Part shown: positions 1 through 64,000 of the stretch, piece after piece
How positions within the stretch are numbered: position 1 is the first letter of the stretch
Layout: every line of letters starts with the position of its first letter
From: Nemertoderma westbladi
Lineage: Eukaryota > Animalia > Xenacoelomorpha
Length of the DNA stretch: 64,000 bases
Direction of reading: 5' to 3'
NCBI GenBank assembly: GCA_032718475.1
Contig: JAUCBJ010007869.1
Span: 10,243 to 74,242, forward strand
The notes under the pieces: generated by a model
Seen by the model: the letters and a program-made list of their open reading frames with translations, nothing else
What the model was told of the DNA's origin: nothing
Database searches by the model: none
Translations under genes and position numbers: made by a program

Positions 1-29
1 TCCGTTTAAGATGAAACGTGGCAGATATG

Positions 30-985
30 TACTAAACCATTAGCTATGACTTTCAAATGAGGCGAATCCGTTTACAGTTCTCCAGTCTGCCGTTAGAAGG
101 CAAAATGTCCCGAAAGTGAAATTAATCTCCCATTTAGTTATTTATGATCTGATCAAGCTGAAACTTGTCATATATGTACTAGAAGACATCCTAAGTCTTT
201 GTGTGGACAGTAATCGGTCCGGAGTTTTCGAGTCTGCCGCTAGAGGGCGAAATGTAGGAAAGTGATAACCTTCGCGAATTCCTTGATCTTAATCTATTTA
301 AGCTGAATTTTGGAATATACAGTACCGGTATGTACTAGACCACATGCCTCGTCTTTGTGAGGAAGGTGATCGATCCGTAGTTCTTTAATATGCCGCTAGA
401 GGGCTAAATGTATGAAAGTGAAAACCTTCCAACATTTCGTTATTTATGATCCGTCAATCGGAAACTTGGTAGATATGTAATAGACCATAGGCTGTGGCTT
501 TGTAGGGAAACTAATCCTTCCTTCTTCAGTTACCCAGTCTCCCGCTAGAGGGTTAACGTTTTCCGGGAAAATCTTCTCATATGTTTTTATAATCCTTTCG
601 AGTTGATACTTAGCATTAACTCATTTCACGTGCTGCGCGAAGGCCCCACTTCGTGTAGTTCTAATTACAGCCGATTTTCAAAATTGTATTTCCGGACTTA
701 AACCCGCCATTTAGACTGTTACCTTGTGTTTTTAAGTACAATACTCTCGTAACGCATCAAAAGTAATCACTAACTTAATAACAATATACTTGAGTATTCC
801 CCATTAATGATAGTTCCCCGGTCTGCCGCTAGGGGGCGAATTAACAGAAACGTAAAAATAGCTGTAATTATAGAACCAACGATCAGATTCATCTGAAATT
901 TAGTAGTAGTTACCTAAGAGCATTGCTTAATTAGAAATTCTACAGAGACTTTTACAGTTCCTGTCTGCCGCTAGTGGGGAATTGT
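30..985 (+). repeat. Degenerate ~150-bp tandem repeat, each unit with a GCCGCTAGAGGGC-type core
   Basis: Core recurs at ~89, 236, 392, 541, 825, 967 (spacing 147/156/149/284/142). Units also share 'gaaacttg..atatgta.tag'. Confidence 0.7.
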
Positions 986-1336
986 TAGAGCTCCAGTTCA
1001 ACGTGCTTAGCACGGTTTAATAAACAATCAATTAATTATTTTATTCAATACAGTAATTATAACAGTAAAATGCAATGTATTCTATTTTTTAGTGAAATCA
1101 AGAGATAGGAGGGGGGTGGGACTGGACGCAAATCCCATCTTGGCGAATTAATATCCCGCCTCAATATTAATTTCTCAATTTTGGGAAAGGAGCAGGTTAC
1201 AGTGGCACGTTATTTTAACCAAAACAATAAAGTAAACACAATAGAACAGGTTACAGTTTTATTTTTGAGAGTAATCAGCTGTTGTTATTTGCGTCCAATT
1301 TCCCCTGGAGAGGGATGAATTTTTATTGCGTCCAGT

Positions 1337-1367
<31 letters not shown>

Positions 1368-2899
1368 TATCTTGAAATCAAATACCAAAAATATATTTAT
1401 TATATGAACAATCTATTTGGAAATTGTAAGTTCGGCCTATCTCTTTACCATAAGCTCAGTATCTTTATCTGGTGTGTTTTTATTATTTTACCAATTATTT
1501 AATATGTTTGATAGAATTGAACAACACCGCCCAACACAACCAACTCTCTATCCGCCTCGAGCATCGAGAATACGAGAAACTCGATCGAAATACCTGCTTA
1601 TCCCAGTAGTATCCGTCCGTAGTCACCGGACCGCTGCGGTTCTACTCCCGTAGAACAGTAGAATTCCCGCAGCTTCCGACCCAATTCGACAACGAATTCG
1701 CTTCACACTTTCGCGTCACAGAGAACGTAATCCAGTGCGATAACGTCTGCCCAACGTTCAACCATTTCCCCCAGGCGATCCCAGGATCCGGGCCGCCGCT
1801 AAACCCAGATCGCAATCCTCGTCGATTCGTCCAGTCGTCGACGTAAGTCAGTAAGTGGGACTCTTCCCACCGCACTCCAAGGTGGGTGACCGGAGTGAGG
1901 CATGATGAACTTGGCAGTGGCCCGCATTACGATCTGACCGACCGCCGTATTCCCAGTGTCTGAGTGTAGTAAATACCCAAATAGAATCGTACTGACAAAC
2001 AAGCAATTCCGTAGTATTCCCCCGTTAATCACCTCTTGAAGCAACTCGGCTGCTCGGGTCCAGATACATCGGACTGTCGGGAGCGTTTCAGACAGTAATG
2101 GAGCGGCATTTGCGAATATTTCCAATGGTTTTATAATAAATAAGGGGATTCAACAGTTCAATGCTAAAACAAATGGATTATTCCTAACCCCACCCCAATA
2201 CAGCAATATACCTAACAGTATATAGCTTAGGTACCACAGTCTGACAGTACCATAATCAGCACAGTCAGCCTACGCATGGGTGGTACCTACGGTGCGCACT
2301 ACAACGGCAGTACAGCAATACGGTGTACCGTGCCAATGACTGAATGATTAGCGGTAACTACTGAACTATCTAAACTATTATATTATTATTACCGGTACTA
2401 GGCTAATTAGGCCTAAACTATAATCACCGCAAGGGTTTCCGGGGCCATGTTTAGATTACATGATATGGCATGTCTGCAGTGTATGGTACCGGCTGACCTG
2501 TATTGCAGTATTGAACTGATTGCAGAATTCTCGATTCAGGAATTGAGTACAGCCTGACAGTACCGGTACAAATGGTACATGCAGATTGGCAGACAGCCCC
2601 TATGTTTTGCAAAATTTGTCAGAAAACCAGCTGATTTATCCTACAGTAATAATAATTTAACGCATGTTAATTTTGGATAAATAAATATATTATAACTACA
2701 ATAACAGTTACACTGATGCTGCACGAAGGCCCCACGCAAATTCTACTTGGAAAATTTTCAAACTTTTGCCAAACAACATGTGTACCAAGTTTGGATAGAT
2801 TTCATCAAGGATTGGCCGAGTTATTAACGTTTAAAATAAAATACTGAAAAAAAACGCGACAGAACGACAGGTTGATTAATGGTACCACTACGCTAAGGC

Positions 2900-5800
2900 T
2901 CACTCACTTCGTGGCTCGCCCCACATCCTCTGATAAAGAAGATTGTACGTTTGTTTTAGTAACCGGTAATCTGGCAACTTTATTATGCGCGTCCAAAATT
3001 TTACAATGTAAAATTTTCGACGCAAGGCTAAAGGTACCGCGCCACTTTCCCCGTATACCGTAAAATTTGGTGAACTGCGCTTTATTCCTAAAACCCTTTT
3101 AATGAATCCCAAATGGACACGTTCTGCAGCCGGTGCCATGTGAAAGCCCCACACCTCTGATCCGTACATAAGTATAGGTAATATTAAACATTCGAATAGT
3201 CTGTATCGCAATTCGAATGTAACATTTCTTAAGCTTTCTGTAAGCTTTCTGCGCCTTTTCGGCAAGCACCTTTTGGGCAGTTGAGAATTTCCCTGTGGTG
3301 GTAAAATCGATTCCCAAGTAAGTATATTGGGACACCACCTCGACTACCTTTGATTTATAGAACCATTTATTACTTAGGGTGCCCCCTTTTCTAAACACTA
3401 TAATCTTTGTCTTTGCCAAATTTACCTCGAGAGGCCAGTAATCCGCAAACGAACTCAATGTGTCCAAAGATGTCTGCAGTTTTGTTGCGCTATTTGCCAT
3501 GAGAATGACGTCATCAGCGTATAATAGGAGGAACAACTGTAGATGACCTACATGTAGACCCTCAAACCCAACAGCTGCCAATTCCGCCTCCAAGTCGTTC
3601 AAGAATAGAGAGAAGAGAAGGGGGGGATAAAGCATCCCCTTGCATTACCCCTACAAGTATATCGAACTGATCGGAATAATTACTGTTCCACCTAACCCGA
3701 GCCTTAGCTGCGCTGGAAATGCTCTTTACGATTCCAAAGATTTTTCCTCCAAAGCCTAAACTACCAAGTTTTATCCAAAGGGCCTTGTGGTTAACGCCAT
3801 CGAACGCACGACGAAAGTCAACGTAAGCGCAGTATAATTTATTCCCAGATTGTTTTGTGAAGTGGGAAATAAGACCATGGAGAATAAGAATGTGATCAGT
3901 CGCTCCGTAACCTGTTCTGAACCCACCTTGGGCTTCCGATCTAGCACCTGTGCAATCGGCCCACCATGTCAGTCTTGCGTTTATAATTCCTGTGAAAAGT
4001 TTACCAACACAACTCAAAGCGAAATCCCTCGGTAATTACTCGAATCTAGCCTGTCTCCCTTGTTCTTATATATCGGGTTAATTAGTGCGGTCGCCCATGC
4101 CTCCGGAAAATATTCTACATAAAACACTGCATTGAATAATACAGTCAAGGTGGGGGTTAACTGCTCTTCACCTTCCATTAAGAATTCATTAATTAGTAAG
4201 TCTATACATGCTGCCTTACCCCGCTTTAGTCTAAGGATAGCTAATTTGACTTCCTCTTCAGTGAATGGTTGGGATATATATGATTCTAGAATGGATTTAC
4301 TTTCTTGTACATTGATATTAACTCTAGGTGGTATTCCCACATCTTCAAAGTTGTTTGTATTGCTGCTACTTAAGTCACTGTAATATTTATAAAACTCTCC
4401 GACACTGGGTGATACCGTATTAGCGCTACCTTTACCACTGGCGTTTGCTAGTAGTTTCCAGAATTTTTTTGTTTCGGAAACCCTAGATTTTTCAAGTAGC
4501 TGTGATTGGTCCTTTTTGTAATTAATGCGTGCTTGCCTCAATGACTTTCGATACGTGTTGCGTGCAGAGGTCATTGCCCTATGAGAGTGCGCTTCCAGTT
4601 TGCCACGGCTGTTTGAAATAGACATCTGTTATTTCGACAGTCGTCATTGTACCACGGGTGAGATACTCTAGATGAATCATTTGTAGCGCTCAGTTTGTTA
4701 GCGGACGCAAAATATTTGTCAGCCACCCCTGATAAACTATCACATAATTTTTCTGCCGCACAGTCGATATCGTTTTTCTCTATTTTGCCGCAAGTAACTA
4801 AATCAATCACATCGTCTAACTTAGCCTGGAATTCAGGTGAGGCTAAGTCTTGTTTAAATTTGGACGAATATTTTTCTTTCCAGAAGTACTTTTTGTTATT
4901 GTTTATAGTAGTCCCTTGAGTATCAGACTGGTTAGTTCTGGGTGAAGTTGGTAGCTGCGATATAGTGTTACCTGTCATAGTCATTTTCAAAACACAGTAT
5001 TTGGTAAACTCATTTGGGTCGTTTACTGTGAAAGAGCTGCGCTTGATAATGTCCAAACTACCAACCACATAGTCAATGGTGGATTTGCCGATCCCTTTTC
5101 CAGTTGAATAATATGTAAATTTTCCAACCCCTTTATCCTCACCTGCCCTTCCATTAAATATACGCAAGCCGGTTGCCTTACATAGTTCTAGTAACCTTTT
5201 ACCATAACAATATCCATATTGGATCTTAGTACACTACATTCCCCCAACATATCCGGTTGAATGTCGTCGTCAAAAGAGTAATCCGGGGGAAGTAGGTCGT
5301 CCAACATAGACCCGCTTACGTCATTTTCAATATAATCTGGTTCTGATGATGTTCTAGAATTTAAGTCACAAAAATTATTACATCATTAGAACGTTGGTAT
5401 GCACCCACACCCTCTTCGATCAGATCAAAAATAGCAATCGGATCGTTAGAGTACTGAGTGCTTCCTTGTGGTGGTATGTAGGCCGCGCACAAAATAATAT
5501 CTTTGTCTAGGTCTAATTTTGTTTTATCAAGTTTAACCCATAACATGTCGTCATTTCCGAATTCTTGCAACAGAGAGACGGCGCCGTCGTAAATATCTTT
5601 GTAAAATAAAGTAACGCCTCCACTAAATCTATTTGTCCTAGGATGTTTCCTTTTTCTAGTGGTTGAAAGGGTGGAGTACCCGTATAGATTAATATCTAAC
5701 TTACTTAAAGGGCTCAGCCATGTCTCGGTTGTGATAAAAAATTGTTTGATTATGTTGCAAAAATTTGGATCAGTAAGTTTCAGAGTTAACCCTTCAACAT

Positions 5801-6567
5801 TTAACATGCCAAACACTATATTACTAAAACAGCTTACAGTAGGTTTGTAGTTGGGTTTGTCTTCATTCCGGTTTCGTTTACCTAACCTGCAGTCTGGTCT
5901 GGTGGGTTGGGTGTGGCGGTTGTCTAACCGAATTCCCTTGTTGAGTCATGGGGGTCTGTTCATAGTCCGTTGAGACCGGCTGGTGGTCGTCTGTTCCGTG
6001 TCTGGGTGTGTCTATTATTCTACGACGGCCCGATGGACCTATAGAATGAGACCTAGTATTGTACTGAGAACTAGATGTTTGTAAACCTTTACCCTTGGTG
6101 TTTCCAATTTTCTTTACAACATTTTCTAGACTTGTTGTTCGTTGTTGTTTAGTTTTGGGTCTACCTCTTGGGTGACCGTTTGATTGGTTGGGGACGGGTG
6201 GATTCGCGAGGGGGGTTGGCGGCATTACTACCGGGATAGTCTCAGGCAACTTAGAAATATTAGCAATATTTTCATTTGCATTATTACTCTGACTCACGGC
6301 AGGCAAATATGCCTGGTTAGATAGGACGTTAGAGCCAACGCTATTCACGTTTATAACGGTTGCTAAGGGTTGTTGGTTACTGGAAATTCTGGAATCACCT
6401 ATGTTAGCAATCCCCGCTTGAGTGGCAGATAAAATACTACCTGTATTATGATGATGGTCTACAGTAGAATGATTAAAATTAAAATGATGTTGCGCCGCCC
6501 CTTGAATATGAGGAACGCATACTGGGACTGTATATGGAATAGGAACAGAAAAGGGAACCCCAACCAT
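2900..6567 (-). mobile_element. Degraded non-LTR retrotransposon (APE + RT; RTE-X/L2/CR1-group-like), multiple frameshifts
   Basis: Consecutive minus ORFs carry APE motifs (LNVEGL, TETW, AAYIPP, STIDY) and RT motifs (NYRGISL, QGGFR, YVDFRRAFDGV, GVMQGD, LFSLFLNDL, LLYADD, KTKIIVFRKGG, YTYLGI). The 5878..6567 low-complexity ORF may be an ORF1 remnant. Confidence 0.9.
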
Positions 6568-6704
6568 ATCTGTACTATACTACACAGTTATACGACGTCA
6601 TACACTATTATACACTGCCATACTACACTGTTATACGACGTCATACACTATTATATACTCAACACTGCCATACTACACGGTTATACGACGTCATACATTA
6701 TATG

Positions 6705-7010
6705 TTCCCCTATCTGTGCTGCACGCGTGGCTGTAACGTTCACCTATTTGTGCTGCACACGTGGCTGTGACATTCACCTATCTGTGCTGCACAAGTGGCT
6801 GTGACGTTCACCTATCTGTGCTGCACGCGTGGCTGTGGCGTTCACTATCTGTGCTGCACACGTGGTTGTGGCGTTCACTATCTATGCAGCACACGTGGCT
6901 GTCACGTTCACCCATCTGTGCTGCACACATGGATGTAACGTTCACCTAACTGCTGCACACGTGGCTGTGACTACTATCTGTCCCGCACAAGTGGCTGTGC
7001 GTTGACCTAT
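6705..7010 (+). repeat. 34-bp minisatellite (ttcacctatctgtgctgcacacgtggctgtgacg), ~9 copies
   Basis: Visible tandem periodicity; preceded by a short tatacgacgtcatacac repeat at ~6570-6700. Confidence 0.85.
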
Positions 7011-8880
7011 AAGGTTTGACTTACCTTGTGCATGTGGGTAAACATATACCGCAGTATCGGTACATTGCATCTTGCATGTATCTTGCGATACTTGGCGCAG
7101 GCACACAGAGAGGTCGTACAATGTGTTAAAATCCCCCCCCCCCCCCCCCCCACTCTCTAAGCTCTCGCTATTGGACAATAAATTCCCATAGAAAGAAGAA
7201 GAAAACTCAAATAGAAAACTTACTACATTGGCTATAATTGACAATAAAGGTTAAACGTTGAATATTCATTGGTAGATATTAGAATCTCACATTGAAATTG
7301 CAGCCCGTTTTTAAGGTATTAATTTACTCACCAAAACACCAAAAAACGCCTCAATAAACCCAAATATTAATGAAATATTTCCCATAACGCATACCGAATC
7401 AACTAATAGGGAGATTGCGGTGTATAAGGGACAAACAAAGAGACACATACCAAAAAATGATTAAACAAACACCGCATATAAACAATGCGCAAATTAAATT
7501 TTATATTAATTATAACATAGAAAAAATATCCGGCAAAGTGCCTAATGAAATATAATAATAAATCATTTCACAAAATCATATAAGTTGAAACAGATTGGAC
7601 ATCGAGGCGGGTCAATCAATGTCGTTTCTTTTTCTTTTAATTGTCAATATTCCGATTAGAATGTATTTATTTAATTATTAGGTAAAACTACCACCGGTAC
7701 TAAACGATCAGTTACTATAAGTGAATTGATATTTACCTTCACCTAAACAGCCGTCGCGTCGCACTCCTATAAACAGTACCAATCGACGATACTAATCTAA
7801 CCCACAGGTCGTCAACACCAAACTGCAACGTCCAGGAATTGGACAAACAACCAAACTAACAAACCGTAAAGAGTTCATTTATAATTAATTCAAGTTCCGG
7901 TATGGCGCCTTTATTAAACTGAAAGTAAGTAACTTTTATACCAGTACCGGTTTCCTATATAGTTAGTTAAGTTACAACTTAAAGACAAAGCGGTTATTGA
8001 ATTAAGTTGCCCCACTGCGGGACAAAAATCGTGCAAATATAGAATATATCGATCTACAAGCACTTAAACTTTAAATCCAACGTGCAGAAATTATATATAT
8101 AAATTAATTTGACACAGAATATTAGAACCAACATGCTTTTACAATCAGGTCTATGTAGTTCAAGAAATCCGTTCCATAAATTTTGCAATAATTAGTATTT
8201 TTTGCGCAAAGTGAGGTTTCATGAATAAATAATGAACTAAAAAAAACACCGGTTACCTATAATATATTTAAACCAATATTTATTAACACCTTTCCATAAA
8301 ACCAAAAACATCACCACCAAATACAAAAAATTTAACTTACTGTCAATGGAATATAATATTAAACACCACAGAATAAATAACTGAATTAAATTTAGTCTAA
8401 AAATCATTTTAGCCATAAAATATATATATATATATCTTTAATTTCACATTTTGAACTCAATATATTATTAGACTTGGACCTTTTCGACACCAACAATAAG
8501 CTGATCAAGAAATATCAACACACCGAGGTAGTCTGATAATATCATGTGAACCTGCAAGCCTTTAAACATCGAACCTACAAAGCAACTTAAAGCACAAAAG
8601 CAGTCGACAATGGATATAAAAAATAAGTTTCAACAATTTAGTTTTCTCTTCTAGTCAAACCAATTAATTTTTTGTGTAATAAATCTCGCAATACTTATAA
8701 TTAATATCAGATAAGATAAGTTAGAACATTGGAAAGCAACAGATAATAACAACCAGTATTTCATTTTAACACACCCAGTCAAAAATAATTATAGTAAATT
8801 TATTCAACTAAAGTGTTTGTCCTCAATTGGCACCTCCAATCCAGGGAGCACCAATGAATTGGGCAACATTTAAAAGCTAA

Positions 8881-11800
8881 TTATCCTTCCTGCCCTTGAC
8901 CAGAGGAATTTCTAATCCACTGCAAGAAAGGTTCTGCGGAGTTTAGTAAAGCCTCCTTGTCGGGTTTCTCTTTACAACTATTTTCCCACTCAAAGAAGGC
9001 ATCTTCGGAGATAATGTCCAGGTCGTGGAGGTCATAGCAGAAGTCGGTGAGGATATTGGGGGGGTTGTTAACCCTCAGGATGAGACTCTCTAGGGCAAAC
9101 ATTGCCTCCAGTTCGCGTTCAGCTTTATTGTCCAAATACTTCTTGAGGACGGAAGACCGGAGTTTAAAGCGACTCTTTAGGAAGGAATATAGCCCTTCCG
9201 ATTGTGTTATTGTGCTCTCGCACACAGCGGACATAAGGGGGCCGCAATACTTCACGATGTTCCCAAGGGGAACATTCTCCGTAATAAAATCAAAAATAGC
9301 CTCATTGTCTACCGTGGGTTCCATGGTAACGAGTTTAAATAATTCCTCCCGGAAGTGTTCCGGTGAGACAGACAACGTGGGCGACTGAGGAAGGGCGCCC
9401 GATAGGGTGTAGTTCAACTGGTTACCGCAAACAAAATTCTCGATCTTCGTGTCGCCAAAATTGGCGTCGAAGAACTCGGACCATCTGAGAGCAGAGTTCT
9501 TCCAGAGTTCGGCGACCTTTATGGTACCGTGTTTAGTGCCGGCGACATGCAGGATTTTGGCAATAACGATATGGGCCTTACCCGGCTCGATTAAAGGCTT
9601 GCACACGGTGCTCAGTAGTGCCAAGTCAATCGGAGAGTCTTCGCAGACGACGGGGGAAATTAATTCAGCGAGATAATCCCAAATCATAGGGACATCGAGG
9701 GATAACTCCTGGGCCGTTTCGGTTACGTAAACGCAACCCCTAATGTAGGAGCCGGGGTCTAGGAAGCCCTTCTTGAGCCACCGATACAGTAATAAACCCG
9801 TGTGTTCCCGGACCTGTTTCGATCTCTCCAAGGAGAATATAATACACTGACTGACGATAAGGAAACCGCTCCGTTCTGACTTGTGGAACTCGGAGAAACA
9901 TTCGGTGGCCTCCCGGAAGTCGAACTGGTGCAGATAATCCTCGAGATTGGCCGTCGTCTTCGAACGGATCTCATCGTCAGTGAATACGGGAGGCTTTACG
10001 TGTTCGGTCGGAGCTGGTCGCGGGTCGTGTGAGCGGGGCACCGCTCGGTCGACGCGGGGGAGCGGCGAGTGGTCCCGCGAGCCCATCGGGGAAGGCAAAG
10101 GGGATTGTCGGGGCGACGGGGACGCCTGTCGGGGGGAGCCGCCGGTCTCGAGGAGGCGCAGATTCCTCGCGGACGGAACGCTCGGCTGCGAGAACCGACG
10201 GCCGTAGTCGGGGCCGAGACGCGGGGTCCGCTGGTTGTAGTTGTCGTCGGCGGCAGCGGGGCGACTGAGTCGCGGGGGTTGGGGCTCGTCGGTGAAGCGG
10301 TTGCTGGGGCGCTCGGTCGAGGGCTCCGTCTTGGTAGCCGATAGACCCCGGGTCCACGTCTTACCCCGACCGCTACCCGGCCCCAACATAAACGACGACT
10401 TATCAACCTCGATCGGTTGCTTCATAGCGGAAGTTGAGCTGTGGAACTTCTGAATATCGAAGGTTTGTTTGGCCGACTTGCTGGAGTTATTAACTGTATT
10501 CCAGCCGTCCGATTGGCTAATCGGCTGAGGGGCAACGTTCTGTTTGTACGAACGATTCTTGTAATTATCTTGCCGCTTTCTCTCCTGGAGCTCCATAACC
10601 ATGATCTTCTCCATCTTGGCCTCGTCCGCGATGTCCTTATGAACCTCATCGATGGTCTTGGGATTGTCGTCGGGTCGTCTCAACACCCAATTACTCTCCC
10701 GCAGGTCCACCGCGTCCTGCAACATGAACCGGATGCGCGATGACGTACTCCTCTGCCTTATAATCTCGCTAATCTTATTGAAGTACCCGTCCATAGCGGC
10801 CTTGGACTTGGGCGTATCGAGGTCCCGCCCTATAGTGGTGAGCAACCGACACAGACACTCCAAGTGTTCCTCGTCGTCTGTACTCAGTAACTTCTTCACG
10901 CAGTTATGCATTATCTTCTCGGTCAACATCTGCAACTTAAATAATTCTCCGATGAACCGAATATTACCGAGGGATCTTCGCTTCTCCTTCCCGCGTTGCA
11001 ATAACAACTTCTCCTCCTCGAACTTCCTCTCCGGCTCGGTCTTCGCTTCGGCGATCGCCTTGAAGAACTCCCCGTACAGGAGTTCCTCGTCCTTCTCGCG
11101 TTCGAATTCCGACTGACAGAGAGTCAGCAGGATCTTACGGAAGCTCTTCGTGCCCTGTTCGTCGAAGGAGACGCTGATCTCCTTCATGTGGAGACAGAGG
11201 TTGGCGTAGGCGACGCAGTAACTCGGTTCGTCCAACGCCTTGAGGAAGATGAGTCGGACGCAGCCCTCGAACCGTTCCGCCGTGTCGATCTCCAGATCCT
11301 TGATCTGTTTGATAAGATTCTTAAAGTTCTGCGGCGTCAGTTTGTTGAGGATCCCCTTTATCTTGCCGAGAATCGCCTCGGTTTTCAGCTCCTCCTCGGT
11401 TTTGTTGGCCTCGAGGGTTTTATGTTTCGGTTTCCAGGCGTTCTCGGCGACCTGGAGCAGCTGGTTGTCCGGCGGGCGGTCCGGGACCGGTATGATCCGG
11501 CGGTCCGGCTTGGGGACGCCCCCTCGCGGGCCCCCCGGGTAGCCCCCCCGGCCCCCCGCGCGACGGCCCGCGAAGTCCCCCCCGCGGGATCGGGACTGCG
11601 GGGGACCCGACGGAACGAAGTTGGGCAGGAAGAAGTCGTGGCGGGCGCCCGGGCGATGGGGCGTCAGTACGGGCGCCATGAACCCCGGGGAGGGCCCCGA
11701 CTGGAAGCTCTGCGGCTGCGCCGTGTCCAGGATGATCTCGCAGATGGCCGGTAGGTCCCTCGGCTTGTCCTTGATGCTCGCGAACTGCAGCAGGAACTCC

Positions 11801-13569
11801 CTGTCGTAGGCCTTCTTCCCCTCCCGGTTTATCGGACTCCATTGATCCTCTTTGTAGTTGTACCGCGGGATCGGCTCGGGGGGAGAGTCGCTGTCCGACT
11901 CGGACGAGTCGCCGTCGGTACGAACCGGAGTCGCGTCCGTGGCAACCGGAGTCGCGTCCGTGGCAACCAGAGGGGCGTCCGTAGCAACCGGAGTCGCGTC
12001 CATAGCAACGGGAGTCGCGTCCATAGTAACGGGAGTCGGGTCCATAGCAACGGGAGTCGGGTCCATAGCAACGGGGTCGGCGTCCATAGCAACGGGGTCG
12101 GCTTCCATAGCAACGGGAGTCGCGTCCATAGCAACGGGAGTCGAGTCCATAGCAACGGGAGTCGCTTCTTTAGCAACGGAAGTCGCGTCCATAGCAACAG
12201 GACTCGCGTCCGGAGCAACAGGGTCCGCGTCCGTAGCGACCGGTGTATCATCAGTATCTCTAACGGACTCGGTAACAGCCGGACCGACAACGACCTCCGA
12301 CTCTTCGACGGATTGGCTCCCGACTGCCGCCTGGGACGGGATATCCAAAGTCTCGTCTCCCTTTGGATCCCCAAGGACCGCATCCTGGACAGCCTCGTCG
12401 CTGACCGATTCCTCGTCCACTCCGTTAACCTGAACGGGAGAGACGGCGGTCGGAGTAGATAGTTCTACTGTGGGGGATTCTACTTCTACAGTGGGGCGTA
12501 GAATAGCCGCGGGTTCACTGGGTGACGTTTCCTGTGGAGTACTCACCGGCGGTGGAGTCACCGTTGGACTCACCCCGGGTGCACTCACCGCCGGTGCAAC
12601 CACCACCACCGGCGGCGGACTAGGCACCGTTTTCCCCTCATTCCTCCCCAACCCGTTCTCCACACTTTCCTTTCCACCGAAACATATCTCGGTGGTGATG
12701 TCCTTCCCGTCGCGGGTCGGATCCCGGATCCGGATGACGGACTTCTCCTTGCGGGGCGCCGCGGTCCACTGGGACTGCGCCGCCGCCGCGGGGGGCTGGT
12801 GGGCCGCCGCAGTGTAGGTCTGTAGCGGGGCGGGGGGCCCCGGGGGCGCCTCCACCGAGTGGGCCACCGCCCCGGGGACGAACTCCTGGTAGGGGACCGG
12901 GGGGGCAGTTGGGGGTGGCGGGGGGGTGGAGTAGCCCCCCGTCGGGTAGCCGCCGTGGGACGTCTGGGGGGGCAGATGGTACGGCTGCTGGGGCGGTGGC
13001 GGGTGGAACTGGCCCATGGTCGTAGGGTGCGGCTGGGCGGGGTGCGAGTACTGCTGCTCCATGGGCTGGCTGCTCGAGGGGGCGCTGATCTGTTGGTGCG
13101 AGCCGAGGTGGTTGGTCTGCCAGGACAGCGGCTGCGGGGCGCTGGTCGCCATGGAGGCGTAGAGGCCCGGCGTCCCGGGGAGCTGGACTTGACTGCGCTG
13201 GAACACGGGGCCTCTAGGGGGTCCCGGGACCAACCCGGGCACCGTGGGGCGCTGTCCCTGCGTAAACAGCACCGGGACGTGCATCTGACCGGGTTGGGGG
13301 TGCTGGTAGAACATCTGGTTGTTGTTTAACATGTGGGAGTTCATTGAATCCTCAGAGATCTGCATTCCCTCTGGGATCTGGGACGGCCGATGTAGCATGT
13401 GTTGTTGGGGGTAGTAGAAGGGGGAAATATCTGGTTGGGGGTAGCCCTGGGGTCCCGGGATGTAATGCGTCATGGGTTGACGGGGCATGTGGAAGCGGTT
13501 GGGGCCGCCGGGCTGGTGGTGGGGAATATTCTGCATCCTAGGTGAGTGACTCGTCATCCTATTTTCCAT
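8881..13569 (-). CDS. EIF4G: Eukaryotic translation initiation factor 4 gamma, single-exon CDS, 1562 aa
   Basis: PABP-binding motif KEKSVIRIRDPTRDGKDITTEI, eIF4E-binding YDREFLL (YxxxxL-phi), MIF4G (ILNKLTPQNF...GNIRFIGELFKL...SSRIRFMLQD), MA3 (LDVPMIWDYLAELISP) and W2 (DLDIISEDAFFEWE). ORF is uninterrupted. Confidence 0.97.
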   Translation of the reverse strand: MENRMTSHSPRMQNIPHHQPGGPNRFHMPRQPMTHYIPGPQGYPQPDISPFYYPQQHMLHRPSQIPEGMQISEDSMNSHMLNNNQMFYQHPQPGQMHVPVLFTQGQRPTVPGLVPGPPRGPVFQRSQVQLPGTPGLYASMATSAPQPLSWQTNHLGSHQQISAPSSSQPMEQQYSHPAQPHPTTMGQFHPPPPQQPYHLPPQTSHGGYPTGGYSTPPPPPTAPPVPYQEFVPGAVAHSVEAPPGPPAPLQTYTAAAHQPPAAAAQSQWTAAPRKEKSVIRIRDPTRDGKDITTEICFGGKESVENGLGRNEGKTVPSPPPVVVVAPAVSAPGVSPTVTPPPVSTPQETSPSEPAAILRPTVEVESPTVELSTPTAVSPVQVNGVDEESVSDEAVQDAVLGDPKGDETLDIPSQAAVGSQSVEESEVVVGPAVTESVRDTDDTPVATDADPVAPDASPVAMDATSVAKEATPVAMDSTPVAMDATPVAMEADPVAMDADPVAMDPTPVAMDPTPVTMDATPVAMDATPVATDAPLVATDATPVATDATPVRTDGDSSESDSDSPPEPIPRYNYKEDQWSPINREGKKAYDREFLLQFASIKDKPRDLPAICEIILDTAQPQSFQSGPSPGFMAPVLTPHRPGARHDFFLPNFVPSGPPQSRSRGGDFAGRRAGGRGGYPGGPRGGVPKPDRRIIPVPDRPPDNQLLQVAENAWKPKHKTLEANKTEEELKTEAILGKIKGILNKLTPQNFKNLIKQIKDLEIDTAERFEGCVRLIFLKALDEPSYCVAYANLCLHMKEISVSFDEQGTKSFRKILLTLCQSEFEREKDEELLYGEFFKAIAEAKTEPERKFEEEKLLLQRGKEKRRSLGNIRFIGELFKLQMLTEKIMHNCVKKLLSTDDEEHLECLCRLLTTIGRDLDTPKSKAAMDGYFNKISEIIRQRSTSSRIRFMLQDAVDLRESNWVLRRPDDNPKTIDEVHKDIADEAKMEKIMVMELQERKRQDNYKNRSYKQNVAPQPISQSDGWNTVNNSSKSAKQTFDIQKFHSSTSAMKQPIEVDKSSFMLGPGSGRGKTWTRGLSATKTEPSTERPSNRFTDEPQPPRLSRPAAADDNYNQRTPRLGPDYGRRFSQPSVPSARNLRLLETGGSPRQASPSPRQSPLPSPMGSRDHSPLPRVDRAVPRSHDPRPAPTEHVKPPVFTDDEIRSKTTANLEDYLHQFDFREATECFSEFHKSERSGFLIVSQCIIFSLERSKQVREHTGLLLYRWLKKGFLDPGSYIRGCVYVTETAQELSLDVPMIWDYLAELISPVVCEDSPIDLALLSTVCKPLIEPGKAHIVIAKILHVAGTKHGTIKVAELWKNSALRWSEFFDANFGDTKIENFVCGNQLNYTLSGALPQSPTLSVSPEHFREELFKLVTMEPTVDNEAIFDFITENVPLGNIVKYCGPLMSAVCESTITQSEGLYSFLKSRFKLRSSVLKKYLDNKAERELEAMFALESLILRVNNPPNILTDFCYDLHDLDIISEDAFFEWENSCKEKPDKEALLNSAEPFLQWIRNSSGQGQEG
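11924..12245 (-). repeat. In-frame 21-bp coding minisatellite (DATPVAM/DPTPVAM, ~15 copies) within eIF4G
   Basis: Tandem gcgtccatagcaacgggagtc units; heptad repeats in the translation. Confidence 0.9.
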
Positions 13570-15176
13570 TTCAAATATTCAGCACAGAAATATCGACATA
13601 CATAAACATTACACTCATATTGGCGGAACTATTTCATCAATACTCAAGTTTAACTCAGTATATATTCAGATATGGAGTGTCGATAATAATATTTGTTCTC
13701 TATTTAAAAAAACAACAAATGTCAGAATGTAGATTTATTATACGGAACTGAAGATAATACTGCAATTAATAGTAATACTTACAACTCAACTAGAATGTAA
13801 ATTGAATAGGTAGGCCTAAACATATATACAGAGCTAAATTACCGATCTCAGACAAATAATAATACAATAATAGATACGTTTTCAGTAGTAATAGTAGCTG
13901 ATTTGGTTTTAATATTTACGTCAAATACACCATGACCCGTAATATAGTGTCATTTTCTGATGACACTGGTGGTAATCTTTATCATATTGCTTGAGCTTTG
14001 AAACGCAACTAGTTCAACTCACCGTCGATGTTACCATGAATCCGGAATTTTCGATGTTGCGGTTTTAAAATTTTTTTATAAGCGATTTAAAAAGAGTGTA
14101 TTTTGCTAAATGAGATCCCTTCGTATCGCGTATCACCGCGTACACCATGTCCTGGAATATAGTGTCGTTATTCATGTACCTGCCACCAAATTTTTCTACA
14201 AATTGAAATGAGACTGCATGAAATTTGAAACATAGTTAGTTTCATCTCCCTCTTCCTTAGTGGTTGAGCCAGAATTTGTATTTTTGCCTTTATTCTTTAG
14301 CTACAAGCATTTAAAAAAAGTGTCTCCTTCGATATTGTACAACTTACACCGCAGTTATTCTTCGAACTTTTAGTGATTTGCTGGTACTATTGGAAAGCTG
14401 ACCGTGCAAGGATTCCAAATAGGTATGTACAAATATTTGAATTTGGTTTGGAAATAGCTGAAATATAGTTTCACTTTCGCAGACACATTTTAGTATATTT
14501 TTTATTTCAATTTATATATATATCTCGTATTGCCTTGTCTGAGTTCAAATTATTTATGAATTTCTAAGACGTACCGTACCGTACCGGTATCTTTTATTTG
14601 GTATTTTTTAAAACAAATAAATTTATTGATTTTATAGGCTGATAGGTGTAGAGGTAGGTTTATTTATATAGGCCCCTATTTGATAATTGAATTGAAATTG
14701 AATTTAATGACATACCGGTATATAACAACAATTATCAGTAAAATGGTATGACTGCAAATTTTAAAAAAAGAGGCACCCAGCCATGTTGTATCACCACTGG
14801 GGGTACATAATTAAAAATAACATTGTAATATGAATATTGATATAGACAATAGACATATAAAGTTGTAGTGAATATAAGTAAGTAGGCCTACTAGAAGTAA
14901 TATAACTACTGAACTAAGTGTGTCTAAAAAAGCGTTTATGTGATTAAAATCTAAATTTAAAACTGAAAGGAAAAAGTCGAATTATGTTGATTTGTTTAAA
15001 ATTAAATATAGATAAAAGTTAATGATATGTAGAAATAGGCGCAAGTCGGGGGGGTAAACATTGTCTTTCACCACTATCACTTACAAACAGGCAGGTCCTC
15101 ATTGTAATTGATTCCCTGAAAGCATCAAGATAAGTTGTTCGCACTGCTGACTCAGGTAAGTTGTCATTTCAACTGG

Positions 15177-15223
<47 letters not shown>

Positions 15224-15745
15224 TTATTTATACATTATGTAAAAACAATAACAAATACACCAAACAATGTACCGGTATAAAGGAATTGTCCAACAATAAC
15301 ATATAGGATTACCCCTAAATCTTTGCAGCTTATTTCCAAGGGGGTCCTTTATGTTACTTGGTTACAAATACAATATTACACTACGCTAACCTAAAACCAA
15401 TATAAAACGTAATTACACTATGTACATGTACAACTTTACCACGAGCGTGACAATGCCCGACTCAACGATAAAGATGTAATGTACAGAACAATTTATTATA
15501 AAACGTATTTACAGTAGGCCTATAAATAGTAAATAAATTAATAAACTAATAACTTACTGTAGGACTATTGTACCTATTTTTACATTGCACACGGAGGTGA
15601 GATTTAACTGCAGATTTAAAAGAATGTTGATTATTTAGGTTTTTAATTTCATTAGGCAGAGCGTTCCAATTTTTAATGCCGTTAAAAAAGAAAGTATCAG
15701 ATTCAAAGGATTTACAATTCGGGAGGTAGAAGTTTGAAGCACTAG
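15177..15745 (-). mobile_element. 5'-truncated CR1/L2-type LINE 3' end with (ATCT)n tail
   Basis: C-terminal motif FFFNGIKNWNALPNEIK...SFKSAVK (15546..15740), AT-rich 3'UTR, then AATAAA and a (GATA)n tract on + at 15177-15223. Confidence 0.75.
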
Positions 15746-16497
15746 CTCCGGCCTCCGGCTCCGGCCATTTTGGCACCTCCGGCTCCTGCTCCGGCTCCGG
15801 TAAAAATATTGCCGGAGTTAATTTTTTACTAAAGTATTATATTTCGTGCATATTCTAATCTGAACAATTATTTAACACTATAAGTACTGTAGTACAGCTT
15901 CAATATCAAGTATAATCTGATAATACTGCAGTATTTACTTAAAGTCAATGACTGACTGACTGTACTGCAGTACTGGTACTGGCCAGCTGGCTGACTAGCA
16001 GACTGTTACAGATAGGCCCTACTTTAAAAAATTGTAAATGCTATGATTGTACACTGTCAGACTGTACCACTGCAGCCATTTACTGCTGTCATGCCAGCAT
16101 ACTGTACTGCAGTACTGGTACACGTACGGTAGGCTACCTACAGTACACACCTCTACCACAGTCAGACAGTTAGCGAGTTAGGTACTGTACGTAATTTCTA
16201 GCCGTCAGCGTCAGGCCGTCGCCGTCAGCATTAGGCCGTCAGCGTCAGGCCGTCTGTCCGTGATAAATTAATTACTTATATTTTAAATTGAAAATTCGTA
16301 AATCTATAAATTATGAAATTAATTAGACCTACAGTATGATTGATTATGAGCGATTGGCGAATGATAACCATACTTTATTTTTTTTTAAATAAATAATTAA
16401 ATTTTTAAAATTTTTGAAAAACTCCGGCTCCGGCCAAATTGTCCAACTCCGGCTCCTGCTCCGGCTCCGGCCAAATCCCAACTCCGATCGAGCCCTA
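15746..16497. mobile_element. Non-autonomous DNA transposon fragment, hAT-like, with GGAGCC subterminal repeats
   Basis: Two clusters of ctccggctcc repeats (15746-15800, 16421-16485). The right end reads TAGGGCTCGATCGGAG on the minus strand. No second TIR or TSD found. Confidence 0.45.
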
Positions 16498-16629
16498 CGG
16501 CAGACCGGCAAAAGGTACCTGTGAGTCGGTAGCGGTAGGCGAATATATTCCCCATATCGGTAATGACCTGAATCCGTACCAGTGGGGGCAATTTTTTTGT
16601 CGATTTTCCCTATGCCACTTATGCTTTTA

Positions 16630-16820
16630 ATTACCATTGTGGCTATTTATCTATGCCTGTGGCGAAAGACTTATACTTTTATTTACCATTCTGGCTATTT
16701 ATCTATGCCTGTGGCGAAAGACTTATACTTTTATTTACCATTCTGGCTATTTATCTATGCCTGTGGAGAAAAACTTATACGTTTAAGTTTAATTACCATT
16801 CTGCTATTTATCTATGCCTG
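16630..16820 (+). repeat. 52-bp tandem repeat, ~4 copies
   Basis: ttaccattctggctatttatctatgcctgtgg... at 16631, 16683, 16735 and ~16793. Confidence 0.85.
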
Positions 16821-16829
16821 CCTGCCTGC

Positions 16830-17240
16830 GGGAAAGGAGCAAGTTACAGAGACGGGATTTTCTAACCAAAACAATAAACGATAGCATTACCAATTGAGAG
16901 AAAGGAGCAGGTTACAGAGGCGGGATTTCCTAACCAAAACAATAAACGATCACTTAATTAATTGAGGGAAAGGGGCAGGTTACAGAGGTGGGATTTCTAA
17001 CCAAAACAATAAACAGTCACTTTACAAAATGAAGGAAAGGAGCAGGTTACAGAGGCGGGCCTTTTCTAACCAAAACAATAAACAGTCACTTTACAAAATG
17101 AAGGAAAGGAGCAGGTTACAGAGGCGGGCCTTTCTGCCTTTTCTAACCAAAACAATAAACGGTCACTTTACCAAATCAGGCAAAGGAGCAGGTTACAGAT
17201 TTTCTAACTACTGAACTACGCGGGATTTTCTAACCAAAAG
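16830..17240 (+). repeat. ~69-bp tandem repeat (gaaaggagcaggttacagaggcggga...taaccaaaacaataaac), ~6 copies; dispersed copies at ~1185-1260 and ~34435-34500
   Basis: Direct sequence recurrence. Confidence 0.8.
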
Positions 17241-18244
17241 CCGGTAGGCCTACCAGTCTGCCAGTACCGTATTTAAATGGTAGGCTACACCAGTACACAG
17301 TAGGCATACAGCAGTACCGGTGCCGGTACCGGTACGGAATGCTGTACAGCTACAGCAGTAATTACAGTAGACATACCCTCCATATCCATTGCACAATGTA
17401 CTGGACATATGATTTAGGCCTATGTGTTGTGTGTAGTCCACCTCAGGCAGTCAGGACTGCACAGGAGAAGTGCGTACTTCATGAAAAATATACATTGGGA
17501 CAATATTTTTTCTCACGTGCTGCACGAAGGGAAAAACTATCTCTCATGACAAATTTTTTTAACATCATTAAGTACCTATGCTGGACTGTCTGTATATCGA
17601 ATTTCAGTTATATTTAATGAAAATTGAGTAAATGTCGCTCATTTTAAAATTAGATTTTTTACAAAAAATATAAGAACTCTTGAGTTTGTAACGTGCTGCG
17701 CGAAGCGGTATTAGCAATAAATTGAAATTTTTGTTTTCCAAGTTGGTCACTATAGGTTGAACAAAGCCTGTTAAAATTTTAGGAGCGTTCTGATAAAAAA
17801 TGTTGACAGGGGAGAGGAGATTATCACTGGTACGGATTCAGGATAGAGCCCCCATATCCAGTCTATAGGACGGGTGCTTAGATCGTGCGTTTCCACCAGT
17901 TAACATTCTTCGATTTTGAATAAAACAAGTGATGTGGTTGGAGAAACCTGCTAGGCAGCTAGGGGCTGCTACTAATCAGCAACCAATCACGGAGTTTAAC
18001 ACAGAGTCAATGAGAATGGAATATTGCTAACTTAAAAAAGTTCAGGTTACCATTATTCCAAAGTAATCAGATAGGATAGGCTTATTACAGTAATTAAGCT
18101 GCTAGTGTTAGTCAGTTAGTAATCGAGTAAGCCATATAATATTAGCCTATAGTACAATACCAGGCATGATAAATAATATCGATAATATCGATTGAGTTCA
18201 TTGATAATATCAATGAACTCAACCAGCAGTCACTGACTCACTAT

Positions 18245-19883
18245 GAGTGAGAAGATTGACAGTTTTGACATATAACCTGTCTTTGGACAGTTGAATGGGT
18301 TTTACAAACTGGATTCTTGCAAATATCACAGTATATTATCAAATATCAAATTTAGGACTGAGTTACGGGAATCCTCATATCCAACCTTATCTAGAAGGAG
18401 AAATCCGTTTAGAGCAGCGATGTCAATCATGTTCATAAATATGACAACAGGCCAACGATTGGTCTTTCGTTTGCACGTGAAGTGGCTAATCCTCTCATCC
18501 ACAATGTCGATGCCATACTTAGTCATATTGTAATCTTAAACAACCTTAGGTGCCTTCTTACCATTATCATCAACGTCAAATCTATTATGGCTGCTACTTA
18601 GCAAATTTACTATCTTGTTTTTTGGGCTTTGTTTGAGCACAAGAGTACGTTGAACTCGTTGTTGTAGGCGAACATGCTAGAATTTAATTCACGACCTTTC
18701 AACTTATTGGGCTCAGCAGGTATCTCACATCGGTTTGCCTTCATAGTTCCAAGAAGCGTCATGTCTACCTTCTTCAGACGCTGTGCGAGCTCAAGCGAGG
18801 TGAAATAATTTGTCTGTCAGTCTGTTGTGATGTTTCTGCCAGTGCCATGGTAGGGGATAGTTAATAACATCACAACGTCAGTGGCTAAGCCCACATGGAC
18901 TGAGTCTCCCTCCTTACCCCCATAAATGAATCCTCGCAATGCAAATCCGGAAGAAGCTTCACATAACCAGAAGATCTTAGTGCCGAATTTCTTTGGTTTT
19001 TGTGGCATATAAGCCCTCCCTGGAACTCGACCTCTAAATCCAAGTAATTGCTCATCAACAGTAAGATGAGCTTCTGGGATGATATGTTTTTTCAGTTGTT
19101 CTTAGAGCATTTCCCAAACCTCTCTAATGGCCGCAAATTTATCGTTATCTGCCAATTTCCTCTGATCTCGGGTTGATTTGTCATCGAAACGGTGGCACTC
19201 CAGTAACAGGTAGAATCGGCTTATAGCCATGGCTGCCTTAAAAAACGGTGGGCCATGAATTGGGTGCCACAAATCTGTAACTGTTTGGTGACAATCCAAT
19301 GTTTGGTGACAATGTATTTGGATACACCCGCCATGATCAGTATTCCTATACCAGCATTCATTTCACCAAATGAAAATTGTCCAAACTTGCGAGACTTTAC
19401 CCTGGCTAGTATCTTTCCCTTTTTATTTGTCTGACGAAGAACAATGTATAAAATTTTCCTTGTCAAGAATTGCATGAAACCATCAATTTCCGATTTCGCT
19501 TTGTTCAAAACAGTTGCTGAAAATCGAATGACATCTGCTTGTTGCCGTCGAACTGGAGCAGGCTCTATATCTGAATAAACTGTTCCATCTTTTGATCGAT
19601 ATGTGGCATCATCAACAGCCATTATGGTTTCTTCATCAGAGGAATCTGATCCATATCCCGTGGTGTAGGCTGTCAGTAGGTTGTCACTTCCATCCGAATC
19701 CCCCGATTCCTCAGTAAGTTCATAGTCACTGTCACTCAAAACAGTCACAGAATCATCATCAATGCTATTTGGGCCACCCTCACCAAGAGCTTCACAATCT
19801 CCATCATAATTGTCCTCTTCGTCTTCAAACATATCTAGATCTTCCTGATGCAAATTTCTCAGCTGTTGAGGCTGTTGTGACAT
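18245..19883 (-). pseudogene. piggyBac (PGBD-like) transposase with stops and frameshifts
   Basis: Acidic N-terminus, then FDDKSTR..DKFAAIREVW, TVDEQLLGFRGR, MPQKPKKFGTKIFWLCEASSGF, RNITTD/NYFTS, TKYGIDIVDE, RWPVVIFMNMIDIAALNG and a Cys-containing tail remnant. Confidence 0.92.
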
Positions 19884-21104
19884 TGATGATACCTGATACT
19901 CTATTTTATAACGGATTTGTTTCCAAATATAAATCACCTTAGTGTGACTCGATATAGTTACGCTCCTGTAGAGTAATTCAATTGGCTACTCAACACAGCT
20001 CAGACGGTCAGACACCAGCAATATAGAGCTGCCCAGCTATCAGCCATCCCACTATATATGGTAAAGTTTAGTGTAAAACGCACTCTTTATAGCATTAATT
20101 TGTGTTGTCTCTAGCCTTTTGCCCCAGCCAGCCAGCTAGTCTAGAGTAGGCCTACATGAAATATAATCAGTGAACAGATTTAGAGGAAAATTTAACTAGA
20201 TTCATAAGGAATATTCATGACTACATTTGTAGTCTAAGTAGGCCTATGCAATAGAGGTAAAACCACGTTTTTTTCAGCGCTTCCTATTTAAATATTGTGT
20301 AAGGAATGGATTAAATGAAAGTTTGATATATATTGAACAGCAAGATGGCGTTTCTAGATGTTGATGGTGTTTCGTATTTTGGACAACCTTCACCTATCAA
20401 CATTTTCAACGGAAAGGTACAGAGGTACGGTGACTACAATCAGACAATTGTAGTCCTAATATGCAAATTAGTGTTACACGTTTCAACGGATTGTTTCAGT
20501 ATCTCACTCTCACATACGGTACTACGCAAAGGTCTTTTAAACGTTTCAATAGATTGATTCAGTACCGAATGTGCTGCATAATGTGTTCTGAACATGTTCA
20601 AATTACCGGTACAACAGATTATTCAGTGTCATGCGCGAATCGGCGAATGCATTACATTAGGGCCTACAGCATTACCATTGTCATCCAGGTTTCATTTTCT
20701 TCATATTTTTTATTAAGTGGATTGACGAGTTAGTTGGGGGTGCTGGTCACCTCGCCGCACTGCCACTTCGCCGCAGGTCACCTCGCCGCAGATAATGTGC
20801 GGCGAGGTGTCTTTGCGGCGAGGTGTCTCACTGTGAATGCCACTTCGCCGCAAATTATCGGACACTTCGCCGCAAGTCAATATTAATCATTTATTTCTAT
20901 ATTTACACAGGGAAGCCTAGTTATGACAGTATGGCATTGGACAATATGTATTATGATATAAAGGCATTTAATTTATCCAACGGATAAGTAAAATAAGTAG
21001 TTTATAAAATTAATACAGTAATAGGAAGCACATTATAGTAAAAGTAAATAAAATAGATATAAAATAGGGGGTTATTATTTAAATAAAATCGGGTATTGTA
21101 ATAT

Positions 21105-23936
21105 TTATATTTGCTGAAGGTGGAATGCGAGGCTGAGGGTTGTGGGGCGAGCCACGTTGGTCAGCCCATTGCAGCCCATCGCATGGGCGGCAGTGGACGC
21201 CTGACCGCTGCATAGGCGGCAAATACATGCAGGGGTGGGCCGCCAGCATCTTGTTGAGCTGCAGAGTTTGTGATGGAAGCCGTTGGAAAGGAACTGCGCT
21301 CCCACCCTCCGCCGCTGGCCCGATAAATATTTGAGGTTGATACTGGAGTTGTCTCCATTGTCAACCGCCTCAAGTATATTGGTTGTTGACGCGAATTTAC
21401 TTAGACCGCACCAAAGTTTATAGTAGAATCCGCGGACTTTGATGACGTGGGGGAGCTGCAAAAGCTGCGCTCTGGAGAAATCGTGGAAAATCGAGCAACC
21501 GTATGTGGTGGCCGGAAAGACCACAAGGACCCAGAGTTTGTGAGCGGTTGCTATGGAAACGGAACTCATATTGACTGTTGATGCTAACCGGATACAGGAG
21601 GCAATGCCCCGCTTGTGTAAATGAGTGTAATGACCAGCTGGCGAATTTTTCGTAGTCAGTACGACGCCAAGGTAATTGAACTTGTTCACAAATTCCAATT
21701 GCTGACCTTTATATATAAGTATGTCATTAGCTGATAGACTCCCACCCCGGCGAAATTTAATAACTTTTGTTTTTGCCAAATTGACTGTAAGGCCGTTTAA
21801 GTCGCAGTACTTTTCTAGGTTATTTAGGGCGAGTTGAACACTTTCTATAGATTCGCCGTAAATTGCTACATCGTCGGCGTATAAAATTATAAATACACCG
21901 ATTCCGGCTATTACGGAGGGCAAATCGGCAATAAACAGGCTGAAAAGTAATGGAGACAGTTTGTCTCCCTGGATAACGCCGACCATTTGGCATATCGGGT
22001 CTGTAACGAACAGTCCAATGCAGATTCGAATGTAGTTAGTTGCTATCAGAGCCCATAGAGCGCAGATAAATGTTCGACTAACTCCAATGTCGGACAACTT
22101 TGTGCAAAGTCGCTCACGGTTTACGGTGTCGAAGGCCTTTGAAAAGTCTATAAAAACGCAGTATATATGACCACCAGGTGACGATAAAGCCGCGTCGATG
22201 TATAAGTATATGTGTTTTATAGCCATTAACGTTGACCTGCCAACACGGAAGCCGAATTGGGAATCAGGTAGTTTATTATTGAGTTCTGACCACGTGTATA
22301 ACCGCTTAAATAGAATGGCGGTATATGTCTTTAGTAGACATGATAATAACGCTATTCCTCTGTATGAATCTGCTGATGCTTTTGATCCTTTGCCCTTGTA
22401 TAGAGGTATAACATATGAGATTAGCCATGCAGTGGGGCAGGTTGCATAGGTGAAACAAATGGTAAATATGTTTAAAATAAACGGGAGAAGAATGCCGATA
22501 CCTGATTTCAGCGCTTCGCTAGTGATCCCGTCGGGGCCGGCAGCCTTTCGTGTTTTCTGGTTGTTTACAGCATCGGTGACCTCCGCCGCTGTGATGAGAT
22601 CATCTAGAGAGGGATCTGGGTTGTCGGATAGTTGAGGCAGCTGGGGGGCTATATTGCGGGTGAACAAATTCGAGAAATGTGTAGACCAATTCTCCACTGG
22701 CACCTGCTGCGCAGCCATATTTTTCTTTGGGTTGACTATTTTCCAAAAGTCTTTTTGGTTTTCCTCACAACGGTGGATGAGTTTCAGTTCCTGTTGGGTC
22801 GAATGGAATATCTTTTTAGTTTTTAACAACGTTTTGTATTCCCGTTGTAACCGACTGTATGCTGTGTAATCATCTGTATTGCGATTGTAGTTGTCTAAAC
22901 GTTTCCGAGATTGTTTTAGATGCTGCTGTAATTGATAACATTCGTTATCGAACCAGGGTTTGGATTTTCGTATTGAACGCTTTTTACAGGAATTCTTTAT
23001 TGCCTCAGTGATAAATTTACAGGATTCATCCACTCCTGAGTTCATTATATCCTGGTAGTTGTTGCCTGTATTTAGTAGACTTGACAGCTTGACAACATCT
23101 ATTTGACGAGCAGGTGGTGCCTTCTCCTGTAGCATGCTACGAAATTTCCAGTTTAATTCGATGTGCATTCTTTGGTGTTTAGAGTTAATTGTAGGCAGAA
23201 CCTTCACTTCTGTAGCATCCTTAAGGGATGGGCTAATAAAAGCCAAGTCGATGACACTTGAGCCGTTCCAACAAATATAGGTGGGAATATCAGGGTCATT
23301 GAGACAAAAAAGGTTTGCACCAAGGAGACTGTCACATAGTAGATCCCCTCGGGTGCTGTCTCCATCTAGTCGGCAATTAAAGTCACCCACTAGAATAATA
23401 GGGTGATTATCCTTGTCACGGATCGCGCGCATAATATAAATTAACTCCAATAGTATATCGCCGACATCGGTACTTGGTTTGTAATATCCCAATAAAATGT
23501 GAAAATCCGAAAACGTTATGGCGATGGCCGAATCAGACTTGTATGCACATGAGTTAGTTAATGTTAAACCCATTTTAATGGCAATGGATAATCCACCAAT
23601 AGGTCTACCGCGATCCTGGCGTTGACATGGGACATTGTGGCATGAATAACCAGAAATGTCTAGGTCGTCGGATAAAGTCTCTGTTAGGAGCAGAATATCC
23701 GTAGCTGTAAATGTGTCGTCCATGGTGCAGTCAATAGTAGATTCTGCACCTTCAACATTCCACGCTATGAGCGACAGAGAGTTTGGAGATGCCTGCTGTG
23801 TGGATGGAAGTAGGTTAAATGGAAGCACGGCTAGAAGAAGTTGTGCATCAAAGATGTGGAAATGCGAACACTTAGTTTTATGCCTGGAAAGGCTTAGTGC
23901 ATATCTGTATACTTTATTGCAGCCCTGACAGAACAT
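21105..23936 (-). CDS. LINE ORF2: N-terminal C2HC zinc finger, APE endonuclease, reverse transcriptase, C-terminal CCHC
   Basis: CQGC..H..KC; WNVEG, LTET, VGDFN, SVIDL; SYRGIAL, QFGFR, FIDFSKAFDTV, GVIQGDKLSPLLFSLFIADL, LYADD, YLGV; CRLC-x8-H-x3-C. The frame stays open upstream to the ORF1 stop. Confidence 0.95.
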   Translation of the reverse strand: MFCQGCNKVYRYALSLSRHKTKCSHFHIFDAQLLLAVLPFNLLPSTQQASPNSLSLIAWNVEGAESTIDCTMDDTFTATDILLLTETLSDDLDISGYSCHNVPCQRQDRGRPIGGLSIAIKMGLTLTNSCAYKSDSAIAITFSDFHILLGYYKPSTDVGDILLELIYIMRAIRDKDNHPIILVGDFNCRLDGDSTRGDLLCDSLLGANLFCLNDPDIPTYICWNGSSVIDLAFISPSLKDATEVKVLPTINSKHQRMHIELNWKFRSMLQEKAPPARQIDVVKLSSLLNTGNNYQDIMNSGVDESCKFITEAIKNSCKKRSIRKSKPWFDNECYQLQQHLKQSRKRLDNYNRNTDDYTAYSRLQREYKTLLKTKKIFHSTQQELKLIHRCEENQKDFWKIVNPKKNMAAQQVPVENWSTHFSNLFTRNIAPQLPQLSDNPDPSLDDLITAAEVTDAVNNQKTRKAAGPDGITSEALKSGIGILLPFILNIFTICFTYATCPTAWLISYVIPLYKGKGSKASADSYRGIALLSCLLKTYTAILFKRLYTWSELNNKLPDSQFGFRVGRSTLMAIKHIYLYIDAALSSPGGHIYCVFIDFSKAFDTVNRERLCTKLSDIGVSRTFICALWALIATNYIRICIGLFVTDPICQMVGVIQGDKLSPLLFSLFIADLPSVIAGIGVFIILYADDVAIYGESIESVQLALNNLEKYCDLNGLTVNLAKTKVIKFRRGGSLSANDILIYKGQQLEFVNKFNYLGVVLTTKNSPAGHYTHLHKRGIASCIRLASTVNMSSVSIATAHKLWVLVVFPATTYGCSIFHDFSRAQLLQLPHVIKVRGFYYKLWCGLSKFASTTNILEAVDNGDNSSINLKYLSGQRRRVGAQFLSNGFHHKLCSSTRCWRPTPACICRLCSGQASTAAHAMGCNGLTNVARPTTLSLAFHLQQI

Positions 23937-23957
23937 ATGGTTGACAGCAGCTACCGG

Positions 23958-24500
23958 AGTGGTCGTAGCGGCGGCCCCCGGGTTCGGGAGAGTCGTAGCA
24001 GCGGCCCCCGGGTTCGGGGGAGTCGTAGCGGCGGCCCCCGGGTTCGGGAGAGTCGTAGCGGCGGCCCCCGGGTTCGGGAGAGTCGTAGCGGCGGCCCCCG
24101 GATTCGGGAGAGTCGTAGCGGCGGCCCCCGGGTTCGGGGGAGTCGTAACGGCGGCCCCCGGGTTCGGGGGAGTCGTAACAGCGGCCCCCGGGTTCGAGAG
24201 AGTCGTAGCGGCGGCACCCGGGTTCGGGAGAGTCGTAGCGGCGGCCCCCAGGTTCGGGAGAGTCGTAGCGGCGGCCCCCAGGTTCGGGAGAGTCGTAGCG
24301 GTGTCCCCCAGGGTCGCAAGAGTCGTAGCGGCGGCCCCCCGGATCTGGAGTGACGTAGCGGCGGCCCCCGGGTTCGGGAGAGTCGTAGCGGCGGCCCCCG
24401 GGTTCGGGAGAGTCGTAGCGGCGGCTCCCGGGTTCGGGAAAGTCGTAGCGGCGGCCCCCGGGTTCGGAGTAGTCGTGGCGGCGGCCCCCGGGTTCGGAGG
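23958..24500 (-). repeat. 30-bp GC-rich tandem repeat (~18 copies) between ORF1 and ORF2, reading [10 protein letters not shown] in the ORF2 frame
   Basis: gtcgtagcggcggcccccgggttcgggaga units with no indels. Confidence 0.95.
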
Positions 24501-24539
24501 AACATGAGTTTTGCTACGGAGGGGAATGCTAGATGATTG

Positions 24540-25475
24540 TCAGAACCGCTGGTCCGGACGGGCGTTTCGGCGCTCTTCTTGAGTTATTTTAGGTAGTCGT
24601 TTGAGATTATCTCGCTCGCATTGATTAAGATGGTGTCTTTTTATCGTGGCTCCCCCAGGCCAACACATTGGGTGGTAGACTTCTTCCGAGGATTTTTCAT
24701 TGGGGCAAACAATATGGAAATTATTAAAAGCTGGCGCTTCAGTCGCAACGTTCTCGGTTGGAGGTTGCTCCAGCTGGAAGACATGATCAACATCGATGTT
24801 CTTCTCTTGTAGGTGAGCTTTAATCATCTCTGTTGTTGTTGTTGGGCTAAGACGCCCAACTCTGATGTGGAAACGCGGAGCGGCTCTCGCGACTGCCTGT
24901 AAGCCGGCGCTGGTTCCGGAACTGGCTCCAGTAGCTATAACCACGGTCCGGGCAGACGACCTTCGTTTCCATGAGGGGTTATGCGTATTGGCTGCTGCCA
25001 CGCGTGAGGGGGGCTCAGGGTGCTGGCCGCGGTTTTCGTCTGGAGGGTTATTGTTGGAGCTACCGGCAGCGGCTATGGGTCGTCCCTTATTCCGCCGGCA
25101 TCGCCCACCGGCTGTCCACCCATCGGCATCCCGGGAGGCTGTAGCTGCGTATGTCGATCCTACGGGACTAGGTGTAGTCGTAGGGGCTCGACCTCCCTGC
25201 GACGGTGGCTGCCGCTGTGTTTGTTCTCTTTGCGAAGTAATTTGAGCACTTTGCAGGTTTTTACATAGGATGATATCCTGTTTGGCTTGGACTGTTTCTT
25301 GTCTCGAATCTGCGAGACGACCCAATGACATCGTAAACAGCGAACCCATTTTAGTGAGGGAGTCAACAATGCATTTCTCTTCATCGATGCTCATACTCTT
25401 CTTCTGTTTTATTGCTCGGACTAAGGAGATAACCTCGTCCTGTAGATTTATGAATGCGTCAGCACTTTGTTCCAT
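24540..25475 (-). CDS. LINE ORF1 (coiled coil + RRM-like domain), 311 aa
   Basis: Position upstream of ORF2. [13 protein letters not shown]...HL...FHIVC...[12 protein letters not shown] resembles the ORF1 motif of invertebrate CR1/L2-group elements. Confidence 0.85.
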
Positions 25476-27545
25476 TATGAAATAAAATCACAAGATAAAT
25501 TTATTTTATATTAATGAAAACAAGAGTTACAAGGTTGTAGGAGAGAAATAGCTAGTAATTAAAACAAAATTAAACCTTGAAATTTACTCTGAAAATTTAG
25601 TCACGAATTTAAATTTAAATTTAGTAAACTTCTCTATTAATATTGTATAAATAATTAATATTCTAGAAATATACAATATACAATATTACATATTATAATA
25701 CAATATGTATTATAAGAAGAAATAAAATAATACGGTCAGACGGTAAGTTCTACGGTTGTTCTATTATAATTACTGTATTATTATAGATACAGTAAGAGTA
25801 CCGGTATTTGAGTAACGTATTAAAAATGCCTCGAGAATAGTGAAAAAAGTTATACTTTTTTCCCATGTAATAAATAATTATTTGTTGGAATTTCTAAAAT
25901 TTGTCCTGGCGATTTGGTAGTGCGATATTAATTCCACACAAATAAATAAAATAGGTATTGTAAGAAATTAAAAAAAAATTATAATATTTAATGCAATATT
26001 ATTGATTATTATTAATGTCATTAATTTGAAATGTAATTCGACCATAATTTTGCTCTTACAAAAAAAGTGACAAATATCAGTATATCGATCCACTAAGAAC
26101 ATTACATTTGTAATTAAGATTTAACATAAACATACAGTAGAGTAGGCCTATTACTGTATTAACCTTATTACATTATTTTGCCTTACTTCCGTTTCCGTAC
26201 TTAGTACATTGTACATGTACGTAAATAGTTATTGTTACAGTACATTATGCCAACTTAACAGTGTTCTGGTGAATTACTCGTAACGCTGCAAAGTACCGTA
26301 ATCAATGACATGGAAACAACTTCAATGACCGTATTCTGATCTGACCTCTATGTCAGTATACTCATTATATGTCATTCATAGTCCTCTATGAATCTTTCTG
26401 ACTGTATTTTACTATAATCTAATACGTAACTCAAATACTCTCACTGTATATCTATAATAATACAGTAATTATAATAAAACAACAAACCTCCCCGTATTAT
26501 TTTATTTAAATAAATGATTAATATTGACTTGCGGCGAGGTGTCCGATAATTTGCGGCGAAATGGCATTTATAGTGAGACACCTCGCCGCAAGACACCTCG
26601 CCGCACATTATCTGCGGCGAGATGACTTGCGGCGAAGTGGCAGTGCGGCGAGGTGACCAGCACCCGTTAGTTGGCAGTGCAGACTTCACTTCACATTCTG
26701 ATAATATTTATTGACATTCTAGTTTTCGAAATATACTGTAGTTTTATATAGAAGAGTAGAATACCGGTATACAGTACACAGTCTGACAGTACAGCAGTCG
26801 GCAGTAGTAAATGACAGTTATGTACATTGACATCAACTGATCCGATCAACAGCATATCCCGATCGGGATATATTACCTTACTGCCTTAGGCTATACCGGT
26901 AAGGGTAAATCCCGATCGGGATATATTTATATATCCCGATCGGGATAGGGAACCCTACTTTCTGTGTTAAACAGGATTAACGTGATTGGTTGCTGCTTAG
27001 TACTGAAGTCTGGTAGTAGCAGCTTTCTCCAACAACATTACTTGTTTTATACAAAATGGAATAAATGTTAACTGGAAAAGCCACGATCTAAGCACCAGTG
27101 CAGTGTCCAGTCTATAGGGCATAGGCCTACCGCAATACCGGCAGACCGGTACTTGTACAGCTGTACGCTATAGGCCTACAGCCTGACGCTGACAGTACAG
27201 TGACAGCTGAAAACTGCTACTGGAATATACACTGACTGACTGATTACTGGATTACATGACTGCCTGATCCTACCTGCTGACCTGCCTACAGTTCTATGTA
27301 TGATGTACCTATGTGCGTACAGCTGTACAGTCCAACATACAGACATACACATCTACATGCACCAACGCAACGGTACCGGTAGCGGTAGGCATAGGCAGAT
27401 AGGCCTAATGCATGTAATGCAAATAATTCCTGACTGCTTGATTACAGCTAAATACTGAAATAAAGGTTGTTACCGTACTGGCAGACTGGTGTTGAGCACG
27501 GCGGTAATGTCTGAATGTAGGGACTGTCTAAAACCCGGGCTCTGC

Positions 27546-29092
27546 CCAAGGCGTACAATACTATATACAATACAAGGCCATGCCATCGAGATAACTGGGG
27601 GCGGTGACTGGGGGCAAGATTTTTTTTACAACAATTTTATATTTTGATATGGGGAGAGTTCTATAAATTTTCATTTGCTGCAATTTGGTGGGTCCGAAGA
27701 ATCTGTACAAAAAAATACAAGATAGTACAATATAGTACAAAAGAATACAAAAGAGTACAATAAAGTGCAAAAATAGTACAAAAGAGTGCAAAAATAGTAC
27801 AAAAGAGTATAAACGAGTGAGAAACGCTTGCAAAACATGTATCCAAGTATAGTTCAAATCGTGTAGAGGGGCGCACATGATGTGCAAAATAAAACAAAGC
27901 ATTGTTTGATTGTGGGGCGAGCCACGCATTGAGAGAGGGGCTGATCTAGCTGTCTAGCAGTCAGAGAGTATGACAATACAATCGTAGGCCTATGAGTTTT
28001 AATGCAGCTTTTTGTGTTCGAAAAACACAAAAAACGGTTCCAATTGCTCGAAAAATTGCAGAGGGAGATCTCACAGTCTCAATAAAGTTGCAGATAGACA
28101 GATAAAGGCATACTTATATAGCCTAAATAAAGTAGCATACAGTCTATCGAACCTTCAGTATATGACCTAAATTTTGAGTCTCAGCCTCAGGTATAGGAGT
28201 TTATATCTACCCACTGCATGTATGTATTGCATTATATTGTATTATCCGAACAGTAGCCTATTTCTACTTGTATGCAAGTCAAAATCTACATTGAATCAAA
28301 GTTCTGTCAATCATTTCATACTTGACCACAGAACCAACTGACCAAGGCCGCTAGTATTGACACTGTCAAGACTGTAGCGGCGCATATTTTGGTGCCGTTG
28401 CATTCGCTTGCAATTAGTTATATTTCTGAATACAAGTGTAGTGTAGTGCTGTAATGTATACTATACTGGTATACACTTTTTGTATGCGTTTCTCACTCGT
28501 TTGTACTCTTTTGTACTATTTTTGCACTCTTTTGTACTATTTTTGCACTTTATTGTACTCTTTTGTACTATATTGTACTATTTTGTATTTTTTTGTACTT
28601 TTTTGTACAGATTCGTCGGACCGCAATTTGGTCAATGGGCGTAATTGAAGCATCCTCATTAAGTAAGATACAAAATTTTATGGTAGCTAGTGTTTTAGGT
28701 AGGTTTAGCTACTAATTTCGACACTGGTTCCGACATCCTACTTCCCTCTATAAATATTTTGTAGTAGCTAGTTCTTGTTACTATTTGTATAGAAAATGTT
28801 CCAGAAGATGTTAGCTATTCATTTTTTTAAAAAATTATGTTCTAGAATAAACATTTTTTGTTCTAGAACAAAAAATATTTGTTCTAGAACATAAAATTTC
28901 GTATCTTACATAATGAGGATGCTTCAATTACGTCCATTGACCAAATTGCAGCAAATTAAAATTTATAGAACTCTCCCCATATCAAAATATAAAATTGTTG
29001 TAAAAAAAATCTTGCCCCCAGTCACCGCCCCCAGTTAACTCGATGGATATAGTATGACTCGATGGACTTGTATATACTGTAGTACGCCTTGG
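27546..29092. mobile_element. Long-hairpin MITE interrupted by a nested element
   Basis: Arm aactgggggcggtgactgggggcaag... (27593-27689, resuming 28633-28690) is inverted relative to 28880-29036. Outer ccaaggcgtac / gtacgccttgg. Confidence 0.8.
27690..28623. mobile_element. Non-autonomous MULE-like element, ~145-bp TIRs, 9-bp TSD caatttggt
   Basis: ggtccgaagaatctgtacaaaa...gagtgagaaacgc versus gcgtttctcactcg...tacagattcgtcggacc. caatttggt at 27681-27689 and 28624-28632. Confidence 0.85.
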
Positions 29093-29639
29093 CTCTGCCG
29101 CGCCGGTCCTGATCTCGGTCCACCGAACTATTTTATTGCATAGGTCTACCTACTTGGTGTGTTAATAATAATTAATTCGCTCTATACCGTGAGTAAAAAC
29201 CTCTTTGGAGTGCGCGTGCTAAAAGGCCAACTAGGGAGTGCATAATATGTTATGTTATGTTATTAATGACGCCAGAGTGACAATAAGTTCATGATTGCAC
29301 CTTTAAATTTAGAGATACTGCATACACACATATCTGGGAAAAGTACGCTAATCAGCGTATATGGAGATAAAAATATCTATCACATTGTAATAATTAAAAA
29401 TATACGAATAGTATTTAGGCCTACAGTATTTATAAAGTGAATGTAAAATGGCAAGTTTACAGTACGAACATAATAAAATCAATTGTAATGAAAAGTTATA
29501 TTTGGGGTAGTGTTCTCAAAAATAATTATTGGCTACCAATACGGACTATACAGACTAACAAGGAACATAAATAAAATATACAGGGGGTATTAATATTAAA
29601 TTAAATAAAAAATGGAAATATTATATTTTGAGTCCTACA

Positions 29640-32600
29640 GTTCGATCGTAAATAACAGTGCCAAGGAGGATCCCCGTGTTGAGTTCTGGTGAAGTTCAGT
29701 TCGAAATTGAAAGAAATTACTCCGTTCGGTATTGTCAATCCCATGAATAAACGTGGATGTTGTTATAAGGTCTGCTCCTACACGTCGATATATTAATGTT
29801 GGTCATTTGAGTGCCCTAAGTCGGTTTTCATATGTCAGGTCAGTCAGAGGAGGGACAAGGCGAGTGGCACGGTGTTGCACTTGTTCAAGGGTGTCAATAT
29901 CACGCTGCAGGTACGGCGACCAGACTACTGTACCATATTCGAGGAGAGGCCGTACAAGGGATTTGTACAACAGGGTGAACATTGGAGCTTCTAAAAAGGT
30001 AAAAGTTCTACGTATTAGATGGACGACTCGCATGGCGCGGGCTGCTGTCTGTGAGCAGTGAGTTGTGAAGGACATGTCTGATGTGAATGTTATACCCAAA
30101 TCACGTTCCTCGGTTACTGTTGTTGAAAGTGACTGTCCGTTCATTGTATAAGTAACTTTGAGATTTCTAGAACCTAGATGCATCGCCTTGCACTTCGAAT
30201 CATTGAACTGCAATTTCCAGCGGTTACACTATTCAACTAGTCTATCAAGATCAGTCTGTAAGGCCTGTATGTCAGTTGCGTCATGTATGTCCCTGTAGAG
30301 TTTAGTATCATCAACGAAAATCTTGCACAGGGATGAAACAATGGAAGGCACATCATTGACGAAAGCAAGAAAGAGTAGGTCTAGGTATATAATATCTGCA
30401 CCCTGGACATCAGGATCGTCATTGTAATCAGATAGGTCTTCAAACACTTCCAGAAGCTGTGTTACTGTAGATCTGTGGGAACGTGCACCATGTTGAGCAT
30501 CTGAAAAGAGTTGGTGATCCTCGAAGTGACTCACTAGAGCATTCCGGATGAATTTCTCACACACTTTCGCTAATATACATGTTAGGGAAACAGGACGATA
30601 ATTATCTGGCATACGTTTTGGTTGTCTCTTCAAGATCGGGGACACTATTGCTTCTCGCCAATCTGAAGGAATAACACCAGAGTCAAACGACAGTTGAAAA
30701 ATTGACATACAAGGAGCAGCAATAACATTAGCCAGTTCCTTCAATATCCTACCATGTAGACCATCTGGGCCAGGGGCTTTGTTTATGTTTAGGTTTTCCA
30801 GCTCATACTGATCCTGTTCAAGAGAAAAATCTACATTTACAATGGGTTCAATCAGTGTGGTAGGTGGAATGTATGTGTGCAAGGACGAAACAGAATGCAG
30901 TTGGTCAGATGAGTCAGGCCTGGTAAAAACGGACGCATATGTCTTACTAAGTAATTCTGACATTCCATATGATGACGTAATGATTTCGTTGTTGTTGGTA
31001 CGTAGGGGAACAATAGTTGATTTGGTTTTCCTCTTGGAGTTTACATACGACCAGAAAGCTTTAGGGTTAGTTTTACATTTCTCGGCAACATTCCTTTCAA
31101 AATTAGTTTTTGCATTACGAACGTGGCGTCCCGTAGACTGTCTAGATAATACATATCGCTGGAAATTACAATCGGTGCGGTGTTGTTGCCAGCGTTGGAA
31201 AAGCAGTTGTTTTCTGCGTATACAATGTATAGTCGCATTGGTCATCCAAGGTTCATCCTATCCATTAACTGTAGATCTACGGGGGACGAATTGTTCAGTA
31301 CCCTTAAGCAATTCAGTCTTGAGTTCAGTCCATGCCTGGTCAGTGTCCTTGCCTTCCAGACGGAAATCACAGTCAATGTCACGGAGGGATGTTCGCCACT
31401 TGTCGTAATCACCCTTGTCATATCTCAAGTACGTCCGAGTAGGTTCACTAATATCCCAGTGTACATTCAAGACGACATGCGCCACACTATGGTCAGACTT
31501 CCCAAGAGGACAGAGTACACGTACATCATAAATTGAATCAATGGATTTAGTAAAAAATAAGTCTAATCTAGAACTCAAAATATGGTTTCTATCCAGTCTT
31601 GTGTTTTCAAAAACGTGTTTAGAAAGATTATTATTATCAAGAACAAATTCGAGAAAATTACGCTCAAATTTCCTTGCCTTAGGTAATGTACACAAATTTT
31701 CCCAATCTATATGAGGGAAATTAAAATCACAGGTAAACAAAATTTCACAACCACAATTAACAAGTAACTTGTCAATTAAAACATGCAAAGCTGTGTCATT
31801 AGCATGCGAAGATGCTGTAGAGCGGTAAATACAGAAAACTGTAAAATTACGACAATTATTCTGATTTATACGTAAACAGATAAAACCGTCAAAACAGATA
31901 TTGCCTGGGTTAACTATTTCAACTGAAAACATATTAGACTGTCGTATATAAAGTGCAGCACCACCACCATTGGTATCTCTATAATTCAATATAAAAAAGG
32001 CTTCATTAGGAATTGTACTATCTAACCAGGTTTCAGTCACTGCAATTATATCAGGTTTTATTAATGCAACCTTGACGCGCAACTCATTAAGTTTGTTTCT
32101 AATACACTGGGCATTTATGTTTACAACAGTAAAGTTACCAGTAGGCGGCCTACTTACTACCTTGACAATCACGCGATTGATGACGTAGTCAACCTTACTG
32201 TGGAGACTGTGAACCAACCGGATCGACACAAAACTCACTAACTCCATGACCAGATTCCTGGATATTGGTCGTCGCATTTCTCATTCCTAGGTTTTGGGGA
32301 CTAGAAAGAGAAACTTCATCAGCAGTGGAGACACTACTAACATTATGTAGATAGTTCGCGGTGGCTATCGATAGATCGGATACAGAAACCGTAGCACTCA
32401 CTCCTTGGCTCTGCACCTTTCTACGTTCGGAAAAGGGAGGGAGTGGAGAGGACGATTCCACAGCAGACAGCGTCGCCTCGGTGGAACGACCAATGCGCCG
32501 TTGGTAGCGTTCGCGAGCATTCTTGCGTTGTTCATATGTTCTATCCGCTGTGATGCGAACTTCACCAATATCATTAATGCTGCTGAGTCTATCGCTAGAA

Positions 32601-32950
32601 AGACGAACACGACCATTAACTGCTTACCAAGCAGTGCATGGCACTGCTCAGCGGAACCCATTGTGACGATTAACTTGTTCATATAACCCACCTGACGGCC
32701 ACCTTCAAATCGGCGTAACCGATGAAACCTTAAGATATTGCACTCTGGAGCATTAGCTGAGATCACTGACTTTACAATATCTTCATCATATCGTATTCGT
32801 TCCTTAGTGTTGTTCGACGGACAAGGGGGAATATAATGGATCACAATGTTTGCCTGTTTCGCGTTCTGTTGTTCAAGTCCCGAAACCCGTCGGTGTATCA
32901 CATTAGGGGTTATACGTTGGGTTTGAGATCCGCGTTTTCGTCTGGTCCCC
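29640..32950 (-). mobile_element. Degraded CR1 LINE (ORF1 remnant, APE, RT with internal deletion)
   Basis: NAQCIRNK, AVTETWL, DFNFP, LGKSDH; KAPGPDG, NYRPVSLT, QHGARSHRST, FVDD; ERDLGI, LYKSLVRPLLEYG, LEQVQHRATR. The segment between IYLD and LFLAFVND (KAFD...PQGS) is missing. Confidence 0.92.
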
Positions 32951-33025
32951 GCAGTAATCCAGTCACTGCCTGGGACATGTGCGACTTGGGGCTCATCAGA
33001 GACATTTGATATATATATAATATAT

Positions 33026-34050
33026 ATATAACTCAGGAAATATGTAATTACTTCTCGTGCTATGATTGGCTGTTATAGGGCGTATATATATTCCTAATAC
33101 GACAGTAAATGTTCGCGCAAATGATTGGCTGATATCAGGAGAGTTTTAACTCTATATTGTTGTATTTATTCCGCGCGCTGTGATTGGTTGTTATGGGGTG
33201 CGATTTTATTCAATGTGGGAAGGTTTTTTTTCTTGTCTAGAATTATGGAATTTTTGCGCGCGCAGAAACCTGCCATAGTTTTATCGCGCGTAAATTATTA
33301 ATTTATTAATTTTATTGCGTTTATTAATTTCGAATTCTGGAACATATAAAATATGTGGGAAATTCAAGTTATATGAATTTCCTATAGGCCTAATAGTTTG
33401 ACAGGAGAAACTGTCAGCGGTTTATAGGCTTACAGAAAGTAGGAGGCCATGAGCCTACCAGTAATGTATTGGGAGACATGAAAGTAAAGTCCATTGTTAG
33501 CAATAGAGAATTCTTCCATGAATGAATTCTTCCAAACTATTATAGGGAATTCATATAATTTGAATTTCACACTTATTTAATATGTTCCAGAATTCGAAAT
33601 TAATTAAGGACCTCACAGCGCGCGTGAAAAAACTTTTTTGGGAGGTTTTTGCGCGTGCTAAAACTAAAGTAGGTTTTTGTGCGTGCAAAAACTGTGTTAA
33701 GATGTTTTTGCGCGCGCAAAAACTCAGTTGGGATGTTTTTGCACGACTGGGAGGTTTTAGCGCGCGCTAAAACTAAGATATTTTTTACGCGCGATAAAAC
33801 TATGGTAGGTTTTTGCGCGCGCAAAAACTCCATAATTCTAGACAAGAAGAAAAACCATCCCAAAATTGAATAAAATGGCACCCCATAACAACCAATCACA
33901 GCGCGCGGAATAAATACAAATGCTCCTGATATCAGCCAATAATTCACAAAAGAACATTTACTGTCATATTAGGAATATATATTATATACGGATACGCTCT
34001 TTAACAGCCAATCATAGCACGAGAATTAATTACATATTTCCTGAGTTATT
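33026..34050. mobile_element. ~1-kb foldback/MITE with long inverted arms
   Basis: taactcaggaaatatgtaatt...ctatgattggctgtta is inverted at 34000-34047. Internal arms 33330-33385 and 33540-33605. Confidence 0.8.
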
Positions 34051-34893
34051 ATACACCCCCTAGTTAGAGTTTTAGCGCGCGATAAAATGCGATTATTACA
34101 TTATTGTGAGCGCAAAAACTCCAAAGAGGATTTTACACACGGGATATAGCAGGCGAATAAATTATCACGAATATTAACACACCAAATATTCCATATTATC
34201 TTGCAGTTTATCACTCAATAACTGATAAAGTCCGTTGCTACAGTATCAAAGCATTTACAAATCAGGGGCGGGGGTCAATAAGCTGCTGTTGATATTAACG
34301 GAGACATTACAAACCTATGTAAATTGCTACAATATGCTAATGCGAGCTAGAATCAATAACTTAGTAAGCTTGAAACACGGGTGACTATTACAAAACAAAA
34401 CCCAAAGAAAACAAAGAGTTAAAAGTCGCGTTTGAGGAGCAGGTTATTAAAGGAGCAGGTAACAGAGGCGTGTTGGGGAAACCAAAACAGTAAACGAAAG
34501 TTAACACATGTTGCAAGATTATGCAGGTCTTTATAATTGAGTCTTTGGTCTTTGTTTTGTTGTCACCCCTTGAAACACCGGCTTGAATAAGATGATTAAT
34601 GTTTGCGCTTCTATTAATATAATATTTTCGTCACTGATTAATATTTGAGGCCCCCCAATATTTGGGACTTGTTTCCCTCAATATGTTTCTGTATTGCATT
34701 GGGGCGCAGCCCCCCCCCCCCCCCCCCCCCCCCACCACCACCATAAGAAACAAAAAAGGTTAACTGTATATTTATAATTATTTATATTTGATAAAAGTGT
34801 TAAACATCGCTGAAATATGAAAGAAAGCCTCATCCACCTACAGTATATCTAAATACTGTAATGTTGATTATATCTGTAAGAGGTTACATAAAG

Positions 34894-37107
34894 TTATGAA
34901 TATCCTTCACTACATTCTCTATAGTTCATTGCCGCGATCCCGATTACAGTTGCCAGAATTGCCGCAAGAAGACAATAATCCATAAAAGTACCCTTCCCGA
35001 AGTCAATATTTATTGTCGTCACTTTCTCCGCTGTCACGTTATCACAATTGTTCTGGTTTATCAGTGTTGCTGTAAGTTTCTTTGGCAAAAAGCCAAACTT
35101 ATTTTGGTTTATCGGTGTTGCTGTGACATTCTTTAGTAAATTATCAACCTTATTTTGGCTTACCGGTGTTGTTGTAAATTTCTTTGGTATATTCTCAACC
35201 TTATTTTGGCTTATAGGTGTTGCTGTGACTTTCTTTGGTAAATTCTCAACCTTATTTTGGCTTATAGGTGTTGCTGTGACTTTCTTTGGTAAATTCTCAA
35301 CCTTATTTTGGCTTACCGGTGTTGTTGTAACTTTCTTTGGTATATTCTCAACCATATTTTGGCTTATAGGTGTTGCTGTGACTTTCTTTGGTATATTCTC
35401 AACCTTATTTTGGTTTATCGGTGTTGCTGTGATTTTCTTAGGAAAATTTTCAACCTTATTTTGGCTTATAGGTGTTGCTGTGACTTTCTTTGGTAAATTG
35501 TCAAACTTATTTTGGTTTATCGGTGTTGCTGTGGTTTTCTTACGTAAATTCTCAAACTTATTTTGGCTTATAGGTGTTGCTGTGACTTTCTTTGGTAAAT
35601 TCTCAACCTTATTTTGGCTTATAGGTGTTGTTGTGACTTTCTTTGGTAAATTATCAAACTTATTTTGGTTTATCGGTGTTGCTGTGGTTTTCTTTGGTAT
35701 ATTCTCAACCTTATTTTGGCTTATTGATGTTGCTGCGAATTTCTTTGGTAAATTCTCAACCTTATTTTGGCTTATAGGTGTTGCTGTGGTTTTCTTTGGA
35801 AAATCCTCAAACTTATTTTGGTTTATCGGTGTTGCTGTGGTTTTCTTAGGTAAATTTTTAACCTTATTTTGGCTTATAGGTGTTGCTGTGATTTTCTTTG
35901 GTATATTCTCAACCTTATCTTGGCTTATAGGTGTTGCTGTGGCTTTCTTCTGAAAATTCTCTACCTTATTTTGGCTTACCGGTGTTGTTGTGACTTTCTT
36001 AGGTAAATTCTCAACCTTATGTTGGCTTATAGGTGTTGTTGTAACTTTCTTTGGTAAATTCTCAAACTGGTTTTGGTTTTTCTGAGTCGTTGGAGGTTCT
36101 CTCGCTAGATTACCAGATTTCGTTTCGTTAATTGATGTATCAGTTAATACCCCAGTCGGCTTTCCCTTTGTCATCTCTGGGGCGGCTCCAATTTTCTCTA
36201 AACCCCTATTTAGTAGTGAAATTTCCGTATGACTTTCTCCACTTCCGTTAATTGATTTTGATTTCTTATCCGGATAATTTTGATTCGATAACTGTCTGGG
36301 TAACTGTCCCAACTGTCTGGAACTGTCTGTAACTGTCTGGGCCGTTTTGGGTCCATAAATTTCCAGCCATCTTTTATTATTTATACGATAACCGGCGATT
36401 CTGAGGTTTTCATCACTATCGAGTCCTTGTGCAGTGGCCATGATATGTTTATCTGATGGACTGTCTTTTCGAGGAGATATAATTTTTGGAAAGGGACGAT
36501 TATCTGAAATTCTAGAACTGTCATTCTGGTACTCCAATACAACTCCAGTGCCTGCGATATCGGTTGAAATCCCATTGTTTTTTGTACGAGAATCTTCTGT
36601 TGTTTTAGGAACAGGAGTTTTATCGGGAGGTTTAGTAATACTTCCTCGGAACTCAACTCTGACAAGTTTTCCCCTCTCATCTCCCATCTCTGTTGTTACC
36701 CAATAGTTTTCCTTTGACGACTTATTATTTTCGTTATCATCAACCATTTTTGCGGCTTTGGGCTTTGTGACTTTGGGCTTTTCTTTCTCAATGAAAGGTA
36801 CCGGTATTTGGTTTTCTTTGTTTGCGGTTGCTATGGATTTTTCTACTTTTCTATGAGAGATTGGGGGAATGTTTTTGACATTATCTCCAAATTGTTCCTT
36901 CATCTTCAAACCAATTTTGTCTCCCACTGGAAGTGACGTTAATGTCTTTTTACTTTTACTGCTTGTTTCTTTAGATGGTGGAACATTTTTGCTGTAGTTT
37001 TGGACGATGTCCCATGTTGGTATCTCTGTTCTCAGCCTATGGGAACTCAGAACGGCTGGCTGACGTAGACATTTTCTCATACAAGGAAGAACTCGTAAGG
37101 AATACAT
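34894..37107 (-). CDS. Orphan 737-aa single-exon protein: basic presequence-like N-terminus, K/T/N-rich repeats, C-terminal TM helix
   Basis: Long ORF including ~350 aa of non-repetitive sequence. Start, internal blocks and TM (YCLLAAILATVIGIAAMNYRE) are conserved in frame with paralog 40043..40846. Confidence 0.75.
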   Translation of the reverse strand: MYSLRVLPCMRKCLRQPAVLSSHRLRTEIPTWDIVQNYSKNVPPSKETSSKSKKTLTSLPVGDKIGLKMKEQFGDNVKNIPPISHRKVEKSIATANKENQIPVPFIEKEKPKVTKPKAAKMVDDNENNKSSKENYWVTTEMGDERGKLVRVEFRGSITKPPDKTPVPKTTEDSRTKNNGISTDIAGTGVVLEYQNDSSRISDNRPFPKIISPRKDSPSDKHIMATAQGLDSDENLRIAGYRINNKRWLEIYGPKTAQTVTDSSRQLGQLPRQLSNQNYPDKKSKSINGSGESHTEISLLNRGLEKIGAAPEMTKGKPTGVLTDTSINETKSGNLAREPPTTQKNQNQFENLPKKVTTTPISQHKVENLPKKVTTTPVSQNKVENFQKKATATPISQDKVENIPKKITATPISQNKVKNLPKKTTATPINQNKFEDFPKKTTATPISQNKVENLPKKFAATSISQNKVENIPKKTTATPINQNKFDNLPKKVTTTPISQNKVENLPKKVTATPISQNKFENLRKKTTATPINQNKFDNLPKKVTATPISQNKVENFPKKITATPINQNKVENIPKKVTATPISQNMVENIPKKVTTTPVSQNKVENLPKKVTATPISQNKVENLPKKVTATPISQNKVENIPKKFTTTPVSQNKVDNLLKNVTATPINQNKFGFLPKKLTATLINQNNCDNVTAEKVTTINIDFGKGTFMDYCLLAAILATVIGIAAMNYRECSEGYS
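35040..36070 (-). repeat. 51-bp coding tandem repeat (KKVTATPISQNKVENLP) x~20
   Basis: Frame-preserving units visible in DNA and protein. Confidence 0.95.
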
Positions 37108-37579
37108 TATGTCTTCTAGGGAATTGGTTGGGAATTATGGCGAGGGTGTTGGTGATTGCTTGTGACAGCCTTTATTATTGTACAGTATAATGTTTAAATA
37201 TAGTCATTCTTGGTGGGTTTGTTTGATGGTCGGTTGTTTGTTTGTTAGCTACAGTTCAGCATTCCTAACTAATTATAATTACATACCTAAACTAAAGTAC
37301 TTACATTTAACGTTCTGAAAAATATGTTCTAGAATATTACAGTTCCTATTGACATCAGCGACAAATTTATAATATATTAAACGCAGTTTATATTACTTTA
37401 ATAGCGGTAAAACAAGCTACATTCAAAAAAATAAAACCGCGTAAAGTACCCTATGTCTCAGGCCCTATGATCGTTCTATACAGATACAGTATATAAATCT
37501 GTTAAAATAAAATGACAGTATATCGACAAAACATAATATATCAATACATTAATGAATGGGAGAATCTTTTAGGCTCGTT

Positions 37580-38903
37580 AAGCCAAGGAATGCCTGTTCA
37601 CCACCATGGGTGATCTTCCACAGTAAACCGTTCCCCTCCATTTCCTAAAGGAATGCCTGTTCACCACCATGGGTGATCTTCCACAGTAAACCCTTCCACT
37701 CTGTTTCCTAAAGGAATGCCTGTTCACCACCATGGGTGATCTTCCACAGTAAACCCTTCCACTCTGTTTCCTAAAGGAATGTCTGTTCACCACCATGGGT
37801 GATCTTCCACAGTAAACCCTACCACTCTGTTTCCCTAAAGGAATGCCTGTTCACCACCATCGGTGATCTTCCACAGTAAACCCTTCCACTCTGTTTCCTA
37901 AAGGACTGCCCGTTCACCATCACCATCGGTGATCTTCCACAGTAAACCCTTCCACTCTGTTTCCTAAAGGAATGCCTGTTCACCACCATGGGTGATCTTC
38001 CACAGTAAACCTTTGCACTCTGTTTCTTAAATGAGTGCCTGTTCACCGCCATTGGTGATCTTCCACAGTAAACCCTTCCACTCTGTTTCCTAAAGTAAAG
38101 CCTGTCCACCACCATGGTCGATCTTCCACAGTAAACCCTACCACTCTGTTTCCTAAAGTAAAGCCTGTCCACCACCATGGTCGATCTTCCACAGTAAACC
38201 CTTCCACTCTGTTTCCTAAAGTAAAGCCTGTCCACCACCATGGTCGATCTTCCACAGTAAACCCTACCACTCTGTTTCCTAAAGGAATGCCTGTTCACCA
38301 CCATGGGTGATCTTCCACAGTAAACCCTTCCACTCTGTTTCCTAAAGTAAAGCCTGTCCACCACCATGGTCGATCTTCCACAGTAAACCCTTCCACTCTG
38401 TTTCCTAAAGTAAAGCCTGTCCACCACTATGGTCGATCTTCCACAGTAAACCCTACCACTCTGTTTCCTAAAGGAATGTCTGTTCACCACCATGGTTGAT
38501 CTTCCACAGTAAACCCTTCCACTCTGTTTCCTAAAGTAAAGCCTGTCCACAACCATGGTCGATCTTCCACAGTAAACCCTTCCACTCTGTTTCCTAAAGT
38601 AAAGCCTGTCCACCACCATGGGTGATCTTCCACAGTAAACCCTTCTACTCTGTTTCCTATAGGAATGCCTGTTCACCACCATGGGTGATCTTTCACAGCA
38701 AACACTTCCACTCTGTTTCCTAAAGGATTGCCTGTTCACCACCATGGGTGATCTTCCACAGTAAACCATTCTACTCTGTTTCCTAAATGAGTGCCTGTTC
38801 ACCGCCATTGGTGATCTTCCACAGTAAACCATTCCTCTCTGTTTCCAAAAGGAATTCCTGTTCACCACCATGGGTGATCTTCCACAGTAAACCCTTCCAC
38901 TCT
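37580..38903. repeat. 63-bp tandem repeat, ~21 copies, two sub-variants
   Basis: ccactctgtttcctaaaggaatgcctgttcaccaccatgggtgatcttccacagtaaac units; variant aagtaaagcctgtcc in the centre. Confidence 0.95.
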
Positions 38904-39210
38904 ATAATATCAATCCAATATATATTCCAATATGTATTAATTAATTTAATATAATTAATTCAATATATTAATATATCAATAAAACATTAAGGTAATTAAT
39001 TGGTGTTTGCAACTGGTAACAATTGGTATTTTACTTAAATTTTGGGATATTTATTTTAAATTATTTTCATTGTTCAGTTGTCACAACATGTTTTCATGCA
39101 TTCATTCATTCAATCATTCAGCCGGTGGCGCTATTTTGTCTACAGGAATATATATATATATAGTGTCTAGTAATAGGATTTCCTTAGAAGATGAACCGTA
39201 TAATATATTT

Positions 39211-39402
39211 TTAAATGATGTGTTGTTCATCACCCACCAACCGAGGTATGAAAAGATCGAGATTCCTTCACCAACTATATAATAATAACTAATAACTGAT
39301 ATTTCGACAAATTACATGCCTTTATCAAAGTTATATAGTTGGTGAAGGAATCTCGATCTTTTCATACCTCGGTTGGTGGGTGATGAACAACACATCATTT
39401 AA
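39211..39402. mobile_element. Perfect 72-bp inverted repeat with 48-bp loop (MITE/hairpin), TTAA at both ends
   Basis: 39211-39282 is the exact reverse complement of 39331-39402. Confidence 0.85.
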
Positions 39403-40042
39403 TAATATATAATATATATGTATATAATGCAGCTGCAACACAGCATGCCGATAGTAGTAGTAGTATTAAGTACGAATTATGATTTCTGATATCCCTTTAT
39501 TATTTTGGATGAGTTATTTTTTCAAGTACTTTCTTTACATTACATTAGTACTTTACCTTATGATGCGATGCGTATATTTTACTTTATATTACAGTGAGTA
39601 CACTAACACAGTAGACTGGACATAGCCAAATAAAACAAGGAATTGGATTTAAAACCCAAGTGAACGTAAAGTAGATACAATATGAAGTGAACTCTTAGGT
39701 CCCCTCTCACACGGAGCAACAAGCTGCACCGTGTGGGGGTGTGGGGGGGGGGGGGGGGGCATAGGCCTACACTCAAAAATATATAAATAATTTACATTAG
39801 GATCAATAGGAACTATAATATTCTAGAACATATTTTTCAGAACGTTCAATGTAAGTACTTTAGTTTAGGTATGTAATTATAATTAGTTAGGAATGCTGAA
39901 CTGTAGCTAACAAACAAACAACCGACCATCAAACAAACCCACCAAGAATGACTATATTTAAACATTATGCAATAATAAAGGCTGTCACAAGCAATCACCA
40001 ACACCCTCGCCATAATTCCCAACCAATTCCCTAGAAGACATA

Positions 40043-40846
40043 ATGTATTCCTTACGAGTTCTTCCTTGTATGAGAAAATGTCTACGTCAGCCAGCCGTTC
40101 TGAGTTCCCATAAGCTGAGAACAGAGATACCAACATGGGACATCGTCCAAAACTACAGCAAAAATGTTCCACCATCTAAAGAAACAAGCAGTAAAAGTAA
40201 AAAGTTAGAAGATAATTGCAAAAATGTCCAGGAAAAAGAACAAAAATCTATGACGACCGCAAACAAAGAAAACCAAACGAGTAACATTCTGAAACGCAGT
40301 CGCCAAGCCGACGCTGAAGATACCGAAAATAATAAATCGTTAGGAGAAAATTTCTGGGTCATTACAGAGATGGGAGATGAGACGGGAAAACTTGTTAGAG
40401 TCGAGTTCAGGGAAAATATTACTAAACCACCCGATAAAACTCATGTTCCTAAAACAACAGATCCTTCTTCTGTTCCTAAACCAACAACAGATGCTCCTCA
40501 TGTTCCTAAAACAACAACAGCTCCTACTACAAATAAACAATTCATCACAACGGAAATGGCAGAGTTTCGTAAGGATTCCAGCGACATTATGTCAGATAAG
40601 CATATCATGGCCATTGCACGCGAACTTGATAGCAAAGATATACTCAGAATCAAAGACAACGTCTCAGAAAAACATACAGATTCGTCGATAAAGAAGTCTG
40701 ATAACCCAAAGATGGGACCCAAGGCACTAATTAAGAACATAAATAAAGGTAGTTTTAAAGATTACTGTCTCCTTGCGGTAATTCTGGCAACTGTAATCGG
40801 AATCGCGGCAATGAACTATAGAGAATATAGCGAAGAACATTCATAA
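40043..40846 (+). CDS. Orphan 267-aa single-exon protein, inverted paralog of 34894..37107, C-terminal TM
   Basis: Near-identical first ~54 codons, plus shared blocks TANKENQ, WVxTEMGDExGKLVRVEFR, TKPPDKT, SDKHIMA and the TM. Indels between the paralogs preserve frame. Confidence 0.75.
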   Translation: MYSLRVLPCMRKCLRQPAVLSSHKLRTEIPTWDIVQNYSKNVPPSKETSSKSKKLEDNCKNVQEKEQKSMTTANKENQTSNILKRSRQADAEDTENNKSLGENFWVITEMGDETGKLVRVEFRENITKPPDKTHVPKTTDPSSVPKPTTDAPHVPKTTTAPTTNKQFITTEMAEFRKDSSDIMSDKHIMAIARELDSKDILRIKDNVSEKHTDSSIKKSDNPKMGPKALIKNINKGSFKDYCLLAVILATVIGIAAMNYREYSEEHS

Positions 40847-41249
40847 CATCATCAAACAAACCTTTTACAGATAATCCAACTCAGTATTATTTTACTATAG
40901 TTATAAAACATGGTGTTGGTTCAAAATGTCGGTATTCAAACTCGAGTACATCATTATATAATATATACTATATACTGTAATAACATTAACTATATATTAT
41001 ACTGTAATATAATGGTATCATTGGTTACGGCTGCGAGTTAGGAAAGGCCAACATACTGTAACTCGTTATTGTGGTGATCAGAGGTAGGTCAAAATTCAAA
41101 AAACAGAATAATGAACAAATCAAATGCATAATATAACGTCATCTAGCCTAACTGTCTAGGGAAGTTTACAAGAAACAACATAAAATTTCACCAGAATAAT
41201 CCTGACCGCTGATTGGAGGACGACAAAGAGGGATAGATAGGTAGGACAT

Positions 41250-41850
41250 TACCGGTAAGTCAGTACGATATAGTCAGTACCTGTAAGTCAGTACGATATA
41301 GTCAGTACCGGTAAGTCAGTACGATATAGTCAGTACCTGTAAGTCAGTACGATATAGTCAGTACCGGTAAGTCAGTACGATATAGTCAGTACCGGTAAGT
41401 CAGTACGATATAGTCAGTACCGGTAAGTCAGTACGATATAGTCAGTACCGGTAAGTCAGTATGATATAGTCAGTACCGGTAAGTCAGTACGATATAGTCA
41501 GTACCGGTAAGTCAGTACGATATAGTCAGTACCGGTAAGTCAGTACGATATAGTCAGTACCGGTAAGTCAGTACGATATAGTCAGTACCGGTAAGTCAGT
41601 ACGATATAGTCAGTACCGGTAAGTCAGTACGATATAGTCAGTACGATATAGTCAGTACCGGTAAGTCAGTACGATATAGTCAGTACCGAGTTTAGTCAAG
41701 CAGTGTGTTCTGGCTGTCTGGTGTTGTACTGGTATGTTTATTTTTTGATTTGATTTTGATTTTTGATTAAGTCAGTACGATATAGTCAGTACCGGTAAGT
41801 CAGTACGATATAGTCAGTACCGGTAAGTAAGTACGATATAGTCAGTACCG
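41250..41850 (+). repeat. 28-bp minisatellite (gtaccggtaagtcagtacgatatagtca), ~16+3 copies, containing CCG/GTAAGT
   Basis: Visible periodicity; interrupted by a duplicated ~80-bp T-rich block. Confidence 0.9.
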
Positions 41851-42074
41851 AGTTTAGTCAAGTAGTGTGTTCTGGCTGTCTGGTCTTGTACTGGTATGTT
41901 TATTTTTTTATTTGATTTGTTTTGATTCTATCTGTTATGAACTAACAAACTAATTGTTTTAATCAATTAGTTTTCCAGGTAAGTGAAACCAGGAAAACCA
42001 AAGTCAGAATGTGGTAGATTGCCCGGAACAAAGGTTCGACCATATCCAGTATCCAGGATTTCACATTATGTGAT

Positions 42075-42510
42075 AGTTCTTATACTAAGCATGTCGCACT
42101 GGTGACTGCACAGCACACTGATATAAATTTAGTTCTTATACTAAGCATGTCGCACTGGTGACTGCACAGCACACTGATATAAATTAGTTCTTATACTAAG
42201 CATGTCGCACTGGTGACTGCACAGCACACTGATATAAATTAGTTCTTATACTAAGCATTTCGCACTGGTGACTGCACAGCACACTGATATAAATTAGTTC
42301 TTATACTAAGCATTTCGCACTGGTGACTGCACAGCACACTGATATAAATTAGTTCTTATACTAAGCATGTCGCACTGGCGACTGCACGTACAGCACACTG
42401 ATATAAATTAGTTATTATACTAAGCATGTCGCACTGGTGACTGCACAGCACACTGATATATATTAGTTCTTATACTAAGCATGTCGCACTGGTGACTGCA
42501 CAGCACACTG
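42075..42510 (+). repeat. 55-bp tandem repeat, ~8 copies
   Basis: agttcttatactaagcatgtcgcactggtgactgcacagcacactgatataaatt units. Confidence 0.9.
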
Positions 42511-42685
42511 TTGGTGCCTGAGGTTGGGAAGGGGTGCAACCAGGTTGTATCATAGTAACATAAAGTATTCTAGAAACTAATATTATTAATAATCGATATA
42601 AATAGATAATGTAGGAATGTAGGTATATAATTATTTGTTGTAGACTTAAAGTACCGATAAATATTGATACACAATAATACAAAAT

Positions 42686-43975
42686 ATGGGCATACAGATA
42701 AATGCGATATTGCAGAAGTTTGGGAACCAGTACAGCTACAGCACAAACTCAATAGTACGAAAGTTAGGGAACCAGTACAGCACAAACTCAATAGTACGAA
42801 AGTTAGGGAACCAGTACAGCACAAACTCAATAATACGAAAGTTTGGGAACCAGTACAGCACAAACTCAATAGTACGAAAGTTTGGGAACCAGTACAGCAC
42901 AAACTCAATAGTAAGAAAGTTTGGGAACCAGTACAGCTACAGCACAAACTCAATAGTAAGAAAGTTTGGGAACCAGTACAGCTACAGCACAAACTCAATA
43001 GTACGAAAGTTTGGGAACCAGTACAGCACAAACTCAATAGTACGAAAGTTAGGGAACCAGTACAGCACAAACTCAATAATACGAAAGTTTGGGAACCAGT
43101 ACAGCACAAACTCAATAGTACGAAAGTTTGGGAACCAGTACAGCACAAACTCAATAGTAAGAAAGTTTGGGAACCAGTACAGCTACAGCACAAACTCAAT
43201 AGTACGAAAGTTTGGGAACCAGTACAGCACAAACTCAATAGTACGAAAGTTTGGGAACCAGTACAGCACAAACTCAATAGTAAGAAAGTTTGGGAACCAG
43301 TACAGCACAAACTCAATAGTAAGAAAGTTTGGGAACCAGTACAGCTACAGCACAAACTCAATAGTACGAAAGTTTGGGAACCAGTACAGCACAAACTCAA
43401 TAGTACGAAAGTTTGGGAACCAGTACAGCACAAACTCAATAATACGAAAGTTTGGGAACCAGTACAGCTACAGCACAAACTCAATAGTACGAAAGTTTGG
43501 GAACCAGTACAGCACAAACTCAATAGTACGGAAGTTTGGGAACCAGTACAGCACTAGTAAAACGTCAGATACAATAACAACAGATAGGGTTTACAAAAAT
43601 GGAAGAAGGGAAATGTATGAGAGTGTAAAAGCAAGAATCTCTGATATTATAACAAGAAGGAGAGTTTTGGCAAGGGAAACATCAGTTGGTGGAGAGCTGT
43701 ACGATGGTAGACCGTTCGCTACGACTGAGGAAGCGGTGTTAGAACCAGCGCAACGTTTATTGGAGGCCAGAAAGGGATACGAGTTAACAGTAATCTTGGG
43801 ATTTATAGTTGCTGCAATTATAGCAGCTGCAGTGATGCGGTGGAGGTGGGGCAAAGGCGAAGCGGGAATACGAGTTACTGAACATGAGAACAAAATCCGA
43901 GACAGGAAACGGAGGGGCAGGAATAGGGAGACGGACAGATGGAGGACCGGGTCTATAGGAACTGATCCCAAATAG
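42686..43975 (+). CDS. Putative orphan 429-aa protein: (IVRKFGNQYSTNS-type)n repeats, unique region, TM helix, basic tail
   Basis: ATG in AxxATGG context. Repeat units of 33/39 bp keep frame. ~140 unique open codons follow, with hydrophobic LTVILGFIVAAIIAAAVM. Confidence 0.5.
   Translation: MGIQINAILQKFGNQYSYSTNSIVRKLGNQYSTNSIVRKLGNQYSTNSIIRKFGNQYSTNSIVRKFGNQYSTNSIVRKFGNQYSYSTNSIVRKFGNQYSYSTNSIVRKFGNQYSTNSIVRKLGNQYSTNSIIRKFGNQYSTNSIVRKFGNQYSTNSIVRKFGNQYSYSTNSIVRKFGNQYSTNSIVRKFGNQYSTNSIVRKFGNQYSTNSIVRKFGNQYSYSTNSIVRKFGNQYSTNSIVRKFGNQYSTNSIIRKFGNQYSYSTNSIVRKFGNQYSTNSIVRKFGNQYSTSKTSDTITTDRVYKNGRREMYESVKARISDIITRRRVLARETSVGGELYDGRPFATTEEAVLEPAQRLLEARKGYELTVILGFIVAAIIAAAVMRWRWGKGEAGIRVTEHENKIRDRKRRGRNRETDRWRTGSIGTDPK
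42715..43555 (+). repeat. 33/39-bp tandem repeat, ~24 copies
   Basis: gaaagtttgggaaccagtacag(ctacag)cacaaactcaatagtac units. Confidence 0.95.
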
Positions 43976-44144
43976 ATACCACTACAGTCCGCTATTCGGT
44001 ATTCAATTGCACGCAATTTACAATAATTATTATATTAAATTATTATGGTACTAAAACATATTTGTTAGAGAAAGGCAAATTTACGCTTTTCTAATCTTAG
44101 GATTTTTATTATTTATTACAAGTTAGACAAAGAACCCTGGTTGT

Positions 44145-44515
44145 GTTTCACAAATAATACCAAACTCACCCATAATTTTAGCTGTAAACGGACTTCCTGG
44201 GATGTGTTTCATCAATAATACCAAACTCACCCATAATATTAGCTGTAAACGGACTCCCTGGGACATGTTTCGTCAATAATACAAAACTCACCAGTAATTT
44301 TAGCTGTAAACGGACTCCCTGGGACATGTTTCGTCAATAATACAAAACTCACCAGTAATTTTAGCTGTAAACGGACTCCCTGGGATGAGTTTCGTCAATA
44401 ATACAAAACTCACCAGTAATTTTAGCTGTAAACGGACTCACTGGGATGTGTTTCGTCAATAATACAAAACTCACCAGTAATTTTAGCCGTAAACGGACTC
44501 CCTGGGATGTGTTTC
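44145..44515 (-). repeat. 61-bp tandem repeat of filamin exon 3' end + GTGAGT donor, 6 donors
   Basis: ctcacc at 44165, 44226, 44287, 44348, 44409, 44470. The unit includes the exon codons [13 protein letters not shown]. Confidence 0.92.
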
Positions 44516-44648
44516 TCGGCGAATTTCACTGTAATTTTGTACTCGCCGGGTAAGGTAGGGGTGTAGGTGACCGAACATGTGCCGTTCTTGTTGTCTAGAC
44601 AACGTAGCTCCGCCTTTGATGGACCTTCTATAGCCAATGAAAGACCAC
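44475..44648 (-). CDS. FLN: Filamin exon (174 bp): [57 protein letters not shown]
   Basis: Filamin Ig repeat consensus; acceptor atcacag and donor gtgagt; phase 1-1 matches the upstream exon. Confidence 0.95.
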
Positions 44649-45375
44649 CTGTGATGAATAACCATGACGACTATAAGTGCGATCTGGGAACCTGTCTCTA
44701 CAGGTCAGGTCAGGTATTCTAGGTCATTGATCAAGAAAACTTGCCACCTCCATGCAGCATAAAGGAGGTGCCACCTGTAGCTGCATAGACCCTCTTACTA
44801 GGGCAAATCTGGTCCTGTAACTAGGACCCCCTTCGTTCTGGGATAAGGACGCCCTTGGTCCTGGATTAAGGACCCATATACTTAGCTGCAGGGGTATATG
44901 GCCTGGCCAGGCAGATGGTGATCTACCAATGGCTGGTCAGGAGTAGAGTGTTCCATGTCCACTCTGAGAGCACTTCACTGCGACCTGCACCTGGCAGCAG
45001 GGGTACAGGGCATGGCCCAGCAGATGACCTGCACAGCCAATGGTGGGTCATGTGCGCCAGAGTAGATATGGGTGATGGGCCTCATATCTGACTCCACTGC
45101 GACACCCACCATGTGGAATGGCAAACCAGGGTGTGGTATTTGTCCCGAGAGCTGACTCGTCAAAAAAGCACCCCCCAACCACCACTATGGATTACAATAG
45201 TAATGCGGAGGTCCAGCCACTAGAGGCCAGTGGAATGAATGGACACAATCGGCCTCACAGGCGTAAACCTCAGTTATTAAAACCTCAGTAAAATGGTTAT
45301 TCGGGCTACAGTAATACCCGCTTCTCTGCAAAGACCCTAACATAAAACTACCGTAACTAGGTAAACGACACTAAC

Positions 45376-45527
45376 CAGCTCCAGCTTCCTTCGTAACTAT
45401 AGTAAACTCTGCAGGAACACCCGCCTGTCCTGTAGTTAGCCCAGGTCCATGGGCAGTAATGGAGCCGGCCTGCAGGGAGTCCACCCAGAAATGGAACGGG
45501 GAATCCTGCACGCTCACACCGTTATAT
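45376..45527 (-). CDS. FLN: Filamin exon (152 bp): YNGVSVQDSPFHFWVDSLQAGSITAHGPGLTTGQAGVPAEFTIVTKEAGA
   Basis: Acceptor tttacctttacag and donor gttagt; phase 2-1. Colinear with the recalled filamin repeat 16/17 junction (..GSPLQFYVD..VTAYGPGL..FTVNTKDAGEG). Confidence 0.95.
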
Positions 45528-48500
45528 CTGTAAAGGTAAATAGTGGGTGGGGATTCCTTTAATACTAGTTATACAAACTGGAATCCTGCACGCTCACACC
45601 GTTATATCTGTAAAGGTAAATAGTGGGTGGAGATTCCTTTAATACTAGTTATACAAACTGGAATCCTGCACGCTCACACCGTTATATCTGTAAAGGTAAA
45701 TAGTGGGTGGAGATTCCTTTAATACTAGTTATACAAACTGGAATCCTGCACGCTCACACCGTTATATCTGTAAAGGTAAATAGTGGGTGGAGATTCCTTT
45801 AATACTAGTTATACAAACTGGAATCCTGCACGCTCACACCGTTATATCTGTAAAGGTAAATAGTGGGTGGAGATTCCTTTAATACTAGTTATACAAACTG
45901 GAATCCTGCACGCTCACACCGTTATATCTGTAAAGGTAAATAGTGGGTGGAGATTCCTTTAATACTAGTTATACAAACTGGAATCCTGCACGCTCACAGC
46001 GTTATATCTGTAAAGGTAAATAGTGGGTGGAGATTCCTTTAATACTAGTTATACAAACTGGAATCCTGCACGCTCACACCGTTATATCTGTAAAGGATAA
46101 TAGTGGGTGGAGATTCCTTTAATACTAGTTATACAAACTGGAATCCTGCACGCTCACACCGTTATATCTGTAAAGGTAAATAGTGGGTGGAGATTCCTTT
46201 AATACTAGTTATACAAACTGGAATCCTGCACGCTCACAGCGTTATATCTGTAAAGGTAAATAGTGGGTGGAGATTCCTTTAATACTAGTTATACAAACTG
46301 GAATCCTGCACGCTCACACCGTTATATCTGTAAAGGATAATAGTGGGTGGAGATTCCTTTAATACTAGTTATACAAACTGGAATCCTGCACGCTCACACC
46401 GTTATATCTGTAAAGGATAATAGTGGGTGGAGATTCCTTTAATACTAGTTATACAAACTGGAATCCTGCACGCTCACACCGTTATATCTGTAAAGGTAAA
46501 TAGTGGGTGGAGATTCCTTTAATACTAGTTATACAAACTGGAATCCTGCACGCTCACAGCGTTATATCTGTAAAGGTAAATAGTGGGTGGAGATTCCTTT
46601 AATACTAGTTATACAAACTGGAATCCTGCACGCTCACAGCGTTATATCTGTAAAGGTAAATAGTGGGTGGAGATTCCTTTAATACTAGTTATACAAACTG
46701 GAATCCTGCACGCTCACAGCGTTATATCTGTAAAGGTAAATAGTGGGTGGAGATTCCTTTAATACTAGTTATACAAACTGGAATCCTGCACGCTCACTCC
46801 GTAATATCTGTAAAGGTAAATAGTGGGTGGAGATTCCTTTAATACTAGTTATACAAACTGGAATCCTGCACGCTCACAGCGTTATATCTGTAAAGGTAAA
46901 TAGTGGGTGGAGATTCCTTTAATACTAGTTATACAAACTGGAATCCTGCACGCTCACAGCGTTATATCTGTAAAGGTAAATAGTGGGTGGAGATTCCTTT
47001 AATACTAGTTATACAAACTGGAATCCTGCACGCTCACTCCGTAATATCTGTAAAGGTAAATAGTGGTTGGAGATTCCTTTAATACTAGTTATACAAACTG
47101 GAATCCTGCACGCTCACACCGTTATATCTGTAAAGGTAAATAGTGGGTGGAGATTCCTTTAATACTAGTTATACAAACTGGAATCCTGCACGCTCACACC
47201 GTTATATCTGTAAAGGATAATAGTGGGTGGAGATTCCTTTAATACTAGTTATACAAACTGGAATCCTGCACGCTCACAGCGTAATATCTGTAAAGGTAAA
47301 TAGTGGGTGGAGATTCCTTTAATACTAGTTATACAAACTGGAATCCTGCACGCTCACAGCGTTATATCTGTAAAGGTAAATAGTGGGTGGAGATTCCTTT
47401 AATACTAGTTATACAAACTGGAATCCTGCACGCTCACAGCGTTATATCTGTAAAGGTAAATAGTGGGTGGAGATTCCTTTAATACTAGTTATACAAACTG
47501 GAATCCTGCACGCTCACAGCGTTATATCTGTAAAGGTAAATAGTGGGTGGAGATTCCTTTAATACTAGTTATACAAACTGGAATCCTGCACGCTCACTCC
47601 GTAATATCTGTAAAGGTAAATAGTGGGTGGAGATTCCTTTAATACTAGTTATACAAACTGGAATCCTGCACGCTCACAGCGTTATATCTGTAAAGGTAAA
47701 TAGTGGGTGGAGATTCCTTTAATACTAGTTATACAAACTGGAATCCTGCACGCTCACAGCGTTATATCTGTAAAGGTAAATAGTGGGTGGAGATTCCTTT
47801 AATACTAGTTATACAAACTGGAATCCTGCACGCTCACACCGTTATATCTGTAAAGGATAATAGTGGGTGGAGATTCCTTTAATACTAGTTATACAAACTG
47901 GAATCCTGCACGCTCACACCGTTATATCTGTAAAGGTAAATAGTGGTTGGAGATTCCTTTAATACTAGTTATACAAACTGGAATCCTGCACGCTCACACC
48001 GTTATATCTGTAAAGGATAATAGTGGGTGGAGATTCCTTTAATACTAGTTATACAAACTGGAATCCTGCACGCTCACACCGTTATATCTGTAAAGGATAA
48101 TAGTGGGTGGAGATTCCTTTAATACTAGTTATACAAACTGGAATCCTGCACGCTCACACCGTTATATCTGTAAAGGTAAATAGTGGGTGGAGATTCCTTT
48201 AATACTAGTTATACAAACTGGAATCCTGCACGCTCACAGCGTTATATCTGTAAAGGTAAATAGTGGGTGGAGATTCCTTTAATACTAGTTATACAAACTG
48301 GAATCCTGCACGCTCACAGCGTTATATCTGTAAAGGTAAATAGTGGGTGGAGATTCCTTTAATACTAGTTATACAAACTGGAATCCTGCACGCTCACAGC
48401 GTTATATCTGTAAAGGTAAATAGTGGGTGGAGATTCCTTTAATACTAGTTATACAAACTGGAATCCTGCACGCTCACTCCGTAATATCTGTAAAGGTAAA

Positions 48501-51500
48501 TAGTGGGTGGAGATTCCTTTAATACTAGTTATACAAACTGGAATCCTGCACGCTCACAGCGTTATATCTGTAAAGGTAAATAGTGGGTGGAGATTCCTTT
48601 AATACTAGTTATACAAACTGGAATCCTGCACGCTCACAGCGTTATATCTGTAAAGGTAAATAGTGGGTGGAGATTCCTTTAATACTAGTTATACAAACTG
48701 GAATCCTGCACGCTCACTCCGTAATATCTGTAAAGGTAAATAGTGGTTGGAGATTCCTTTAATACTAGTTATACAAACTGGAATCCTGCACGCTCACACC
48801 GTTATATCTGTAAAGGTAAATAGTGGGTGGAGATTCCTTTAATACTAGTTATACAAACTGGAATCCTGCACGCTCACACCGTTATATCTGTAAAGGATAA
48901 TAGTGGGTGGAGATTCCTTTAATACTAGTTATACAAACTGGAATCCTGCACGCTCACAGCGTAATATCTGTAAAGGTAAATAGTGGGTGGAGATTCCTTT
49001 AATACTAGTTATACAAACTGGAATCCTGCACGCTCACTCCGTAATATCTGTAAAGGTAAATAGTGGTTGGAGATTCCTTTAATACTAGTTATACAAACTG
49101 GAATCCTGCACGCTCACACCGTTATATCTGTAAAGGATAATAGTGGGTGGAGATTCCTTTAATACTAGTTATACAAACTGGAATCCTGCACGCTCACTCC
49201 GTAATATCTGTAAAGGTAAATAGTGGGTGGAGATTCCTTTAATACTAGTTATACAAACTGGAATCCTGCACGCTCACAGCGTTATATCTGTAAAGGTAAA
49301 TAGTGGGTGGAGATTCCTTTAATACTAGTTATACAAACTGGAATCCTGCACGCTCACACCGTTATATCTGTAAAGGTAAATAGTGGGTGGAGATTCCTTT
49401 AATACTAGTTATACAAACTGGAATCCTGCACGCTCACACCGTTATATCTGTAAAGGTAAATAGTGGGTGGAGATTCCTTTAATACTAGTTATACAAACTG
49501 GAATCCTGCACGCTCACACCGTTATATCTGTAAAGGATAATAGTGGGTGGAGATTCCTTTAATACTAGTTATACAAACTGGAATCCTGCACGCTCACTCC
49601 GTAATATCTGTAAAGGTAAATAGTGGGTGGAGATTCCTTTAATACTAGTTATACAAACTGGAATCCTGCACGCTCACAGCGTTATATCTGTAAAGGTAAA
49701 TAGTGGGTGGAGATTCCTTTAATACTAGTTATACAAACTGGAATCCTGCACGCTCACACCGTTATATCTGTAAAGGTAAATAGTGGGTGGAGATTCCTTT
49801 AATACTAGTTATACAAACTGGAATCCTGCACGCTCACAGCGTTATATCTGTAAAGGTAAATAGTGGGTGGAGATTCCTTTAATACTAGTTATACAAACTG
49901 GAATCCTGCACGCTCACAGCGTTATATCTGTAAAGGTAAATAGTGGGTGGAGATTCCTTTAATACTAGTTATACAAACTGGAATCCTGCACGCTCACACC
50001 GTTATATCTGTAAAGGATAATAGTGGGTGGAGATTCCTTTAATACTAGTTATACAAACTGGAATCCTGCACGCTCACAGCGTTATATCTGTAAAGGTAAA
50101 TAGTGGGTGGAGATTCCTTTAATACTAGTTATACAAACTGGAATCCTGCACGCTCACAGCGTTATATCTGTAAAGGTAAATAGTGGGTGGAGATTCCTTT
50201 AATACTAGTTATACAAACTGGAATCCTGCACGCTCACAGCGTTATATCTGTAAAGGTAAATAGTGGGTGGAGATTCCTTTAATACTAGTTATACAAACTG
50301 GAATCCTGCACGCTCACAGCGTTATATCTGTAAAGGTAAATAGTGGGTGGAGATTCCTTTAATACTAGTTATACAAACTGGAATCCTGCACGCTCACAGC
50401 GTTATATCTGTAAAGGTAAATAGTGGGTGGAGATTCCTTTAATACTAGTTATACAAACTGGAATCCTGCACGCTCACACCGTTATATCTGTAAAGGATAA
50501 TAGTGGGTGGAGATTCCTTTAATACTAGTTATACAAACTGGAATCCTGCACGCTCACAGCGTTATATCTGTAAAGGTAAATAGTGGGTGGAGATTCCTTT
50601 AATACTAGTTATACAAACTGGAATCCTGCACGCTCACACCGTTATATCTGTAAAGGATAATAGTGGGTGGAGATTCCTTTAATACTAGTTATACAAACTG
50701 GAATCCTGCACGCTCACAGCGTTATATCTGTAAAGGTAAATAGTGGGTGGAGATTCCTTTAATACTAGTTATACAAACTGGAATCCTGCACGCTCACAGC
50801 GTTATATCTGTAAAGGTAAATAGTGGGTGGAGATTCCTTTAATACTAGTTATACAAACTGGAATCCTGCACGCTCACACCGTTATATCTGTAAAGGTAAA
50901 TAGTGGGTGGAGATTCCTTTAATACTAGTTATACAAACTGGAATCCTGCACGCTCACACCGTTATATCTGTAAAGGTAATAGTGGGTGGAGATTCCTTTA
51001 ATACTAGTTATACAAACTGGAATCCTGCACGCTCACAGCGTTATATCTGTAAAGGTAAATAGTGGGTGGAGATTCCTTTAATACTAGTTATACAAACTGG
51101 AATCCTGCACGCTCACAGCGTTATATCTGTAAAGGTAAATAGTGGGTGGAGATTCCTTTAATACTAGTTATACAAACTGGAATCCTGCACGCTCACACCG
51201 TTATATCTGTAAAGGTAAATAGTGGGTGGAGATTCCTTTAATACTAGTTATACAAACTGGAATCCTGCACGCTCACAGCGTTATATCTGTAAAGGTAAAT
51301 AGTGGGTGGAGATTCCTTTAATACTAGTTATACAAACTGGAATCCTGCACGCTCACAGCGTTATATCTGTAAAGGTAAATAGTGGGTGGAGATTCCTTTA
51401 ATACTAGTTATACAAACTGGAATCCTGCACGCTCACAGCGTTATATCTGTAAAGGTAATAGTGGGTGGAGATTCCTTTAATACTAGTTATACAAACTGGA

Positions 51501-54500
51501 ATCCTGCACGCTCACAGCGTTATATCTGTAAAGGTAAATAGTGGGTGGAGATTCCTTTAATACTAGTTATACAAACTGGAATCCTGCACGCTCACAGCGT
51601 TATATCTGTAAAGGTAAATAGTGGGTGGAGATTCCTTTAATACTAGTTATACAAACTGGAATCCTGCACGCTCACAGCGTTATATCTGTAAAGGTAAATA
51701 GTGGGTGGAGATTCCTTTAATACTAGTTATACAAACTGGAATCCTGCACGCTCACACCGTTATATCTGTAAAGGTAAATAGTGGGTGGAGATTCCTTTAA
51801 TACTAGTTATACAAACTGGAATCCTGCACGCTCACACCGTTATATCTGTAAAGGTAAATAGTGGGTGGAGATTCCTTTAATACTAGTTATACAAACTGGA
51901 ATCCTGCACGCTCACAGCGTTATATCTGTAAAGGTAAATAGTGGGTGGAGATTCCTTTAATACTAGTTATACAAACTGGAATCCTGCACGCTCACACCGT
52001 TATATCTGTAAAGGTAAATAGTGGGTGGAGATTCCTTTAATACTAGTTATACAAACTGGAATCCTGCACGCTCACACCGTTATATCTGTAAAGGTAAATA
52101 GTGGGTGGAGATTCCTTTAATACTAGTTATACAAACTGGAATCCTGCACGCTCACACCGTTATATCTGTAAAGGTAAATAGTGGGTGGAGATTCCTTTAA
52201 TACTAGTTATACAAACTGGAATCCTGCACGCTCACAGCGTTATATCTGTAAAGGTAAATAGTGGGTGGAGATTCCTTTAATACTAGTTATACAAACTGGA
52301 ATCCTGCACGCTCACACCGTTATATCTGTAAAGGTATAATAGTGGGTGGAGATTCCTTTAATACTAGTTATACAAACTGGAATCCTGCACGCTCACACCG
52401 TTATATCTGTAAAGGTAAATAGTGGGTGGAGATTCCTTTAATACTAGTTATACAAACTGGAATCCTGCACGCTCACACCGTTATATCTGTAAAGGTAAAT
52501 AGTGGGTGGAGATTCCTTTAATACTAGTTATACAAACTGGAATCCTGCACGCTCACACCGTTATATCTGTAAAGGTAAATAGTGGGTGGAGATTCCTTTA
52601 ATACTAGTTATACAAACTGGAATCCTGCACGCTCACACCGTTATATCTGTAAAGGTAAATAGTGGGTGGAGATTCCTTTAATACTAGTTATACAAACTGG
52701 AATCCTGCACGCTCACACCGTTATATCTGTAAAGGTAAATAGTGGGTGGAGATTCCTTTAATACTAGTTATACAAACTGGAATCCTGCACGCTCACACCG
52801 TTATATCTGTAAAGGTAAATAGTGGGTGGAGATTCCTTTAATACTAGTTATACAAACTGGAATCCTGCACGCTCACACCGTTATATCTGTAAAGGATAAT
52901 AGTGGGTGGAGATTCCTTTAATACTAGTTATACAAACTGGAATCCTGCACGCTCACAGCCGTTATATCTGTAAAGGTAAATAGTGGGTGGAGATTCCTTT
53001 AATACTAGTTATACAAACTGGAATCCTGCACGCTCACAGCGTTATATCTGTAAAGGTATAATAGTGGGTGGAGATTCCTTTAATACTAGTTATACAAACT
53101 GGAATCCTGCACGCTCACAGCGTTATATCTGTAAAGGTAAATAGTGGGTGGAGATTCCTTTAATACTAGTTATACAAACTGGAATCCTGCACGCTCACAG
53201 CGTTATATCTGTAAAGGTAAATAGTGGGTGGAGATTCCTTTAATACTAGTTATACAAACTGGAATCCTGCACGCTCACAGCGTTATATCTGTAAAGGTAA
53301 ATAGTGGGTGGAGATTCCTTTAATACTAGTTATACAAACTGGAATCCTGCACGCTCACAGCGTTATATCTGTAAAGGTAAATAGTGGGTGGAGATTCCTT
53401 TAATACTAGTTATACAAACTGGAATCCTGCACGCTCACAGCGTTATATCTGTAAAGGTAAATAGTGGGTGGAGATTCCTTTAATACTAGTTATACAAACT
53501 GGAATCCTGCACGCTCACAGCGTTATATCTGTAAAGGTAAATAGTGGGTGGAGATTCCTTTAATACTAGTTATACAAACTGGAATCCTGCACGCTCACAG
53601 CGTTATATCTGTAAAGGTAAATAGTGGGTGGAGATTCCTTTAATACTAGTTATACAAACTGGAATCCTGCACGCTCACAGCGTTATATCTGTAAAGGTAA
53701 ATAGTGGGTGGAGATTCCTTTAATACTAGTTATACAAACTGGAATCCTGCACGCTCACAGCGTTATATCTGTAAAGGTAAATAGTGGGTGGAGATTCCTT
53801 TAATACTAGTTATACAAACTGGAATCCTGCACGCTCACAGCGTTATATCTGTAAAGGTAAATAGTGGGTGGAGATTCCTTTAATACTAGTTATACAAACT
53901 GGAATCCTGCACGCTCACAGCGTTATATCTGTAAAGGTAAATAGTGGGTGGAGATTCCTTTAATACTAGTTATACAAACTGGAATCCTGCACGCTCACAG
54001 CGTTATATCTGTAAAGGTAAATAGTGGGTGGAGATTCCTTTAATACTAGTTATACAAACTGGAATCCTGCACGCTCACAGCGTTATATCTGTAAAGGTAA
54101 ATAGTGGGTGGAGATTCCTTTAATACTAGTTATACAAACTGGAATCCTGCACGCTCACACCGTTATATCTGTAAAGGTAAATAGTGGGTGGAGATTCCTT
54201 TAATACTAGTTATACAAACTGGAATCCTGCACGCTCACACCGTTATATCTGTAAAGGTAAATAGTGGGTGGAGATTCCTTTAATACTAGTTATACAAACT
54301 GGAATCCTGCACGCTCACAGCGTTATATCTGTAAAGGTAAATAGTGGGTGGAGATTCCTTTAATACTAGTTATACAAACTGGAATCCTGCACGCTCACAC
54401 CGTTATATCTGTAAAGGTAAATAGTGGGTGGAGATTCCTTTAATACTAGTTATACAAACTGGAATCCTGCACGCTCACAGCGTTATATCTGTAAAGGTAA

Positions 54501-57500
54501 ATAGTGGGTGGAGATTCCTTTAATACTAGTTATACAAACTGGAATCCTGCACGCTCACACCGTTATATCTGTAAAGGTAAATAGTGGGTGGAGATTCCTT
54601 TAATACTAGTTATACAAACTGGAATCCTGCACGCTCACAGCGTTATATCTGTAAAGGTAAATAGTGGGTGGAGATTCCTTTAATACTAGTTATACAAACT
54701 GGAATCCTGCACGCTCACAGCGTTATATCTGTAAAGGTAAATAGTGGGTGGAGATTCCTTTAATACTAGTTATACAAACTGGAATCCTGCACGCTCACAC
54801 CGTTATATCTGTAAAGGTAAATAGTGGGTGGAGATTCCTTTAATACTAGTTATACAAACTGGAATCCTGCACGCTCACAGCGTTATATCTGTAAAGGATA
54901 ATAGTGGGTGGAGATTCCTTTAATACTAGTTATACAAACTGGAATCCTGCACGCTCACAGCGTTATATCTGTAAAGGTAAATAGTGGGTGGAGATTCCTT
55001 TAATACTAGTTATACAAACTGGAATCCTGCACGCTCACAGCGTTATATCTGTAAAGGTAAATAGTGGGTGGAGATTCCTTTAATACTAGTTATACAAACT
55101 GGAATCCTGCACGCTCACACCGTTATATCTGTAAAGGTAAATAGTGGGTGGAGATTCCTTTAATACTAGTTATACAAACTGGAATCCTGCACGCTCACAG
55201 CGTTATATCTGTAAAGGTAAATAGTGGGTGGAGATTCCTTTAATACTAGTTATACAAACTGGAATCCTGCACGCTCACAGCGTTATATCTGTAAAGGTAA
55301 ATAGTGGGTGGAGATTCCTTTAATACTAGTTATACAAACTGGAATCCTGCACGCTCACACCGTTATATCTGTAAAGGATAATAGTGGGTGGAGATTCCTT
55401 TAATACTAGTTATACAAACTGGAATCCTGCACGCTCACAGCGTTATATCTGTAAAGGTAAATAGTGGGTGGAGATTCCTTTAATACTAGTTATACAAACT
55501 GGAATCCTGCACGCTCACACCGTTATATCTGTAAAGGTAAATAGTGGGTGGAGATTCCTTTAATACTAGTTATACAAACTGGAATCCTGCACGCTCACAG
55601 CGTTATATCTGTAAAGGTATAATAGTGGGTGGAGATTCCTTTAATACTAGTTATACAAACTGGAATCCTGCACGCTCACAGCGTTATATCTGTAAAGGTA
55701 AATAGTGGGTGGAGATTCCTTTAATACTAGTTATACAAACTGGAATCCTGCACGCTCACAGCGTTATATCTGTAAAGGTAAATAGTGGGTGGAGATTCCT
55801 TTAATACTAGTTATACAAACTGGAATCCTGCACGCTCACAGCGTTATATCTGTAAAGGTAATAGTGGGTGGAGATTCCTTTAATACTAGTTATACAAACT
55901 GGAATCCTGCACGCTCACAGCGTTATATCTGTAAAGGTAAATAGTGGGTGGAGATTCCTTTAATACTAGTTATACAAACTGGAATCCTGCACGCTCACAG
56001 CGTTATATCTGTAAAGGTAAATAGTGGGTGGAGATTCCTTTAATACTAGTTATACAAACTGGAATCCTGCACGCTCACAGCGTTATATCTGTAAAGGTAA
56101 ATAGTGGGTGGAGATTCCTTTAATACTAGTTATACAAACTGGAATCCTGCACGCTCACAGCGTTATATCTGTAAAGGTAAATAGTGGGTGGAGATTCCTT
56201 TAATACTAGTTATACAAACTGGAATCCTGCACGCTCACAGCGTTATATCTGTAAAGGTAAATAGTGGGTGGAGATTCCTTTAATACTAGTTATACAAACT
56301 GGAATCCTGCACGCTCACAGCGTTATATCTGTAAAGGTAAATAGTGGGTGGAGATTCCTTTAATACTAGTTATACAAACTGGAATCCTGCACGCTCACAG
56401 CGTTATATCTGTAAAGGTAAATAGTGGGTGGAGATTCCTTTAATACTAGTTATACAAACTGGAATCCTGCACGCTCACAGCGTTATATCTGTAAAGGTAA
56501 ATAGTGGGTGGAGATTCCTTTAATACTAGTTATACAAACTGGAATCCTGCACGCTCACACCGTTATATCTGTAAAGGTAAATAGTGGGTGGAGATTCCTT
56601 TAATACTAGTTATACAAACTGGAATCCTGCACGCTCACACCGTTATATCTGTAAAGGTAAATAGTGGGTGGAGATTCCTTTAATACTAGTTATACAAACT
56701 GGAATCCTGCACGCTCACAGCGTTATATCTGTAAAGGTAAATAGTGGGTGGAGATTCCTTTAATACTAGTTATACAAACTGGAATCCTGCACGCTCACAC
56801 CGTTATATCTGTAAAGGTAAATAGTGGGTGGAGATTCCTTTAATACTAGTTATACAAACTGGAATCCTGCACGCTCACACCGTTATATCTGTAAAGGTAA
56901 ATAGTGGGTGGAGATTCCTTTAATACTAGTTATACAAACTGGAATCCTGCACGCTCACACCGTTATATCTGTAAAGGTAAATAGTGGGTGGAGATTCCTT
57001 TAATACTAGTTATACAAACTGGAATCCTGCACGCTCACAGCGTTATATCTGTAAAGGTAAATAGTGGGTGGAGATTCCTTTAATACTAGTTATACAAACT
57101 GGAATCCTGCACGCTCACACCGTTATATCTGTAAAGGTAAATAGTGGGTGGAGATTCCTTTAATACTAGTTATACAAACTGGAATCCTGCACGCTCACAC
57201 CGTTATATCTGTAAAGGTATAATAGTGGGTGGAGATTCCTTTAATACTAGTTATACAAACTGGAATCCTGCACGCTCACACCGTTATATCTGTAAAGGAT
57301 AATAGTGGGTGGAGATTCCTTTAATACTAGTTATACAAACTGGAATCCTGCACGCTCACACCGTTATATCTGTAAAGGTAAATAGTGGGTGGAGATTCCT
57401 TTAATACTAGTTATACAAACTGGAATCCTGCACGCTCACACCGTTATATCTGTAAAGGATAATAGTGGGTGGAGATTCCTTTAATACTAGTTATACAAAC

Positions 57501-60500
57501 TGGAATCCTGCACGCTCACACCGTTATATCTGTAAAGGTAAATAGTGGGTGGAGATTCCTTTAATACTAGTTATACAAACTGGAATCCTGCACGCTCACA
57601 CCGTTATATCTGTAAAGGTAAATAGTGGGTGGAGATTCCTTTAATACTAGTTATACAAACTGGAATCCTGCACGCTCACACCGTTATATCTGTAAAGGTA
57701 AATAGTGGGTGGAGATTCCTTTAATACTAGTTATACAAACTGGAATCCTGCACGCTCACACCGTTATATCTGTAAAGGATAATAGTGGGTGGAGATTCCT
57801 TTAATACTAGTTATACAAACTGGAATCCTGCACGCTCACACCGTTATATCTGTAAAGGTAAATAGTGGGTGGAGATTCCTTTAATACTAGTTATACAAAC
57901 TGGAATCCTGCACGCTCACACCGTTATATCTGTAAAGGTAAATAGTGGGTGGAGATTCCTTTAATACTAGTTATACAAACTGGAATCCTGCACGCTCACA
58001 CCGTTATATCTGTAAAGGTAAATAGTGGGTGGAGATTCCTTTAATACTAGTTATACAAACTGGAATCCTGCACGCTCACACCGTTATATCTGTAAAGGTA
58101 AATAGTGGGTGGAGATTCCTTTAATACTAGTTATACAAACTGGAATCCTGCACGCTCACACCGTTATATCTGTAAAGGTAAATAGTGGGTGGAGATTCCT
58201 TTAATACTAGTTATACAAACTGGAATCCTGCACGCTCACACCGTTATATCTGTAAAGGTAAATAGTGGGTGGAGATTCCTTTAATACTAGTTATACAAAC
58301 TGGAATCCTGCACGCTCACACCGTTATATCTGTAAAGGTAAATAGTGGGTGGAGATTCCTTTAATACTAGTTATACAAACTGGAATCCTGCACGCTCACA
58401 CCGTTATATCTGTAAAGGTAAATAGTGGGTGGAGATTCCTTTAATACTAGTTATACAAACTGGAATCCTGCACGCTCACACCGTTATATCTGTAAAGGTA
58501 AATAGTGGGTGGAGATTCCTTTAATACTAGTTATACAAACTGGAATCCTGCACGCTCACAGCGTTATATCTGTAAAGGTAAATAGTGGGTGGAGATTCCT
58601 TTAATACTAGTTATACAAACTGGAATCCTGCACGCTCACAGCGTTATATCTGTAAAGGTAAATAGTGGGTGGAGATTCCTTTAATACTAGTTATACAAAC
58701 TGGAATCCTGCACGCTCACACCGTTATATCTGTAAAGGTAAATAGTGGGTGGAGATTCCTTTAATACTAGTTATACAAACTGGAATCCTGCACGCTCACA
58801 CCGTTATATCTGTAAAGGTAAATAGTGGGTGGAGATTCCTTTAATACTAGTTATACAAACTGGAATCCTGCACGCTCACACCGTTATATCTGTAAAGGTA
58901 AATAGTGGGTGGAGATTCCTTTAATACTAGTTATACAAACTGGAATCCTGCACGCTCACACCGTTATATCTGTAAAGGTAAATAGTGGGTGGAGATTCCT
59001 TTAATACTAGTTATACAAACTGGAATCCTGCACGCTCACACCGTTATATCTGTAAAGGTAAATAGTGGGTGGAGATTCCTTTAATACTAGTTATACAAAC
59101 TGGAATCCTGCACGCTCACACCGTTATATCTGTAAAGGTAAATAGTGGGTGGAGATTCCTTTAATACTAGTTATACAAACTGGAATCCTGCACGCTCACA
59201 GCGTTATATCTGTAAAGGTAAATAGTGGGTGGAGATTCCTTTAATACTAGTTATACAAACTGGAATCCTGCACGCTCACACCGTTATATCTGTAAAGGTA
59301 AATAGTGGGTGGAGATTCCTTTAATACTAGTTATACAAACTGGAATCCTGCACGCTCACACCGTTATATCTGTAAAGGTAAATAGTGGGTGGAGATTCCT
59401 TTAATACTAGTTATACAAACTGGAATCCTGCACGCTCACACCGTTATATCTGTAAAGGATAATAGTGGGTGGAGATTCCTTTAATACTAGTTATACAAAC
59501 TGGAATCCTGCACGCTCACAGCGTTATATCTGTAAAGGTAAATAGTGGGTGGAGATTCCTTTAATACTAGTTATACAAACTGGAATCCTGCACGCTCACA
59601 GCGTTATATCTGTAAAGGTAAATAGTGGGTGGAGATTCCTTTAATACTAGTTATACAAACTGGAATCCTGCACGCTCACACCGTTATATCTGTAAAGGTA
59701 AATAGTGGGTGGAGATTCCTTTAATACTAGTTATACAAACTGGAATCCTGCACGCTCACACCGTTATATCTGTAAAGGTATAATAGTGGGTGGAGATTCC
59801 TTTAATACTAGTTATACAAACTGGAATCCTGCACGCTCGCAGCGTTATATCTGTAAAGGTAAATACTGGGTGGAGATTCCTTTAATACTAGTTATACAAA
59901 CTGGAATCCTGCACGCTGACAGCGTTATATCTGTAAAGGTAAATAGTGGGTGGAGATTCCTTTAATACTAGTTATACAAACTGGAATCCTGCACGCTGAC
60001 AGCGTTATATCTGTAAAGGTAAATAGTGGGTGGAGATTCCTTTAATACTAGTTATACAAACTGGAATCCTGCACGCTCACACCGTTATATCTGTAAAGGT
60101 AAATAGTGGGTGGAGATTCCTTTAATACTAGTTATACAAACTGGAATCCTGCACGCTCACACCGTTATATCTGTAAAGGTAAATAGTGGGTGGAGATTCC
60201 TTTAATACTAGTTGTACAAACTGGAATCCTGCACGCTCACACCGTTATATCTGTAAAGGTAAATAGTGGATGGAGATTCCTTTAATACTAGTTATACAAA
60301 CTGGAATCCTGCACGCTCACACCGTTATATCTGTAAAGGTAAATAGTGGGTGGAGATTCCTTTAATACTAGTTATACAAACTGGAATCCTGCACGCTCAC
60401 ACCGTTATATCTGTAAAGGTAAATAGTGGGTGGAGATTCCTTTAATACTAGTTATACAAACTGGAATCCTGCACGCTCACAGCGTTATATCTGTAAAGGT

Positions 60501-61241
60501 AAATAGTGGGTGGAGATTCCTTTAATACTAGTTATACAAACTGGAATCCTGCACGCTCACACCGTTATATCTGTAAAGGTAAATAGTGGGTGGAGATTCC
60601 TTTAATACTAGTTATACAAACTGGAATCCTGCACGCTCACACCGTTATATCTGTAAAGGTAAATAGTGGGTGGAGATTCCTTTAATACTAGTTATACAAA
60701 CTGGAATCCTGCACGCTCACACCGTTATATCTGTAAAGGTAAATAGTGGGTGGAGATTCCTTTAATACTAGTTATACAAACTGGAATCCTGCACGCTCAC
60801 ACCGTTATATCTGTAAAGGTAAATAGTGGGTGGAGATTCCTTTAATACTAGTTATACAAACTGGAATCCTGCACGCTCACACCGTTATATCTGTAAAGGT
60901 AAATAGTGGGTGGAGATTCCTTTAATACTAGTTATACAAACTGGAATCCTGCACGCTCACACCGTTATATCTGTAAAGGTAAATAGTGGGTGGAGATTCC
61001 TTTAATACTAGTTATACAAACTGGAATCCTGCACGCTCACACCGTTATATCTGTAAAGGATAATAGTGGGTGGAGATTCCTTTAATACTAGTTATACAAA
61101 CTGGAATCCTGCACGCTCACAGCGTTATATCTGTAAAGGTAAATAGTGGGTGGAGATTCCTTTAATAATAGTTATACAAACTGGAATCCTGCACGCTCAC
61201 ACAGTTATATCTGTAAAGGTAAATAGTGGGTGGAGATTCCT
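45500..61241 (-). repeat. 80-bp satellite, ~197 copies: intron 3' end + CAG acceptor + first ~28 nt of the filamin exon
   Basis: Minus unit ...ctatttacctttacag|ATATAACGGTGTGAGCGTGCAGGATTCC... Acceptors run from 45528 to 61211. Confidence 0.97.
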
Positions 61242-61310
61242 TATACAAACTACATAGTTTGTGGAATAAACGGAATAGATATACATAGAGTTGTTAGGGC
61301 TACTTATAAC

Positions 61311-63098
61311 CGCTTACCTAATAAACAGATCGTGTCTCCCCAGTTCTGTTGGCGTATATTTCGCTTACCTAATAAACAGATCGTGTCTCCCCAGTTCTGT
61401 TGGCGTATATTCCGCTTACCTAATAAACAGATCGTGTCTCCCCAGTTCTGTTGGCGTATATTTCGCTTACCTAATAAACAGATCGTGTCTCCCCAGTTCT
61501 GTTGGCGTATATTTCGCTTACCTAATAAACAGATCGTGTCTCCCCAGTTCTGTTGGCGTATATTTCGCTTACCTAATAAACAGAACGTGTCTCCCCAGTT
61601 CTGTTGGCGTATATTTCACTTACCTAATAAACAGATCGTGTCTCCCCAGTTCTGTTGGCGTATATTTCACTTACCTAATAAACAGATCGTGTCTCCCCAG
61701 TTCTGTTGGCGTATATTTCACTTACCTAATAAACAGATCGTGTCTCCCCAGTTCTGTTGGCGTATATTTCGCTTACCTAATAAACAGATCGTGTCTCCCC
61801 AGTTCTGTTGGCGTATATTTCGCTTACCTAATAAACAGATCGTGTCTCCCCAGTTCTGTTGGCGTATATTTCGCTTACCTAATAAACAGATCGTGTCTCC
61901 CCAGTTCTGTTGGCGTATATTTCGCTTACCTAATAAACAGATCGTGTCTCCCCAGTTCTGTTGGCGTATATTTCACTTACCTAATAAACAGATCGTGTCT
62001 CCCCAGTTCTGTTGGCGTATATTTCGCTTACCTAATAAACAGATCGTGTCTCCCCAGTTCTGTTGGCGTATATTTCGCTTACCTAATAAACAGATCGTGT
62101 CTCCCCAGTTCTGTTGGCGTATATTTCACTTACCTAATAAACAGATCGTGTCTCCCCAGTTCTGTTGGCGTATATTTCACTTACCTAATAAACAGATCGT
62201 GTCTCCCCAGTTCTGTTGGCGTATATTTCACTTACCTAATAAACAGATCGTGTCTCCCCAGTTCTGTTGGCGTATATTTCGCTTACCTAATAAACAGATC
62301 GTGTCTCCCCAGTTCTGTTGGCGTATATTTCGCTTACCTAATAAACAGATCGTGTCTCCCCAGTTCTGTTGGCGTATATTTCGCTTACCTAATAAACAGA
62401 TCGTGTCTCCCCAGTTCTGTTGGCGTATATTTCGCTTACCTAATAAACAGATCGTGTCTCCCCAGTTCTGTTGGTGTATATTTCGCTTACCTAATAAACA
62501 GATCGTGTCTCCCCAGTTCTGTTGGCGTATATTTCACTTACCTAATAAACAGATCGTGTCTCCCCAGTTCTGTTGGCGTATATTCCGCTTACCTAATAAA
62601 CAGATCGTGTTTCCCCAGTTCTGTTGGCGTATATTTCGCTTACCTAATAAACAGATCGTGTCTCCCCAGTTCTGTTGGCGTATATTTCGCTTACCTAATA
62701 AACAGATCGTGTCTCCCCAGTTCTGTTGGCATATATTTCGCTTACCTAATAAACAGATCGTGTCTCCCCAGTTCTGTTGGCGTATATTCCGCTTACCTAA
62801 TAAACAGATCGTGTCTCCCCAGTTCTGTTGGCGTATATTCCGCTTACCTAATAAACAGATCGTGTCTCCCCAGTTCTGTTGGCGTATATTCCGCTTACCT
62901 AATAAACAGATCGTGTCTCCCCAGTTCTGTTGGCGTATATTCCGCTTACCTAATAAACAGATCGTGTCTCCCCAGTTCTGTTGGCGTATATTTCGCTTAC
63001 CTAATAAACAGATCGTGTCTCCCCAGTTCTGTTGGCGTATATTCCGCTTACCTAATAAACAGATCGTGTCTCCCCAGTTCTGTTGGCGTATATTTCAC
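61311..63098 (-). repeat. 51-bp tandem repeat, 35 copies: last ~45 nt of filamin exon + GTAAG donor
   Basis: Minus unit GAAATATACGCCAACAGAACTGGGGAGACACGATCTGTTTATTAG|gtaagc. cttac runs from 61313 to 63047 (34 x 51). Confidence 0.97.
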
Positions 63099-63169
63099 CG
63101 TTATTGTTCCCTCAACATTTTCAATAATATTTGGAATTCCGATTTTGCCAGAGGGCATTCGAACTTCAC
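63052..63169 (-). CDS. FLN: Filamin exon (118 bp): [40 protein letters not shown]
   Basis: Acceptor gttatag and donor gtaagc; phase 1-2. Matches recalled filamin repeat 16 ([40 protein letters not shown]). Confidence 0.95.
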
Positions 63170-63380
63170 CTATAACATGCAAATATTCCAATCTAAGCAT
63201 TTCTAATTAATGTATTATTTTTAAAATTTCTTACTATTATAAACTGTAAAGAAGTAATATGGACATTACAGCTCCAGATAGTCTCAACCTGAAACTATAG
63301 AGATTGCCTGTGTTACGTAAAAAAATTAATTTAGGCCAATTAGTTATATAATACGCATACAGTATGTGTAAGTGACTTAC

Positions 63381-63663
63381 CGGTAGCTCTACTGGGTCCC
63401 AGACTGCCGGGCTCACAAGGAATCGTTAGGTCAACCGGCCGCGCCTGCCCTGGGGACCCCGGGTACGTCTGGGGAGTGAACAACTCAGCCGCTGGGCGCG
63501 GAGACATAAAGTCCGGCGCCCCAGGGGACGGGAATCCGCCGCTAGGGGGACCCGCTTGCTGCTCCCGCTGGGGGGAGTGTTGCTGGAACATGTCGTCTTC
63601 GTCGACAGGACGATGACCGAATGGGCGTTGACCCTGGGGGGTTGGCTTGTCTTTCCCTTGAAC
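63381..63663 (-). CDS. FLN: Filamin exon (283 bp): Pro/Gln-rich hinge 1 plus start of repeat 16 (RPVDLTIP...ATG)
   Basis: Acceptor ttaacag, donor gtaagt, open phase 0-1; joins in frame to GEVRMPSG. Confidence 0.85.
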
Positions 63664-64000
63664 CTGTTAATGTAAATTAAGAAAGTTAATAGTGTTCCGC
63701 GCAGCATGTGAGTCTCAATGTAAGCAAAGCGAATAAAATCCAATTGATTTAAAAGATCAATCCGTATTCGATTTAACAAGCTACAGGTAGATCCTCTGGC
63801 GTACCCATATTAAAAATTATATGTATATGTATATGTATATATATGCATTACCTTTAGTCGCTCTCATTATCTATAAATCCCTATCTATTCTCCTTCTACA
63901 GTAGACTTGCTATATAAACTCCAAGTGGGCATCTTTATGTACAATATTAATAATAATAGCAAATGAAACACAACATAACTTATTAAGGAAACCCACAACT

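Follow-up and report, generated by a model that had tools for sequence, protein, structure and literature searches.

When an intron carries its own splice donor and acceptor in many near-identical copies, which pair is joined, and how did the intron come to be built in this way? The question is raised by a filamin gene in the window analysed here, a stretch of 64,000 nucleotides from Nemertoderma westbladi (contig JAUCBJ010007869.1), where one predicted intron is occupied by two facing tandem arrays, one repeating its 5′ junction and the other its 3′ junction (Table 1). The explanation that we favour, and that the sequence makes probable in our view, is that these are two minisatellites spanning both ends of an intron which likely began at 107–118 bp, with the first donor likely still joined to the last acceptor.

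Table 1. Features of the filamin locus, in window coordinates and in order of transcription where a strand is given
Feature	Position	Strand	Description
Filamin exon A	63381..63663	-	283 nt, proline-rich linker; frame open, bordered by AG and GT; aligns to filamins in its last part; no Pfam family
Filamin exon B	63052..63169	-	118 nt; last 44 nt lie in the first donor unit; Pfam Filamin E=0.0013, which misses the curated cut-off
Predicted filamin intron	45528..63051	-	17,524 nt, outermost donor to outermost acceptor; sole open pairing of 6,895, by reading frame
Donor array	61311..63096	-	35 × 51 bp; every unit holds the exon tail and AG|GTAAG
Non-repeated core of original intron	61252..61310	-	59 bp, from sequence
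Acceptor array	45500..61251	-	197 × 80 bp: pyrimidine tract, CAG, 28 nt exon head; deep contig coverage in runs X1 and X3
Filamin exon C	45376..45527	-	152 nt; first 28 nt lie in the last acceptor unit; Pfam Filamin E=3.1e-6; tblastn
Very high-copy dispersed repeat	44701..45264	.	fills 564 nt of the 727-nt intron after exon C
Filamin exon D	44475..44648	-	174 nt; Pfam Filamin E=6.6e-17; no later filamin exon found in the window
Third junction array	44135..44515	-	61 bp × 6.3, six GTGAGT donors; 'goes back 61' joint in X1 and X3

Joined together, the four exons form an open filamin frame that is 62% identical to the best of 120 homologues over a gapless 149 amino acids, and filamin matches are 50–77% identical across animal groups. 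For exon B, 14 of 15 filamins give tblastn matches that stop at positions 63051–63060. The neighbouring introns are short, at 211 nt and, leaving aside an inserted repeat, 163 nt; the insert is a dispersed element with a summed contig depth of about 0.2–0.76 million against 19–26 for single-copy DNA (runs X1 and X3). Of the four runs compared, out of seven listed, X4 and X6 cover this dispersed repeat alone and not the exons, and so carry no evidence on filamin; filtering may account for the gaps over the exons in X1 and X3. The seven listed runs include no RNA run, which says nothing about expression. A 26-base exon pattern gave 0 matches in metagenome contigs.

The two arrays are regular. 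TRF reports 51 bp × 35.0 on the donor side (61311–63096, 98% matches) and 80 bp × 196.8 on the acceptor side (45500–61242, 98% matches), and exact motif counts yield 35 donor sites, whose first intron bases run from 63051 to 61317, and 197 acceptor sites, whose last intron bases run from 61211 to 45528, bearing out the 35 and approximately 197 copies described in a first-pass annotation of this DNA. Units are about 98–99% alike, each donor unit combining 44 exon bases with 7 intron bases and each acceptor unit 52 intron bases with 28 exon bases, and the GT or AG is intact in 35/35 and 197/197 units respectively. The same annotation placed some 70 bp of unique sequence at 61241–61310 and gave the collapsed intron as about 130 bp, and both values are revised here. 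Because the innermost acceptor unit is 11 nt short of a full copy, the core is reduced to the 59 bp listed in Table 1, and 107 bp lie within the innermost donor–acceptor pair, a length that would be 118 bp if that unit were full. The facing arrays have swollen the intron from about 110 bp to 17.5 kb, approximately 160-fold, which represents a route to such a length without transposons. A third array, absent from the earlier annotation, repeats the donor of exon D six times (the splice signal is present in 6/6 donors) in units of 41 exon and 20 intron bases.

Intron gain by tandem duplication of AG|GT, known as the Rogers model, does not describe this locus, as the 59-bp core and the 52- and 7-base intron parts are unlike either exon; the intron is older than the arrays. 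A search for microhomology at the breakpoints turned up short or imperfect matches, and no better, at the donor and 61-bp arrays and none at the acceptor array. We propose that a small duplication across each junction would have seeded each array, which would then have grown by tandem duplication and unequal exchange. A block of 12 units is present twice in the array region (scoring 38.6 bits, where none of 200 shuffles exceeded 20.4), as is expected of minisatellite turnover.

Among the 6,895 possible pairings of donor and acceptor exactly one is open, the outermost (donor 1 with acceptor 197), and its product aligns without gaps to filamins; 6,698 of the closed pairings meet a stop on the donor side and 196 meet one 13–16 codons past the inner acceptor. 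The first-pass annotation correctly identified the most distant pair as the only one that joins the filamin frame, and had concluded that the spliceosome must choose among some 35 × 197 pairs, implying an unusual selection rule or repeat-number control of filamin output. The frame result does not show such a choice: the outermost pair stands alone in frame because any duplication that spans a junction and has a stop in its intron part has such geometry. Exon definition and stepwise splicing were rightly named there as candidates, but no new rule is needed, since cross-exon proximity predicts the outermost pair.

Arrays of this type are already known, as the 'mirage' minisatellites of lancelets and as human junction repeats, and the filamin case is extreme in its size and facing layout. 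In amphioxus, tandem units across exon–intron borders are reported for the globins BflGb6 and BflGb9, troponin C and PGBD5 (PMC3087553, PMC3902484), and for Adh3 by Canestro et al. 2002, as cited in the same two papers. The unit range is given as 10–160 bp (PMC3087553), within which the filamin units of 51, 80 and 61 bp fall. Like mirages, the filamin arrays span exon–intron borders and repeat splice signals on the donor or acceptor side, the authentic exon border comes from their terminal unit (by reading frame), and they show turnover, in the repeated 12-unit block, and a divergent edge, in the shortened innermost unit; length instability, concerted evolution and divergent edge units are all reported for amphioxus mirages, which are also reported not to disturb splicing (PMC3087553, PMC3902484). 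The difference is one of scale and arrangement, with 3–6 units of 81–100% identity in BflGb6 (PMC3087553, PMC3902484) against 35 and 197 units at about 98–99%, facing each other in one intron, in filamin. The host, too, is unlike a lancelet, judging by its eIF4G core.

Human donor-side junction repeats are described in F7 (the 37-bp VNTR of intron 7), CBS intron 13, LMNB2, PDGF and 6-16 (PMC1557585). There, as here, the first unit spans the donor and is followed by identical downstream pseudo-donors, and the most upstream donor is used, alone or mostly: in F7 it is the only one used of 5–9 identical donors, while some inner donors are used in CBS intron 13 and 6-16 (PMC1557585). These repeats differ in lying on the donor side only, in 5–25 copies, with no facing acceptor array. 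On the acceptor side, CBS 844ins68 similarly duplicates an intron end and exon start, and the distal, exon-side member of its two identical acceptors is reported to be selected (PMC1802585, citing Romano 2002; PMC4479818), although G-runs steer the choice between 2 copies there and 197 copies extend over 15.7 kb here. All of the precedents are vertebrate or lancelet, with at most about 25 copies, a point that tells against use of the outermost sites.

Two proximity rules bear on which sites would be recognised, whereby sites nearest across the exon are reportedly preferred when flanking introns are long and the pair nearest across the intron is favoured when introns are shorter than 250 nt (PMC9225289). 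In the minisatellite reading, exon B would be recognised between its upstream acceptor and the first donor, by cross-exon proximity and oriented donor scanning, and exon C between the last acceptor and its own downstream donor, and these two sites would be joined because each is the nearest to its exon. Under exon definition the competing sites are the few nearest each exon, successive donors giving computed sizes of 118, 169, 220 and 271 nt for exon B and successive acceptors 152, 232, 312 and 392 nt for exon C. Inner acceptors would define no exon because no strong donor lies behind them; by a crude score against a donor consensus, GT sites inside the acceptor unit agree at 2–5 of 9 positions versus 7–8 of 9 for the four true donors. 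Mis-joined RNA with an early stop would be removed by nonsense-mediated decay, and the arrays would therefore be tolerated passengers.

The exon-side preference is reported to be weaker for acceptors than for donors (PMC9225289), and 196 identical acceptors are transcribed ahead of the true one, which speaks against the outermost-site reading and, if the gene is expressed, raises the question of how the donor waits in the meantime. In an expressed gene the two proximity rules would also be pitted against each other at sites of the same sequence: the inner 107-nt pair is what intron definition predicts, whereas exon definition predicts the outer pair, 17.5 kb apart. Masking of the inner sites by structure was considered and rejected (predicted openness 0.23 for the first donor versus 0.37 for inner donors, and 0.61 for the last acceptor versus 0.57 for inner acceptors), as was pairing between donor and acceptor units that might bring the ends together (−39.0 kcal/mol, with 81 of 200 shuffles as low).

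It could instead be that this filamin copy is truncated or dead and that the arrays have grown without splicing constraint, which we regard as unlikely. Neither tblastn with 15 filamins, over the remaining 44 kb of the window 3′ of position 44475, nor a profile of the next 300 filamin residues against 2,781 six-frame segments found a later filamin exon, although 117 of the 120 homologues continue for at least 100 residues; the copy may therefore be truncated, which would count against the outermost-site reading as well. The shortness of its other introns points the same way, as does an uninterrupted eIF4G gene downstream on the same strand (best matches about 50–53% identical to many animal groups; core 54% identical to Branchiostoma, on a long branch with no supported placement), set among LINEs, a piggyBac-like remnant and inverted duplications. 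However, a long transposon-filled intron could extend past the window, and the four exons have open frames, canonical sites and 57–62% identity to filamins. Weak signs of constraint are a synonymous change as the single exon difference listed for run X3 (one site) and a conserved Gly codon that is kept in the terminal acceptor unit and in 97 of 196 inner units by a fixed-position count. Were the copy dead, this would be a large but ordinary mirage.

Removal of the intron from the inside out, with the 107-nt inner intron cut first, successive 131-nt introns next and the outer pair last, and with donor units perhaps serving as ratchet points, strikes us as distinctly improbable. In the facing layout the innermost intron is of a kind favoured by intron definition, which makes stepwise nested splicing possible; both the inner pair and the 131-nt pair that follows one cut are under the limit of about 250 nt for intron definition (PMC9225289), and with such an inner pair and short neighbouring introns the gene may lean on that mode, a point against the outermost-site reading. 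It follows from the layout that any cut between donors 2–35 and acceptors 1–196 would leave the outer pair intact. Nested and recursive splicing are reported for dystrophin (PMC4829307), and inner sites could likewise shorten this intron before a final cut, as the donor units have the AG directly before the donor GT that marks a ratchet point, and a cut to such a unit rebuilds a donor. In the cases reported there, however, the sites are scattered and are not tandem true junctions, and the acceptor units, accounting for 90% of the predicted intron, read AG|AT, rebuild no donor and are not ratchet points. One-for-one clearing also fails, because 34 spare donors are too few for 196 spare acceptors, and the last step therefore still needs exon definition. 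A related proposal, to which we attach similarly slight weight, is that of a self-shortening intron peeled from inside, in which exon definition would keep the first donor and last acceptor in reserve for a last joining step and the donor:acceptor ratio (35:197 here, apparently varying from sample to sample) would set how much filamin RNA is completed or decayed; if true, the gene's own junctions would make up a splicing rheostat.

We give very little credence to an origin in a process aimed at splice junctions, or to the idea that the arrays are kept because their number of units adjusts filamin output by way of mis-splicing and decay; a junction-targeted repeat mechanism and repeat-number control of filamin output were both raised in the first-pass annotation. 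Arrays occupy 3 of 8 filamin splice borders, and 3 of the 19 arrays in the window lie on filamin junctions against 0.16 expected (P of about 0.0005 over the window and 0.02 over 42–64 kb), but the window was picked for these very arrays, 16 of the 19 are off any known junction, and arrays fill 15% of the rest of the window. The depth of the acceptor unit, the feature to which the depth evidence from runs X1 and X3 applies, is about 90 times that of single-copy DNA in X1 and 345–456 times in X3, beside 197 assembled copies; this difference of about 4–5-fold might suggest a varying repeat number, but summed contig depth is a rough measure and not a copy number.

That the arrays are assembly artefacts is barely credible, for although the 79- or 81-bp units (9 of 196) resemble residual read errors, and the exact count of 197 is as assembled, high acceptor-unit depth is found in two studies, one of them possibly the source, and the units carry ordered variants in addition to the duplicated block.

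The large intron of the filamin gene (45528-63051, minus strand), between exons B and C, is formed by two facing arrays whose units span its own borders. The 51-bp donor unit comprises the final 44 bases of the exon and the initial 7 of the intron, and the 80-bp acceptor unit the final 52 bases of the intron and the initial 28 of the next exon. Exact motif counts reveal an intact GT in all 35 donors and an intact AG in all 197 acceptors and, together with Tandem Repeats Finder, uphold the unit numbers of the first-pass annotation (35 and about 197). The outermost sites (donor 1 and acceptor 197, nearest exons B and C) enclose 17,524 bases, against 107 for the innermost pair flanking the core. 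As this repeat-free core has 59 bases and the acceptor unit nearest to it is 11 bases shorter than a full unit, the original intron is placed at 107-118 bases, which revises the figure of about 130 bp previously proposed for the collapsed intron.

Positions in the window of the filamin exons and of the arrays at their borders
Feature	Position	Strand	Description
Exon A	63663-63381	minus	canonical borders, part of joined open frame
Exon B	63169-63052	minus	canonical borders, part of joined open frame
Exon C	45527-45376	minus	canonical borders, part of joined open frame
Exon D	44648-44475	minus	canonical borders, part of joined open frame
Donor array	61311-63096	minus-strand gene	Tandem Repeats Finder: 51 bp, 35.0 copies, 98% matched
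Acceptor array	45500-61242	minus-strand gene	Tandem Repeats Finder: 80 bp, 196.8 copies, 98% matched
Third array	44135-44515	minus-strand gene	61 bp x 6.3; six copies of exon D donor

Junction-spanning repeats are a known kind. The term mirage was coined for lancelet Adh3 repeats with units across the exon-intron border, and lancelet globin, troponin C and PGBD5 genes also carry mirages, which occur at either intron side, with no harm to splicing reported (PMC3087553; PMC3902484); human duplicated genes have variable tandem repeats on exon-intron borders (PMC2812944). The filamin intron differs from the cases found in mostly open-access main texts, secondary accounts of Adh3 included, in its facing arrays and its more than 100 copies, neither of which was met there, and we regard its two-sided layout and very large size as a new variant.

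When all 35 x 197 pairings were translated, only the outermost was open (1 of 6,895), which bears out the earlier claim that it alone gives a continuous filamin frame. Pairings through inner donors meet a stop immediately past the junction and those through inner acceptors after 13-16 codons; donor no. 2 of the third array likewise gives a stop. The joined four-exon frame is 57-62% identical to filamins and gap-free at the large-intron junction, and three of the four exons match Pfam Filamin, one of these under the curated cut-off. About 75 Pro/Gln-rich residues in exon A, directly ahead of the filamin repeat and without a Pfam match, are perhaps a lineage-specific hinge.

In the remaining 44 kb past 44475, neither tblastn with 15 filamins nor a profile built on the following 300 residues, a continuation present in 117 of 120 homologues, found a filamin exon, although a very short one could escape both searches. 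Truncation of this copy, a mis-join or an intron of great length may explain the missing exons. Truncation would agree with the lack of further filamin exons in 1-44474, but is unlikely: the next exon may lie outside the window, and the four open exons and a single synonymous difference in public sequencing run X3 weakly favour a live gene.

Of seven such runs, none recorded as RNA, four were compared with 44455-45579; of these four, X1 and X3 come from two studies. X1 holds the locus as a 321-base contig (0 differences, depth 18.8) and X3 as a 274-base piece (two differences, depth 25.7). The acceptor unit reaches a summed contig depth of about 1,700 in X1 and 8,900-11,700 in X3, or about 90x and 345-456x single-copy depth; since summed contig depth is not copy number, and X1 or X3 may itself be the assembly's source, the depths establish no more than a high copy number, with a hint of length variation. 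In both, the 61-bp unit loops back on itself. A 12-unit block with rare variants is present twice inside the acceptor array (matched by 0 of 200 shuffles), a pattern of unequal exchange and not of mis-assembly. X4 and X6 cover only the abundant dispersed repeat of the next intron. The arrays are judged genuine and make up a two-sided mirage minisatellite of very large size.

A short duplication over each junction may have seeded each array, with unequal exchange or slippage enlarging them in a minisatellite-rich genome; arrays occupy 15% of the window outside the filamin arrays. In long-intron contexts the splice sites closest across the exon are favoured, and in short-intron contexts (below about 250 nt) those closest across the intron (PMC9225289). 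The cross-exon rule, the likelier one here, would select donor 1 and acceptor 197, giving an exon B of 118 nt (following copies: 169, 220, 271) and an exon C of 152 nt (then 232, 312, 392). Inner acceptors would define no exon, because only weak GT sites lie downstream of them. Judged from these sizes and sites, the rivals would be few per end and the choice therefore not among thousands of pairs, contrary to the earlier proposal of a spliceosome choosing among about 35 x 197. Misjoined transcripts contain premature stops and would decay. Human F7 relies solely on the first of its 5-9 identical donors, through a 5'-to-3' scanning preference, and LMNB2 and PDGF donor repeats resemble it, while in CBS intron 13 and in 6-16, copies two and three are used too (PMC1557585); of the two identical acceptors of CBS 844ins68 the distal one is selected (PMC1802585; PMC4479818).

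The cross-intron rule would point the opposite way, to the inner 107-nt pair, after whose cutting the next pair encloses 131 nt, and with short introns on either side (211 nt; 163 nt minus an inserted repeat) this gene may depend on intron definition. Cuts at inner sites before donor 1 joins acceptor 197 would be harmless while these two remain free, which would fit the definition of nested splicing given for dystrophin (PMC4829307), and the donor units (AG|GT) are potential ratchet points. Nested removal nevertheless seems quite improbable, as acceptor units are unable to act as ratchet points and, with 34 spare donors against 196 spare acceptors, it cannot by itself be completed. Two further candidates, structural masking as selector and donor-acceptor unit pairing to join the ends, were rejected, since terminal sites are predicted to be no more open than inner ones and the two kinds of unit pair no better than shuffled sequences. 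If expressed, the intron would be a good natural test of exon versus intron definition, with splicing predicted from sequence and the gene possibly incomplete.

Arrays lie on three of the eight splice borders seen in the gene. Among 19 arrays in the window (period at least 21, one row per array from Tandem Repeats Finder), these three compare with 0.16 expected, arrays collapsed (P ~0.0005 across the window, 0.02 inside 42-64 kb); because the choice of window rested on this very feature and the count leaves out untranslated exons, this is only a hint of junction targeting. A 28-bp array of 21 copies (41250-41850, plus strand) has a perfect donor-like word, CG|GTAAGT, in its unit; no coding exon was found ahead of it, and it could be an untranslated exon's mirage or chance.

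The dispersed repeat in the intron after exon C (44701-45264) reaches about 19,000-27,000x single-copy depth in X1 and X3 and is also present in a run under a second organism label; with one sharp end bearing a short GACCT-type tandem tail and the other truncated, it is SINE-like. Transposable elements in the 44 kb after exon D are three of LINE type, among them one whose endonuclease-RT frame runs to 1,144 codons, and the remnant of a piggyBac-like DDE_Tnp_1_7 element (2900-6579, 21105-25487, 29803-33072, 18817-19985). Two fold-back structures in this stretch (27583-29046, 33028-34049), whose inverted arms are nested and which carry 30-31-bp repeats internally, resemble non-autonomous DNA elements. 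Among the inverted duplications there, one has arms (34883-37352, 39803-40857) whose complementarity peaks at 100% over 235 nt, with a 63-bp x 21 array between them; it covers a 746-codon frame with 17-residue repeats (34894-37134, minus) and a 276-codon partner (40016-40846, plus), neither with a convincing Pfam match. On filamin's strand, an uninterrupted 1,565-codon eIF4G frame (8881-13578), possibly a retrogene, has eIF4E-binding, MIF4G, MA3 and W2 domains, a 21-bp coding repeat (11923-12243) and a GC content of 50-65% against about 39% around it. In a tree with 19 other rows, its core forms a long branch without supported placement and shares no more than 54% identity with any of them. 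A lancelet is an improbable host, though less so if this eIF4G is a fast-evolving retrocopy; the host appears to be an animal without close annotated relatives.
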